A DNA stretch of 64,000 nt from Mobula hypostoma (lineage: Eukaryota), in assembly GCF_963921235.1 (NCBI RefSeq), contig NW_026948115.1, forward strand, positions 248,001-312,000, written 5' to 3'. Below are positions 1-64,000 of the stretch, in pieces. The translations under genes and the position numbers were made by a program. The notes under the pieces were generated by a model. It searched no databases and was not told where the DNA came from. It saw nothing but the letters and a program-made list of their open reading frames with translations. Each line of letters begins with the position of its first letter. The first letter of the stretch is position 1.

Positions 1-3000
1 CTCCGTCTCCTCACTCCACCCTCCCCTCCGTCTCCTCACTCCACCCTCCCCTCCGTCTCCTCACTCCACCCTCCCCTCCGTCTCCTCTCCCCACCCTCCC
101 CTCCGTCTCCTCACCCCACCCTCCCCTCCGTCTCCTCACTCCACCCTCCCCTCCGTCTCCTCTCCCCACCCTCCCCTCCGTCTCCTCACTCCACCCTCCC
201 CTCCGTCTCCTCACTCCACCCTCCCCTCCGTCTCCTCACTCCACCCTCCCCTCCGTCTCCTCTCCCCCCTCCCCTCCGTCTCCTCACTCCACCCTCCCCT
301 CCGTCTCCTCTCCCCAACCTCCCCTCCGTCTCCTCACTCCACCCTCCCCTCCGTCTCCTCACTCCACCCTCCCTCCGTCTCCTCACTCCACCCTCCCCTC
401 CGTCTCCTCACTCCACCCTCCCCTCCGTCTCCTCACTCCACCCTCCCCTCCGTCTCCTCACTCCACCCTCCCTCCGTCTCCTCACTCCACCCTCCCCTCC
501 GTCTCCTCACTCCACCCTCCCTCCGTCTCCTCACTCCACCCTCCCCTCCGTCTCCTCACTCCACCCTCCCCTCCGTCTCCTCACTCCACCCTCCCCTCCG
601 TCTCCTCACTCCACCCTCCCCTCCGTCTCCTCACTCCACCCCTCCGTCTCCTCACTCCACCCTCCCCTCCGTCTCCTCACTCCACCCTCCCCTCCGTCTC
701 CTCTCTCCACCCTCCCCTCCGTCTCCTCACTCCACCCTCCCCTCCGTCTCCTCACTCCACCCTCCCTCCGTCTCCTCACTCCACCCTCCCCTCCGTCTCC
801 TCACTCCACCCTCCCCTCCGTCTCCTCACTCCACCCTCCCCTCCGTCTCCTCACTCCACCCTCCCTCCGTCTCCTCACTCCACCCTCCCCTCCGTCTCCT
901 CACTCCACCCTCCCTCCGTCTCCTCACTCCACCCTCCCCTCCGTCTCCTCACTCCACCCTCCCCTCCGTCTCCTCACTCCACCCTCCCCTCCGTCTCCTC
1001 TCCCCAACCTCCCCTCCGTCTCCTCACTCCACCCTCCCCTCCGTCTCCTCACTCCACCCTCCCTCCGTCTCCTCACTCCACCCTCCCCTCCGTCTCCTCA
1101 CTCCACCCTCCCCTCCGTCTCCTCACTCCACCCTCCCCTCCGTCTCCTCACTCCACCCTCCCTCCGTCTCCTCACTCCACCCTCCCCTCCGTCTCCTCAC
1201 TCCACCCTCCCTCCGTCTCCTCACTCCACCCTCCCCTCCGTCTCCTCACTCCACCCTCCCCTCCGTCTCCTCACTCCACCCTCCCCTCCGTCTCCTCACT
1301 CCACCCTCCCCTCCGTCTCCTCACTCCACCCCTCCGTCTCCTCACTCCACCCTCCCCTCCGTCTCCTCACTCCACCCTCCCCTCCGTCTCCTCTCTCCAC
1401 CCTCCCCTCCGTCTCCTCACTCCACCCTCCCCTCCGTCTCCTCACTCCACCCTCCCTCCGTCTCCTCACTCCACCCTCCCCTCCGTCTCCTCACTCCACC
1501 CTCCCCTCCGTCTCCTCACTCCACCCTCCCCTCCGTCTCCTCACTCCACCCTCCCTCCGTCTCCTCACTCCACCCTCCCCTCCGTCTCCTCACTCCACCC
1601 TCCCTCCGTCTCCTCACTCCACCCTCCCCTCCGTCTCCTCACTCCACCCTCCCCTCCGTCTCCTCACTCCACCCTCCCCTCCGTCTCCTCACTCCATCCT
1701 CCCCTCCGTCTCCTCACTCCACCCTCCCCTCCGTCTCCTCACTCCACCCTCCCTCCGTCTCCTCACTCCACCCTCCCCTCCGTCTCCTCTCCCCCCTCCC
1801 CTCCGTCTCCTCACTCCACCCCTCCGTCTCCTCACTCCACCCTCCCCTCCGTCTCCTCACTCCACCCTCCCCTCCGTCTCCTCTCTCCACCCTCCCCTCC
1901 GTCTCCTCTCTCCACCCTCCCCTCCGTCTCCTCACTCCACCCTCCCTCCGTCTCCTCACTCCACCCTCCCCTCCGTCTCCTCACTCCACCCTCCCCTCCG
2001 TCTCCTCACTCCACCCTCCCCTCTGTCTCCTCTCCCCACCCTCCCCTCCGTCTCCTCACTCCCCCCTCCCCTCCGTCTCCTCACTCCACCCTCCCCTCCG
2101 TCTCCTCTCCCCACCCTCCCCTCCGTCTCCTCACTCCACCCTCCCCTCCGTCTCCTCTCCCCACCCTCCCCTCCGTCTCCTCTCCCCCCTCCCCTCCGTC
2201 TCCTCACTCCACCCTCCCTCCGTCTCCTCTCCCCCTCCCCTCCGTCTCCTCTCCCCCTCCCCTCCGTCTCCTCACTCCACCCCCCCTCCGTCTCCTCACT
2301 CCACCCCCCTCCGTCTCCTCACTCCACCCTCCCCTCCGTCTCCTCTCCCCCTCCCCTCCGTCTCCTCTCCCCCCTCCCCTCCGTCTCCTCTCCCCCTCCC
2401 CTCCGTCTCCTCTCCCCCCTCCCCTCCGTCTCCTCTCCCCCCTCCCCTCCGTCTCCTCTCCCCCTCCCCTCCGTCTCCTCTCCCCCTCCCCTCCGTCTCC
2501 TCACTCCACCCCCCCTCCGTCTCCTCACTCCACCCCCCTCCGTCTCCTCACTCCACCCTCCCCTCCGTCTCCTCTCCCCCTCCCCTCCGTCTCCTCTCAC
2601 CCTCCCCTCCGTCTCCTCACTCCACCCTCCCCTCCGTCTCCTCTCCACCCTCCCCTCCGTCTCCTCACCCCACCCTCCCCTCCGTCTCCTCGCTCCACCC
2701 TCCCCTCCGTCTCCTCGCTCCACCCTCCCCTCCGTCTCCTCACCCCACCCTCCCCTCCGTCTCCTCTCCCCCCTCCCCTCCGTCTCCTCTCCCCCCTCCC
2801 CTCCGTCTCCTCTCACCCTCCCCTCCGTCTCCTCTCACCCTCCCCTCCGTCTCCTCACTCCACCCTCCCCTCCGTCTCCTCTCCCCCCTCCCCTCCGTCT
2901 CCTCACCCCACCCTCCCCTCCGTCTCCTCGCTCCATCCGTCTCCTCGCTCCACCCTCCCCTCCGTCTCCTCACCCCACCCTCCCCTCCGTCTCCTCTCCC

Positions 3001-6000
3001 CCCTCCCCTCCGTCTCCTCTCCCCCCTCCCCTCCGTCTCCTCTCCCCCCTCCCCTCCGTCTCCTCACTCCACCCTCCCCTCCGTCTCCTCACCCCACCCT
3101 CCCCTCCGTCTCCTCACTCCACCCTCCCCTCCGTCTCCTCACTCCACCCTCCCCTCCGTCTCCTCACTCCACCCTCCCCTCCGTCTCCTCACCCCACCCT
3201 CCCCTCCGTCTCCTCACCCCACCCTCCCTCCGTCTCCTCTCCCCCTCCCCTCCGTCTCCTCTCCCCCTCCCCTCCGTCTCCTCTCCCCCTCCCCTCCGTC
3301 TCCTCACTCCACCCTCCCCTCCGTCTCCTCACTCCACCCTCCCCTCCGTCTCCTCTCCCCCCTCCCCTCCGTCTCCTCTCCCCACCCTCCCCTCCGTCTC
3401 CTCACTCCCCCCTCCCCTCCGTCTCCTCTCCCCCCTCCCCTCCGTCTCCTCTCCCCCCTCCCCTCCGTCTCCTCTCCCCCCTCCCCTCCGTCTCCTCACC
3501 CCACCCTCCCCTCCGTCTCCTCACCCCACCCTCCCCTCCGTCTCCTCACCCCACCCTCCCCTCCGTCTCCTCACTCCACCCTCCCCTCCGTCTCCTCACA
3601 CCACCCTCCTCTCCGTCTCCTCACTCCACCCTCCCCTCCGTCTCCTCACCCCACCCTCCCTCCGTCTCCTCTCCCCCCTCCCCTCCGTCTTCTCTCCCCC
3701 CTCCCCTCCGTCTTCTCTCCCCCTCCCCTCCGTCTTCTCTCCCCCCTCCCCTCTGTCTCCTCTCCCCCCTCCCCTCCGTCTCCTCTCCCCCCTCCCCTCC
3801 GTCTCCTCTCCCCTTCCCCTCCGTCTCCTCTCCCCCTCCCCTCCGTCTCCTCACTCCACCCTCCCCTCCGTCTCCTCTCCCCCCTCCCCTCCGTCTCCTC
3901 TCCCCCCTCCCCTCCGTCTCCTCTCCCCCCTCCCCTCCGTCTCCTCACCCCACCCTCCCCTCCGTCTCCTCACCCCACCCTCCCCTCCGTCTCCTCACTC
4001 CACCCTCCCCTCCGTCTCCTCACTCCACCCTCCCCTCCGTCTCCTCTCCCCCTCCCCTCCGTCTCCTCTCCCCCCTCCCCTCCGTCTCCTCTCCCCCCTC
4101 CCCTCCGTCTCCTCACCCCACCCTCCCCTCCGTCTCCTCACCCCACCCTCCCCTCCGTCTCCTCACTCCACCCTCCCCTCCGTCTCCTCACCCCACCCTC
4201 CCCTCCGTCTCCTCACCCCACCCTCCCCTCCGTCTCCTCACCCCACCCTCCCCTCCGTCTCCTCACTCCACCCTCCCCTCCGTCTCCTCACTCCACCCTC
4301 CCCTCCGTCTCCTCACTCCACCCTCCCCTCCGTCTCCTCACTCCACCCCTCCGTCTCCTCACCCCACCCTCCCCTCCGTCTCCTCTCCCCCCTCCCCTCC
4401 GTCTCCTCACCCCACCCTCCCCTCCGTCTCCTCACTCCACCCTCCCCTCCGTCTCCTCACCCCACCCTCCCCTCCGTCTCCTCACTCCACCCTCCCCTCC
4501 GTCTCCTCACTCCACCCTCCCCTCCGTCTCCTCACTCCACCCCTCCGTCTCCTCACCCCACCCTCCCCTCCGTCTCCTCACCCCACCCTCCCCTCCGTCT
4601 CCTCACTCCACCCTCCCCTCCGTCTCCTCTCCCCCCTCCCCTCCGTCTCCTCACCCCACCCTCCCCTCCGTCTCCTCTCCCCCCTCCCCTCCGTCTCCTC
4701 ACCCCACCCTCCCCTCCGTCTCCTCACTCCACCCTCCCCTCCGTCTCCTCACCCCACCCTCCCCTCCGTCTCCTCTCCCCCCTCCCCTCCGTCTCCTCAC
4801 CCCACCCTCCCCTCCGTCTCCTCACCCCACCCTCCCCTCCGTCTCCTCACCCCACCCTCCCCTCCGTCTCCTCACTCCACCCTCCCCTCCGTCTCCTCAC
4901 TCCACTCCGTCTCCTCGCCCCACCCTCCCCTCCGTCTCCTCACCCCACCCTCCCCTCCGTCTCCTCACCCCACCCTCCCCTCCGTCTCCTCACTCCACTC
5001 TGTCTCCTCACCCCACCCTCCCCTCCGTCTCCTCACTCCACTCCGTCTCCTCGCCCCACCCTCCCCTCCGTCTCCTCGCCCCACCCTCCTCCGTCTCCTC
5101 GCCCCACCCTCCCCTCCGTCTCCTCACCCCACCCTCCCCTCCGTCTCCTCACCCCACCCTCCCCTCCGTCTCCTCACTCCACTCTGTCTCCTCACCCCAC
5201 CCTCCCCTCCGTCTCCTCACTCCACTCCGTCTCCTCGCCCCACCCTCCCCTCCGTCTCCTCGCCCCACCCTCCTCTGTCTCCTCGCCCCACCCTCCCCTC
5301 CGTCTCCTCGCTCCATCCGTCTCCTCGCTCCACCCTCCCCTCCGTCTCCTCACCCCACCCTCCCCTCCGTCTCCTCACCCCACCCTCCCCTCCGTCTCCT
5401 CACTCCACTCCGTCTTCTCACCCCACCCTCCCCTCCGTCTCCTCACCCCACCCTCCCCTCCGTCTCCTCACCCCACCCTCCCCTCCGTCTCCTCACCCCA
5501 CCCTCCCCTCCGTCTCCTCACTCCCCTCCGTCCCCTCACTCCACCCTCTCCTCCGTCTCCTCTCCACCCTCCCCTCCGTCTCCTCACTCCACCCTCCCCT
5601 CCGTCTCCTCACCCCACCCTCCCCTCCGTCTCCTCACTCCACCCTCCCCTCCGTCTCCTCACTCCACCCTCCCCTCCGTCTCCTCACTCCACCCTCCCCT
5701 CCGTCTCCTCACCCCACCCTCCCCTCCGTCTCCTCACTCCCCTCCGTCTCCTCACCCCACCCTCCCCTCCGTCTCCTCACCCCACCCTCCCCTCCGTCTC
5801 CTCACCCCACCCTGCCCTCCGTCTCCTCACCCCACCCTCTCCTCCGTCCCCTCACTCCACCCTCTCCTCCGTCTCCTCTCCACCCTCCCCTCCGTCTCCT
5901 CACTCCACCCTCCCCTCCGTCCCCTCACTCCACCCTCCCCTCCGTCCCCTCACTCCACCCTCCCCTCCATCTCCTCTCCACCCTCCCCTCCGTCCCCTCG

Positions 6001-9000
6001 CTCCACCCTCCCCTCCGTCCCCTCGCTCCACCCTTCCGTCTCCTCGCTCCACCCTCCCCTCCGTCTCCTCACTCCACCCTCCCCTCCGTCTCCTCACTCC
6101 ACCCTCCCCTCCGTCTCCTCTCCACCCTCCCCTCCGTCTCCTCACTCCACCCTCCTCTCCGTCTCCTCTCTCCACCCTCCTCTCCGTCACCTCACTCCAC
6201 CCTCCCCTCCGTCTCCTCACTCCACCCTCCCCTCCGTCTCCTCTCCCCACTCCCCTCCGTCTCCTCACTCCACCCTCTCCTCCGTCTCCTCACACCACCC
6301 TCACCTCCGTCTCCTCACTCCACCCTCCCCTCCGTCTCCTCACTCCCCCCTCCCCTCCGTCTCCTCACTCCACCCTCCCTTCCGTCTCCTCAATCCACCC
6401 TCCCCTCCGTCCCCTCACTCCACCCTCCCCTCCCCTCCGTCCCCTCACTCCACCCTCCCCTCCCCTCCGTCTCCTCTCTCCCCCCTCCCCTCTCTCCGTC
6501 TCCTCTCTCCCCCCTCCCCTCTCTCCGTCTCCTCTCTCCCCCCTCCTCCTCCGTCCCCTCACTCCACCCTCCCCTCCGTCTCCTCACTCCACCCTCCCCT
6601 CCGTCCCCTCACTCCACCCTCCCCTCCGTCCCCTCACTCCACCCTCTCCTCCGTCTCCTCACTCCACCCTCCCCTCCGTCTCCTCACTCCACCTTCTCCT
6701 CCGTCTCCTCTCCCCCCTCCCCTCCGTCTCCTCACTCCACCCTCCCCTCCGTCTCTTCACTCCACCCTCCCCTCCGTCTCCTCTCTCCACCCTCCGCTCC
6801 GTCCCCTCACTCCACCCTCCCCTCCGTCCCCTCACTCCACCCTCCCCTCCGTCTCCTCTCTCCACCCACCCCTCCCCGCCGACTCCTCTCTCCCACCTCC
6901 CCTCTCTCCGTCTCCTCTCTCCCCCCTCCTCCTACTCTCTCCCCTCTCCCCTCCACCTCCTCTCCCCCCTCTCCTCCCCTCCGCCTCCTCTCTCCACCCT
7001 CCCCACCCCTCCGTCTCCTCTCTCCACCCTCCCCCGTCTCCTCTCTCCCCTTCCCCTCCCCGCCGCCTCTTCTCTCCCCCTCCGCCCCCTCTCTCCCCTC
7101 TCCCCACAGTCTCCTCTCCCCCGCCTCCTCTCCGTCTCCTCTCTCCTCCCTCCCCTCCCCTCCCTCCTCTCTCCACCCTCCCCTCCCCTCCGTCTCCTCT
7201 CTCTCTCCCTCCGTCTCCTCTCTCCACCCTCACCTCCGCTCCGTCTCCTCTCTCCACCCTCCCCTCCGCCTCCTCTCTCCCTACCTCCCATCCTCCTCCT
7301 CTCTCCCCACCTCCCCTCCGCCTCCTCTCTTCCCCCTCCCCTCCCCTCCGTCTCCTCTCTACCCCTCCCCTCCCCTCCGTCTCCTCTCTCCCCCCTCCCC
7401 TCCACTCCGTCTCCTCACTCCACCCTCCCCTCCGTCTCCTCTTCCCCCTCTCCTCCGTCTCCTCACTCCACCCTCCCCTATGTCTCCTCACTCCACCCTC
7501 CCCTGTCTCCTCACTCCACCCTCCCCTCCGTCTCCTCTCTCCACCCTCCCCTCCGTCTCCTCTCCCCCCTCCCCTCCGTCTCCTCTCCCCCCTCCCCTCC
7601 GTCTCCTCACTCCACCCTCCCCTCCGTCTCCTCTCTCCCCCTTCCCCTCTCTCCGTCTCTTCTCTCCCCCCTCCCCTCCCCTCCGCCTCCTCTCTCCCCC
7701 TCCGTCTCCTCTCTCCCTTCTCTCCTCCCCTCCGTCTCCTCTCTCCCCCCTCCCCTCCCCTCCGTCTCCTCTCTCCCCCCTCCCCTCTCTCCGTCTCCTC
7801 TCTCCCCCCTCCCCTCTCTCCGTCTCCTCTCTCCCCCCTCCTCCTCCTCTCTCCCCTCTCCCCTCCACCTCCTCTCCCCCCTCTCCTCCCCTCCGCCTCC
7901 TCTCTCCACCCTCCCCACCCCTCCGTCTCCTCTCTCCACCCTCCCCGTCTCCTCTCTCCCCTTCCCCTCCCCGCCGCCTCTTCTCTCCCCCTCCGCCTCC
8001 TCTCTCCCCCCTCCTGCTCCTCTCTCCCCTCTCCCCACAGTCTCCTCTCTCCCCCGCCTCCTCTCCGTCTCCTCTCTCCTCCCTCCCCTCCCCTCCCTCC
8101 TCTCTCCACCCTCCCCTCCCCTCCGTCTCCTCTCTCTCTCCCTCCGTCTCCTCTCTCCACCCTCACCTCCGCTCCGTCTCCTCTCTCCACCCTCCCCTCC
8201 GCCTCCTCTCTCCCTACCTCCCATCCTCCTCCTCTCTCCCCACCTCCCCTCCGCCTCCTCTCTTCCCCCTCTCCTCCCCTCCGTCTCCTCTCTACCCCTC
8301 CCCTCCGTCTGCTCTCTCCCCCCTCCCCTCCGCTCCGTCTCCTCACTCCACCCTCCCCTCCGTCTCCTCTTCCCCCTCTCCTCCGTCTCCTCACTCCACC
8401 CTCCCCTATGTCTCCTCACTCCACCCTCCCCTCCGTCTCCTCTCTCCACCCTCCCCTCCGTCTCCTCTCCCCCCTCCCCTCCGTCTCCTCTCCCCCCTCC
8501 CCTCCGTCTCCTCACTCCACCCTCCCCTCCGTCTCCTCTCTCCCCTTCCCCTCTCTCCGTCTCCTCTCTCCCCCCTCCCCTCCCCTCCGTCTCCTCTCTC
8601 CCCCTCCCCTCCCCTCCACCTCCTCTCTCCCCCTCCCCTCCCCTCCACCTCCTCTCTCCCCCTCCGTCTCCTCTCTCCCTTCTCTCCTCCCCTCCGTCTC
8701 CTCTCTCCCCCCTCCCCTCCCCTCCGTCTCCTCTCTCCCCCCTCCCCTCTCTCCGTCTCCTCTCTCCCCCCTCCCCTCTATCCGTCTCCTCTCTCCTCCC
8801 TCCCCTCTCTCCGTCTCCTCTCTCCTCCCTCCACTCGCCTCCGTCTCCTCTCTCCCCACTCCCCTCCCCTCCGTCTCCTCTCTCCACCCACCCCTCCCCG
8901 CCGACTCCTCTCTCCCCCTCCCCTCTCTCCGTCTCCTCTCTCCCCCCTCCTCCTCCTCTCTCCCCTCTCCCCTCCACCTCCTCTCCCCCCTCTCCTCCCC

Positions 9001-10455
9001 TCCGCCTCCTCTCTCCACCCTCCCCACCCCTCCGTCTCCTCTCTCCACCCTCCCCCGTCTCCTCTCTCCCCTTCCCCTCCCCGCCGCCTCTTCTCTCCCC
9101 CTCCGCCTCCTCTCTCCCCCCTCCTGCTCCTCTCTCCCCTCTCCCCACAGTCTCCTCTCTCCCCCGCCTCCTCTCCGTCTCCTCTCTCCTCCCTCCCCTC
9201 CCCTCCCTCCTCTCTCCACCCTCCCCTCCCCTCCGTCTCCTCTCTCTCTCCCTCCGTCTCCTCTCTCCACCCTCACCTCCGCTCCGTCTCCTCTCTCCAC
9301 CCTCCCCTCCGCCTCCTCTCTCCCTACCTCCCCTCCTCCTCCTCTCTCCCCACCTCCCCTCCGCCTCCTCTCTTCCCCCTCTCCTCCCCTCCGTCTCCTC
9401 TCTCCCCCTCCCCTCCCCTCCGTCTCCTCTCTCCCCCCTCCCCTCCACTCCGTCTCCTCTCTCCACCCTCCCCTCTGTCTCCTCTCTCCGTCTCCTCTCT
9501 CCACCCTCCGCCTCCTCTCCCCCCTCCCCTGCCCTCCCCTCCGCATCCTCGTCTCCTCTCTCCACCCCCCCTCCGTTTCCTCTCTCCCCCCTCCGCTNNN
9601 NNNNNNNNNNNNNNNNNNNNNNNNNNNNNNNNNNNNNNNNNNNNNNNNNNNNNNNNNNNNNNNNNNNNNNNNNNNNNNNNNNNNNNNNNNNNNNNNNNNN
9701 NNNNNNNNNNNNNNNNNNNNNNNNNNNNNNNNNNNCCCCCTCCCCTCCGTCTCCTCTCTCCACCCTCCCCTCTCTCCGTCTCCTCTCTCCCCCCTCCCCT
9801 CCCCTCCATCTCCTCTCTCCACCCTCCCCTCCCCGCCGACTCCTCTCTCCACCCTCCCCTCCCCTCCGTCTTCTCTCTCTCCCCCTCCGTCTCCTCTCTC
9901 CACCCTCCCATCCACTCCGTCTCCTCTCTACACACTCCCCTCCCCTCCGTCTCCTCTCTCCCCACCTCCCCTCCGCCTCTTCTCTCCCCCCTCCCCTCCA
10001 CTCCGTCTCCTCTCTCCTCCTCCCCTCCCCTCCGTCTCCTCTCTCCCCGCCTCCTCTCCGTCTCCTCTCTCCCCCTCCCCTCCCCTCCATCTCCTCTCTC
10101 TACCCTCCCCTCTCTCCACCCTCCCCTCTCCACCGTCTCCTCTCTCCACCCTCCCCCTCTCCGTCTCCTCTCTCCCCCCTCCCCCCTCGCCTCCTCTCTC
10201 CCCTCTCCCCACCGTCTCCTCTCTCCCCCGCCTCCCCTCCGTCTCCTCACTCTCCCCCCTCCCCTTCCCTCCGTCTCCTCTCTCCCTTCTCCCCTCCCCT
10301 CCGTCTCCTCTCTCCCCCCTCCCCTCCCCTCCGTCTCCTCTCTCTCCCCCCTCCCCTCCCCTCCGTCTCCTCTCTCCCTTCTCCCCTCCGTCTCCTCTCT
10401 ACCCCTCCCCTCCCCTCCCCTCCGTCTCCTCTCCCCCCCTCCATCTCCACTCCCT
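1..10455. repeat. CT-rich minisatellite (core ~25 bp CTCCACCCTCCCCTCCGTCTCCTCA) filling the intron upstream of the class I alpha3 exon; drifts to almost pure pyrimidine toward the acceptor
   Basis: Hundreds of direct copies are visible. The array begins before position 1 and ends ~75 bp before the acceptor at 10529-10530. Confidence 0.98.
9598..9735. other. Assembly gap (138 N) inside the minisatellite
   Basis: Run of n characters. Confidence 1.
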
Positions 10456-10530
10456 CTGTGCCTTCACCCTCTCCTATCACCCTACTCCACTTCTTGCCCC
10501 CACTCACTGCCTCTTTCTCCCCCACCCCAG

Positions 10531-10794
10531 ATCCCCCCAAAGTCTCGTTCACCGCCTCCAAGGATGGCCGCCACCTCTCCTGTGTGGCCACTGGCTTCTA
10601 CCCTCAGTCCATCGACGTGACTATTCTGCGGGACGGACGGATCCTGGGGGAGACCCATTCCCACGGGATCCTCCCCAATCACGACAACAGCTACCAGCTG
10701 ACCAGGACGGTGCGGGTGGAGCCCACGGACACAGCAGAGTTCTCCTGTCGGGTGGAACACCGGGGTCTCCCTGAGCCCCTCGTCCTGTTCCTGG
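10531..10794 (+). CDS. UAA: MHC class I heavy chain alpha3 (Ig C1-set) exon
   Basis: Acceptor ccccag| and donor G|gtaaga, 264 bp, phase 1-1. Translation DPPKVSF..LSCVATGFYPQSIDV..PNHDNSYQL..FSCRVEHRGL has both Ig cysteines, GFYP, and the PNxDxSYQ and CxVxH motifs. The UAA name is inferred from the tail and TAP linkage; alpha1/alpha2 are outside the window. Confidence 0.92.
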
Positions 10795-11060
10795 GTAAGA
10801 GACGCTCACCAGTGGGGCGGTACACGGGCAGTGAAAGTGAGGGGGCTTGGCTGACCACAGGCCCAGGGCTGGGACACTGTTGACCTCTGGTCCAAGAGCA
10901 CAGTGAGGGGTCACTGTTGACCACAGGCCCAGGGTTGGGCAAAGGGAGGAATCCGTGTTTCTGAGACAGGGTGGGGGGCTGTGGGTGGGGTTGGTGAAGG
11001 AGAATCGGGGTTATCTCTGTCTCTGTCACTGATGTGACTGTTTCTCTGAATCACCAATAG

Positions 11061-11162
11061 ATCTGAAGCCCAACTCCATCCCGATCTTGATCATCGCTAT
11101 AGTTGTGGTCCTGGTGATCCTGGTGGTGGTCATCGCTGTTGGTATTGCCTACAAAAAGAAAG
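11061..11162 (+). CDS. UAA: MHC class I connecting peptide/transmembrane exon
   Basis: aatag| ... G|gtagga, 102 bp, phase 1-1; DLKPNSIPILIIAIVVVLVILVVVIAVGIAYKKK (hydrophobic stretch then basic stop-transfer). Confidence 0.92.
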
Positions 11163-12193
11163 GTAGGACTGGAGGGAGTTGGACTATTCCCCTGGGGAAG
11201 GGGGCTTGGGCAGTGTGTGTCCTCCTGGCATTCCTCAGCAAATCCCAACCCAGCACCCTTGTGTTTCTACACCCAAGGTGCCCACATTCAACGCTGCCTG
11301 TCTTCAACCCCACCATTCCCCACCTCTTTTCCTTCTCCCATGAGAACAGTTTCCTCTTCTTAACTGTCGGTAATGTGTCAACCTCGACACCACCCCCAGC
11401 GGTGTTCCACTCACGCCCCTGACATTCACCCTCTGTACTTTCTTTCAATCAACCTCACAAGGATGTTCTTTGGTATTAGACGTTTCTTTCCTGCTTAAAG
11501 CCAAAGCTGGTTGTCCATGTTATCTAAACCTCTGATCATCTTATAGAGTAACGGTCACAATTCCCCAGTTCGAGAGTCGTTGGGTCAGACTGTGGAATTA
11601 GTCCCTTGGACACGACCTACCATTGCTGATCACATACTTGCACACTCTGATCCCATTTCCTTGCCCTCTCTACCTTGGTGATTCAGATGCCTGTCTAGAT
11701 CTATCTTCAATGTTGTGAGAGTCTGTCTTCACTGCTCCGTCAGTGTGTTTGATTCCAGCCATCTTCTGGGGCAGGGTGTGTGAAATATTCTTTCCTCTGG
11801 TCACTTCCAGTGATCTTTCTCCTCACTGACAGATTCTGATCTTGGTCTCCTCTGCTCCGGGAAATCAGTTCCTCCTACCTGCCCCACCTGAGCCTCTCAT
11901 TACTGTGTGCATCCATACCTGGTGAACCTGACCAGGGTCAGGGTCAGTATTAGAGTAAATGGTCACTCCAAACCTCCCATTGACCACTCTGTCACACTCC
12001 AGCTTTGTTCTGTCTCATGGCCTTGCAATGAGTTGGGGCACCTGGTGATCCTGTTGGATGTGTCTCCTTTCACAACTTGTACCTTGAGTTCTGTTTGATT
12101 GGAATTCAGAGCTCACTGGGCAGGAGATGAATCTATCTGGTTATATGCTGGGGATGTGGGACTGTTCTCACTGACTGTCTCTGTGTTTTACAG

Positions 12194-12238
12194 CAGGCTG
12201 TTTTTCAGCAGGGAACAAGGGCTACAATCCCACCAAAA
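12194..12238 (+). CDS. UAA: MHC class I cytoplasmic exon 1
   Basis: ttttacag| ... A|gtaagt, 45 bp, phase 1-1; AGCFSAGNKGYNPTK with the conserved tail Tyr. In-frame alternative starts at 12197, 12209 and 12212. Confidence 0.85.
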
Positions 12239-12506
12239 GTAAGTTCACTGTAAATCACAGCTGGATGGTTGTGTGACACTGTTCATGTTCACTGGGTCTC
12301 AACAACAGAACAGGGGTTCTGTGCGTGTGTGTGTCTCTGTGTCTGTGTGTACAACACCTTTGTGTAAGAATTTGTCGGTGTGTGTGATTATCTGTATATA
12401 CCTGTGTTTGTGCAGTGGTGTATGGTGTGCATGTGGCTGTCTTTGTTTCTCCGTGTCTGCACTGCATTGGTAGTAAATATTTCCCTGCCTGTCCTTCCAT
12501 TCACAG

Positions 12507-12553
12507 CTTCTGACAAAGGAGAATCCTCCTCCAACTCCTCTGCCATGGCCTGA
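12507..12553 (+). CDS. UAA: MHC class I cytoplasmic exon 2 with stop codon
   Basis: ttcacag| TSDKGESSSNSSAMA-TGA, then G|gtagga. Closely resembles the elasmobranch classical class I tail as I recall it (GYNP.KTSD..ESSSNSSA.A). Confidence 0.88.
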
Positions 12554-13105
12554 GGTAGGAACCGTGTTGGGCTCTGGTCAATGCTGGGCTTCCCAGCTCT
12601 TGTCACTGGAGCTGGAGCTGGTCATTACAGCCCAGTCTGGGCACTGAGAAACCCCGATCCGGAACCAGAACTGTGGGATGGGCTGTAACCAGTCCCCACA
12701 GCACCTCACCCTGGGAATGGCCTCCTGCTGCGTTCCATTCCAGGGATCCAGTGCCCAGTTTTCATGGTTTCTCATTGGAATTGCTGCTTTCCCAGGGTTG
12801 CCCAGTGTTTTGAGGTGGGGGTGAGGGAGGGCTAGGCAGAGTTTGGGGTATGGGGGTGTTGTGGGTGATTTGTGGTGGTGGGGGGAGATGGATTTTGTGG
12901 GATGTGTTACGGTTGTGATGTGGTGGGGAATGGGTTGAATGTATAGATTATGTTGTACTGTTTATTGGGAATTGGAATCACTGAACATTATTCCCAGTGT
13001 TGGGGGGGGGGTGGTTTTAGTCGGTTTCATTGTCAGTGTTGGGGAGGTTTACTGCTGATGCCTCACTCTATAACCATCTCTCCTCGCCCCTCTCCCCCTC
13101 TGCAG

Positions 13106-13665
13106 GAAATTCAGTTCCCAGCAGGATATTGATGAAGAAATCTATGGGAACAGAGTGTAATCCTGGGACTCTGGGTGATTAACAAGATATTCTCCGGGGA
13201 AAACTATGATTTATGCTTTGATCTTTGTGCTTGGGAATACTGATAATTTGCTGATTCACTGCAGGAGACGGGCTGTAATGTTGCTTTTCAAAGAAAGCTG
13301 AGTCATTTTAATGTGTCTGGGATGAAGTGAAGGAGCTTAGTGGGGAACATCTCTGACCCACAGCTCAGTCCTGGTCAGCATCTGGAGACTCACAGTTGGG
13401 TGATCAGATTTGCTCATTCAGTCAATTTGACTGTTGACCGAGAGTGGCTTCTGGCCCCTGTGGGATGGGAGGGGAGTGGATGGCAGGTCCTGGAGTTAAA
13501 GTGAGACTTAAACCATGGGCTGTGGGAATGATTACAGAGAGATCTGGAAACGTGATTTAATGCTGGTGTGGGGAGGGAGGGAGGGAGGGAAGGGTTCATT
13601 TGTGCTTCATTGTCCAGGCTTTTTAATACTGAATCCAAATAAAATCGATGTTTACTCCATCTCCC
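13106..13665 (+). other. Probable non-coding terminal (3' UTR) exon of the class I gene
   Basis: Polypyrimidine tract plus ctgcag| acceptor at 13104-13105; AATAAA at 13638-13643 followed by GT-rich sequence. The cleavage site is approximate. Confidence 0.65.
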
Positions 13666-14019
13666 TGTCTGGCAGTGTTTGTGGTGATGGGAACATTGGG
13701 ATTTGAAGGATGCAGCCACTAGGACTCTGGACAAAGTGGGAATGATGTGTATTACGGATTTAAGGAGAATCTGCATTTGTGGGAGGGTGTGGGAGAAGAC
13801 ATGAGGAGAGGTTTCTGTTGAAGCAACAGTGACCAGGGAGAGATCTGGCAAGGACCAGTAAAACGGGGTCTGGTACAGTGGTGACTATGTTTCCGAGATG
13901 CTCCCAGTTACCTTCTGTGAAGTTGGAAGCCAAGGTTTAATGTAATTGCACCATCATTCCGAATCAGGTCTAATATCAGTGACAATGTTGTGAAATTTGT
14001 TGTTTTGTGGCTCCATCCA

Positions 14020-14135
14020 GACCGTGCTCTGTTCCTGCTGCTGCCATCAGGAAGAAGGTACAGGAGCCTCAGGACTCTCACCACCAGGTTTAGTAACAGT
14101 TATCACCCCTCAACCATCAGGCTCTTTAACCAGGG
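14020..14135 (+). mobile_element. Rex1/Babar LINE 3' fragment
   Basis: Encodes LPSGRRYRSLRT.TTRF, the typical Rex1 RT C-terminus. Confidence 0.7.
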
Positions 14136-14506
14136 GCAATAAATAACAGGTTTTCATAAGACAGTAAGACTCAGGAACAGAATTAGGCCATTTGGCCCAT
14201 CAACTCTGCTCTGCCTTTAGATCATGGCTGATCCCTTTTTCTTTTCCTCAGCCTTCCCCCTAGCTTTCTCCCCATAACCTTTGATGCCGTGTCCAATCAA
14301 AAATCTGTCCAGCTCTGCCTTAAATACACCCAATGACCTGGTCTCCACAGCTGCCTGTGGTAATAAATTCCACAAATTCACCACCCTTTGGCTAAAGAAA
14401 TCTCTGTACCTCTGTTTTAATGGGCACCCCTCTAACCTGAGGCTGTGCCCTCTTGTCCTACACTCCCCCACCATGGGAAACATCCTTCCACACTACTCTG
14501 TCTAGG

Positions 14507-14783
14507 TTTTTCTTTTTTTTTGGCGTGGATCTATGCGTGTACGTGTCTGTGATGATGGATTTTTCATGATTTTTTTCCAAGGTGCAGAGCGAGAGAGAGA
14601 GAGACTGTGGAGCACCACTCCTCACAGATATTTTCACAGTATTTTCCCTTTGTTTTACACGGTCTCGACACTCCACCCAGCACGGATGGAAAGCGTGCTC
14701 GGGGGCGGACCTGACTAGTTTCGAACTCGGGAACCTCCACTCCCAGGTCCGGCACTGATGTCATTGTGTCACCAGCCGGCCCC
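14507..14783 (-). mobile_element. tRNA-derived SINE inserted in CR1
   Basis: Minus strand starts GGGGCCGGCTGGTGACACAATG (A-box-like), has GAGTTCGAAAC (B-box-like) and ends in an A-rich tail. The CR1 sequence resumes on both sides. Confidence 0.75.
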
Positions 14784-15775
14784 TATCGAGGCTTTTCAAC
14801 AAGATTTCAATCAGGTCCCCCCTCATCCTTCTAAATTGCAGAGTACAGACCCAGTGCTATCAAACGTTCCTCGTATGATAACCCTTTCATTGCCAGAATC
14901 ATCCTTGTGAATCTCCTCTGGACCCTCTCCAATGCCAGCACATATTTTCTTAGATGAGGAGCCCAGAACTATTCACAATACTCGAGGTGAGGCCTCACCA
15001 GTGCCTGAGAAAGCCCCAGCATCACGTCCCTTCTCTTGTATTCCAGACCTTTCGAAATGAATGCTAACATTGCATTTGCCTTCCTCACCACTGACTCAAC
15101 CTGCAAATTAACCTTCAGGGTGTTCTGCACAAGGACTCCTAATTCCCTTTGCATCTCAGATTTTTGGATTTTCTCCCCATCTAGAAAATAGTCTGCACAT
15201 TTATTTCCATTACCAAAGTGCATGACCATGCACTTTCCAACATTATATTTCATTTGCCACTCTCTTACCCATTCTTCTAATCTGACTAAGTCATTCTGCA
15301 GCCTACCTGTTTCCTCAACACTACCTGCCCCTCCACCAATCTTCATGTCATCTGCAAACTTGACAGCAAAGCCATCTATTCCATCATCTAAATCATTGAA
15401 ATACAGCATGAAGAGAAGTGGTTCCAACACTGACCGCTGTGGAACACCGCTAGTCACTGGCAGCCAACCAGACAATGATCCTTTTATTCCCACTCGCTGC
15501 CTCCTACCAATCAGCCAATGCTCTAACCATGCCAGTGACTTTCCTGTAATACCATAGGCTCTTCACTTGGTAAGAGCCTCATTTCTGGGACCTTGTCAAA
15601 GACCTTCTGAAAGTCCAAATAATACAACATCCACTACATCCCCATTTATCTATCCTACTTGTAATCTCCTCAACCAATTCCAATAGGTTCATCAGGCAAG
15701 ATGTTCCCTCAAGGAAACCATGCTGACTTTGTCCTATCTTGCCCTGTGTCCCCAAATATTCCATAACCTCATCCT

Positions 15776-15897
15776 TTTACTGGCATAATTTACATATTAC
15801 TATTTAACTATTTATGGTTCTATTACTATTTATTATTTAAGATGCAACTGTAACAAAAACCAATTTCTCCCAGGATCAATAAAGTATGACTACTATT
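15776..15897 (+). mobile_element. Short LINE 3'-tail insertion (AATAAA plus ACT-repeat tail) nested in CR1
   Basis: AT-rich block ending AATAAAGTATGACTACTA that interrupts contiguous CR1 sequence. Confidence 0.55.
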
Positions 15898-17739
15898 AAC
15901 AATTGACTCCAACATCTTACCAGCCACTGAGGTCAGGCTAACTGGTCTATAATTTGCTTTCTGCTGCCTCCCTCTTTAAAGAGTGGAGTGACGTTTGCAA
16001 TTTTCCAGTCCTCTGGCACTATGGCAGAGTTCAATTATTTTTGAAAGCTCATTACTAATGCCTCCACAATCTCTACCGCTACCTCTTTCAGAACCCTAGG
16101 GTGCAGTTTATTGGGTCTGGGTGACTTGTGTAGCTTTCAGCTTTTTTGAACACCTTCTCGCTTGTAATAGTAACTGCACTCGCTCCTCATCCCTCACACT
16201 CTTCAACATCTGGCACACTTCTAGTGTCTGCCACAGTGAAGACAGATGCAAAACGCTCATTTAGTTCATCTGCCATCTCCTTGTCCCCTGTTGTTATTTC
16301 TCCAGCCTCATTTTTTTACTAGCAGAGCCACGTCACCCCCTCTGCCTACCTTCCTATCCCTCCGATACAACGTGCAACCTCAGCCACACATTAATTTGTC
16401 AAATTTTCCTGTTTCTACCCTCACTGGTGCGTGGCACAGGCAGCAATCCAGAAACTACTACCCTGGAGATCCTGCTTCAGTTCTCTGCCAGCTCTCTAAA
16501 TTCTCTCTTCAGGGCTTCTCAGTTTTTCCTTCTAATGCCATTGGTACCGATATGTACCAAGACATCTGGCTGCACTCCCTCTCTTTCCAAAATATTGTAG
16601 ATGTGATCTGAGACGTCCCTGACCCTGGCACCAGGGAGGCAACATAACACATCCCGGTGTCCCGTTTACATCCACAGAATCTCCTGCCTGTCCCCTGACT
16701 ATTGAGTCCCCTATCACTACCGCTCCCCTCTTCTCCCTCTTTCCCATCTGCACCATGGACATATGCTCAGTGCTGGTAACCCAGTCTCCGTGGCATTCAC
16801 CTGGGGGGGTCACCCCCCACAACAGTATCCAAAACAGTATACTGATTATTGAGGGGAATGGCCACAGGGCTGCTCTGTGCTAACTGCCCATTCACATTTC
16901 CATTTATCCTGATGATCACCCAGCTACTCGCCTCCTGCATCTTCGGTGTGGCTACTTCCCTGTAACTCTGATCGATTATCTCCTCACTCTCCTGTACAAG
17001 CTGAAGGTCACCCAGCTGCTGCTCCAGATCCCTAACACGGTCTTCAAGGAGCTGCAGCCGGATGCTCTTCACACAGATGTAGTTCCCTGGGAGACTCTGG
17101 GTCTCCCTGGACTCCAGCATCCGGCATGAAGAATATATAACAGCCGTTTACTACACCAGGTACAGTAAGAGAAACCAAAAGGGAACTTTTAACAAAATCT
17201 AACCCGGAGCCAAAATCTCTTTAAAGCCGAAGCCTCATTTGAACCAAAGCTTGACACTCCTACTCTCACCACTGGCCTACTCCCAACAATGGTCGCCCCG
17301 CTTGTCCCTTCTGTACTTTTAAACAAGCGTCACTGACCTGTGAGAAATCTCGTCGCTGTGGCCTCTTCCTGCTGCTGATTGGGCTACTTGTTTAAGTTAC
17401 CTTTTAAAAAATATATTCACTGTAATTTACAGTGTTTATAATTGTGTTGCCATTGCAAAACAACAAATTTCACGGTAGTGATATTAAACTTGATTCTGAT
17501 ATTAATTTAGTATTTTCTCAGCCTGTGTTCCTTTGCACATTCGTTGTTAGTCTGTCTTGTTGATACAGTCTTTCATTGACTCTATTGTGTTTTTTAGATT
17601 CACTGTGAATCCCGGCAAGTAAATGAATCTCGGGGTTGTATTTGATAATACATTTATTTTGAACTTTTTTTGACTAGCACTGTGCAATACAGAAAAACAA
17701 TGATAAATTACGTTAAGAAATATTCCTCACTCATCTCAC

Positions 17740-18270
17740 AAGTTGTCCTATTTCTAATCATGGGGTTCCTTCACTCAGCCTGTTTCTGTTCCGTGTTATC
17801 AAAGCTTCTACAGTCCAGTGTTATTCTCCCTTCAATATTACTCTGATCCCCTGTTTCTGCTTCTGGAACAGTGTGTGTGTGTGTGGTGGGATTGACATGT
17901 GCCCGAGGGTCAGGTTTGTCACATTACCTGGCAGTCTTACACCACTCCTCCATGGATCCAACGTTATCCGTAGCTTCTCCTGTGGCTGTAACTGAATTGC
18001 CTTTCCTCCTGTATTTTCACCCCAGGTGGAATGTATAACTGGTGTGGGTTCTACATCTGTTCCATAAATGTTACCCCCTGTCTCTCTGCTCTCAGGCCTT
18101 GTAACCACGTCTTCCCACCTTTTATACACACCACACTCCTCACACCTTCACGATTTTCTTTGTTTACTTTGGGGCCAGAGTTTCTGATCAAAGTGTGCAA
18201 TATCCCGACTCTGCAGGACACTGACACGGTCTTTAAGCCTAGAAACAGACTCTCCAGACCACTATGTCTG
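17740..18270 (+). pseudogene. Candidate decayed TAP-family TMD fragment (5' piece of the TAP2-like pseudogene)
   Basis: Weak motif hits in the expected order across frames: SMDPTL..SPVA (~SxDTTL..SVA), KVCN..LQ (~KVYN..HQ), NRLSR (~NSLAR). Spacing is imperfect. Confidence 0.35.
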
Positions 18271-18296
18271 TCCTAATCATTAATGACCAATCCACA

Positions 18297-19085
18297 TTAT
18301 TCCCATTCACTGTCACCTGGTCCATAACCTTCTCTGTCTTGGTTATTCAAGTGCTTCTCAAGGTATTTCCTAAACATTGTGAGTCTGTCCCTCCACCATC
18401 CCCCAGGTAGTATGTTCCAGGTTCCAAACTCTCTACCCTCCGTGTGAACATTCTTCCTCAGATCCCCTCTAAACCTCTCCACCATTTCCTGAACCCCATC
18501 TCTCTAGTTTCAGACACATTTGCCATGGGCAGGTTTCAAATATGGACGACCCTGCATTTGCCTTCCTCATCACCATCTCTCCTTGCAAATTGACCTTTAC
18601 GGAAGCCTGCACGAGCACTTCCAAGTCCCTCTGCATTTCGGACTTTCGGCCGTGAGTGTGACACCCCATTCCTCACTGCCCTGTGTGTGAACCCTCCTCC
18701 CAAACTGCCCGTGTGTGACCTTTCCTCCCCCTGCCCTCAGCCGGTGTGTAATACTTCAGAACATAAGAAGGAGCAGGAGTCGGACATCTGGCCGTCAAGC
18801 CTGCTCCACCATTGAATAAGATCATGCCTGATCTGACCATGGACTCATCTCCACCAACCTGCCTTTTACCCAGAACCCTTAGTTCCCCTACTGTGCAAAA
18901 AATCTATCTGTCCTTGTCTTAAATATACTTACTGAGGTAGCCTCCACTGTTTCATCAGGCAGAGAATTCCACAGATTCACCACCCTCTGGAGAAAGCAGT
19001 GGTTGCATCTCCATCCTAAATCTCTCCCAAATCTTGAGTTTATCCCCTAGTTCTAGTCTCACTTATCAGTGGAAACAACTTTCCT
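18297..19085 (-). mobile_element. Two degenerate CR1 3' fragments
   Basis: Remnants of FRGDLRKN..F and the CR1 3' UTR at ~18300-18650 and ~18760-19085. Confidence 0.65.
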
Positions 19086-19099
19086 GCCTCTATACGTTC

Positions 19100-20736
19100 C
19101 ATACATGTTAGTAGGGAAGTGGTGTTAGGTAAATTGAAGGGATTGAAGGCAGATGAATCCCCAGGGCCAGATGGTCTGCATCCCAGAGTGCTTAAGGAAG
19201 TAGCTCAAGAAATAGTGGATGCATTAGTGATAATTTTTCAAAACTCGTTAGATTCTGGACTAGTTCCTGAGGATTGGAGGGTGGCTAATGTAACCCCACT
19301 TTTTAAAAAAGGAGGGAGAGAGAAACCGGGGAATTATAGGCCGGTTAGCCTAACGTCAGTGGTGGGGAAACTGCTGGAGTCAGTTATCAAAGATGTGATA
19401 ACAGCACATTTGGAAAGTGGTGAAATCATCGGACAAAGTCAGCATGGATTTGTGAAAGGAAAATCATGTCTGACAAATCTCATAGAACTTTTTGAGGATG
19501 TAACTAGTAGAGTGGATAGGGGAGAACCAGTGGATGTGGTATATTTGGATTTTCAAAAGGCTTTTGACAAGGTCCCACACAGGAGATTAGTGTGCAAACT
19601 TAAAGCACATGGTACTGGGGGTAAGGTATTGATGTGGATAGAGAATTGGTTGGCAGACAGGAAGCAAAGAGTGGGAATAAACGGGACCTTTTCAGAATGG
19701 CAGGCAGTGACTAGTGGGGTACCGCAAGGCTCAGTGCTGGGACCCCAGTTGTTTACAATATATATTAATGACTTGGATGAGGGAATTAAATGCAGCATCT
19801 CCAAGTTTGCGGATGACACGAAGCTGGGTGGCAGTGTTAGCTGTGAGGAGGATGCTAAGAGGATGCAGGGTGATTTGGATAGGTTAGATGAGTGGGCAAA
19901 TTCATGGCAGATGCAATTTAATGTGGATAAATGTGAGGTTATCCACTTTGGTGGCAAGAACAGGAAAACAGATTATTATCTGATGGTGGCCGATTAGGAA
20001 AAGGGGAGGTGCAACGAGACCCGGGTGTCATTGTACACCAGTCATTGAAAGTGGGCATGCAGGTACAGCAGGTGGTGAAAAAGGTGAATGGTATGCTGGC
20101 ATTTATAGCGAGAGGATTCGAGTACAGAAGCAGGGAGGTACTACTGCAGTTGTACAAGGCCTTGGTGAGACCACACCTGGAGTATTGTGTGCAGTTTTGG
20201 TCCCCTAATCTGAGGAACGACATCCTTGCCATAGAGGGAGTACAAAGAAGGTTCACCAGATTGATTCCTGGGATGGCGGGACTTTCATATGAAGAAAGAC
20301 TGGATGAACTGGGCTTGTACTCGTTGGAATTTAGAAGATTAAGGGGGAATCTTATTGAAACATATAAAATCCTAAAGGGATTGGACAGGCTAGATGCAGG
20401 AAGATTGTTCCCGATGTTGGGGAAGTCCGGAACGAGGGGTCACAGTTTAAGGATAAAGGGGAAACCTTTTAGGACGGAGATGAGGAAAAACTTCTTCACA
20501 CAGAGAGTGGTGAATCTGTGGAATTCTCTGCCACAGGAAACAGTTGAGGCCAGTTCATTGGCTATATTTAAGAGGGAGTTAGATACGGCCCTCGTGGCTA
20601 CAGGGGTCAGGGGGTATGGAGGAAAGGCTGGTACAGGGCTCTGAGTTGGATGATCAGCCATGATCATAATAAATGGCGGTGCAGGCTCGAAGGGCCGAAT
20701 GGCCTACTCCTGCACCTATTTTCTATGTTTCTATGT
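19100..20736 (+). mobile_element. 5'-truncated young CR1 (copy C), RT domain
   Basis: ORFs 19119-19997 and 20009-20644 (SPGPDG, NYRPVSLTS, QHGF, FQKAFDKV, GVPQGSVLGP, FADDT); TTCTATGT-type tail. Confidence 0.95.
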
Positions 20737-20883
20737 CTTTTTGAAAATGTCTTTGAAAGTCCACTGTTCCTCAACCGTCCCACTATATAGCCTGCATTCC
20801 CAGTCTGTACTGGCCAAATTCTCCCTCTTCATTGTTTAGGCACAATACACTGGTTTTCCATCGAATTATTGCACCCTCTATTT

Positions 20884-21955
20884 CAGTGGTCGCCATCGAC
20901 CGGTCGATCTTTGAGACTTTCCCAGTAGATCCCGAAAAAAATGAAAAATAAATAAATACACAAATGCTGTGGTAATGTGAGCATTATAAACATAAGTAAT
21001 ACTGATTAGTGGTAATTTAGCAATATTCGGGCTACTGAAAGCTGTCTGTAAGGAGAGATTGTTTCCGGGTCGCGGGGTTTTGGTTCTGTTCTTTCTGCCC
21101 AGTGCGCATGTGTATAGCTCCCCCGCCATGCACCGCGGTAGAAAAGACCGGAAGTAAAACCCCGCAACGCGGAAACAACCTCACTTTACAAACGGCTTTC
21201 CGTAGCCGCGTGGCGGGAGTATTGCTATATTACCATTATCCTAATTTGTATTAACTTATCTTTATAATGTTCACATTACAACACTTCTCCCCGTTCAAAT
21301 TCCAACACTCCCCAAATGTAAATAATTGGGAAACAAAAAACAGTGCTGTCATTATCCTGAAACTTACACTAGTGTCTCAGTAACAGTTTACCAACACAAA
21401 ACACCTGAAACACGTGGCAGATTCAACATTCAGTCTAACAAAGGAAACTCTCCAGTCAAATATTCAGTCTGTCAGGAGGTTTGCGAGGGCGCTGTGCTGC
21501 CACAGATGAAAATTATGAAATCTAAGTACAGGAGCTGTCTTACTGACAAACACCTCACAGACTGTCTCAGACTGGCTGTCTGTAGTTATCAGCCACATTT
21601 CAGGGAACTAGCAGAAAGTATTCAGCCCCAGTCATCACACTGAGTGCAACAGTCAATTTTTATTCATTTATTTTTCGTGTTGAAATAAAATTAAATAATG
21701 AAACATAGAATTAAAGGTGTTGTAATGTGAGCATTATAAAAATAAGTAATACTAATTAAGATAATGGTAATATAGCAGTACTCCCGCTACAGAAAGCTGT
21801 TTGTAACGAGATGTTGTTTCCAGGTTGCAGGGTTTTACTTCCGGTCTTTTCTGTCCGGTGCGCATGTGTGTGACTAAACGATTTAGTAGGTCGATCTTGC
21901 CTTTCACTAAGGCCGAGGTAGGGGATCTTGGGCTTAAAAAGGTTGGCGACCACTA
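20884..21955 (+). mobile_element. hAT (Charlie-like) DNA transposon deletion derivative
   Basis: TIRs CAGTGGTCGCCA.C / GTTGGCGACCACTA; 8-bp TSD CTCTATTT / CTCTATTG; transposase C-terminal remnant MKIMKSKYRSCLTDKHLTDCLRLAV. Confidence 0.88.
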
Positions 21956-21969
21956 CTCTATTGGTATGA

Positions 21970-22980
21970 GAAGCTGAGTCATACTGTGATCACTCTTTCT
22001 AGGAGGATTCCTAACTAAAAGATCCCTAATTTTACCTGCATCATCGCACAGGACCAGCCATAAGATAACACATTCCCTTGTGGGTTCAGTAACATGCTGT
22101 TGAAGAAAGCTATCACGGATGCATTCTATGAAACCTCTTCAAGACTGCCTCGACCAACTTGATTTACCCAATCTATGTGCAAGTTAAAGTCCCCCACGAT
22201 AACCGCTGTTCCCTTCTTATATGCTTCAGATATTTCTCTGTTTAATGCCTGTGGTACTGTAATGGCTGATAGACGACTCACACCAGATATTTTTCCCCAT
22301 TATCTCCACCCAGATGTATTCAATATTCTACTCCTTGGATCTTATATTGTTTCTCACTGTCGCCCTGATCGCATCTTTAATTCATGCACTACCCCACCTC
22401 CCTTACCTTCCTGCCTGTCGTTCCATATTACCAGGTATCCTTGGATATTTACTTCCCAATCACGTTTCTGTAATGGCCAATAAGTCATACCCCTTTGTAG
22501 TGATTTGTGCCACAGGTTCACTGACCTTATTTCGAATACTACGGGCATTCAGATGAATTGCCCTTACACTCATTGTGCTTTTAAAATCTTGTAAACTTTT
22601 TGTCTTTTGCATTTGACCTTTCTTTACTCCACTCTTACTTTTATCTTTTGCTCTTTATTTAACTTTATCCACACTTTGCTCTTTTTCTTTATCGATACTT
22701 CTCCAATCTGTTGGACTCCACCCCACCCCACTGTTTATTTTAAAGTCCTATCCACAGCCCTGGTTATGCGATTCGCTCGGATCCAGGTCCCATCACAGTT
22801 CAGGTGAAGCCTGTCCCATTGGTACAGCTCCCTCCTTCCCCAATACTGGTGCCAATTCCCCATGAATTTAAACCCACTTCTCCCATTCCAATCCTTGAGT
22901 AACACATTTAACTCTCTAACCTTCTTGACCCTACGCCAATCTGCACGTGGCTCGGGTAGTCATCCAGAGATTACCACCTT
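21970..22980 (-). mobile_element. CR1 fragment (end of ORF1 and APE endonuclease)
   Basis: Remnants of VAITE.W, GGGV and VMGDFN motifs on the minus strand. Confidence 0.75.
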
Positions 22981-23385
22981 TTGGTTCTGCTTTTTAATTA
23001 TGTTTCTGTGCTCCTACACCTCCCTGGGATTCCCATCCAGCAGGACGGGGGCACACAGGTGGTCCTCCCCTCCACCCCCCAGCTGGGGCTCCCACCAGGG
23101 TTGTCCCCTGTCTGCTCCTCACCTCAAAAAACACATTCTGCGAAACAGAAGAAATTGGGAGAATTAAACAGAACTTGCAGCGATGTGATAGACAGTAAGT
23201 GTGATGTGGGATGAAAGGGTACATCAGTCAGCCCTCACTCGGACACCTCTCCCCACTTCTCAAACTGCTCCAGTCTGAGACACAGAGAGGTTACTGGAGT
23301 TCAGTTCTGATACCACACTGCTCAGCCAGGAATACTGTACCAAGCTGCTGCGTCTTCAGTATTTGCATTCACCTCTGGCCACTAC

Positions 23386-23931
23386 TTTAGATTTTTTTAG
23401 ATTATGAGGACACTCAGTCCTCGTTTATTGTCATTTAGAAATGCATGCATTAAAAAATGATACAATGTTCCTCCAGAATGATATCACAGAAACACAGGAC
23501 AAACCAAGACTAAAACTGACAAAACCACATAATTATAACATATAGTTACAACAGTGCAAAGCAATACCGTAATTTGGTAAAGAGAAGACCATGGGCACGG
23601 TAAAAAACAAATCTCAAAGTCCCGATAGCCCCATCATCTCACGCAGACGGTAGAACGGAGAAACTCTCTCTTCCATGAACCTCCAAGCGCCGCCAACTTG
23701 CCGATGCAGCACCATTGGAAGCATCCGACCGCAGCGGAGTCTGAGTCCATCCGAAAACTTCGAGCCTCCAACCAGCCCTCCGACACCGAGCACCATTCTC
23801 CTCACAGCGCTTCGACCCTGCCCGGCCGCCAAGCAACAAGCAAAGCCGAGGACTCGGGGCCTTCCCCTCCGGAGATTCTGGATCACACAGTAACAGCGGC
23901 AGCAAAAGAGGCATTTCAGAAGTTTCTCCAG
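23386..23931 (-). mobile_element. Non-autonomous retroposon with AATCT/polyA tail, copy 1 (5'-truncated)
   Basis: Clearly homologous to 48632-49295; the minus strand ends AATAAACGAGGACTGAGTGTCCTCATAATCTAAAAAAA. Confidence 0.7.
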
Positions 23932-24599
23932 AGTTGAATGTCTTGTGCTGGAGGGCATACATTTGATGTGAAAGGGGGAATGCACATAGGAGATGTGTTG
24001 GGGGTGTGGTGTTCAAGGCATTTTTACACAGAGCGGTGAGATGCCTGTATTGAGCCACCATGGTTGATGGTGGAGGCGAATCTGATAGATGTGTTTAAGT
24101 TCACAGACAGACACATGGATGTGCCGGAATGGGGGAATGTGGACCAAGTTCCAGTGGAAGGGTTTGGGCATCATTAGTTTAATTGGTTCAACACACATTC
24201 ATGGCCAAAAGTGAGGCTGGGGTGGGAGTGGGGGTAGGGGACAGGCTCGAAGCCTTGAAGTGGGGGAAGGTCATGCTGAGGGCAGTGAGGTGAGGGGTCA
24301 AATTGTGAGTAGGGTGTGGTGGGGTCTCACGAGGTAGTGAAGGGTCAGTGGAGGGGTCACACACGAGGTAGTGAAGGGTCAGTGTTGGGGTCTCACAAGG
24401 GTTAGTGTTGGGGTCTCACACGGGATGTTCTGGGGTGTCACATTGGGTGTGAGGGTGGGTTGTCACAAACTGGGACACCATCAGCTCCAGTGGTGGAAGC
24501 ATGATGTACCCAGTGAAAGTAATGATCAAACACAAGCAGACACACAATTGTCACACAGCCTGGGATAGCAATGGAGTGTAATGGACTGGAATGTATTCA

Positions 24600-25350
24600 A
24601 GGATGGTGATGGATTGCCAAACCATCATAGAAAGTTCCAGAGTACCATAACCACAAGAGCAGTATTAGCAGACTGTCATCTATTAATTGGCTGTAATCAC
24701 AGAAGCCAATAGAAAGAATGGTGTCTGGACCGGAGAGTAATGTTATAATCAAAGTGTGTGATGGAATCTTACCCCATTACACACACAAAGAGCTGATTGT
24801 ATCATTGCTGACCCTACTGGATTAAAGAGTGTCCCAGTACTCCCCCACTCTTGTAACCCTGTTCCCATCACCCCATTCTGTCTGTGATGGATTCACCCCT
24901 CGATTACATTATCCTCATTTCCCCCATTTAGCCACAGCCCTCGTGCTTGCATTCAGCAGGATCTGCCCCCTTAGACCTACACATTTACACATTGTTTGCC
25001 TTCGTTTGGTCTCTGACAGTGACAGATCCTATCCCCGTTCCTGGATCTGGGTCTCCAGGGGTTTAAACTGTCCTGTTTAACAACAGCCGCCAGTCTGTCC
25101 TCTCAAACACTGCGTGGAGAAGCTGGCCCGGCTTCGGCAATCTCCCTGACTCTATCAAACCCCGCCCCACGTTCAGCTGGAATTCTCTTCTCACGACTCT
25201 GAAAAGCAGGTTCTGTGCGCTCTGAGGTTGGTTTAATCCAGAGGACAGAAACGCTTTTGATGGGGCTTTTAGCATCCTGTAGGAAGGTCGACCTTCCAAC
25301 TTCCAGATGACACGAGCAGCTCCACAACAATCAGAATCCACCTCCATAGG
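24600..25350 (+). pseudogene. Decayed TAP-family fragment: TMD end, A-loop, Walker A region
   Basis: GGATTGCCAAACCATCATAGAAAGTTC at 24611-24637 (~GLQTIRSF). One frame carries YQTPPHVQL at 25153-25179 (~YPTRPDVQV), an ALVG-like remnant, F*HPVG at 25267-25284 (~FYQPTG) and HLHR at 25339-25350 (~YLHR), at near-canonical spacing. Confidence 0.6.
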
Positions 25351-25959
25351 GATTTTTATCCCCAACGGTCTGATGGGGGGCCCTAACTCTGTTTGCATTG
25401 AATCCACCCAGTTGAAACAACAATTAACTCAGCAGTTATTTTACTAACTGGAAGGGAAGGCTGACTCCGTTCAAGAGCTTCGACAAAACAGAAAGCTTTA
25501 TTCACTCGTTTACACGCTAATGTTATCTACACGCACCAGTACAGAGAAAATATGCAATCTGTTAGTCTGCTTAATTAGTGTACATGGCATTCTTCCAGTA
25601 ACCGAACCACCTGCTTGTCTGCAGTTTGTCTCATAATCAATGTCCGAAGGCATAATATTGCAGGAGCGCCTTTGGCAACACACCATGACTCAAAGTTCAA
25701 GGTAGATTCGTTATCAAAGTACACATTTATCAGCTTCTTCCACCAGGCCATCAGACTGATTAACTCACGCTGATCTGAGTGTATTTCTACGTTACAGTGA
25801 CTGTTCTATTTATTATAAATTACTATGATTGCATATTGCACATGTTGACGGAGATGTAACGTAAAGATTTTTACTCCTCATGTAGGTGAAGTCAATTCAA
25901 ACATACAACCCAGAGATTCATTTTGTGGTGGGCGTATTCGATAAGTCTATTGAAAAATG

Positions 25960-28900
25960 ACCCATGAAAGATGCCCAACGTGACTGTTCAACCAGAGTAC
26001 AGGAGACAACAAACAGCAAACACAAAAAAAGAAATAATTAGCAATAAGTTTTTAAAAAAATCACAATAAATGTCCAGAACATGAGAGAAATAGACCTTGA
26101 AAGTGAGTCCATTTATTATTGTGGAGCGTTTCAAGGACGTGGCAAGTGAATTTACTCCCCCTCTTGCGAGAGCCCGGTGGCCGAGGGGAGGAAACCGGGT
26201 GGCGTGAGTGCTGAGGCCGCGGAGCCTCCCTCCCGATGGCAGCGGCCAGAAGAGAATATGTCCGGGCTGGTGGGGGTCATCATCCCTGGGACAGTGGTTC
26301 ATGTAGATGTGCACAATGGTGGGGAGGGCTTTGCCCGTGATGGACTGGGCCATGTCTTTGTAGGGTTTTCTACCCAAGGGCATGATGTTTCCATGCCATG
26401 CTGTGATGCGGCCAGTCGACAAACTCCCCGCCGTATACTATACACAGAAACATAGAAACATAGAAAATAGGTGCAGGAGTAGGCCATTCGGCCCTTCGAG
26501 CCTGCACCGCCATTTATTATGATCATGGCTGATCATCCAACTCAGAACCCCGCCCCAGCCTTCCCTCCATACCCCCTGATCCCCGTAGCCACAAGGGCCA
26601 TATCTAACTCCCTCTTAAATATAGCCAATGAACTGGCCTCAACTGTTTCCTGTGGCAGAGAATCCCACAGATTCACCACTCTCTGTGTGAAGAAGTTTTT
26701 CCTAATCTCGGTCCTAAAAGGCTTCCCCTCTATCCTCAAACTGTGGCCCCTTGTTCTGGACTTCCCCAACATCGGGAACAATCTTCCTGCATCTAGCCTG
26801 TCCAATCCCTTTAGGATTTTATACGTTTCAATAAGATCCCCCCTCAATCTTCTAAATTCCAACGAGTACAAGCCCAGTTCATCCAGTTTTTCTTCTTATG
26901 AAAGTCCTGCCATCCCAGGAATCAATCTGGTGAACCTTCTTTGTACTCCCTCTATGGCAAGGATGTCTTTCCTCAGATTAGGGGACCAAAACTGCACACA
27001 ATACTCCAGGTGTGGTCTCACCAAGGCCTTGTACAACTACAGTAGTACCTCCCTGCTCCTGTACTCGAATCCTCTCGCTATAAATGCCAGCATATCATTC
27101 GCCTTTTTCACCGCCTGCTGTACCTGCATGCCCACTTTCAATGACTGGTGTATAATGACACCCAGGTCTCGTTGCACCTCCCCTTTTCCTAATCGGCCAC
27201 CATTCAGATAATAATTTGTTTTCCTATTTTTGCCACCAAAGTGGATAACTTCACATTTATCCACATTAATTTGCATCTGCCATGAATTTGCCCACTCACC
27301 CAACCTATCCAAGTCACCCTGCATCCTCTTAGCATCCTCCTCACTGCTAACACTGCCACCCAGCTTCGTGTCATCCGCAAACTTGGAGATGCTGCATTTA
27401 ATTCCCTCATCCAAGTCATTAATATATATTGTAAACAACTGGGGTCCCAGCAGTGAGCCTTGCAGTACCCCACTAGTCACCGCCTGCCATTCTGAAAAGG
27501 TCCCGTTTATTCTCACTCTTTGCTTCCTGTCTGCTAACCAATTCTCCACTCACACCAATACCTTACCCCCAATACCGTGTGCTTTAAGTTTGTACACTAA
27601 TCTCCTGTGTGGGACCTTGTCAAAAGCCTTTTGAAAATCCAAATATACCACATCCACTGGTTCTCCCCTATCCACTCTACTAGTTACATCCTCAAAAAAT
27701 TCTATGAGATTCGTCAGACATGATTTTCCTTTCACAAATCCATGCTGACTTTGTCCGATCATTTCACCGCTTTCCAAATGTGCTGTTATCACATCCTTGA
27801 TAACTGACTCCAGCAGTTTCCCCACCACCGACGTTAGGCTAACCGGTCTATAATTCCCCGGTTTCTCTCTCCCTCCTTTTTTAAAAAGTGGAGTTACATT
27901 AGCCACCCTCCAATCCTCAGGAACTAGTCCAGAATCTAACGAGTTTTGAAAAATTATCACTAATGCATCCACTATTTCTTGGGCTACTTCCTTAAGCATT
28001 CTAGGATGCAGACCATCTGGCCCTGGGGATTTATCTGCCTTCAATCCCTTCAATTTACCTAACACCACTTCCCTACTAACATCTATTTCCCTCAGTTCCT
28101 CCATCTCACTGGACCCTCTGTCCCCTACTATTTCTGGAAGATTATTTATGTCCTCCTTAGTGAAGACAGAACCAAAGTAATTATTCAATTGGTCTGCCAT
28201 GTCCTTGCTCCCCATAATCAATTCACCTGTTTCTGTCTGCAGGGGACCTACATTTGTCTTTATCAGTCTTTTCCTTTTTACATATCTATAAAAGCTTTTA
28301 CAGTCCGTTTTTATGTTCCCTGCCAGTTTTCTCTCATAATCTCTTTTCCCCTTCCTAATTAAGCCCTTTGTCCTCCTCTGCTGAACTCTGAATTTCTCCC
28401 AGTCCTCAGGTGAGCCACTTTCTCTGGCTAATTTGTATGCTTCTTCTTTGGAATTGATACTATCCCTAATTTCTCTTGTCAGCCACGGGTGCACTACCTT
28501 CCTTGATTTATTCTTTTGCCAAACTGGGATGAACAATTGTTGTAGTTCATCCATGCAACCTTTAAACGCTTGCCATTGCATATCCACCGTCAATCCTTTA
28601 AGTGTCATTTCCCAGTCTATCTTAGCTAATTCACGTCTCATACCTTCAAAGTTACCCCTCTTTAAGTTCAGAACCTTTGTTTCTGAATTAACTATGTCAC
28701 TCTCCATCTTAATGAAGAATTCCACCATATTATGGTCACTCTTACCCAAGGGGCTTCTCACGACAAGATTGCTAATTAACCCTTCCTCATTGCTCAAAAC
28801 CCAGTCCAGAATAGCCTGCTCTCCAGTTGGTTCCTCGATATGTTGGTTCAAAAAACCATCCCGCATACATTCCAAGAAATTCTCTTCCTCAGCATCTTTA

Positions 28901-29810
28901 CCAATTTGGTTCACCCAATCTACATGTAGATTGAAGTTACCCATTATAACTGCTGTTCCTTTATTGCACACATTTCTAATTTCCTGTTTAATACCATCTC
29001 CGACCTCACTACTACTGTTAGGTGGCCTGTACACAACTCCCACCAGCGTCTTCTGCCCCTTAGTGTTACGCAGCTCTACCCATATCGATTCCACATCTTC
29101 CCGGCTTATGTCCTTCTTTTCTATTGCGTTAATCTCTTCTTTAACCAGCAACGCCACCCCACCTCCCCTTCCTTCATGTCTATCCCTCCTGAATATTGAA
29201 TATCCCTGAACGTTGAGCTCCCATCCCTGGTCACCCTGGAGCCATGTCTCTGTGATCCCAACTATATCATAATTATTAATAACAATCTGCACTTTCAATT
29301 CATCCACCTTATTAAGAATGCTCCTTGCATTGACACACAAAGCCTTCAGGCGCTCTTTTACAACTCTTTTAGCCCTTATACAATTATGTTGAAAAGTGGC
29401 CCTTTTTAATGCTTGCCCTGGATTTGTCGGCCTGCCACTTTTACTTTTCTCCTTAGTACTTTTTGCTTCTACCCTCACTTTACACCCCTCTGTCTCTCTG
29501 CACTGGTTCCCATCCCCCTGTTTTGAACTAACCTCCTCACGCCTAGCCTCTTTAATTTGAAGCCCTTCAACGTCTCGCACGTCGCGCTGACTCTCCGCAA
29601 ACTCCTAAGGAAACATAGGATTTGCTGCGTATTCCCCGCAATCACCCAAATGCCAAGACAGCTCCTCCAAAATAACCAAGCAATATAAAGTTGCTGACCC
29701 TCCCCACCTCTCATCTTCCGATGAGGAGCGGCTGATGGATTTCTGCTTTCCTTCTCCTGAAGTCAATGATCAGCTCTTAGGTCTTGCTGTCATTGAGTAA
29801 GAGGTTGTTT
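25960..29810 (-). mobile_element. Rex1/Babar fragment split by CR1 copy A (parts 25960-26446 and 29559-29810)
   Basis: GRITAWHGN..LPSGGRLR on the left part; KELIIDFRR-like remnant on the right part; the halves join at GAA. Confidence 0.75.
26447..29558 (-). mobile_element. Near-complete CR1 ORF2 (APE plus RT; copy A), one frame with two nonsense codons
   Basis: ORFs 27550-29580, 27037-27549 and 26542-26871 are all in one frame, with stops TGA 27550-27552 and TAG 27037-27039. The 3' tail reads (GAAACATA)n on +. Confidence 0.95.
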
Positions 29811-29869
29811 CAGTGTTTGTTGGAGAGAAATACCATTTTGTTTCGACAAGTCAAGTACATTTCCACACC

Positions 29870-30070
29870 AGACACACTTACAGTATTCTCACCCTGACAC
29901 ATTTACAGTATTCTCACCCTGACACATTTACAGTATTCTCACTGACACACTTACAGTATTCTCACCCTGACACACTTACAATATTCTCACCCTGACACAC
30001 TTATAGTGTTCTCACCCTGACACACTTACAGTATTCTCACTGACACCCACAGTTTATCAGTATTCTCTCC
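29870..30070. repeat. ~23-25 bp minisatellite (CAGTATTCTCACCCTGACACACTTA), ~8 copies
   Basis: Direct repeats visible, ending just upstream of the pseudo-exon acceptor. Confidence 0.9.
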
Positions 30071-30089
30071 CCCGGTAGACTGTAAGCAG

Positions 30090-30287
30090 ATGGCCTTGCT
30101 GGGACAGGAGCCAGTACTGTTCAGTCGGCCTTGGTGGGAGAAGAACTAATACTGTTGATACTGTCGGTCGATCGGGTACAGCATCCGCTACAGCCTGCAG
30201 AACTGCCCACAAGCAGCCATCACAGCGGCAGCTGAGAGAGCCAATGCACAGGCATTAATCGAGAGAATTGATCACGAATATCAACGG
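30090..30287 (+). pseudogene. TAP-family (TAP2/ABCB9-like) Q-loop pseudo-exon
   Basis: cag|MALLGQEPVLFSR[39-nt insert]SIGYSIRYSLQNCPQAAITAAAERANAQALIERIDHEYQ|gtaaca aligns to TAP2 VVSVGQEPVLFSGSVRNNIAYGLQSC...AAAQAAHADDFIQEMEHGIYT. It is 159 nt without the insert, versus 160 nt for the human TAP2 exon as I recall it. The insert carries stops. Confidence 0.85.
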
Positions 30288-30424
30288 GTAACAGAACTAT
30301 CCTTGTCACAGTCACATGGGACACACTCAATGTTTGTGACTCTGGTAACACTGGCGGTAAACAGCAAGGACCCAGTGCAGAACATCTGTGACACACGATT
30401 GACACGGAATCGTGGAGCGCCGGG

Positions 30425-30600
30425 ATATGTGGGATACTCGGCCCAGCAAGGTCTCCGCACAGGCCGATTGCCTGGTGGCCATACACCTCGGAGTTGACTA
30501 TGCCGGCACAGCAGCCGGTGACTGGACACAGCCTGAGAATAGACAGGCTCTGCTGGAGGCGGACTGTTTTTAATTCCATTCACGGCCTCATTGTCTGCAT
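30425..30600 (+). pseudogene. Candidate heavily decayed TAP signature / Walker B / H-loop region
   Basis: ATGTGGGA (~DVG), SKVSAQ at 30445-30462 (~SQLSAGQ), LDT..ENRQAL (~LD..CEQAL), RTVFNSIHGL at 30560-30589 (~RTVLVIAHRL); several frameshifts are needed. Confidence 0.45.
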
Positions 30601-30959
30601 TTGAAATGTTAAAGGCGGTGCAAGGTCCCGCCTGCCTCATGGTGAGATAAAAAAGGATGCTACGAAGAACAACAGGCGAGCCCAGGATAATCTGTCCCGG
30701 CCAATTTTAATCCCATCACAAACATATCTTACCAAACTGTCTTTATTACCTCACAGATCACTCATCACAACATTTGAAATTGTAAAGACATGATAGGAAT
30801 ACAAAACAAGGACTTCTGCATTTTATGTGTCTTGCACAAGATTGTTAAAGAACCGTGAACATTTCCACGTAATCGTCCAGCCCAGCCCAGCCCAGGAGCC
30901 GAGCCGAGCCGAGCCGTCTGAAACCGGAGAGGAAACCGTGCTCACCCCGAGCAAAACAA

Positions 30960-31023
30960 GAACCTTTCCGGAGATAATCTGCCCAGCAACTGGTGATGCG
31001 GCGGCAGGGAGCGCCCTGATTGC
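30960..31023 (+). promoter_or_regulatory. MHC-type S-X1-X2-Y module
   Basis: S AACCT 30961-30965; 16 bp; X1 CCCAGCAACTGGTG 30982-30995 (13/14 to CCYAGNRACNGATG); X2 TGATGCG (~TGACGCG); 20 bp; Y CTGATTGC 31016-31023 (~CTGATTGG). It lies in a CpG-retaining stretch. Confidence 0.7.
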
Positions 31024-31103
31024 TCCGCTGGAAATAACTCCAGTCCGTGTGTTTTAATGTGAACAGCGGCGGTGAGGGGGGAGGGGGGGGAGAGTATCAG
31101 CAA

Positions 31104-31177
31104 CGAAAATAAAACCTTTCTGAGTCGGGGGATTTCCAGGCGATGTGACCCAGGGGCAGGTCGACTGGAAAATCCCC
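31104..31177. promoter_or_regulatory. IRF-like motif plus two inverted NF-kB sites
   Basis: GGGGATTTCC at 31128-31137 and GGAAAATCCCC at 31167-31177; GAAAATAAAACC near 31106 is one mismatch from GAAANNGAAAC. Confidence 0.6.
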
Positions 31178-31197
31178 TCATCAGTGAAGGCGTGTGA

Positions 31198-31590
31198 GGG
31201 TGGCGGGGTGAGGGATGAGGTGGGGGGAGGGGTGGCAGGGTGAGGGATGAGGAGGAGGGGTGAAGGATGAGGGGGAGGGGTGAGGGATGAGGGGGAGAGG
31301 TGAGGGATGAGATGTGGAGGGGTGAGGGATGAGGTGGGGTGAGGGATGAGGTGGGGGAGGGGTGGCGAGGTGAGGGATGAGGGGAAGGGGTGAGGGATGA
31401 GGTGGGGGGAGGGGTGGCAGGGTGAGGGATGAGGAGGAGGGGTGAGGGATGAGGGGGAGGGGTGAGGGATGAGATGTGGAGGGGTGAGGGATGAGGTGGG
31501 GTGAGGGATGAGGTGGGGGAGGGGTGGCGAGGTGAGGGATGAGGGGAAGGGGTGAGGGATGAGGTGGAGGGGTGGAATGAGGGGAAGAGT
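31198..31590. repeat. Purine-rich composite tandem repeat (GGGGTGAGGGATGAG core)
   Basis: Direct repeats visible. Confidence 0.9.
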
Positions 31591-32156
31591 GAAGCTGTGA
31601 GAACTGGACAGGTTGCAAACACAAGCAGAGCCTGACACTCCCATACATTCCCCGAACATTCCTGACCGCAACTACATCAACTCACACTGAACATCTCATT
31701 AGTGGTCTCAGTGGCGGGCGGGGAGAGGGTCCATGGTCCATACATGATGAAGGGTGGACTCTGCTGTAGGAAGGAAGGACTGGTGGCTGTGTTCAGTGTA
31801 TCTGAGGGTTTTGGGGTGGGAGAAGGGGGCGCACACCAGGAAACACAAATGCTTCTCATGGACTTCTCCCTCTCTCCCTGCAGACAGAGGCACAGTACTG
31901 GCATAAGTCTCCACAGGCCCACCCCACTGACCCCAGTTCAATGGCCCCTCCTAAACAGAGTTCTGTGTTAAAGTGAACCAGTGTGTAATAGGCCCTTCAT
32001 ATCCCACAGGGAGTGGCTCAGACATAAGTCTAGTTTATTGCTGATGGTGAAGCTTCCCCCATGATAATAGCATTCCTTTTCCAGTTTTCCCCTGCAAAAG
32101 GTGAAGCAACATTTTGTTCTTGAACTGCTCAGTTCTCCTGTCCGCCATTCTAGAGG

Positions 32157-34150
32157 TGTCACAATGGGAACAGACCCAAATGCAAGACACAGATACTGAA
32201 GTACAAGGAACAGGACGTGAATAGAGTAGGGACGTGACAGGATACAGACCAGGAGCAGGGACAAGAATGTAGACTTGGGCTAGGACATGGACAAGACAGG
32301 GAACCCGGACTAGGAACCATGACTAGGAGCCTGGGCTTGGGCTCCAAGCCAGAGACTGGACAAGGACCCAGAATCTGGGTCTTGCCTCAGGCTCAGGCCC
32401 CAGAACCAGGCAAGGACAGGACATGACTACAGGACAGGAGACTGGGGTCTTGAGGCTTGTGTCATAAGGGGGTGGCTGGGAACAGACCCAAGTGCAAGAC
32501 GGGACTAGGATACAGGGTGAGGGTTAGGACATGGACACGAAAACCTGGAACCCGGAACAGGACTGGACAACAGAGCTAGGAGTCCGGGTTTGGACCAGAG
32601 ACTTGAGGTGAGGCTTGAGACCAGAGACTTGAGGCGAGGCTGGAGACCAGAGACTTGAGATTAGAGGCTTGAGGCTTGGGGTCTTGAAACTTGGCTTGGA
32701 GCGAGGTTCGGCTAGAGACTTGAGGTGAGGCGAGGCTTGGCTAGAGACTTGGGGCGAGGCTCGAGGCTTGGGGTCTTCAAACTCCTCCTGGGCAGGGTGC
32801 GGTACTCCACCCGATGGAGGCAAGGGACAGGAAAGGACAGAACCAACCGTAGGTAATGGCAAGATGGCCTGGCTTACCCGGCAGAGGAAAGGGACAGGAA
32901 GGGAGCTAGGTACAGGGTGGCTCCAAGACAAGACTGCAGCCGAGATGAGGCGAGAGTTACCAGCAAGACAAGGCAGGGCTTCAGGCAAGGAAACAGAAGG
33001 CAGGGGAAGGGATACAAGGAGTAAGGACAAGAACAATCCAGCAGCCACACCCTGGTCTCTGGAGGTATTTATGCAGCCAGCCCCAACGAGAATCAGCTGC
33101 CTTAATTAGTGCTCAACAGGAACAGAAACAGGGTAGAGAGGAAAATCCGGAGCAAGGGTCGACGGAGCGGACTGTGAACCGGAATACGGACTTCACGGAC
33201 CGGACCATGACAGCTTGAGCTTGGAGACAGGCTGGGGTCTTGAGGCTTGGAGACAGGCTGGGGTCTTGGGGCTTGAGCTTGGGGACAGGCTGGGGTCTTG
33301 GGTCTTGAGGCTGCAGGCTGGGGTCTTGAGTCTTGGAATGCAGAGGCTGGAGCTCAGAGACAGACTGGAAACTGTACATCAACATAGAGCCGGGACTTAT
33401 CCTTCGTAAAGCCAGGACTCATCTTTAACACGACACTAACATGAGACTGAACTGTACATAGATATAGAGCCAAGACTTATCCTTAGACAAGCCGGGACTC
33501 AACTTCATCTCCACATCAAGGTGGGACAGGACCATCCGTTGGGTAACGGCAGAACGGCCGGACTTACCCAACAGAGGCAGAGACAAAGACAAGACAAGAC
33601 AGATCCCCCCACAGGGCAACAGCAGAACGGCCTGACTTACTCCACTGAGGTGAGGACAAGACAAGACAGATCTCCCTGCAGGGCAACGGAAGAACGGTTT
33701 GACTTACCCCACGGAGGCGAGGACAAGAAGAGACAAACACTGAAGAACGACGGACAGTTCCATCTCTGCATCGGGGTTGCTCCGAGTCGCAGTTATGGCC
33801 AGCGACCTTGGCTGGCTACGGAAACAGCCGGATCCCTACCTAGTTTGGAGTGGCTGGCAGCCACTCAGCTGGCCCGGGAAACGGCCAAATCCATACCGCA
33901 AAGACAGCTCCGACTACCAACAGCAAGGCTCCAGGAGGGGATGGTTCCCCAACGTGGCCTAAAGATGGCAAGTGGCTGCTCTAGCCTTCCACCATCAGGT
34001 TGGTCCCAGGGAATCTTGGCAAGACAAACCAGCAGCCCACACCTGACCCCAAGGCCACTTATATTCCAAGCCCCAAGATGGGAATCAGGTACCTATGATT
34101 AACTCAACCAAAACAAGGGACAGCTGGAAGCTGGCTCTGTTTCAGAGCTA
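32157..34150. mobile_element. LTR-like element (host of the nested solo LTR); right boundary uncertain
   Basis: Starts TGTCAC..GGGAACAGACCCAAATGCAAGAC, the same start as the nested LTR; internal short tandem repeats; no coding remnant recognised. Confidence 0.55.
32460..33212. mobile_element. Solo LTR
   Basis: TG...CA termini with a perfect 5-bp TSD GCTTG at 32455-32459 and 33213-33217. Confidence 0.85.
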
Positions 34151-34609
34151 CAACCTGCATTGTTCTATGATTTCTGCCCCCCCAGCCTTGTGTATTTGTT
34201 CCTTTCAACTCTCAATGGTTCAGACTAGTCAAACTAGGTGACCCAGACACTGAGTCTAATGAGATTGCAGATTGCTTCTTCGGTAGGTCTGGCACTTTAC
34301 ACTGAGAATTGTTTTAGGTTTAGCAGGTCAATACCTGAAGCTCCTTGTGTCCACACTCAATTGCTCTGATTAGATTGTCCCAGAGCAAGAATCAGTTCAG
34401 AGTTCACAAATTGGGGAGGTGGGGTCGTGGGGGAGACTGCAAGGACAGTCTCACAAACTGGGCGTCTCCATCCCACTGTCCTTCAAGTTCAACATTTTCT
34501 TCCATATCTCAAATCTGCCATGGCCAATACTAGATCCTCAAAAATGTGAACCAAGGATTTTAAAGTTGCTGGCCCTCTCCATCTCTGATTCCCTGATGAG
34601 TACTGGCTC

Positions 34610-35000
34610 ATAGACCACCGTTTCCTCCTTCTGAAATCAATAAGCAGCTCCTTGGTCTTGCTGACACTGAGTGAGAAGTTGTTGCTGTGGCACCACTCAG
34701 GCAGATTTTAATCTCCCTCTTATCTGCTGATTTGCCGCCACCTTTGATTTGACCAATGGCAATGATGCTGTCAGCAAATTTAAATATAGTTTTGGAGCTT
34801 TGCTTAGCCTCAAAGTCATCAGTATAAAGCGAGTAGAGCAGGGGCTAGGCACACGGCCTTGTTGTGTACCTGTGCTGATGGAGACTGTGGAGGGGATGTT
34901 GTTGCCAATCCCAGCTGACTGGAGTCTGCAAGTGAGGAAATCGAGGGTCCAATTACACAAGGAGGTATTGAGGTGGAGGTCTTGAAACTTATTCATTATG
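34610..35000 (-). mobile_element. Rex1/Babar RT fragment
   Basis: LCNWTLDFLT.R.Q...STG..QG remnant. Confidence 0.75.
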
Positions 35001-35029
35001 GAATGATATGAAGTGAAGAATTTGAATTA

Positions 35030-35950
35030 GGGGGTTGATTTGCAGGGAAGAATTAGAAAGAGAGAAAAAAGGAACTGGAATAGTGCAGGAGCAGGGACAG
35101 GTTTATTTGATGAAATTGAGTTAATTTCAGAGTCAGTATGAACACCAGAGAAAAGGAGGAACGTGGGGAGGAAGGTAAACAGATGCATACGGAAGTCAGT
35201 GTCAGGATTGATGTACTGCGATGATTGTAGTACAGCATTTGACATTAGATAAGTGTTTTGAACAGATGGAGAAACTGCAGGCACAACTGAGAGGAGTCAG
35301 ATGTGTATTTAGAGTGAGGACATGTGGTGGTGATGTTATAGATTGAGGTGATTTGGCAATTGAGGCTACACACTACAACAATGAGCATGTTTGGAGGAAT
35401 GGTCCAAAGCCCTCTGGACCTCTCCATGAGGAGGCAGAGTTTTCAATCCCAGAAACCCCAACAGTCCCCAGTGGTGCCTGCCTTAACGGAGAGAGTTCAG
35501 GGGATACTGCAGCCAGGGGATCTGCCTCTTATGATGTAGACTGATTAAGTGCTACAGTTGCAAATATACCAAAGAATGAGCTGAGAAATGATCATGGAGA
35601 ACTTTTCCAGTGTATTTGGCAGCGCAGGGTAAAACATGGTATCAATGAAGGGGAGGAGTTAAGATTAACCTTTTATGTCTAACTTCAGCACTACATTCAT
35701 CTGGAGCTGGAACAAGGCCAGGGAACTCAGGGTGATATTAGATGCAGGGATTAATGAGGGTGACCTGGTGGAGGCTCTACATAAATGGTAAATAGTGAAA
35801 AGAGGAGCACTAGTGAAGTTTTTTGAGTATTTACTGTCCTATTTTGGATAAACAGATTTTAAGTCAAGAGCAAAGTAGTAACTGCCTTAGGACCCTAGTA
35901 TTGCAGTATTAAGAAGCATTCTGGAGTTATGTGAATATAACAGATATTAA
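35030..35950. mobile_element. Old LINE remnants (ORF1-like zipper on +; possible L1-like piece on -)
   Basis: LDKCFEQMEKLQAQLRGVR resembles a LINE ORF1 zipper; very degenerate. Confidence 0.3.
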
Positions 35951-36274
35951 TTCAAACAACCAGATTTCAGTTCTTATTTTAAATATAAATAAGTTCAGGA
36001 AGCTTGCAATTAGTTTTCAGTGTTTGTTATAAATTATAAGCAGTAATTTGAATTTAAAAGCCCACAGACTAAGAAATATGGTTTGCAAAATGGTGAACAT
36101 GAGGCTTTAGCATAAGCATGAGCCAAATGTTAAGACAACGGGGTTGTGTTAATTGGCCTGCACCAATCCAGGCAACATGGGCTGTTACCATTGTGACCAT
36201 TGTGACTGAGTTCAAGCTGACAGACCAGATAGATGTTGTCACTTAGCATATAAAACATGGTCACAGGTAAAGGC

Positions 36275-39030
36275 TGTTGTGTATTTAATATTTCAATAAT
36301 ATTTGAGTGATCTTGTATATATATTGTTTGAATAAGCATTCTTGATTTTTAAATAATTACGGGTTATATGTAAAAATACTTTAATTGCATGTGTCATCAC
36401 ACTACCATGTGATACGTTTGCGCCTTGCTAAAAGTAAACTTAAAATTAGATACACATTTTGGATTCCTGTCCCTTCCTTTGAACTAGTTTAATGTTTTGA
36501 AGTTGCAAGACGTAATTTTGGTGACAAGATATGTTTAAAATGAACCTGAGATGGCTACTGACCCACTCAAGTACAAAAGGACATTCACACCAAAAAAAAA
36601 CCCTGCACAGCGAGCAATGGTTAAGTTCAAATGTGTTCTTCAGAAGGAAAGACATAATTGAGTTGATTACACAATGGATAATTGGTTCATGTATACTGAG
36701 CTATTGGAACTGTATTTTGAAGCAAATGAAATAGACAATGAGAAGTGAGTGCCAATTTTGCTAAGTGCATTGGGTTTAAAGCCATACAGTTTGCTTCAAG
36801 GTTTGACTACTCCAACCAAACTTGTAGAAGTTAGCTTTGTTGATATTGTGAAAGTAACCGAAGCCATTGTTGATTGCAGAATGCTTTAGCTTTCATAAGT
36901 GGAATCAAAAGGAAGGGGAATCCATTTCAGCCTACATGGCTGAATTGAAGAGATTGCCTGAGCATTGTCAGTTCGGTAATGGGCTTAATGATACAGTAAG
37001 AGATTGCTTAGTTTGTGGAATCTTACAAGAAATCATTTAAAACAGCTCAACTGAAGCACAGCTTATATTTAAAAGAGCAGTGGAAATCACTGTTTCAATG
37101 GAACCCACAGACAGAGACACATTTGAGTTGCAGTCAGGAATGAAAGTGATTGTGAATAAAATTGCAGCGTCTCAACAGAAAACAGCCTGGCCAAACAAAC
37201 TGTGTTACCGTTTGGTTCCCATTCACCAAAAAAATGCAGGTCCAAATGTGAAACTTGCAGGCCGCATACAAAGAACATGTCAGCAGACAAAAATAACTGG
37301 ACTGCTCCGGGAAGAGAAAAAACTGAAAAGACAAGTTGCAGTTTCTAAAAGAGCACTAATCTACACGGTGTTGATGAAAAATCTGATAACGATGTGAGTG
37401 CCACAGGACAGTACCCTTGAGATCTACAATGTGAAATTTAATGACAGACAAGCAATATGGCTGATGCAAGAAGTAAATGGCAGATTAATTAAAATGGAAT
37501 TGGACACTAGCTCAGCTGTTTCAGTTATTCCACAAAATGAGTTTAAATGGCATTTCAAAGATACTAAACTAAAGCCTGAAGATACCCAAGTGAGAATTTT
37601 TACTGGAGAAAAGATAACTCCTGTGGAAATGGCATTCGTAACAGTGAAATACAGCAACCAACAAGCCACATTGAGCTTGTATGTGGTAAAAACAGGAGGA
37701 CCAGCAATGTGGGGGCATGATTGGTTGACACAACTGCAACTTGATTGGAGATTCGTCAACAATTTGCATGACACATTCCCTGCAATGAAGCCGTACGAAA
37801 ACAAATTAAGAAAGGTATTGTATGATGCCACAACTGTCTCTATGCTGAACACCATGAACCGTTGTCCAACAGAGGACAAACAGGTGTTGCTGCAAACCTT
37901 TGTGCTTCTCTTTGCAAAGCATATTGGACCGAGGAAGGACCATACTGCTCAGAGAAAGCTTGAAAATGATGAAAGCATTGGTCCAACCATAACAGTTTTT
38001 GTAGAAAACGTATCTTAGAAAACTTCTGATATGTTAATCAGGTAGTTACTTGCAAAATGTGGCTTGGTTTTAAGCTGGAAGAGAGTTCAAGGAGCTTCAG
38101 TAAAGTTGCAAGTATTCAGCTTTTGTGAGTATAAAGAACCAGAATCTACTCTGTGTGCATTAAGGTTATTCCATGAACTTCAATGGGGGAGACAAAAGCT
38201 GCTTGTAAAAGTAGATGCAAAGACCAAAGCCCAGCTGGATGAATGGAAGGCCAAAAGAAAAGGGGTCAATAGAGATACGAAACAGAGAATTCGTCAGATG
38301 ATATTGTGGATGAGGAAGTGAAGAGGAGAGATCAGATTGTAAAGGCAGCAATAAAAGGGTTAATAAGAGAATACTCCAGTGAACTATATGCACCTTCCCA
38401 AGCTGAAGATGCTCAAACTAGAAGAGCAAAAAGGAGGGAAGAGATGGAAAGAAAGAATATGAAGGAGAAAGAGAAAGGTGTGGAAGAGAGAAGGAACGTG
38501 AGAAAGAAAAAGAAAGGGATCAAAGAAGATCCAGAGAGAGAGAAAAAAAGAAGAAAGGTGACCAAAGCTGTCAGAACCGCTTCCTGGAGCCTCAGAGTGA
38601 ACTCCTACAACCACCATGGAGGAGGCCCTGGAACCTGTGATTGTTTTCACAGCCTCAAGTCTCACTGGCCAGGCTTGTCAGGAAAGATGCTAACCCACAA
38701 GAGGAAGGAATCCTTCCAAGCAATTAAATCTTTAGGCCGGAATGGAACAATTTAAAATTTATTTACTATGTTGTGGATGTCTGTTTAGAAGTTGTATTTT
38801 ATACTATACTGTGTATATAGTTGAGATGTGTTCTATGTTGAGTTAAAGTGTATATCGAAGCAGGAAGGAGTTCTGTGTATTTAATATTACAACAACATTT
38901 GAGTGATCTTGCATATATATTGTTTGATTAAACATTCTTCCTTAGTTAAATAATTCATTGTGAGTTATATGTAAAAATACATGAATTGCATACATCATCA
39001 CACTACCACGTGATATATACTCGCCTCAAG
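36275..39030 (+). mobile_element. Gypsy LTR retrotransposon: 5' LTR, PBS, gag, protease, captured host fragment in place of RT/RH/IN, 3' tail, PPT, truncated 3' LTR
   Basis: LTR 36275-~36515 is repeated from 38871; TGGTGAC follows the 5' LTR; gag remnants; protease IKMELDTSSAVSVIP; purine tract AAGCAGGAAGGAG precedes the 3' LTR. Confidence 0.9.
37832..38588 (+). pseudogene. RBM25: Processed RBM25 fragment (RRM and start of the RE-rich region) inside the Gypsy element
   Basis: KHIGPRKDH..ENDESIGPTITVFVENVS*KTSDMLIR*LLAKCGLVLSWKRVQGASVKLQVFSFCEYKEPESTLCALRLFHELQ..KLLVKVDAKTKAQLDEWKAK..DEEVKRRDQIVKAAIKGLIREYSSELYAPSQ matches vertebrate RBM25 as recalled. No introns; stops and a frameshift are present. 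Confidence 0.92.
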
Positions 39031-40897
39031 ATAGAAACATAGAAAATAGGTGCAGGAGTAGGCCATTCGGCCCTTCAAGCCTGCACTGACATTCAGTATG
39101 ATCATGGCTGATCATCCAACTCAGAGCCCTGTACCAGCCTTCCCTCCATACCCCCTGATCCCTTTATCCACAAGGGCCATATCTAACTCCCTCTTAAATA
39201 TAGCCAATGAACTGGCCTCAACTGTTTCCTGTGGCAGAGAATTCCACAGATTCACCACTCTCTGTGTGAAGAAGTTTTTCCTCATCTCCGTCCTAAAAGG
39301 TTTCCCCTTTATCCTTAAACTGTGACCCCTCGTTCCGGACTTCCCCAACATCGGGAACAATCTTCCTGCATCTAGCCTGTCCAATCCCTTTAGAATTTTG
39401 TATGTTTCAACAAGATCCCCCCTCAATCTTCTAAATTCCAGCAAGTATAAGCCTAGTCGATCCAGTCTTTCATCATATGAAAGTCCTGCCATCCCAGGAA
39501 TCAATCTGGTGAACCTTCTTTGTACTCCCTCTATGGCAAGGATGTCTTTCCTTAGATTAGGGGACCAAAACTGCACACAATACTCCAGGTGTGGTCTCAC
39601 CAAGGCCTTGTACAACTGCAGTAGTACCTCCCTGCTTCTGTACTCGAATCCTCTCGCTATAAATGCCAGCATACCATTCACCTTTTTCACCGCCTGCTGT
39701 ACCTGCATGCCCACTTTCAATGACTGATGTATAATGACACCCAGGTCTCGTTGCACCTCCCCTTTTCCTAATCGGCCACCATTCAGATAATAATTTGTTT
39801 TCCTATTTTTGCCACCAAAGTGGATAACTTCACATTTATCCACATTAAATTGCATCTGCCATGAATTTGCCCACTCACCTAACCTATCCAAGTCACCCTG
39901 CATCCTCTTAGCATCCTCCTCACAGCTAACACTGCCACCCAGCTTCGTGTCATCCGCAAACTTGGAGATGCTGCATTTAATTCCCTCATCCAAGTCATTA
40001 ATATATATTGTAAACAACTGGGGTCCCAGCAGTGAGCCTTGCAGTACCCCACTAGTCACCGCCTGCCATTCTGAAAAGGTCCCGTTTATTCTCACTCTTT
40101 GCTTCCTGTCTGCTAACCAATTCTCCACTCACACCAATACCTTACCCCCAATACCGTGTGCTTTAAGTTTGCACACTAATCTACTGTGTGAGACCTTGTC
40201 AAAAGCCTTTTGAAAATCCAAATATACCACATCCACTGGTTCTCCCCTATCCACTCTACTAATTACATCTTCAAAAAATTCTATGAGATTCGTCAGACAT
40301 GATTTTCCTTTCACAAATCCATGCTGACTTTGTCCGATGATTTCACCGCTTTCCAAATGTGTTGTTCTCACATCTTTGATAACCGACTCTAGCATTTTCC
40401 CCACCACCGATGTCAGGCTAACTCCCCGGTTTCTGTCTCACTCCTTTTTTAAAAAGCGGGGTTACATTAGCCACCCTCCAATCCTCAGGAACTAATCCAG
40501 AATCTAAAGAGTTTTAAAAAATTATCACTAATGCATCCACTATTTCTTGGGCTACTTCCTTAAGCACTCTGGGATGCAGACCATCTGGCCCTGGGGATTT
40601 ATCTGCCTTTAATCCCTTCAATTTACCTAACACCACTTCCCTACTAACATGTATTTCCCTCAGTTCCTCCATCTCACTAGACCCTCAGTCTCCTACTATT
40701 TCCGGAAGATTATTTATGTCCTCCTTAGTGAAGACAGAACCAAAGTAGTTATTCAATTGGTCTGCCATATCCTTGTTCCCCATAATCAATTCACCTGTTT
40801 CTGACTGTAAGGGACCTACATTTGTTTTAACCAATCTTTTTCTTTTCAGATATCTGTAAAAGCTTTTACAGTCAATTTTTATGTTCCCTGCCAGTTT
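39031..40897 (-). mobile_element. 5'-truncated young CR1 (copy B) interrupting the Gypsy 3' LTR
   Basis: ORFs 39121-40128 and 40129-40407 are separated by TGA; CR1 tail at 39031. Confidence 0.95.
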
Positions 40898-42059
40898 TGG
40901 TGGTGGGGTAATACTTGTTGCTGAACCTGGTGGTGTGGGACCTGAGGCTTCTGTACCTCCTGCCTGATGGTAGGAATGAGAGGAGGGTCTTAACCACTCC
41001 CCATTTTAACAGAGCATTCCCAAGTTCAGCCTATGCTGGATGGGTGTACTGAGTATGGGACGGTCAGTCAAAGTCGTATAGCTGAGTGGACATTTCTATT
41101 GCAGGTCACATTATCATGGATAAAGGGGTAAAGACTACAACTGTGCTCACTGACAACCTAACCCATCAAAGAGAACCCCACAGGTGTCAGGTGACCGTAG
41201 CACAGGAATGGAAGGGACCAATCATTCCCATCTTAAATTCAGGAAAGGGGAATAGAGTCAAGCAACCAGAAAGCTCCTTTGTAAGGATCATCATCAGTTC
41301 AGAATGGAAAGAGGCTTACAGGACGTGGTATGTATGTAGAGGGCAAGGAAGGAGCAGAGCTGGAGGGGGTCACAGTCAAGTCGCCTAAGACAACGAGTGG
41401 ACAGGAGGCAGAGCTTCCTTCAGCAGCTCCTGTTGTTAGCATGCCAACAAGTGTCCTTTGGAAGCGATAGCATGTACTGTAGGTTTGTAATAGCCTGAAT
41501 GAATAGCTACCATTATGGAAAGCCAGAGGGTTTGTTTCAGTAGATTATAAACTTTTACCATCAGCACCCTTTTTGAAGTATATATTTGAGAATAGAGAAA
41601 AAACATGGAATGAAGAAATTATGAATTGAGATAATGAGGAAATGGGAAGGAATAATGCTTTAGGCAAGCCATCTTGTGACATCCATAAGACTGAATGAGT
41701 ACTTTTCTAGCCAAACATATTTTCCACTGTTCTCTGCTGTCAAGTTCTCAAAACAAGGACTGATTCTCAAAACATTCTCACATCCATGGTACGTGGAGCT
41801 TAGAAAAATAGAGGGCTCTGGGTAACCCTAGGTAATTTCTAAAGTAGGTTCATGTTTGGCACAGCATTGTGGGCCGAAGGGCCTGTCTTGTGCTGTAGGT
41901 TTTCTATGTTTCTATCCCAGACTAACACCATTTTGTCTTACAAACTTCCATTTTGTGTTACATATTTTAGCATATACCAAGGAGGAATCAAATTTAATCC
42001 TTTCCTTACAGATGGAAGTTTAGATGCTTGTTTGCTAAGTGCCATTCCAAGTCTCTTTT

Positions 42060-43380
42060 TAGAATCAGAATCAGATTTAATATCTTTGGTATATATCATG
42101 AAATTTGTTGTGTTTTGTAGCAGCGGTACATTGCAATACATAGTAAATATAACTATAAAGTCTGTATCATTACAATAAATATACATATATAAATTTTGAA
42201 ACAAGTAAGTACAGTAATACAAAAAGAGAGTAAATAAAGAACAATAATAGTGAGGTAGTGTACATGGGTTCATGTCTGTTTAGAAATCTGATGACGGATG
42301 GGAAGCAGCTGTATATTTTCAGGCTCCTGCACCTCCTCCTTGATGGTAGCAATGAGAAGAGGGCAGGTCCTGGGAGACAGGGGTCCTTAATGTTGGGTAT
42401 TGACATTTTGAGGCATCGCCTTTTGAAAATGTCATGGATACTGGGGAAACTCGTGCCCATGATGGAGCTGACTGAGTTTGCAACTTTCTGCAGCTTTTTC
42501 TGATCCTGTGCAGTGGCCCCTCACACCAGATGGTGATGCAACCAGTTAGAATGCTCTTTACAGTACACCTGTAGTAATTTCTGGGAGTCTTTGGTGACAT
42601 GTTAATTCTCCTCAAACTCCTAATGCAATACAGCCACTGTCGTGCCTTCTTTGTAATTGCATCAATATGTTGGGCACAGGGTAGATTTCAGAGATGTTGA
42701 CGCACGGAAACTTGCTCACCTCTTCCATTGCTGGTCCTTTGATGACGACTGGTGTGCAATCTCCTGACCTCCCCTCCCTGAAGTCCACAATCAATTCTTT
42801 GGTCTTACTGATGTTGAGTGCAAGGTTGTTGTTATGACACCACTCAAGCGGGTAACCTATCTCGCTCCTGTATGCCTCTTCGTCGACAATTCTGCCTACA
42901 ATAGTTGTGTTATGTCATTGACAATTTTATAGATGGCATTTGAGCTGTGCCTAGCCACACAGTTGTGGGTGTAGAGAGAGAAGAGCGGTGGGCTAAGTAT
43001 GCATCATTGAGATGTGCCAGTGTTGATTGTCAGTGAGGAAAAGATGTTAACACCCAGGAACTGGAAACTGCCCCCCTTTTCCACTGCCGACTGTGGTCTC
43101 CTAAATGAGGAAGTCAAGGATCCTGTTGTAGAGGGAGGTACAGAGGTCCAGGTTTTGGGGCTTTTTGATCAGAACTGAGGGTATGATGTGTTGAATGCTG
43201 AGCAGTAATCAATAAACAGCATTGTCCAGGTGATTCAAGGCCGTGCGGAGAGCCAGTGAGATTCTGTCCGCTGTAGTCCAATTGTGACCATAGGCAAATT
43301 GCAGTGGGTCTGGGTGTTCAGGCAGGAGTTGATTCTGGCCGTGAGCAACCTCTCAGCACTTCATCACAGTCGATGACTGT
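42060..43380 (-). mobile_element. Rex1/Babar fragment
   Basis: MIVDFR, VKSILTGCIT.W and LPS.RR.RSL remnants plus a 3' tail. Confidence 0.75.
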
Positions 43381-43959
43381 GACACTGGACAGTATGTTTT
43401 GCAACCTCAACTATGTGAAGTGTTTGCGAACTAGCTTTGCTCAGAGATAGCTGGAATGAAGCAATTAAAAGTGTACATAATGAGGCTGCTGCTGATAATC
43501 TGCTAAACTACAGATAATTTCCAAACAACTTCATAAGGACTAATGAAAGGTCTCTGTCCGAAATGTTGACTGTTTACTCCTTTCATAGAGGCTGCCTGAC
43601 CTGCTGAGTTCCTCCAGCACATGTTGCTTTGGATTTCCATTATCTGCAGACTTCCTCATGTTTGTGGAGGCCAGGTGACTGGGTATATTTAAAGTGGAAG
43701 TTGATAGGTTTTTGATTAGTCAGGGTGTCAAAGGTTATGGGGAGAAGACAAGAGAATGGGGTTGAGAGGGATAATATATCAGTCTTGGTGGAATGGCATA
43801 GCAGACTCCATAGGCTGAATGGCCTAATTCTGCTCCTATCTTCTGGTCTTAATGAACAATTTTAAATCTTGAACATCTTCATTCTTTACCAGCGATCTCC
43901 CCATTTCACTTTAAATCCTGATGTAGCATTTCAACCTGAAACATTGACAATCTTCGCTA

Positions 43960-46900
43960 TCCTTTTAGAACTTTTCCCAGGGCTCGAGCTATCATGAGCA
44001 GTCGTTTATTTGGAAGTGGGTGGGTGAGTGAGTGCAAGATTTACAATGAGAGTTCAGAACCTTTCGGTGTGATTGCGATATTGCAGATTATTAGGCACTA
44101 GGAAAGGCCTATAAAAAGGAGTTAGGTTTCAAAAGAGCAGCCATTATGGGAGTGGAGAGTGATAGAGTGGAGAGCTTGAGACTTTGGCTCAAGATGCTTC
44201 AGTGAGGAGAGGTGAAGGCTAAAGTATGTTTCTGATAAGTTTCTTTCTTTTGTATCTATCAGGCCTAGCTAGACTAGTGAGAATAGATCGAGGCTAGGTG
44301 GTGTTCGAAGTTCAAAGTAAATTTATTATCAAAGTACATATATGTCACCATATACAACCCTGAGATTCACTTTCTAGTGAGCATACTCATTAAAGTGTAT
44401 TCTTCATGTCAAACATGGGAGTTCCAGAACTCCCACTTGTTATAAAGTGTGTTAGGGAACTGGAGCTGCACCGGGAGGACTTTCAGCTCCTACAGGAGAA
44501 TGAGGAGGTGATAGATCGGAGCTACAGGGTGGTAGTTGCAGGTGACCATCAGGAAAGGGGGAGGGAATAGGCAGGTAGTGCAGAGTATCCCTGTGGCTGC
44601 TTCCCTCAGTAATAAGTTGGGGGGAGGTGAGCACCCTGCTAGTGAAAGCTGCAGTGACCCGTTCTCTGTCACTGAGTGCGGCTCTCTGACTCAGAGCGGA
44701 AGGAGGGGGAAGAGAAATGCGGTAGTGATAGGGAACTCAATAGTTAGAGAAGCAGACAGGAGATGCAATTTAATGTGGATAAATGTGAAGTTATCCACTT
44801 TGGTGGCAAAAATAGGAAAACAGATTATTATCTGAATGGTGGCCGATTAGGAAAAGGGGAGGTGCAACGAGACCTGGGTGTCATTATACACCAGTCATTG
44901 AAAGTGGGCATGCAGGTACAGCAGGCGGTGAAAAAGGCGAACGGTATGCTGGCATTTATAGCGAGAGGATTCGAGTACAGGAGCAGGGAGGTACTACTGC
45001 AGTTGTACAAGGCCTTGGTGAGACCACATCTGGAGTATTGTGTGCAGTTTTGGTCCCCTAATCTGAGGAAAGACATCTTTGCCATAGAGGGAGTACAAAG
45101 AAGGTTCACCAGATTGATTCCTGGGATGGCAGGTCTTTCATATGAAGAAAGACTGGATGAACTGGGCTTGTACTCGTTGGAATTTAGAAGATTGAGGGGG
45201 GATCTGATTGAAACGTATAAGATCCTAAAGGGATTGGACAGGCTAGATGCGGGAAGATTGTTCCCGATGTTGGGGAGGTCTAGAACGAGGGGTCACAGTT
45301 TGAGGATAGAGGGGAAGCCTTTTAGGACCGAGGTTAGGAAAAACTTCTTCACACAGAGAGTGGTGAATCTGTGGAATTCTCTGCCACAGCAAACTGTTGA
45401 GGCCAGTTCATTAGCTATGTTTAAAAGGAAGTTAGATATGGCCCTTGTGGCTACAGGGGTCAGGGGGTATGGAGGGAAGGCTGGGTTCTGAGTTGGATGA
45501 TCAGCCATGATCATAATAAATGGCGGTGCAGGCTCGAAGGGCCGAATGGCCTACTCCTGCACCTATTTTCTATGTTTCTATGAGATTATATGGATGTAAA
45601 AGAGATATCAGGTGGTATTTTGCCTCCCAGGTGCCAGGGTCAAGAATGTCTCAGATCATGTCCACACCATTCTAACGGTGAAGGGTGAGCAGCCAGAAGC
45701 TGTGTACATATTGGTATCTATGATACAGGTGGGAAAGTGAATGAGTTTCTGCAGAGAGCATATAGGGAGATGGGTTGGAAGCTGAAAAGCAGGGCCTCAA
45801 GGGTAGTAATCTCTGGCTGCTGCCTGTGCCACGCACCAGTGAGGGCAAGAATAGGGAGATTCGGCAGATGAAAGTGTGGCTGAGGGATTGGTGCAGGGGG
45901 CAGGTTTCAGATTTGTGGATCATTGGAATCTATTCTGGTGAAACTATGACCTGTACAACAAGGATGAGTTACACCTGAACTTGAGGGGACCAATATCCTT
46001 GCAGGCAGATTTGCTAGAGCTGTTGCAGAGGGTTTAAGCTAGTTTGGCAGGGGGATGGAAACCAGAGAGACAGGTTAGAAGATGGGGCAGTTTGCATGTA
46101 GGTAGATGCAGCATGTAGAGTCACGGTGAGAAAGGATAGGAGGCTGATAGTGCAAAATTGCCATCAGTGGGACGGGTTGAAGTGTGTCTTCTCTCCATCC
46201 TACTGACAAAGGTCCATTACCCTTGTTCTTGATGCACCTTTAATACAAGAGGTAACAAGAAAATGAGTGATGAACTTAGGGTATAGATCACTACATGAAT
46301 CAGTGAAGTTGTAGCCATTACGTAAACCTGGCTGTCACAAGAGCAGGAATGGCTACTGGATGTGCTAAGATTTAGACGTTTCAAAGGGGACAGAGAGGGA
46401 AGTGAATGAAGTGCGGGGAGTTACATTGCTAATCAGGGATAGTATCACAGGTGCAGAAAAGGAAAGATTCTGCGGTGAATCAATGTGGATGGAAGTCTGA
46501 AACTACAGGGAGCATTTTATTCCTGCTCCAATTGCAAAAGAGACATTGGGGAACAGTTCAGGAGGCAGGTTTTGGAAGGGTGCAAAATAACACAGTTGTT
46601 TCCATGGGTAACTCCAACTTCCCTAATATTGACTGGTACATCCTGAGAGCAAAAGGTTTATTTGGGGCTGAATTTGTTAGGTGCGTCCAGGAAAGATTCC
46701 TGATGCAATATGTAGACAAGTGACTAAAAAAATAGGCCATACTGGATCTGGTGCTAGGCAATAGACCAGGTCAGGTGTGTCTGATCTCTCGGTAGGTGAG
46801 CATTTCGGAAACAGTGATCACAGTTCCCTGACCTTTACTATAGCCTTGTACATCAATATGGACAGATGGTATGGGAAAATATTTAATTGAGAGAAGGGGA

Positions 46901-47640
46901 ATTATGATGGTATTAGCAGGAACCTGAACCATAAATTCTGAACAGATGTACTCAGGGAAATATGCAATGGAATTGTGGGATGTTGTTTAGGAAGCGTTTC
47001 CAGGGGGTTCCGGATTGGTTTGTCCCATTGAGGCAGGGAGAGGGTGGTGGGGTGAAGGGACCATAGTTGACAAGAGAAGTGGAACACAGAGGAAGAAAAA
47101 ACTTCACTTAATGTTTCGGAAGCAAGGCCCAGGCAGAGTGCCAGAGAATTATAAGGTAGCCAGAAAGACCTTAAGAATAGACTTAGGAGAACTAGAAGGG
47201 GTATGAGAGAAGCAGGATGGTGAGTAGGATTAAGGAAAACTGCAAGGCATTCCACATGTATGTCAAGAACAGGAAGATGACTAGTGTGAGGGTAGGACTG
47301 ATCAGGGAGAGAAGAGGAAACGTGCCTGGACTCGGAGGAGGCCCTTAATGAATACTTTGCTTCAGTATTCACCGTGACAATTGTGAGTACAGAGTAAAGC
47401 AGGCTGATATGCTAGAACATGTCGATGTTAAGTAACAGGATATCGGGGAACCTTTGAAAAACATTAGGAATAATAAATTCCCAGGGCCAGATGGGATATA
47501 CTGCAGGTTACTGCAAAAGTGAGGGCAGAGATTTGCTGTGCCTTTGGAGAAGATCTTTATATCCTCAACAGCCACAGGAATAGTACTAGATGACTGGAGG
47601 GTGCCATATGTCATTCCTTTGTTCAAGAAAAGGAGTAGGG
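43960..47640 (+). mobile_element. Old degenerate CR1 (ORF1 esterase plus ORF2 remnants)
   Basis: AVVIGNSIVR, VVSMGNSNFPNIDW and KFPGPDG remnants; split by copy D. Confidence 0.75.
44761..45581 (+). mobile_element. 5'-truncated young CR1 (copy D) nested in the old CR1
   Basis: Intact 242-aa RT C-terminal ORF; GAGAT duplicated at 44760-44764 and 45582-45586. Confidence 0.93.
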
Positions 47641-47835
47641 ATAATGTTGTGTATTTAATATTTCTGTTGTATTTGAGTAATATTGTAAATATATTGTTTG
47701 AGTAAGTATTCCTGTTTTTTAAATAATTCATTACAGGTTTTATATATATATAAATACACAAATTGCATACATCATCACACTACCATGTAATACCTGTGGG
47801 TGTGCCTCGAAGTAAACTCAAAGTTAGACCTGTAT

Positions 47836-50272
47836 AAAATGTAAAAGAGAGGCTAGAGTAGATATCGGACTGCTGAAAAACGATGCTGGAGAGGTAGTAA
47901 TGGTGAACAAGAAAATGGTGGATGAATTGAATAAGTATTTTGCATCAGTCTTCACTGTGGAAGACACTAGAAGTTTGCCAGAAGTTCAAGAGTGTCAGAG
48001 GGAAGAAGTGTGTGAAGTTGACATTACTAGGGAGAAGTTTCTTGGGAAACTGAAAAGTCTGAAGATACGTAAGTCACCTGGACCAGATAGTCTACACCCC
48101 AGGGTTCTGAAAGAGGTGGCTGAAGAGATTGTGGAGGCATTAGTAATGATCTTTCAGGAATCAATTGATTCTGGCATTGTTCTAGAGGAATGGAAAATTG
48201 CAAATGTCACTCCACTCTTCAAGAAGAGAGAGAGGTGGAAGGAAGGAAACCATAGGCCGGTTAGTCTGACCTCAGTGGTTGGGAAGATGTTGGACTCGAT
48301 TGTTAAGAATGTGCTTTTGGCGTACTTGGAGGAACGTGATAAAATAGTCCATAGTCAGCATGGTTTCCTCAAGAGAAATTCTTGCCTGACAAATCTGTTG
48401 GAATTCTTTGAAGAAATAAGAAGCAAGATAGAGAAAGGAGAATTAGTTGATGTTGAATAATTGGATTTTCAGAAGGCCTTTGACATGAGTCTGCTTAACA
48501 AGGTACGAGCCCATGGTATTACAGGAAAGATACTAGCATGGATAAAACAGTAGCTGATTGACAGGAGGCAAAGAGTGGGAATAAAAGGAGCTGTTTCTGG
48601 TTGGCTGCCAGTGACTAGTTGGGACTGCTACTTTTTTTTAGATTAGATTAGATTATGAGGACACTCAATCCTTGTTTATTGTCATTTAGTAATGCATGCA
48701 TTAAGAAATGATACAATGTTCCTCCAGTATAATTTCACAGAAACACAAGACAGACCAAACTGACAAAAACCACATAATTATAATATATAATTACAACAGT
48801 GCAAAGCAATACCGTAAGTTGATAAAGAGCAGACCATGGGCACGGTAAAAAAATGTTTCAAAGTTCCGATAGCCCATCATCTCACGCAGACAGTAGGAGG
48901 GAGAAACTCTCCCTGCCATGAATCTCCAGCGCCGCAGACTTGCCGATGCAGCATCCTGGAAGCACCCGACCACAGGCGACCCTGAGTCCGTCGGAAAACT
49001 TCGAGCCTCCGACCAGCCCTCCAACACCGAGCACCGAGCACCTTGACACTGGCCCCCACCACCGAGCAACAGGCAAAGCCGAGGACTCAGGGCCTTCCCC
49101 TCCGGAGATTCTGGACCACACAGTAGCGGCGGCAGTGAAACAGGCAATTCAGAAGTTTCACCAGATGTTCCTCCGTGCCCTCACGTCCGCCTCCATCAAA
49201 TCAGGATTGTGCACGGCATCCTACTTGACAGATAAGATATTCATCACCAGAGTGGCCACTGCGCGCTGCGTCGTGCCGCCATGTTCTCCTCCTCCCAGAG
49301 GTTAGCATTATATGTCAATAACTTGGTTGATGGCTTTGTGGCAAAGTTTGCAGATGATACGAAGATAGGTGGAGGGGAAGAAAGGTAGTTATGAGGAAGT
49401 AGAGAGGCTACAGAAGGACAGACAGATTAGGAGAATGGGCAAAGAAATGGCAGATGGAATACAGTGTCAGGAAGTGTATGGTCATGCACGTTGATAGAAG
49501 AAATGAAAGGGTTGACTATTTTCTAAATGGAGAGAAAATACAAAAATCAGAGGTGCAAAGGGACTTGGGAGTCTTTGTACAGGATTCCGTAAAGGTTCAT
49601 TTGCAGGCAGAGTCTGTGGTGAGGAAGGCAAATGCAATGCTAGCATTCATTTCAAGTGGACTAGAATATAAAAGCAAGGATGCAATGAGGAGGCCTTGTA
49701 AATCACTGGTTAGGCCTCATTTGGAATATTGTGATCAGTTTTGGCTTCTTATCTAAGAAAGGATGTGCTGACATTGGAGATAGTTCAAAGGAGGATCACG
49801 AAAATGATTCCAGGATTCAAAGGCTTATCATATGAGGAACATTCGATGGTGCTGGGCCTCTTGTCACTGCAATTCAGAAGAATGAGGTGTGACCTCATTG
49901 AAACCTATCAAATGTTGAAAGGCCTCGAAAGAGTGAATGTGGAGAGGATGTTTCCTATGGTGGGGGAGTCTAAGTCCAGAGGATACATCCTTAGAAAAGA
50001 GGGGCGTCCTTTTGGAATGGAGATGAGGAGGGGTTTCTTTAGCCAGAGAGTGATGAATCCGTGGAATTTTTTGCCATAGGCAGCTGTGGAGGCCATGACA
50101 TTGGGTATATTTAAGGCAGAGGTTGATAGGTTCATGTAGGCAGGGTATGAAGGGATACAGGGAAAAGGCAGAGAGCGGGGCTGAGAGGGAAAATAGATCA
50201 GCCATGATGAAATAGCAGAGCAGACTCGATGGACCAAATGGCTTAATTCGGCTCCTATATCTCCTGGTCTTA
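47836..50272 (+). mobile_element. CR1 RT fragment (copy E) inserted in the Gypsy LTR
   Basis: SPGPD, NHRPVSLTS and QHGF motifs; CR1 3' end near 50270. Confidence 0.88.
48632..49295 (-). mobile_element. Non-autonomous retroposon with (AATCT)n/polyA tail, copy 2, inserted in CR1 copy E
   Basis: Homologous to 23386-23931; the 5' end carries AACATGGCGGC; CR1 RT is contiguous across the flanks. Confidence 0.75.
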
Positions 50273-51992
50273 TTTCGGACTCCCGTGGCCTCCTTTTAAT
50301 TAGTTTAATATCTTGAACTTACAGGACATAACATTAGCAACAAGGTATTGTTTTTTAAATGACTACAGACCCATTCAAATGCAACAAGTCCAACGTCGAG
50401 TTAAAAAAAAAGCAGCCCAGCACATAAAGAGCTGTCCAGTTAGATAGAAGAGTTCAGGGTTCACAAAAGGTGAGTACTGGGTCATTAAAAAAGCAGAAAT
50501 TGCAAACTACATTGGAAAAAAATTAACATGTTTGATTACACAAAGGTAAGTGGAATATGTATACACAGCTATTTGAGCAATATTTTGAAGCAAATGAAAT
50601 AGCCAACGAGAAACGAGTACCAATTTTGCAGAGTGCATTATGTCTAAAGGCATACAGTATTCTTTGAAGTTTAACTGCTTCAACTAAACCATCAGAAATG
50701 AATTTGCTGATATAGTCAAGGTAATGCAGGAACATTTGTAACTGAGACCACTGTTGATTAAAGAAAACTTTAGGTTTCATAAGCAGAATCAAAAAGAAGG
50801 GGAGTCCATTTCAGCATATGCAGCTGAATTGAAGAGATTGTCTGAGCATTGGCAGTTCACTGATGGGTTCAGTCATGTACTAAGAGATTGTTTAGTTTGT
50901 GAAATCTTACAAGAAAACATTCCAAAACTACTCCTAACTGAAGCACAACTTACATTGAAAAGAGCAGTTGAAATCGCTGTTTCAATGGAAACCACAGATA
51001 GCGACGCAATTGAGTTTCAGTCAGGAATGAAAATGAGCACAAACAAAACTGCAGTGTCTAAACAGAGTCTGGCCTGGTTGAACAAATTATATTACCGTTG
51101 TGACAGGAGTCTTACATCTCCCAAATAAATGCAGAATTAAAGGTGAGACATGCAGAAATGGCAAAAGTAGGACACATACAAAGGGCATGTTGGTCAGACA
51201 AAAATAAATGGACTACTGGAAGAGACAAACCTAAAAAGTTAAGTTGCAATTTCAAAAAGAGCACTAATCTGCATGCTATTGATGAAAAATACGACTGTGT
51301 AGCCTTGATGAAAATTAACAATAGACAAGTAATATGGCTTACACCAGAAATGAACGGTAAATTAATTAAAATGGAATTGGGCACTGGCTCAGCTGTTTCA
51401 GTCATTCCACAATGCAAGGGAATTATAGACAAGTGAGTCTTACTCAGTGATAGCCAAATCATTGGAGAAGATTATTAGAGAAAGATCTACAAACATTTGG
51501 AGAAGTATTGTCTGATCACTGGATAGTCAGCCTGGCTTTTTGAAGGGTTCATGGTCTGAGTGAGTAATGTACAAAGAGAAATGTAGAAAGTGGCCCTGAT
51601 ATTTGTGTCAAAACAATAAAGTCCAAGTTTTTCATTAATTAAGATTAATTTAATGATTTGCCTAACCTAAGTCAGTTTTCTATAGATTAATAACTTGACC
51701 CATATTCATTTAAATTGTCATATGCATGAACCTGTCAAAATGTCTTTTAAATGTTCAAATTGAGTCCCACACGTAACATCCACAAAAAAGCTCTCTGCTG
51801 TTATCAGTCGTCTGGTATATGAAAACCACACCACCTTTGTTCCCTCTCTTCCCCCTCCCCTCTCTCCCTCATTCTCTCGCTCTCTCTTCATTGTTCTTGT
51901 GACACTTAATAAATGATCATAAGCAATTTGTTTTATGCCTTCTTCTTGATTTCCCAGGAACCTCGGAACCAAATCATTAGGATCCAAAATAC

Positions 51993-51998
51993 TTTATT
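51993..51998 (-). other. Probable TAP1 polyadenylation signal
   Basis: AATAAA on the minus strand 92 nt past the stop codon. Confidence 0.6.
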
Positions 51999-52090
51999 AA
52001 ACACAAACAACATCATATGTACAATAGTCTAAATTACATTCAAGATCACCCGACTGTGCCTGAGTAGATACCAGCAGGACATCCCGCTGT

Positions 52091-52336
52091 TCACGACTCC
52101 ACCTCCGTTTCCACCAGCCCCTCCTCCGATTGCTCAGTCCCTGCGTCCGGGCTGTGCACGTGGAGCAGCCGGTGGTAACTGCTGCCCTTCTCCTGCAGCT
52201 GCTGGGGCGTCCCCTCCTCTACCACCTTCCCCCCCTCCAGCACCACGATCCGATCGGCTCTCTCTATCGTACTCGGCCGGTGTGCGATTACCAGCACGGC
52301 ACGCCCCTCAGCTCGACTGTACACCGACTGGTGGAC
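52091..52336 (-). CDS. TAP1: TAP1 last coding exon (H-loop and C-terminus)
   Basis: Pyrimidine tract plus ccgcag|GTC, phase 0; [47 protein letters not shown]...ES-TGA. Confidence 0.85.
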
Positions 52337-53601
52337 CTGCGGTGACAGAGAGACGGGTTAGAGAGAGTGGGGCGGGGAGCAGAGGAGAAAGGGGGGAAGA
52401 GGAGAGACCGGGAGGGGAGTGTAGGAGGGGCAGGGAGAGAGCTCGGGAGAGGAGTGTGAGAGTGGCAGGAAGGAAGGTACGGGGGGGGGGAGTGAGGCAT
52501 AGAGAGAGGCATAGGGATAGTCTGGAGGGAGAGTGAGGTGGGGAGAGAGTGATATGCATAGAGTGACATGAAGAACAAAAGGAGGAGTCAGAAAATGGTG
52601 AGAGAGAGAGAATGAGATATGCAGGGTGGTGAAAGTGACAATGGTCACAGTGTGTACAGGATGAATGGACCGACAGATACAGAGTGGACAGGGATCAGAG
52701 AGACAGGATGGGAAAGAAACTCAGGAGAGAGAGCAATGGAGACAGGGAAACAAAAGCAGATGCTGGAAATCCAGAACCACACACACAAAATGCTGGAAAC
52801 TCAGCAGGTCAGGCAGCATCTGTGGAAATGATGCTACACACTGTCCTTACACATCTGGAGAAGAAGGATGCTTACGTGAGAATGCTGTTCTTGGACTACA
52901 GTTCAACATTCAACACTATAATTCCCTCCAGACTCGACAGGAAGCTCAGAGACCTCGGCCTTCACCCTGCCTTGTGCAGCTGGATCCTGGACTTCCTGTC
53001 AGATCGCCGGCAGGTGGTAAGAGTGGGCTCCCTCACCTCCAACCCTCTGACTCTCAACACAGGAGCCCCTCTGGGCTGTGTACTAAGCCTCCTCCTTTAC
53101 TCTCTGTATACCCACGATTGTGTTGCCACCCACAGCTCCAATCTGCTAATTAAATTTGCTGATGACACTACATTGACTGGCCTAATCTCAAATAATAACA
53201 AGGTAGCCTACAGGGAAGTCATCACATTGACCCAGTGTGTCAAGAAACCAACCTCTCCCTCAATGTAGCAAAAACAAAGGAGCTGGCTGTGGATTGCAGG
53301 AGGAATGGAGATGAGCTAACCCCGATTGACATCAATGGATCTGGGGTTGAGAGGGTGAATGGCTTTAGGTTCCTCTCACGTGGTCTGTACATACCAACTG
53401 TGTGGTGAAAAGAGCATAACAGTGCCTCTTCCACCTCAGACAGTTGAGGAAGTTTGGTATGTCCCCAAATCCTAAAAACTTTCTATAGGAGCACGATTGA
53501 GAGCATCCTGACTGGTTGCATCACTGCCTGGTATGGGAACTGTACTTCCCTCAATTGCAGGGCTCTGCAGAGAGTGGTGTGGACAGCCCAGCGCATCTGT
53601 A

Positions 53602-56600
53602 CACAAGAAATAGGAGCAGGAGTAGGCCATCCAGCCCATCGAGCCTACTCCACCATTCAATAAGAACATGGCTGATCTGTCCGTAAACTCAGCTCTATCT
53701 ACCTGCCCTTTCCCCATAACCCTTAATTCCCCTACTATGTAAAAATCTATCTAAATGTATCTTAATTGTATTTAGTGAAGAAGCCTCAACTGCTTCCCTG
53801 GGCAGAGAATTCCACAGATTCACCACTCTCTGGGAAAAACAGTTTCTCCTCATCTCCGTCCTAAATCTTCTCCCCTCAATCTTGAGGCAATGTCCCCTAG
53901 TTCTAGTCTCACCTACCAATGGAAACAACTTTCCTACTTCTATCTTATCTATCCCTTTCAAAATTATGTATGTTTCTATAAGATCCCCTCTCATTAGAAC
54001 ATAGAACAGTACAGCACATTTCAGGCCCTCTGGCCCACAATGTTGTTCCGACCCTCAAACCCTGCCTCCCATATAACCCCCCACCTTAAATTCCTCCATA
54101 TACCTGTCTAGTTGTCTCTTAAATTTCACTAGTGTATCTGCCTCCACCACTGACTCAGGCAGTGCATTCCACTCTCTGAGTAAAAAACCTTCCTCTAATA
54201 TCCCCCTTGAACTTCCCTCCCCTTACCTTAAAGCCACGTCCTCTTATACTGAGCAGTGGTGCCCTGGGGAAGAGGCGCTGGCTATCTACTCTATCTATTC
54301 CTCTTAATATCTTGTATACCTCTGTCATGTCTCCTCTCATCCTCCTTCTCTCCAAAGAGTAAAGCCCTAGCTCCCTTAATCTCTGATCATAATGCATACT
54401 CTCTAAACCAAGCAGCATCCTGGCAAATCTCCTCTGTACCCTTTCCAACGCTTCCTCTTATGTCCTATAGTGAGGTGACCAGAACTGGACACAATACTCC
54501 AAGTGTGGCCTCACCAGAGTTTTATAGAGCTGCATCATTACATTGCGACTCTTAAACTCTATCCCTCGACTTATGAAAGCGAACATCCCATAAGCTTTCT
54601 TAACTACCCCATCTACCTGTGAGGCAACTTTCAGGGATCTGTGGACATGTACCCCCAGATCCCTCTGCTCCTCCACACTACCAAGTATCCTGTCATTTAC
54701 TTTGTACTCTGTCTTGGAATTTGTCCTTCCAAAGTGTACCACCTCACACTTCTCCAGGTTGAACTCCATCTGCCACTTCTCAGCCCACTTCTGCATCCTA
54801 TCAATGTCTCTCTGCAATCTTTGACAATCCTCTACACTACCCACACCACCACCAACTTTTGTGTTGTCTACAAACTTGCCAACCCACCCTTCTACCCCCA
54901 CATCCAGGTCGTTAATAAAAATCACGAAAAGTAGAGGTCCCAGAACAGATCCTTGTGGGACACCACTAGTCACAACCCTCCAATCTGAATGTACTCCCTC
55001 CACCACGACCCTCTGCCTTCTGCAGGCAAGCCAATTCTGAATCCACCTGGCCAAACTTCCCTGGATCCCATGTCTTCTGACTTTCTGAATAAGCCTACCG
55101 TGTGGAACCTTATCAAATGCCTTACTAAAATCCATGAAGATCACATCCACTGCACTACAATCATCTATATGCCTGGTCACCTCCTGAAAGAACTCTATCA
55201 GGCTTGTTAGACATGATCTGCCCTTCACAAAGCCAAGCTAACTGTCCCTGATCAGACCATGATTCTCTAAATGCTCATAGATCCTATCTCTAAGAATCTT
55301 TTCCAACAGCTTTTCCACCACAGACGTAAGGCTCACTGGTCTATAATTACCCGGACTATCCCTACTACCTTTTTTGAACAATTCTTCGGAATTCTTCTGA
55401 ATTCCAGAGAGTATAGTCCCAGGCGACTCAATCTCTCCTCAAAGGTTAACCCCTTCATCTCTGGAATCAACCTGGTGAACCTCCTCTGTACTGCCTCCAA
55501 AGCCAGTATATTCTTCCTCAAGTATGTAGACCAGAACTGCACACAGTACTCCAGGTGCGGCCTCAACAGTACCCTGTATAGTTGCAGCATGACCTTCCTG
55601 CTCTTGAATTCAATCCCTCTAGCAATAAAGGCCAACATTCCGTTTGCCTTCTTAATAACCTGTTGTACCTGCAAGCCAACTTTTTGCGATTCATGAACAA
55701 GCACTCCCAAGTCCCTCTGCACAACAGCATGCTGCAATCTTTCACCATTTAAATAATAATCTGCTCTTCTATTATTCCTTCCAAAGTGGATGATCTCGCA
55801 TTTACCAACGTTATATTCCATCTGCCAGACCTTGGCCCACTCACTTAACCTATCTATATCCCTCTGCAGACTCTCCACATCCTCTGTACAATTTGCTTTT
55901 CCACTAAGTTTAGTGTCATCAGCAAATTTTGCTACACTACACTCAGTCCCCTCTTCCAAATCATCAATGTAAATGGTAAACAGCTGCAGGCCCAGCACCG
56001 ACACCTGCAGCACCCCACTCACCATTGACTGCCAACCGGAGAAACACCCATTTATACCAACTCTCTGCCTTCTATTGGTTAACCAATCCACTATCCATGC
56101 CAATACACTTCCTCCGACTCCATGCATCCGTATCTTATTTATAAGTCTCTTGTGCGGCATCTTATCGAACGCCTTCGGGAAATCTAAGTATACGACATAC
56201 ACCCGTCCCCCCCTATATCCACTGCACTCATTATGTCCTCAAAGAACTCCAGTACGTTTGTCAAACAGGACCTGCCCTTTCTGAATCCATGCTGCGTCTG
56301 TCTATGGAACCCCTCCTTTCTAAATGTCTTGCTATTTTTTCCTTAATGACAGCTTCAAACATTTTCCCTGACTACAGATGTTAAGCTAACTGGCCTATAG
56401 TTGTCTGTCTTTTGCCTACATCCTTTTTTAAAAAGTGTCTTCCATTCTGCTGGGACTTGCCCAGAGTCTAGAGAATTTTGGTAAATGATTACCAACACAT
56501 CTACTGTAACCTCCGCCAATTCCCTCAGCACCCTGGGATGCATCCCATCAGGACCAGGGGACTTATCTACCTTCAGGCCCTCTAGTTTGCTCATCACTGT

Positions 56601-58003
56601 CTCTTTAGTGACAGTGATTATATCGAGGTCCTCACCTCCCATTTTGTCCATAACATCATTCTTTGGCATATTAGATGTGCCCTCCACCGTGAAGACCAAC
56701 ACAAAATAGTCGTTCAACGCCTCAGCCATTTCCTTATTACCCAATATCAATTTCCCCTTCTCATCTTCCAAAGGACCTATGTTGACTTTAGCCACCCTCT
56801 TCTGCCTTATATATTTATAAAAACTTTTGCTATCTGTTTTTATATTTTGTGCTAATTTACTTTTAAGTAATACTTTACTTAATTTGCTCTATCTTCCCTT
56901 TCCTTATTTCTTGTTTAGTTTTTCTTTGTTGCTTTTTAAAGTTTTCCCAATCCTCCAGTCTCCTACTACTCTTTGCGACTTTTACACGAGCTTTTAATTT
57001 GATACTATCTCTTATTTCCTTAGGCTGACTCTCCCCACACTTACTGTCCTTTTGAATGGAATATACTTTTGTTGAGCACTGTGAAAAATCTCTGAAAGTA
57101 TTCCACTATTCCTCAGCTGTCCTACCAAATAGCCTGTGCTCCCGATCCACATTAGCCAACTTCTTCCTCATCCTGTTGTAGTCTCGCTTGTTCAAGCATA
57201 AAACACTAGTTTTAGATCTATTTCATCCTCCATCTGTATACGGAATTCAATCATACTATGATCACTCTTTCCAAGAGGATCGCTGACTACAAGATCGTTA
57301 ATCTTACCTGTCTCATTGCACAGGACTAGATCTAAGATAGCATTTTCCCTTGTTGGTTCACTAACATGCTGCTCAAGAAAGCCATCACGGATGTATTCTA
57401 TGAAATCCTCCTCAAGACTTCCTTAACCAACCTGATTCACCCAATCCATGTGGAAATTAAAATCCCCCATGACAACTGCTGTTCCGTTCTTACAAGCCTC
57501 AGTTATTTCTTGGTTAATTGCCTCTGACACTAAATATTTTTATTGGGTGGTCTATAGACAACTCCCACCAGTGATTTTTTCCCTTTACTATTCTTCATCT
57601 CTACCCAGATGGACTCAACATTCTGCTCTGTAGATCTTATATCGTCTCTCACAATCGCCCTGATCTCATCCTTAATCAAGAGCGCCACCCCACCTCCTTT
57701 GCCTTCCTGCCAATCTTTCCGTATTACCTGATACCCTTGGATATTTAATTCCCAGTCATCTCCACCTTGCATCCAGGTTTCTGTAATGGCCACTAAATCA
57801 TATGCCTTGGTACTGATCTGTGCCACAAGTTCACTAACCTTGTTTCTAATACTACGGGCATTTAGATAAAGTACCCTTAAACTCACTGTCCTTTTAGAAT
57901 CTAGTGACCTATGCTATTTTTGGTTTTTACTTTTATGCACTCTGCTCTTACTTTTTTCTTCACTAACTCTAGCTTTAGTCTCTGCATCACTTTCCTCTTC
58001 TTT
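53602..58003 (-). mobile_element. CR1 (APE plus RT) inserted in Rex1
   Basis: LYLNARSIRNK, VAITETW and RT motifs; 6-bp TSD TCTGTA at 53596-53601 and 58004-58009. Confidence 0.9.
53996..55379 (-). mobile_element. Second-family CR1 nested in the CR1 above
   Basis: Distinct RT sequence (FMDFSKAFDKVPHGRL) with its own (AGAACAT)n tail; the host CR1 resumes at ~55380. Confidence 0.88.
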
Positions 58004-58458
58004 TCTGTAGATGTGAACTTCCCACTACTCAGGACATTTACAGAGACAGTTGTGTAAAAGGGCCTGAGGGATCACTGGAGACCTGAGTCACCCCAACCAC
58101 AAACTATCCAGCTGCTACCATCCGGGAAACGGTACCACAGCATAAAGGCCAGGACCAACAGGCTCCGGGACAGCTTCTTCCACCAGGACATCAGACTGAT
58201 CAATTCATGCTGACACAATTCTATTTCTACGCTACATTGACCGTCCTATTGTACATACCACTTTTCACAAATTACTATAAATTGCACCTTGCACATTTAG
58301 ATGGAGACATAGTGTGAAGATTTTTACTCCTCATGTATGTGAAGCATATAAGTAATAAAGTCATTTCAATTCAGTCCAAGAGCCTTCTTGGAAAATGCCA
58401 GAATAAATCTCATAAGTAGCTCGGATTCACACTCCATGGCACTGGAGAGAGTGACCGT

Positions 58459-61400
58459 GGTACTGACTGGGAGTCGGGGTGGGGGTCCGGGACTGACTGG
58501 GAGTCGGGGTGGGGGTCCGGTACTGACGGGGAGTCGGGGTGGGGGCCCGGTACTGACTGGGAGTCGGGGTGGGGGTCCACAGTACTGACTGGGAGTTGGG
58601 GTGAGGGTCTGGTACTGACGGGGAGACGGGGTGGGGTCCGGTACTGTCTGGGAGTTGGGGTGAGGGTCCGGTACTGACTGGGAGTCGGGGTGGGGGTCCA
58701 GTACTGACGGGGAGACGGGGTGGGGGTCCGGTACTGATGGGGAGTCGGGGTGGGGGTCCACAGTACTAACTGGGAGTCGGGGTGAGGGTCTGGTACTGAC
58801 AGGGAGTCGGGGTGAGGGTCCGGTACTGACTGGAGGTTGGGGTGGGGGTCCGGTACTGACGGGGAGTCGGGATGGGTGTCCACGGTATTGACAAGGAGTC
58901 GGGGCGAGGGTCTGGTACTGACGGGGAGTCGGGGTGGGGGTCCGGTACTGATTGGGAGTTGGGTTGGGGGTCCGCGGTACTGACTGGGAGTCGGGGTGGG
59001 GGTCCGCGGTACTGACTGGGAGTCGGGGTGGGGATCCGTGGTACTGATGGGGAGTTGGGGTGGGGGTCCAGTACTGACGGTAGTCGAGGTGAGGGTCCGG
59101 TACTGACTGGGAGTCAGGGTGAGGGTCCGGTACTGACTGGGAGTCGGGGTGAGGGTCCGGTACTGACTGGGTGTCAGGTTGGGGGTCCGGTACAGACGGG
59201 GAGTCAAGGTGGGAGTCCGGTACTGACTGGGAGTCGGGGTGACGGTCCGGTACTGACGGTAGTTGGGGTGAGGGTCCGGTACTGACGGGGAGTCGGGATG
59301 GGGGTCCGCGGTACTGACTGGGAGTCGGGGTGGGGATCCGTGGTACTGATGGGGAGTTGGGGTGGGGGTCCAGTACTGACTGGGAGTCGGGGTGGGGGTC
59401 CGGTACTGACTGGGAGTCGGGGTAAGGGTCCGGTACTGATGGGGTGTCGGAGTGGTGGTCCGTGGTACTGATGGGGAGTTGGGGTGGGGTCCAGTACTGA
59501 TGGGGAGTCGGAGTGGGGGTCCAGTACTGATGGGGAGTCAGAGTGGAGGTCCGGTACTGACTGGGAGTCGGGGTGGGGGTCCGGTACTGATGGTAGTCGG
59601 GGTGAGGGTCCGGTACTGACTGGGAGTCAGGGTGAGGGTCCGGTACTGACGGTAGTCGAGGTGAGGGTCCGGTACTGACTGGGAGTCAGGGTGAGGGTCC
59701 GGTACTGATGGGGTGTCGGGGTGGTGGTCCGTGGTACTGATGGGGTGTCAGGGTGGGGGACCAGTACTGATGGGGAGTCGGGGGAGGGCCCGGTACTAAC
59801 TGGTAGTCGGGGTGGGGGTCCGGTACTGACTGGGAGTCGGGGTGAGGGTCCGGTACTGACTGGGAGTCGGGGTGGGGGTCCAGTACTGACTGGGAGTCTG
59901 GGTGGGTGTCCGTGGTACTGATGGGGAGTCGGGGTGGGGGTCCGGTACTGACTGGGAGCCGGGGTGGGGGCCCGGTACTGACTGGGAGTCGGTGTGGGGG
60001 TCCAGTACTGACTAGGAGTCGGGGTGGGGGTCCACAGTACTGAGAAGGAGTCGGGGTAAGGGTCCGGTACTGATGGGGAGTCGGGGTGGGGGTCCGTGGT
60101 ACTGATGGGGTGTCAGGGTGGGGGACCAGTACTGATGGGGAGTTGGGGGAGGGCCCAGTACTAACTGGTAGTCGGGGTGGGGGTCTGGTACTGACTGGGA
60201 GTCGGGGTGAGGGTCCGGTACTGACTGGGAGTCGGGGTGGGGGTCTGGTACTGACTGGAGGATGGGGTGTGGGTCCGGTACTGACTGGGAGTCAGAGTGA
60301 GGGTCCGGTACTGACTGGAAGTCGGGATGGGGGTCCGCGGTACTGACTGGGAGTCGGGGTGGGGGTCCGGTACTGACTGGCAGTTGGGGTGAGGGTCCGG
60401 TACTGACGGGGAGTCGGGCTGGGTCCAGTACTGACTGGGAGTCGGTGTGGGGGTCCGGTACTGACGGGGAGTCGGAGTGGGGGTCCGGTACTGACTGGGA
60501 GTTGAGGTGAGGGTCCGGTATTGACTGGCAGTCGGGGTGAGGGTCCAGTACTGACGGGGAGTCGGGGTGGGGGTCTGGTACTGACGGGGAGTCGGGCTGG
60601 GGGTCTGGTACTGACTGGGAGTCAGGGTGGGGGTCCGGTACTGACTGGGTGTCGGGTTGGGGGTCCGGTACTGACTGGGAGTCGGGTTGGGGGTCTGGTA
60701 CTGACGGTAGTTGGGGTGAGGGTCCGGTACTGACGGGGAGTTGGGATGGGGGTCCACGGTATGGTCTGGGAGTCGGGATGGGGGTCCACGGTACTGACTG
60801 GGAGTCGGGGTGGGGGTCCACGGTACTGACTGGGAGTCGGGGTGGGGGTCCGTGGTACTGATGGGGTGTCGGAGTGGGGATCCGTGGTACTGATGGGGAG
60901 TTGGGGTGCGGGTCCAGTACTGATGGGGAGTCGGAGTGGGGGTCCGTAGTACTGACTGGGAGTCGGGTTGGGGGTCCGGTACTGACTGGGAGTCGGTGTG
61001 GGGGTCCGGTACTGACGGGGAGTCGGAGTGGGGGTCCGGTACTGACTGGGAGTCGAGGTGAGGGTCCGGTATTGACTGGCAGTCGGGGTGAGGGTCCAGT
61101 ACTGACGGGGAGTCGGGGTGGGGGTCTGGTACTGACTGGGAGTCAGGGTGGGGGTCCGGTACTGACTGAGTGTCGGGTTGGGGGTCCAGTACTGACGGTA
61201 GTTGGAGTGAGGGTCCGGTACTGACGGGGAGTCGGGATGGAGGTCCGCGGTACGGACTGGGAGTTGGGGTGAGGGTCCACAGTACTGACTGGGAGTCGTG
61301 GTGGGGGTCCACGGTACTGACTGGGAGTCGGGGTGGGGGTCCACGGTATTGACTGGGAGTCGGGGTGAGGGTCCGTTACTGACTGGGAGTCGGGGTGACG

Positions 61401-61636
61401 GTTCGGTACTGACTGGGAGTCGGGGTGGGGGTCTGGTACTGACTGGGAGTCGGGGTGGGGGTCTGGTACTGATGGGAGTCCGGTACTGACTGGGAGTTGG
61501 GGTGGGGGTCCGGTACTGATGGGGAGTTGGGGTGGGGGTCCGGTACTGACTGGGAGTCGGGGTGGGGGTCCGGTACTGACTGGGAGTCGGGGTGGGGGTC
61601 CGGTACTGATGGGGAGTTGGGGTGGGGGTCCGCGAT
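58459..61636. repeat. 30-bp G-rich minisatellite (GGTACTGACTGGGAGTCGGGGTGGGGGTCC), ~105 copies, starting at the TAP1 splice donor
   Basis: Direct repeats visible; the array abuts the donor at 61641-61642. Confidence 0.98.
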
Positions 61637-61642
61637 ACTCAC

Positions 61643-61779
61643 CAGGTGCTCGGTCTCATTGTCCAGGCAGCTTGTTGCATCGTCCAGAATGAGGACCTGA
61701 GGGTCTCGAATCAGAGCTCGGGCAATGGCCACTCGCTGCTTCTGTCCCCCCGAGAGTTGTCCCCCCTTTTCACCGGCGT
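61643..61779 (-). CDS. TAP1: TAP1 penultimate exon (signature, Walker B, D-loop)
   Basis: ctgtccacag| ... CTG|gtgagt, 137 bp; [51 protein letters not shown] with Walker B LILDD (not DE) is the TAP1 hallmark. Confidence 0.88.
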
Positions 61780-62394
61780 CTGTGGACAGAGAGGGAGAGT
61801 GTGGTCATGGGGACGTGGGGACTGGGAATTGCTCGATCAGAGCTTCCAGCACATTATACCGGGTGAGGGATTGGTAACACTCACAGCAAATAACTTCCTG
61901 AAAAGCAAACCATTCCTTGTCTTCACCACCTTCTGCCCCAGTGGTTATCACAGTGTGTCAAACCAGTGGTGTCATCACAGTGGTTTATCACAGTGGTTTA
62001 TCACAGCTACTTCGTCACCCACATTCATCCTTTCTTTAGCTCACTCCTCACCTGCACTCTCTCCACCTCAGAACATCAACTCTTCTCAGTCCCTCTTCCA
62101 TCCCCCTCACTCACACTCACCCCCTCAGCCATTTTCACTTCCTCCTCATCCTGGCTCACTCCTCAACCCTATCCCTCACTCACTGCTACCCAACCAGGCA
62201 CCCACTCACTCAGCTCACCCACAATCATTCTTCTTCTCTGTCTCCCGTCAGACCACCTCTCACTCTCCATGTCCTCATTCTCAGTCTCCTCTCAATTCCC
62301 CTCTGTCCACCTCAGTTCTCACTCTGCCCTCCCTCCTCACTACATTCCCTACTCCTCTCTCTAGTCTCTCCTCTCACTTCCCCTCTCTCCCCCT

Positions 62395-64000
62395 CAAGGA
62401 TAAAAAACCCACGATGGGAATCATATATCAGCCTCCAAATAGTAACCAAGATGTGGGGTTGAGATTGCAAACGGAGCTGGAAAGGGCATGGAATAAGGGT
62501 AATGACACAACTGTAATGTGGGACTTCAGTATGCAAGGGGATTGGGAAAGTCGGGAAGGTACTGGATCTCAGGAGAGGGAGTTTGTAGAATGCCTACAGG
62601 ATGGCTTTTTGGAGCAACTTGTCCAGAAGCCCACCAGGGGATCGGCTGTTTTGGATTGGGTGCTGTGTAACAAACCTGAGGCGATTAGGGAGCTGGAGGT
62701 AAAGGAACCTCTTGGAAGTAGTGATCATAATATGACTGAGTTCAGTTTCAAATTTGAAAAGGAGAAGTTGGTATCAGGTGTATCGATATTTCAGTGGAAC
62801 AGGGGAAATTACAGTGGTATGAGAGAGGACTGGCCCAAGTCGATTGGAAAAGTAAACTAAATGGAGGGACGGCAGAGCAGAATTGGATGAAATTCCTACA
62901 AGAAATAAGGAAAATGCAGGAAAAATATATTCCAAGAAAAAAGAAAATCATGAATGGAAAAATGGCACAAATGTGGCTAACGAGAGAGGTTAAGGCAAAA
63001 ATAAAAGTAAAAGAAATGGTGTACAAGGAAGCAAAAATTAGTGGGAAAAATGAGGACTGGAAGACTTTTAAAAACTTACAGAAAGAAACTAAGAAAGTCA
63101 TTAGGAAGGAAAAGATGAATTATGAAAGGAAGTTGGCGATTAACATAAAAAAGGATACTAAGAGTTTTTAAAAATATATGAAGAGTAAAAGAGTGACAAG
63201 GGTAGGTATGGGACCGATTGAAAATGATGCTGGAGTAACTATAATGGAAACAAAGAGATGGCGGAGGAACTGAATGAGTATTTTGCATCAGTCTTCACAG
63301 TGGAAGACATGAGCAATATACCTGATAGCCAGAGGTATCAGGGAATAGAATTAGGTACAGTCAAGATAACTAGAGAGAAAGTGCTTGGGAAGCTAAGTGG
63401 ACTAAGAATAGATAAGTCTCCTGGTCCGGATGAGGTGCACCCAAGGGTTCTGAAGGAGGTGGCCTTTGGAGATTGTGGAAGCATTGGAAATGATCTTCCA
63501 GGAATTAATAGACTCTGGCATGGTTCCGGAGGACTGGAAGGTCGCAAATGTAGTTCCACTATTTAAGAAAGGAAGGAGGCAGCAAAAAGAAAATTACAGA
63601 CCTATTAGTCTGACATCGGTGGTTGGAAAGATATTGGAGTCAATCCTCAAGGACGAGGTTATGAAATACCTCGAGGTGCATGACAAGATAGGCCGAAGCC
63701 AGCATGATTTCATGAAGGAAAGATCCTGCCTTACCAACTTATTGGAATTTTTTGAGGTAATCTCGAATAAGATTGACAAGGGAGAGGCTGTGGATGTTGT
63801 GTATTTGGATTTTCAAAAGGCCTTCGATAAGGTGCCGCATATGAGGCTGCTTAATAAGATGAGAACCCTTGGAATTACAGGAAAGATATTGGAATGGGTG
63901 GAGCATTGGCTGATAGGCAGAAAGCAAAGGGATCCTATTCTGATTGGTTGCCGGTTACTAGTGGTGTTCCGCAGGGGTCGGTGTTGGGGCCGCTTCTTTT
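62395..64000 (+). mobile_element. CR1 (APE end to RT) in a TAP1 intron, running off the window
   Basis: IYQPPNS, DGFLEQLV, SDHNM, SPGPD, NYRPISLTS and FQKAFDKV motifs. Confidence 0.9.

Follow-up and report, generated by a model that had tools for sequence, protein, structure and literature searches.

Between a class I gene and a copy of TAP1, the 64,000-nt stretch of DNA from a stingray-like ray analysed here (the window) carries two disabled exons of a peptide transporter, which also occur in paralogous copies and which place with the orthodox elasmobranch TAP2 lineage (that of sharks, skates and sawfish; lineage 1). We take them, at a probability of about 0.72, to be the decayed, unprocessed remnant of a lineage-1 TAP2 gene flanking class I, which would have been dead and rearranged before a 'class I + relic' block was duplicated and whose role has passed to a working TAP2 of another lineage, itself deeply diverged (lineage 2). 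The features of the window are as follows.

10458-11170 (+): class I alpha3 (C1-set) and transmembrane exons, from ORFs; alpha3 at ~10.5-10.8 kb, transmembrane at ~11.1 kb
22990-23140 (−): relic of the Walker-A exon, from blastn/tblastn and DNA alignment with functional exons
25436-26449 (+): remnant, on the left side of the LINE, of the intron that precedes the Q-loop exon; collinear with the copy on chromosome C12
26450-29558 (−): LINE inserted in that intron, with a reverse transcriptase/endonuclease ORF at 27550-29580; missing from the C12 copy
29559-30089 (+): intron remnant directly upstream of the Q-loop exon, from homology with C12
30090-30287 (+): Q-loop pseudo-exon of a lineage-1 TAP2, its 159 nt enlarged by an insertion of 39 nt
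30124-30162 (+): the in-frame 39-nt insertion, from alignment with the C12 and functional exons
30288-30352 (+): start of the following intron (65 nt), up to the point where C12 homology ends (30352)
52127-61783 (−): last two exons of TAP1 copy C, which extends past the window (52.1-64 kb)

The relic thus lies where the original prediction had put it, between a class I gene on the + strand (exons at 10.5-11.2 kb) and a TAP1 copy on the − strand. The alpha1/alpha2 exons of the class I gene are upstream of the window (PF00129 at C15:223898-224164 and 247317-247580, C15 being the scaffold), and the relic follows the transmembrane exon on the same strand at a distance of about 10-18 kb. TAP1 copy C contributes its H-loop exon (52127-52336) and its signature/Walker-B exon (61640-61783), and its TMD exon is of TAP1 type by best match among solved structures. 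A position next to a classical class I gene is the non-mammalian arrangement of TAP2, and the relic shows this linkage both in the window and on C12.

The Q-loop exon had been picked out from the sequence beforehand and was fully borne out. It scores 42.6 bits against an elasmobranch (lineage-1) TAP2 profile and 27-43 bits across three ABCB/TAP2 profiles in HMM scans, is found by sawfish (Pristis) TAP2 in tblastn with E = 2.6e-13, and keeps both splice sites intact (acceptor ...AAGCAG/ATG at 30089/30090, donor CGG/GTAAC at 30287/30288). Apart from this exon the + strand at 17-31.5 kb scores at most 1.4 bits with the three profiles. Alignment of its DNA with the C12 copy, a mirror copy on C15 and the functional exons revealed that the 39-nt insertion, missing from both the C12 and the functional exons, is a tandem duplicate, since diverged, of the 32 nt before it, the segment coding for QEPVLF; both in-frame stops of the exon (TAA at 30147, TGA at 30156) lie inside it. 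Amino acid identity of the exon amounts to 62% with Pristis TAP2, as against 42% and 34% with the TAP2 and TAP1 of the ray itself. The stop-free pieces gave no match in a Pfam scan because they are too short; for the 41-residue piece the best relative of solved structure is human TAP2 (the TAP1/TAP2 heterodimer, PDB 5u1d and related entries) with a weak match (E = 0.31), and a two-exon remnant gives no structural reading.

The neighbouring exon, which carries Walker A, lies at 22990-23140 on the − strand, opposite in orientation to the Q-loop exon, and had been overlooked in the original prediction. Its DNA is 73-74% identical to functional Walker-A exons (blastn E = 1.2e-13 and 3.4e-7), and the ray's own TAP1 exon finds it in tblastn with E = 1e-4. 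The acceptor CAG is intact (23141-23143) and the 3' end adjoins a dispersed repeat (repeat matches over 22942-22999). The exon is damaged by one stop, a frameshift, 8 bp of inserted sequence and the loss of 34 bp, which removed the greater part of the region coding for LLQRFYQPQSGQ; together with the stops of the Q-loop exon, these lesions leave the relic without any transporter-coding ORF. Although its amino acid identity is slightly highest to the ray's own TAP1 (66%), it is not assignable to lineage 1, lineage 2 or TAP1 because this exon has been homogenised among all three.

Further remnants of the transporter had been proposed, in the form of three collinear islands on the + strand running from the TMD to the H-loop and separated by transposable elements. 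What was found is one + strand exon with an inverted neighbour. The search for motifs used tblastn with 44 ABCB proteins and with 24 TAP2 proteins of elasmobranchs and other fish, the ray's own TAP1 and TAP2 exons as protein and DNA, and HMM scans, with the noise level set at 23.5 bits by a reversed-query control. The TMD motifs at ~18 kb proved to be background in all of these searches, the GLQTIRSF, YPTRPDVQV, FYQP and YLHR-like motifs at 24.6-25.35 kb (+) did no better than reversed queries, and the signature- and H-loop-like remnants at 30.3-30.6 kb were at noise level. Three TMD candidates, at 25062-25298 (+, E = 0.06), 25320-25093 (−, E = 0.32) and 26109-26002 (−), were discarded as they stood at the level of the reversed-query control and were absent from the HMM scans, and a comparison of six-frame pieces of 15-34 kb with three ABC gene regions was swamped by LINE and ERV matches. 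No TMD exon rose above noise in the window with PF00664, three HMMs, tblastn or exon DNA, nor was one detectable in any relic copy; likewise, HMMs, exon DNA and comparison with C12 gave no signature, Walker B or H-loop exon of the relic in the window. The NBD motif set is therefore incomplete, with the Q-loop present, Walker A disrupted and inverted, and the rest absent. As none of the copies shows a TMD exon and the window copy shows neither signature nor H-loop exon, we infer rather than observe a full-length ancestor at this site.

The origin of the relic is best judged from its copies, of which one is in the window, one forms a mirror image on the same scaffold (exon pair at C15:127.6/134.9 kb) and one lies between class I genes in the class I cluster of chromosome C12 (31,902.5/31,905.5 kb). 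It should be noted that C15 (322 kb) has mirror-image and direct near-identical duplicates, as judged from search matches only, and that these may be haplotype mis-joins, making the relic copy number on C15 uncertain. In every copy the Walker-A exon lies upstream of the Q-loop exon and is inverted relative to it. On the + strand of the window the Q-loop exon is the only one to align, which the original prediction had named as the mark of an isolated duplicated exon; the Walker-A exon on the − strand speaks against this, because the consecutive exons 8 and 9 occur together in all copies and exon 10 joins them on C12. The shared exon order and inversion point to a single unprocessed pseudogene, old and rearranged, whose duplication took place together with that of class I. 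The C12 copy also keeps the signature/Walker B exon (L041:1191-1319), separated from the Q-loop exon by an intron of 257 nt, and intron homology among the copies spans ~1.7 kb. In blastn the C12 copy (L041, reverse complement) aligns with the window at 25436-25744 (query 155-472) and 25903-26449 (query 465-1016), and homology resumes at 29559, beyond the LINE, with 72.6% identity over 814 nt. The stop of homology at 30352 means that the signature exon is truly lost from the window copy. With retained splice sites and intron homology alongside disabling mutations, the relic has the character of an unprocessed pseudogene. A processed pseudogene was considered and rejected, as the apparent read-through upstream is a 25-bp tandem repeat (29866-30040 by TRF, within the intron remnant), the alignment downstream does not exceed noise and C12 has introns.

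The LINE in the window intron, an insertion later than the C15/C12 split, has an inverted partner (19101-20743 against 26443-28086, 95-96% identity). Recombination between these inverted copies was tried as an explanation of the exon inversion and rejected, because C12 is collinear with the window + strand on both sides of 26449/29559 and has the inverted configuration yet lacks that LINE. Between the C15 and C12 Q-loop exons dN/dS is 1.4 (53 codons, wide error), compared with 0.23 between functional TAP2 and TAP1 exons, and to judge by this ratio the two copies have diverged neutrally since duplication.

Trees, which for the relic rest on 53-96 residues, place its copies as a clade (83/90) within the batoid lineage-1 TAP2 of Pristis and skates (98/99*). 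The AU test rejects a grouping with TAP1 (p = 0.012) and is marginal against a grouping with lineage 2 (p = 0.044 for both copies, 0.051 for the window copy alone); identity to ABCB9 is 39-40%. The earlier choice of TAP2 over TAP1 and ABCB9 is thereby upheld, and other ABCB transporters are disfavoured as well. The signature of the C12 copy, ISEGRKQR, fits the lineage-1 motif I/LSAGQKQR and not the LSGGQ of lineage 2 and TAP1. The resident working TAP2 lies on the same scaffold as the relic and is of the lineage-2 type, seen only in Mobula and Hypanus (identity 91% with Mobula, 57-61% with lineage 1); it falls outside lineage 1 in full-length and TMD-only trees, its TMD grouping with coelacanth and amniote TAP2, and the AU test rejects its placement inside batoid lineage 1 (p = 1.3e-5). 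Among solved structures the ray's own gene B matches TAP1 and its own gene A matches TAP2/ABCB9. When 200 contigs were searched with Pristis TAP2 under a stricter filter, the matches were confined to the relics, the resident genes and further ABCB genes, with no intact lineage-1 TAP2 among them. The relic is thus, as far as sequence comparison can tell, a remnant of the orthodox elasmobranch lineage, which no longer works in this ray as far as searched; it would mark the loss of a lineage and not be just a spare copy.

The idea of an ancient TAP2 duplicate that died beside class I accordingly stands as regards an old dead TAP2, but this is not a duplicate of the resident TAP2: in DNA the Q-loop exon is only 50-52% identical to the exons of the resident TAP2 and TAP1. 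That the fragments descend from the resident lineage-2 TAP2 or TAP1 and came to resemble lineage 1 by chance decay is scarcely credible to us: the Walker-A relic does lean slightly towards the ray's own TAP1 and the AU test against lineage 2 is marginal on so short a sequence, but the Q-loop exon has its highest identity to Pristis, the C15 and C12 copies have decayed independently and both fall in batoid lineage 1, and random decay does not converge on the residues of another lineage (CPQAA.TAAAERANA.AFIERMDH). It is also conceivable, though unlikely, that the gene was never whole at this site, a partial segmental copy of lineage-1 NBD exons 8-10 having landed beside class I and been copied with it afterwards while lineage 1 was lost elsewhere. 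NBD exons alone are found in all three copies, the inversion of exon 8 shows an early rearrangement of the segment, and the interval from the class I 3' end to the relic is filled with transposable elements with no trace of exons 1-7. Nevertheless every elasmobranch assembly studied has TAP2 near its single class Ia gene (PMC10751288), so that a native position is to be expected; turnover of transposable elements and deletions (the LINE at 26.4-29.6 kb, the breakpoint at 30352) suffice for the loss of exons, and no other lineage-1 remnant came to light in the same search of 200 contigs.

We also considered that an island of ~1 kb (30051-31044) is active, as a transcribed or a tandem or circular unit with a possible non-coding or regulatory role involving an S-X-Y-like module at 30960-31023. 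Contigs of four other samples of the species cover the island at a depth of 7-15, falling to zero at 31.17-31.75 kb, a back-junction from 31027-31044 to 30051 occurs in contigs of three of the four, and the island ends share no common k-mers that would make this junction a graph artefact. We nevertheless regard activity as improbable, since the four small runs are not recorded as RNA, nearby joints have no GT..AG ends, the depth is governed mainly by repeats, the pattern of low-coverage DNA, and the exon contains in-frame stops and shows neutral evolution. Among the sequencing runs on record as RNA, none contains the stretch.

According to the preferred reading, decay in situ of a class I-flanking lineage-1 gene, that gene would once have followed the classical class I gene directly and been reduced to its Walker-A and Q-loop exons, with a LINE and tandem repeats now filling the intron between them and the TMD, signature and H-loop exons lost from the window copy. 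One small inversion would account for the exon order. The gene would have been dead and rearranged already when the 'class I + relic' block was duplicated, because C12 has the same inverted pair and the Q-loop copies diverged neutrally. Peptide transport would now be carried out by TAP1 and lineage-2 TAP2 from the same scaffold, the relic being presumably inert and a record of TAP2 lineage turnover beside class I. More tentatively, and with somewhat less than even odds, two ancient elasmobranch TAP2 lineages may have coexisted next to class I in an ancestral ray as linked paralogues, with the Walker-A exon swapped by gene conversion (TAP1 included) before lineage 1 died; lineage 1 would then have been kept in sharks, skates and sawfish and lineage 2 in myliobatiforms (this genome, Mobula, Hypanus).

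Unprocessed (unitary-type) pseudogenes and gene fragments are common in vertebrate MHC regions, and the relic resembles them in its splice sites, intron remnants, lesions, insertions of transposable elements and co-duplication with class I. A short MHC pseudogene is thus ordinary, and the value of this one lies in its identity as an orthologue of the TAP2 of other cartilaginous fishes. It is like elasmobranch TAP2 (ABCB3; Pristis pectinata 'antigen peptide transporter 2-like', P0173, and skate and shark orthologues) in exon boundaries, Q-loop identity, the SAGQ-type signature of the C12 copy and the position flanking class I, but is broken by stops, a frameshift, indels and an inverted exon and consists of two to three NBD exons with no TMD. 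The TAP, PSMB8 and class Ia genes of Xenopus form ancient allelic lineages, and the A and F types of PSMB8 are paralogues in sharks and alleles in some bony fish (summarised in PMC5824609). Here, too, one animal group has two very old and strongly divergent forms of an antigen-processing gene linked to class I, although one of them survives only as a pseudogene on the scaffold of the other's working gene. The working TAP2 of the ray is about as far from the relic lineage as coelacanth TAP2 is, and the relic would document physically that one genome once contained both deep TAP2 lineages as linked loci. For the old dimorphic lineages of antigen processing in ectotherms (PSMB8, TAP, class Ia), it bears on how they come about, are maintained or give way to one another; if true, the two-lineage reading would be the TAP2 counterpart of the PSMB8 A/F dichotomy, with lineage replacement beside class I. 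As a case of class I-TAP co-evolution it raises the question of whether class Ia of myliobatiforms underwent a shift in its peptide-binding groove at the change of TAP2 lineage.

Both strands of the whole window were searched. The tblastn queries were 44 proteins of the ABCB family, 24 TAP2 proteins of elasmobranchs and other fish, and translations of the ray's own TAP2 and TAP1 exons; the DNA of the same exons served as blastn query, and six-frame translations in overlapping chunks were scanned with three HMM profiles. As the original prediction had it, a TAP-type Q-loop exon (…ALLGQEPVLF…, two in-frame stops on translation) was recovered at 30090-30287, scoring 27.2, 38.6 and 42.6 bits with the three profiles and giving E = 2.6e-13 in tblastn against Pristis TAP2. 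Inside it, a 39-nt insertion (30124-30162) repeats the preceding 32 nt in tandem and in diverged form. On the plus strand of 17-31.5 kb this exon alone stands out, the next scores being 1.4 bits or less. The remaining pieces of the predicted gene were not recovered: the weak hits at the places of the TMD motifs (~18 kb), of the motifs at 24.6-25.35 kb and of the supposed signature and H-loop remnants (30.3-30.6 kb) did not rise above what reversed queries give, and neither the order nor the spacing of the 'HLHR…FYPQ' string suits a TAP NBD.

The best residual match of all profiles lay on the minus strand at 23075-23149. Here the ray's own Walker-A exons align to the relic at the DNA level (E = 1.2e-13 and 3.4e-7; 73-74% identity). 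The acceptor is kept (…TCGCAG|AATGTG…) and the exon then reads QNVFFEVRS…LVGAPAGG; two indels (8 bp inserted, 34 bp deleted) and a frameshift follow before reading resumes as VLLDGNPREV*EHR, and a dispersed repeat abuts the 3' end. Both relic exons have copies elsewhere on C15, the 322-kb scaffold that holds the window (G000:C15:248001-312000), and on C12, the chromosome with the main class I cluster.

Copies of the two relic exons, with identity to the window
C15:127594-127969, minus strand, Q-loop exon region, 99%
C12:31902499-31902725, minus strand, Q-loop exon region, 80%
C15:134876-135176, plus strand, Walker-A relic, 100%
C12:31905520-31905642, plus strand, Walker-A relic, 74%

The C12 copy sits within the main class I cluster, whose exons lie at C12:31.848-32.003 Mb. 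At each of the three sites the Walker-A exon precedes the Q-loop exon by a few kb and is inverted to it, and this shared order and inversion means that the two exons are one ancestral unit and that the inversion is older than the duplications. On C12 the Q-loop exon contains a single stop and no 39-nt insertion, and the next exon, 257 nt downstream, encodes the signature and Walker B (ISEGRKQRIAIVRG…ILDKATSSLD). The plus strand of the window is collinear with the DNA of the C12 copy at 25436-25744, 25903-26449 and again 29559-30352; these segments therefore contain intron remnants, the LINE at 26450-29558 was inserted later and the window's relic is truncated at 30352. One LINE family occurs twice in the window in inverted orientation (19101-20743, plus; 26443-28086, minus; 95-96% identity, 5.7 kb between), the right-hand element being almost complete, with an endonuclease/RT ORF of 676 aa at 27550-29580; the family occurs in introns of the working TAP2 as well and is young and possibly active. 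Flipping of the Walker-A exon by recombination between the two inverted LINE copies is refuted by the plus-strand collinearity with C12. The C15 and C12 Q-loop exons share 79.9% DNA identity with a dN/dS of 1.4 (0.23 for working TAP2 versus TAP1 exons), values consistent with a relic that had already died by the time the 'class I + relic' block was copied.

In four small runs from further individuals of this species, contigs cover just a ~1-kb island, 30051-31044, that includes the Q-loop exon and an S-X-Y-like module. In three of the four runs contigs join 31027-31044 back to 30051, and the island ends share no k-mers; the junction may come from a unit repeated in tandem, from a circular molecule or from an artefact. 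No RNA-labelled run holding the island was found. The piece with the S-X-Y-like module (30778-31060, module at 30960-31023) has a third copy (94%) at C15:145282-145561 and none on C12; because it lies beyond the 30352 breakpoint and is absent from C12, it is not part of the ancestral TAP2 relic.

Whole-genome Pfam scans placed three TAP-type genes on C15.

TAP-type genes on scaffold C15
C15:70.7-102 kb, plus strand, gene A, TAP2/ABCB9 type
C15:157.3-180.6 kb (sub-stretches L034-L036), minus strand, gene B, TAP1
C15:300.1-317+ kb, minus strand, gene C, TAP1, its last exons at window 52.1-61.8 kb

Genes B and C were identified as TAP1 from the TMD exon (57 bits to human TAP1, 37 to ABCB9, 27 to TAP2). 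The gene A protein shares 91% identity with Mobula birostris 'TAP2a' and 90% with a protein of Hypanus sabinus, which marks the genome as that of a myliobatiform ray. Exons for alpha1/alpha2 of the class I gene lie at C15:223.9 and 247.3 kb and those for alpha3 and TM at window ~10.5-11.2 kb; with these upstream and gene C downstream, the relic stretch does sit between class I and a TAP1 gene. The exons of genes B and C are 99.4% identical and the copies are in the same orientation (C15:157.3-180.6 kb versus window 52.1-64 kb plus L037, the sub-stretch beyond the window), and the relic region is duplicated on C15 as a mirror image (127.6/134.9 kb versus 271.0/278.1 kb). Such near-identical mirror and direct duplicates may be haplotype mis-joins (a mosaic of two haplotypes) or real large duplications. 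Within the class I intron between alpha2 and alpha3 lies, at window 1-10400, a low-complexity repeat of ~10 kb that is extremely C-rich and strand-skewed (GC skew -0.88), yields 1000-aa Pro/Ser/Leu 'ORFs' and holds the sole assembly gap of the window (N run 9598-9735). The open frame of the TAP1 signature exon extends well past the donor into a minisatellite (window 61379-61640, minus; L034:5830-6660, minus) that encodes PDPHP(N/D)S(P/Q)SV repeats in open frames of 142 and 332 aa; repeat number is unequal between genes B and C, and the extension is probably intronic.

For trees we gathered many elasmobranch 'TAP2-like' proteins from database searches. In the full-length tree shark, skate and sawfish TAP2 form a 100/100 clade (L1) that mirrors the species tree, and the ray's own TAP2 with those of Mobula and Hypanus (L2) falls outside it on a long stem. 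The AU test rejects L2 within batoid L1 (p = 1.3e-5) and does not reject monophyly of L1 and L2 (p = 0.078); in the TMD-only tree L2 groups with coelacanth and amniote TAP2 (97/95). With Mobula TAP2a as query, L2 members came up in Mobula and Hypanus alone. Bony-vertebrate TAP2 departs from the species tree in both the full-length and TMD-only trees (support 80-97), coelacanth and amniote TAP2 falling with ray L2 and lungfish and amphibian TAP2 with elasmobranch L1, which may hint at two lineages predating the cartilaginous/bony fish split or at long-branch effects.

Amino acid identity of the window Q-loop exon
Pristis L1 TAP2, 62%
Shark L1 TAP2, 47-58%
Own L2 TAP2, 42%
ABCB9, 39%
Own TAP1, 34%

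When the C12 copy was added (96 residues) the two relics formed a clade (83/90) within Pristis and skates (98/99), the AU p value being 0.012 for a grouping with TAP1 and 0.044 for one with L2. The predicted assignment to TAP2 rather than TAP1 or ABCB9 is thus upheld, the identities favouring L1 TAP2. The C12 signature also fits the L1 motif (I/L)SAGQKQR and not the LSGGQ of L2 and TAP1. In working genes the signature is SAGQ in L1 TAP2 of sharks, skates and sawfish versus canonical LSGGQ in the ray's L2 TAP2 (gene A, sub-stretch L033:7869-8012) and likewise its TAP1, so that ATP-site asymmetry may differ between the lineages.

The Walker-A relic was compared with the ray's own exons.

Walker-A exons compared
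L032:8528-8710 (gene A sub-stretch), plus strand
L034:8439-8621 (gene B), minus strand
L037:3481-3663 (gene C), minus strand
Window 22990-23140, minus strand, relic

Own TAP2 and own TAP1 are 92% (aa) and 94% (DNA) identical in this exon, own TAP2 and Pristis L1 93% (aa), and the flanking exons only 26-67%. To judge from these comparisons the exon looks like a gene-conversion tract common to TAP1 and both TAP2 lineages, including the batoid-specific residues FEVRSGEVTALVG; because it is homogenised across TAP1, L1 and L2, the Walker-A relic cannot be assigned to a lineage.

The best reading is that the two exons are the unprocessed pseudogene remnant of a class I-linked L1 TAP2. Deletion, the insertion of TEs and a single small inversion would have cut that gene down to exons 8-9 (8-10 on C12), and the reduced relic would then have been carried along in class I block duplications, the working transporter of this ray employing L2 TAP2. 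In the main rival reading, which is less likely, no more than a 3' fragment of L1 TAP2 ever reached this place, as would fit the survival of a TMD exon in none of the copies. Origin from the resident genes (L2 TAP2, TAP1) is disfavoured by the relic's identities and the AU tests, chance similarity by the sequence tests, and a retrocopy by the kept acceptor, the intron remnants and the 257-nt intron on C12. The predicted dead TAP2 beside class I therefore stands, but as a much smaller feature than was described.

In elasmobranch assemblies a single class Ia gene lies in tight linkage with psmb8/9 and tap1/2 (PMC10751288), the species set being one outside the myliobatiform rays. Ancient dimorphic lineages of PSMB8, TAP and class Ia are known in Xenopus, and the A and F types of PSMB8 in sharks are paralogues (both summarised in PMC5824609). 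A literature search of incomplete coverage turned up no description of two TAP2 lineages in cartilaginous fish, nor any of the relic. A genome-wide search with Pristis TAP2 gave no intact L1 gene, a result that is not absolute as a stricter filter was used. In kind the relic is ordinary, an MHC pseudogene fragment; the informative twist is that it comes from a TAP2 lineage otherwise lost in this ray.
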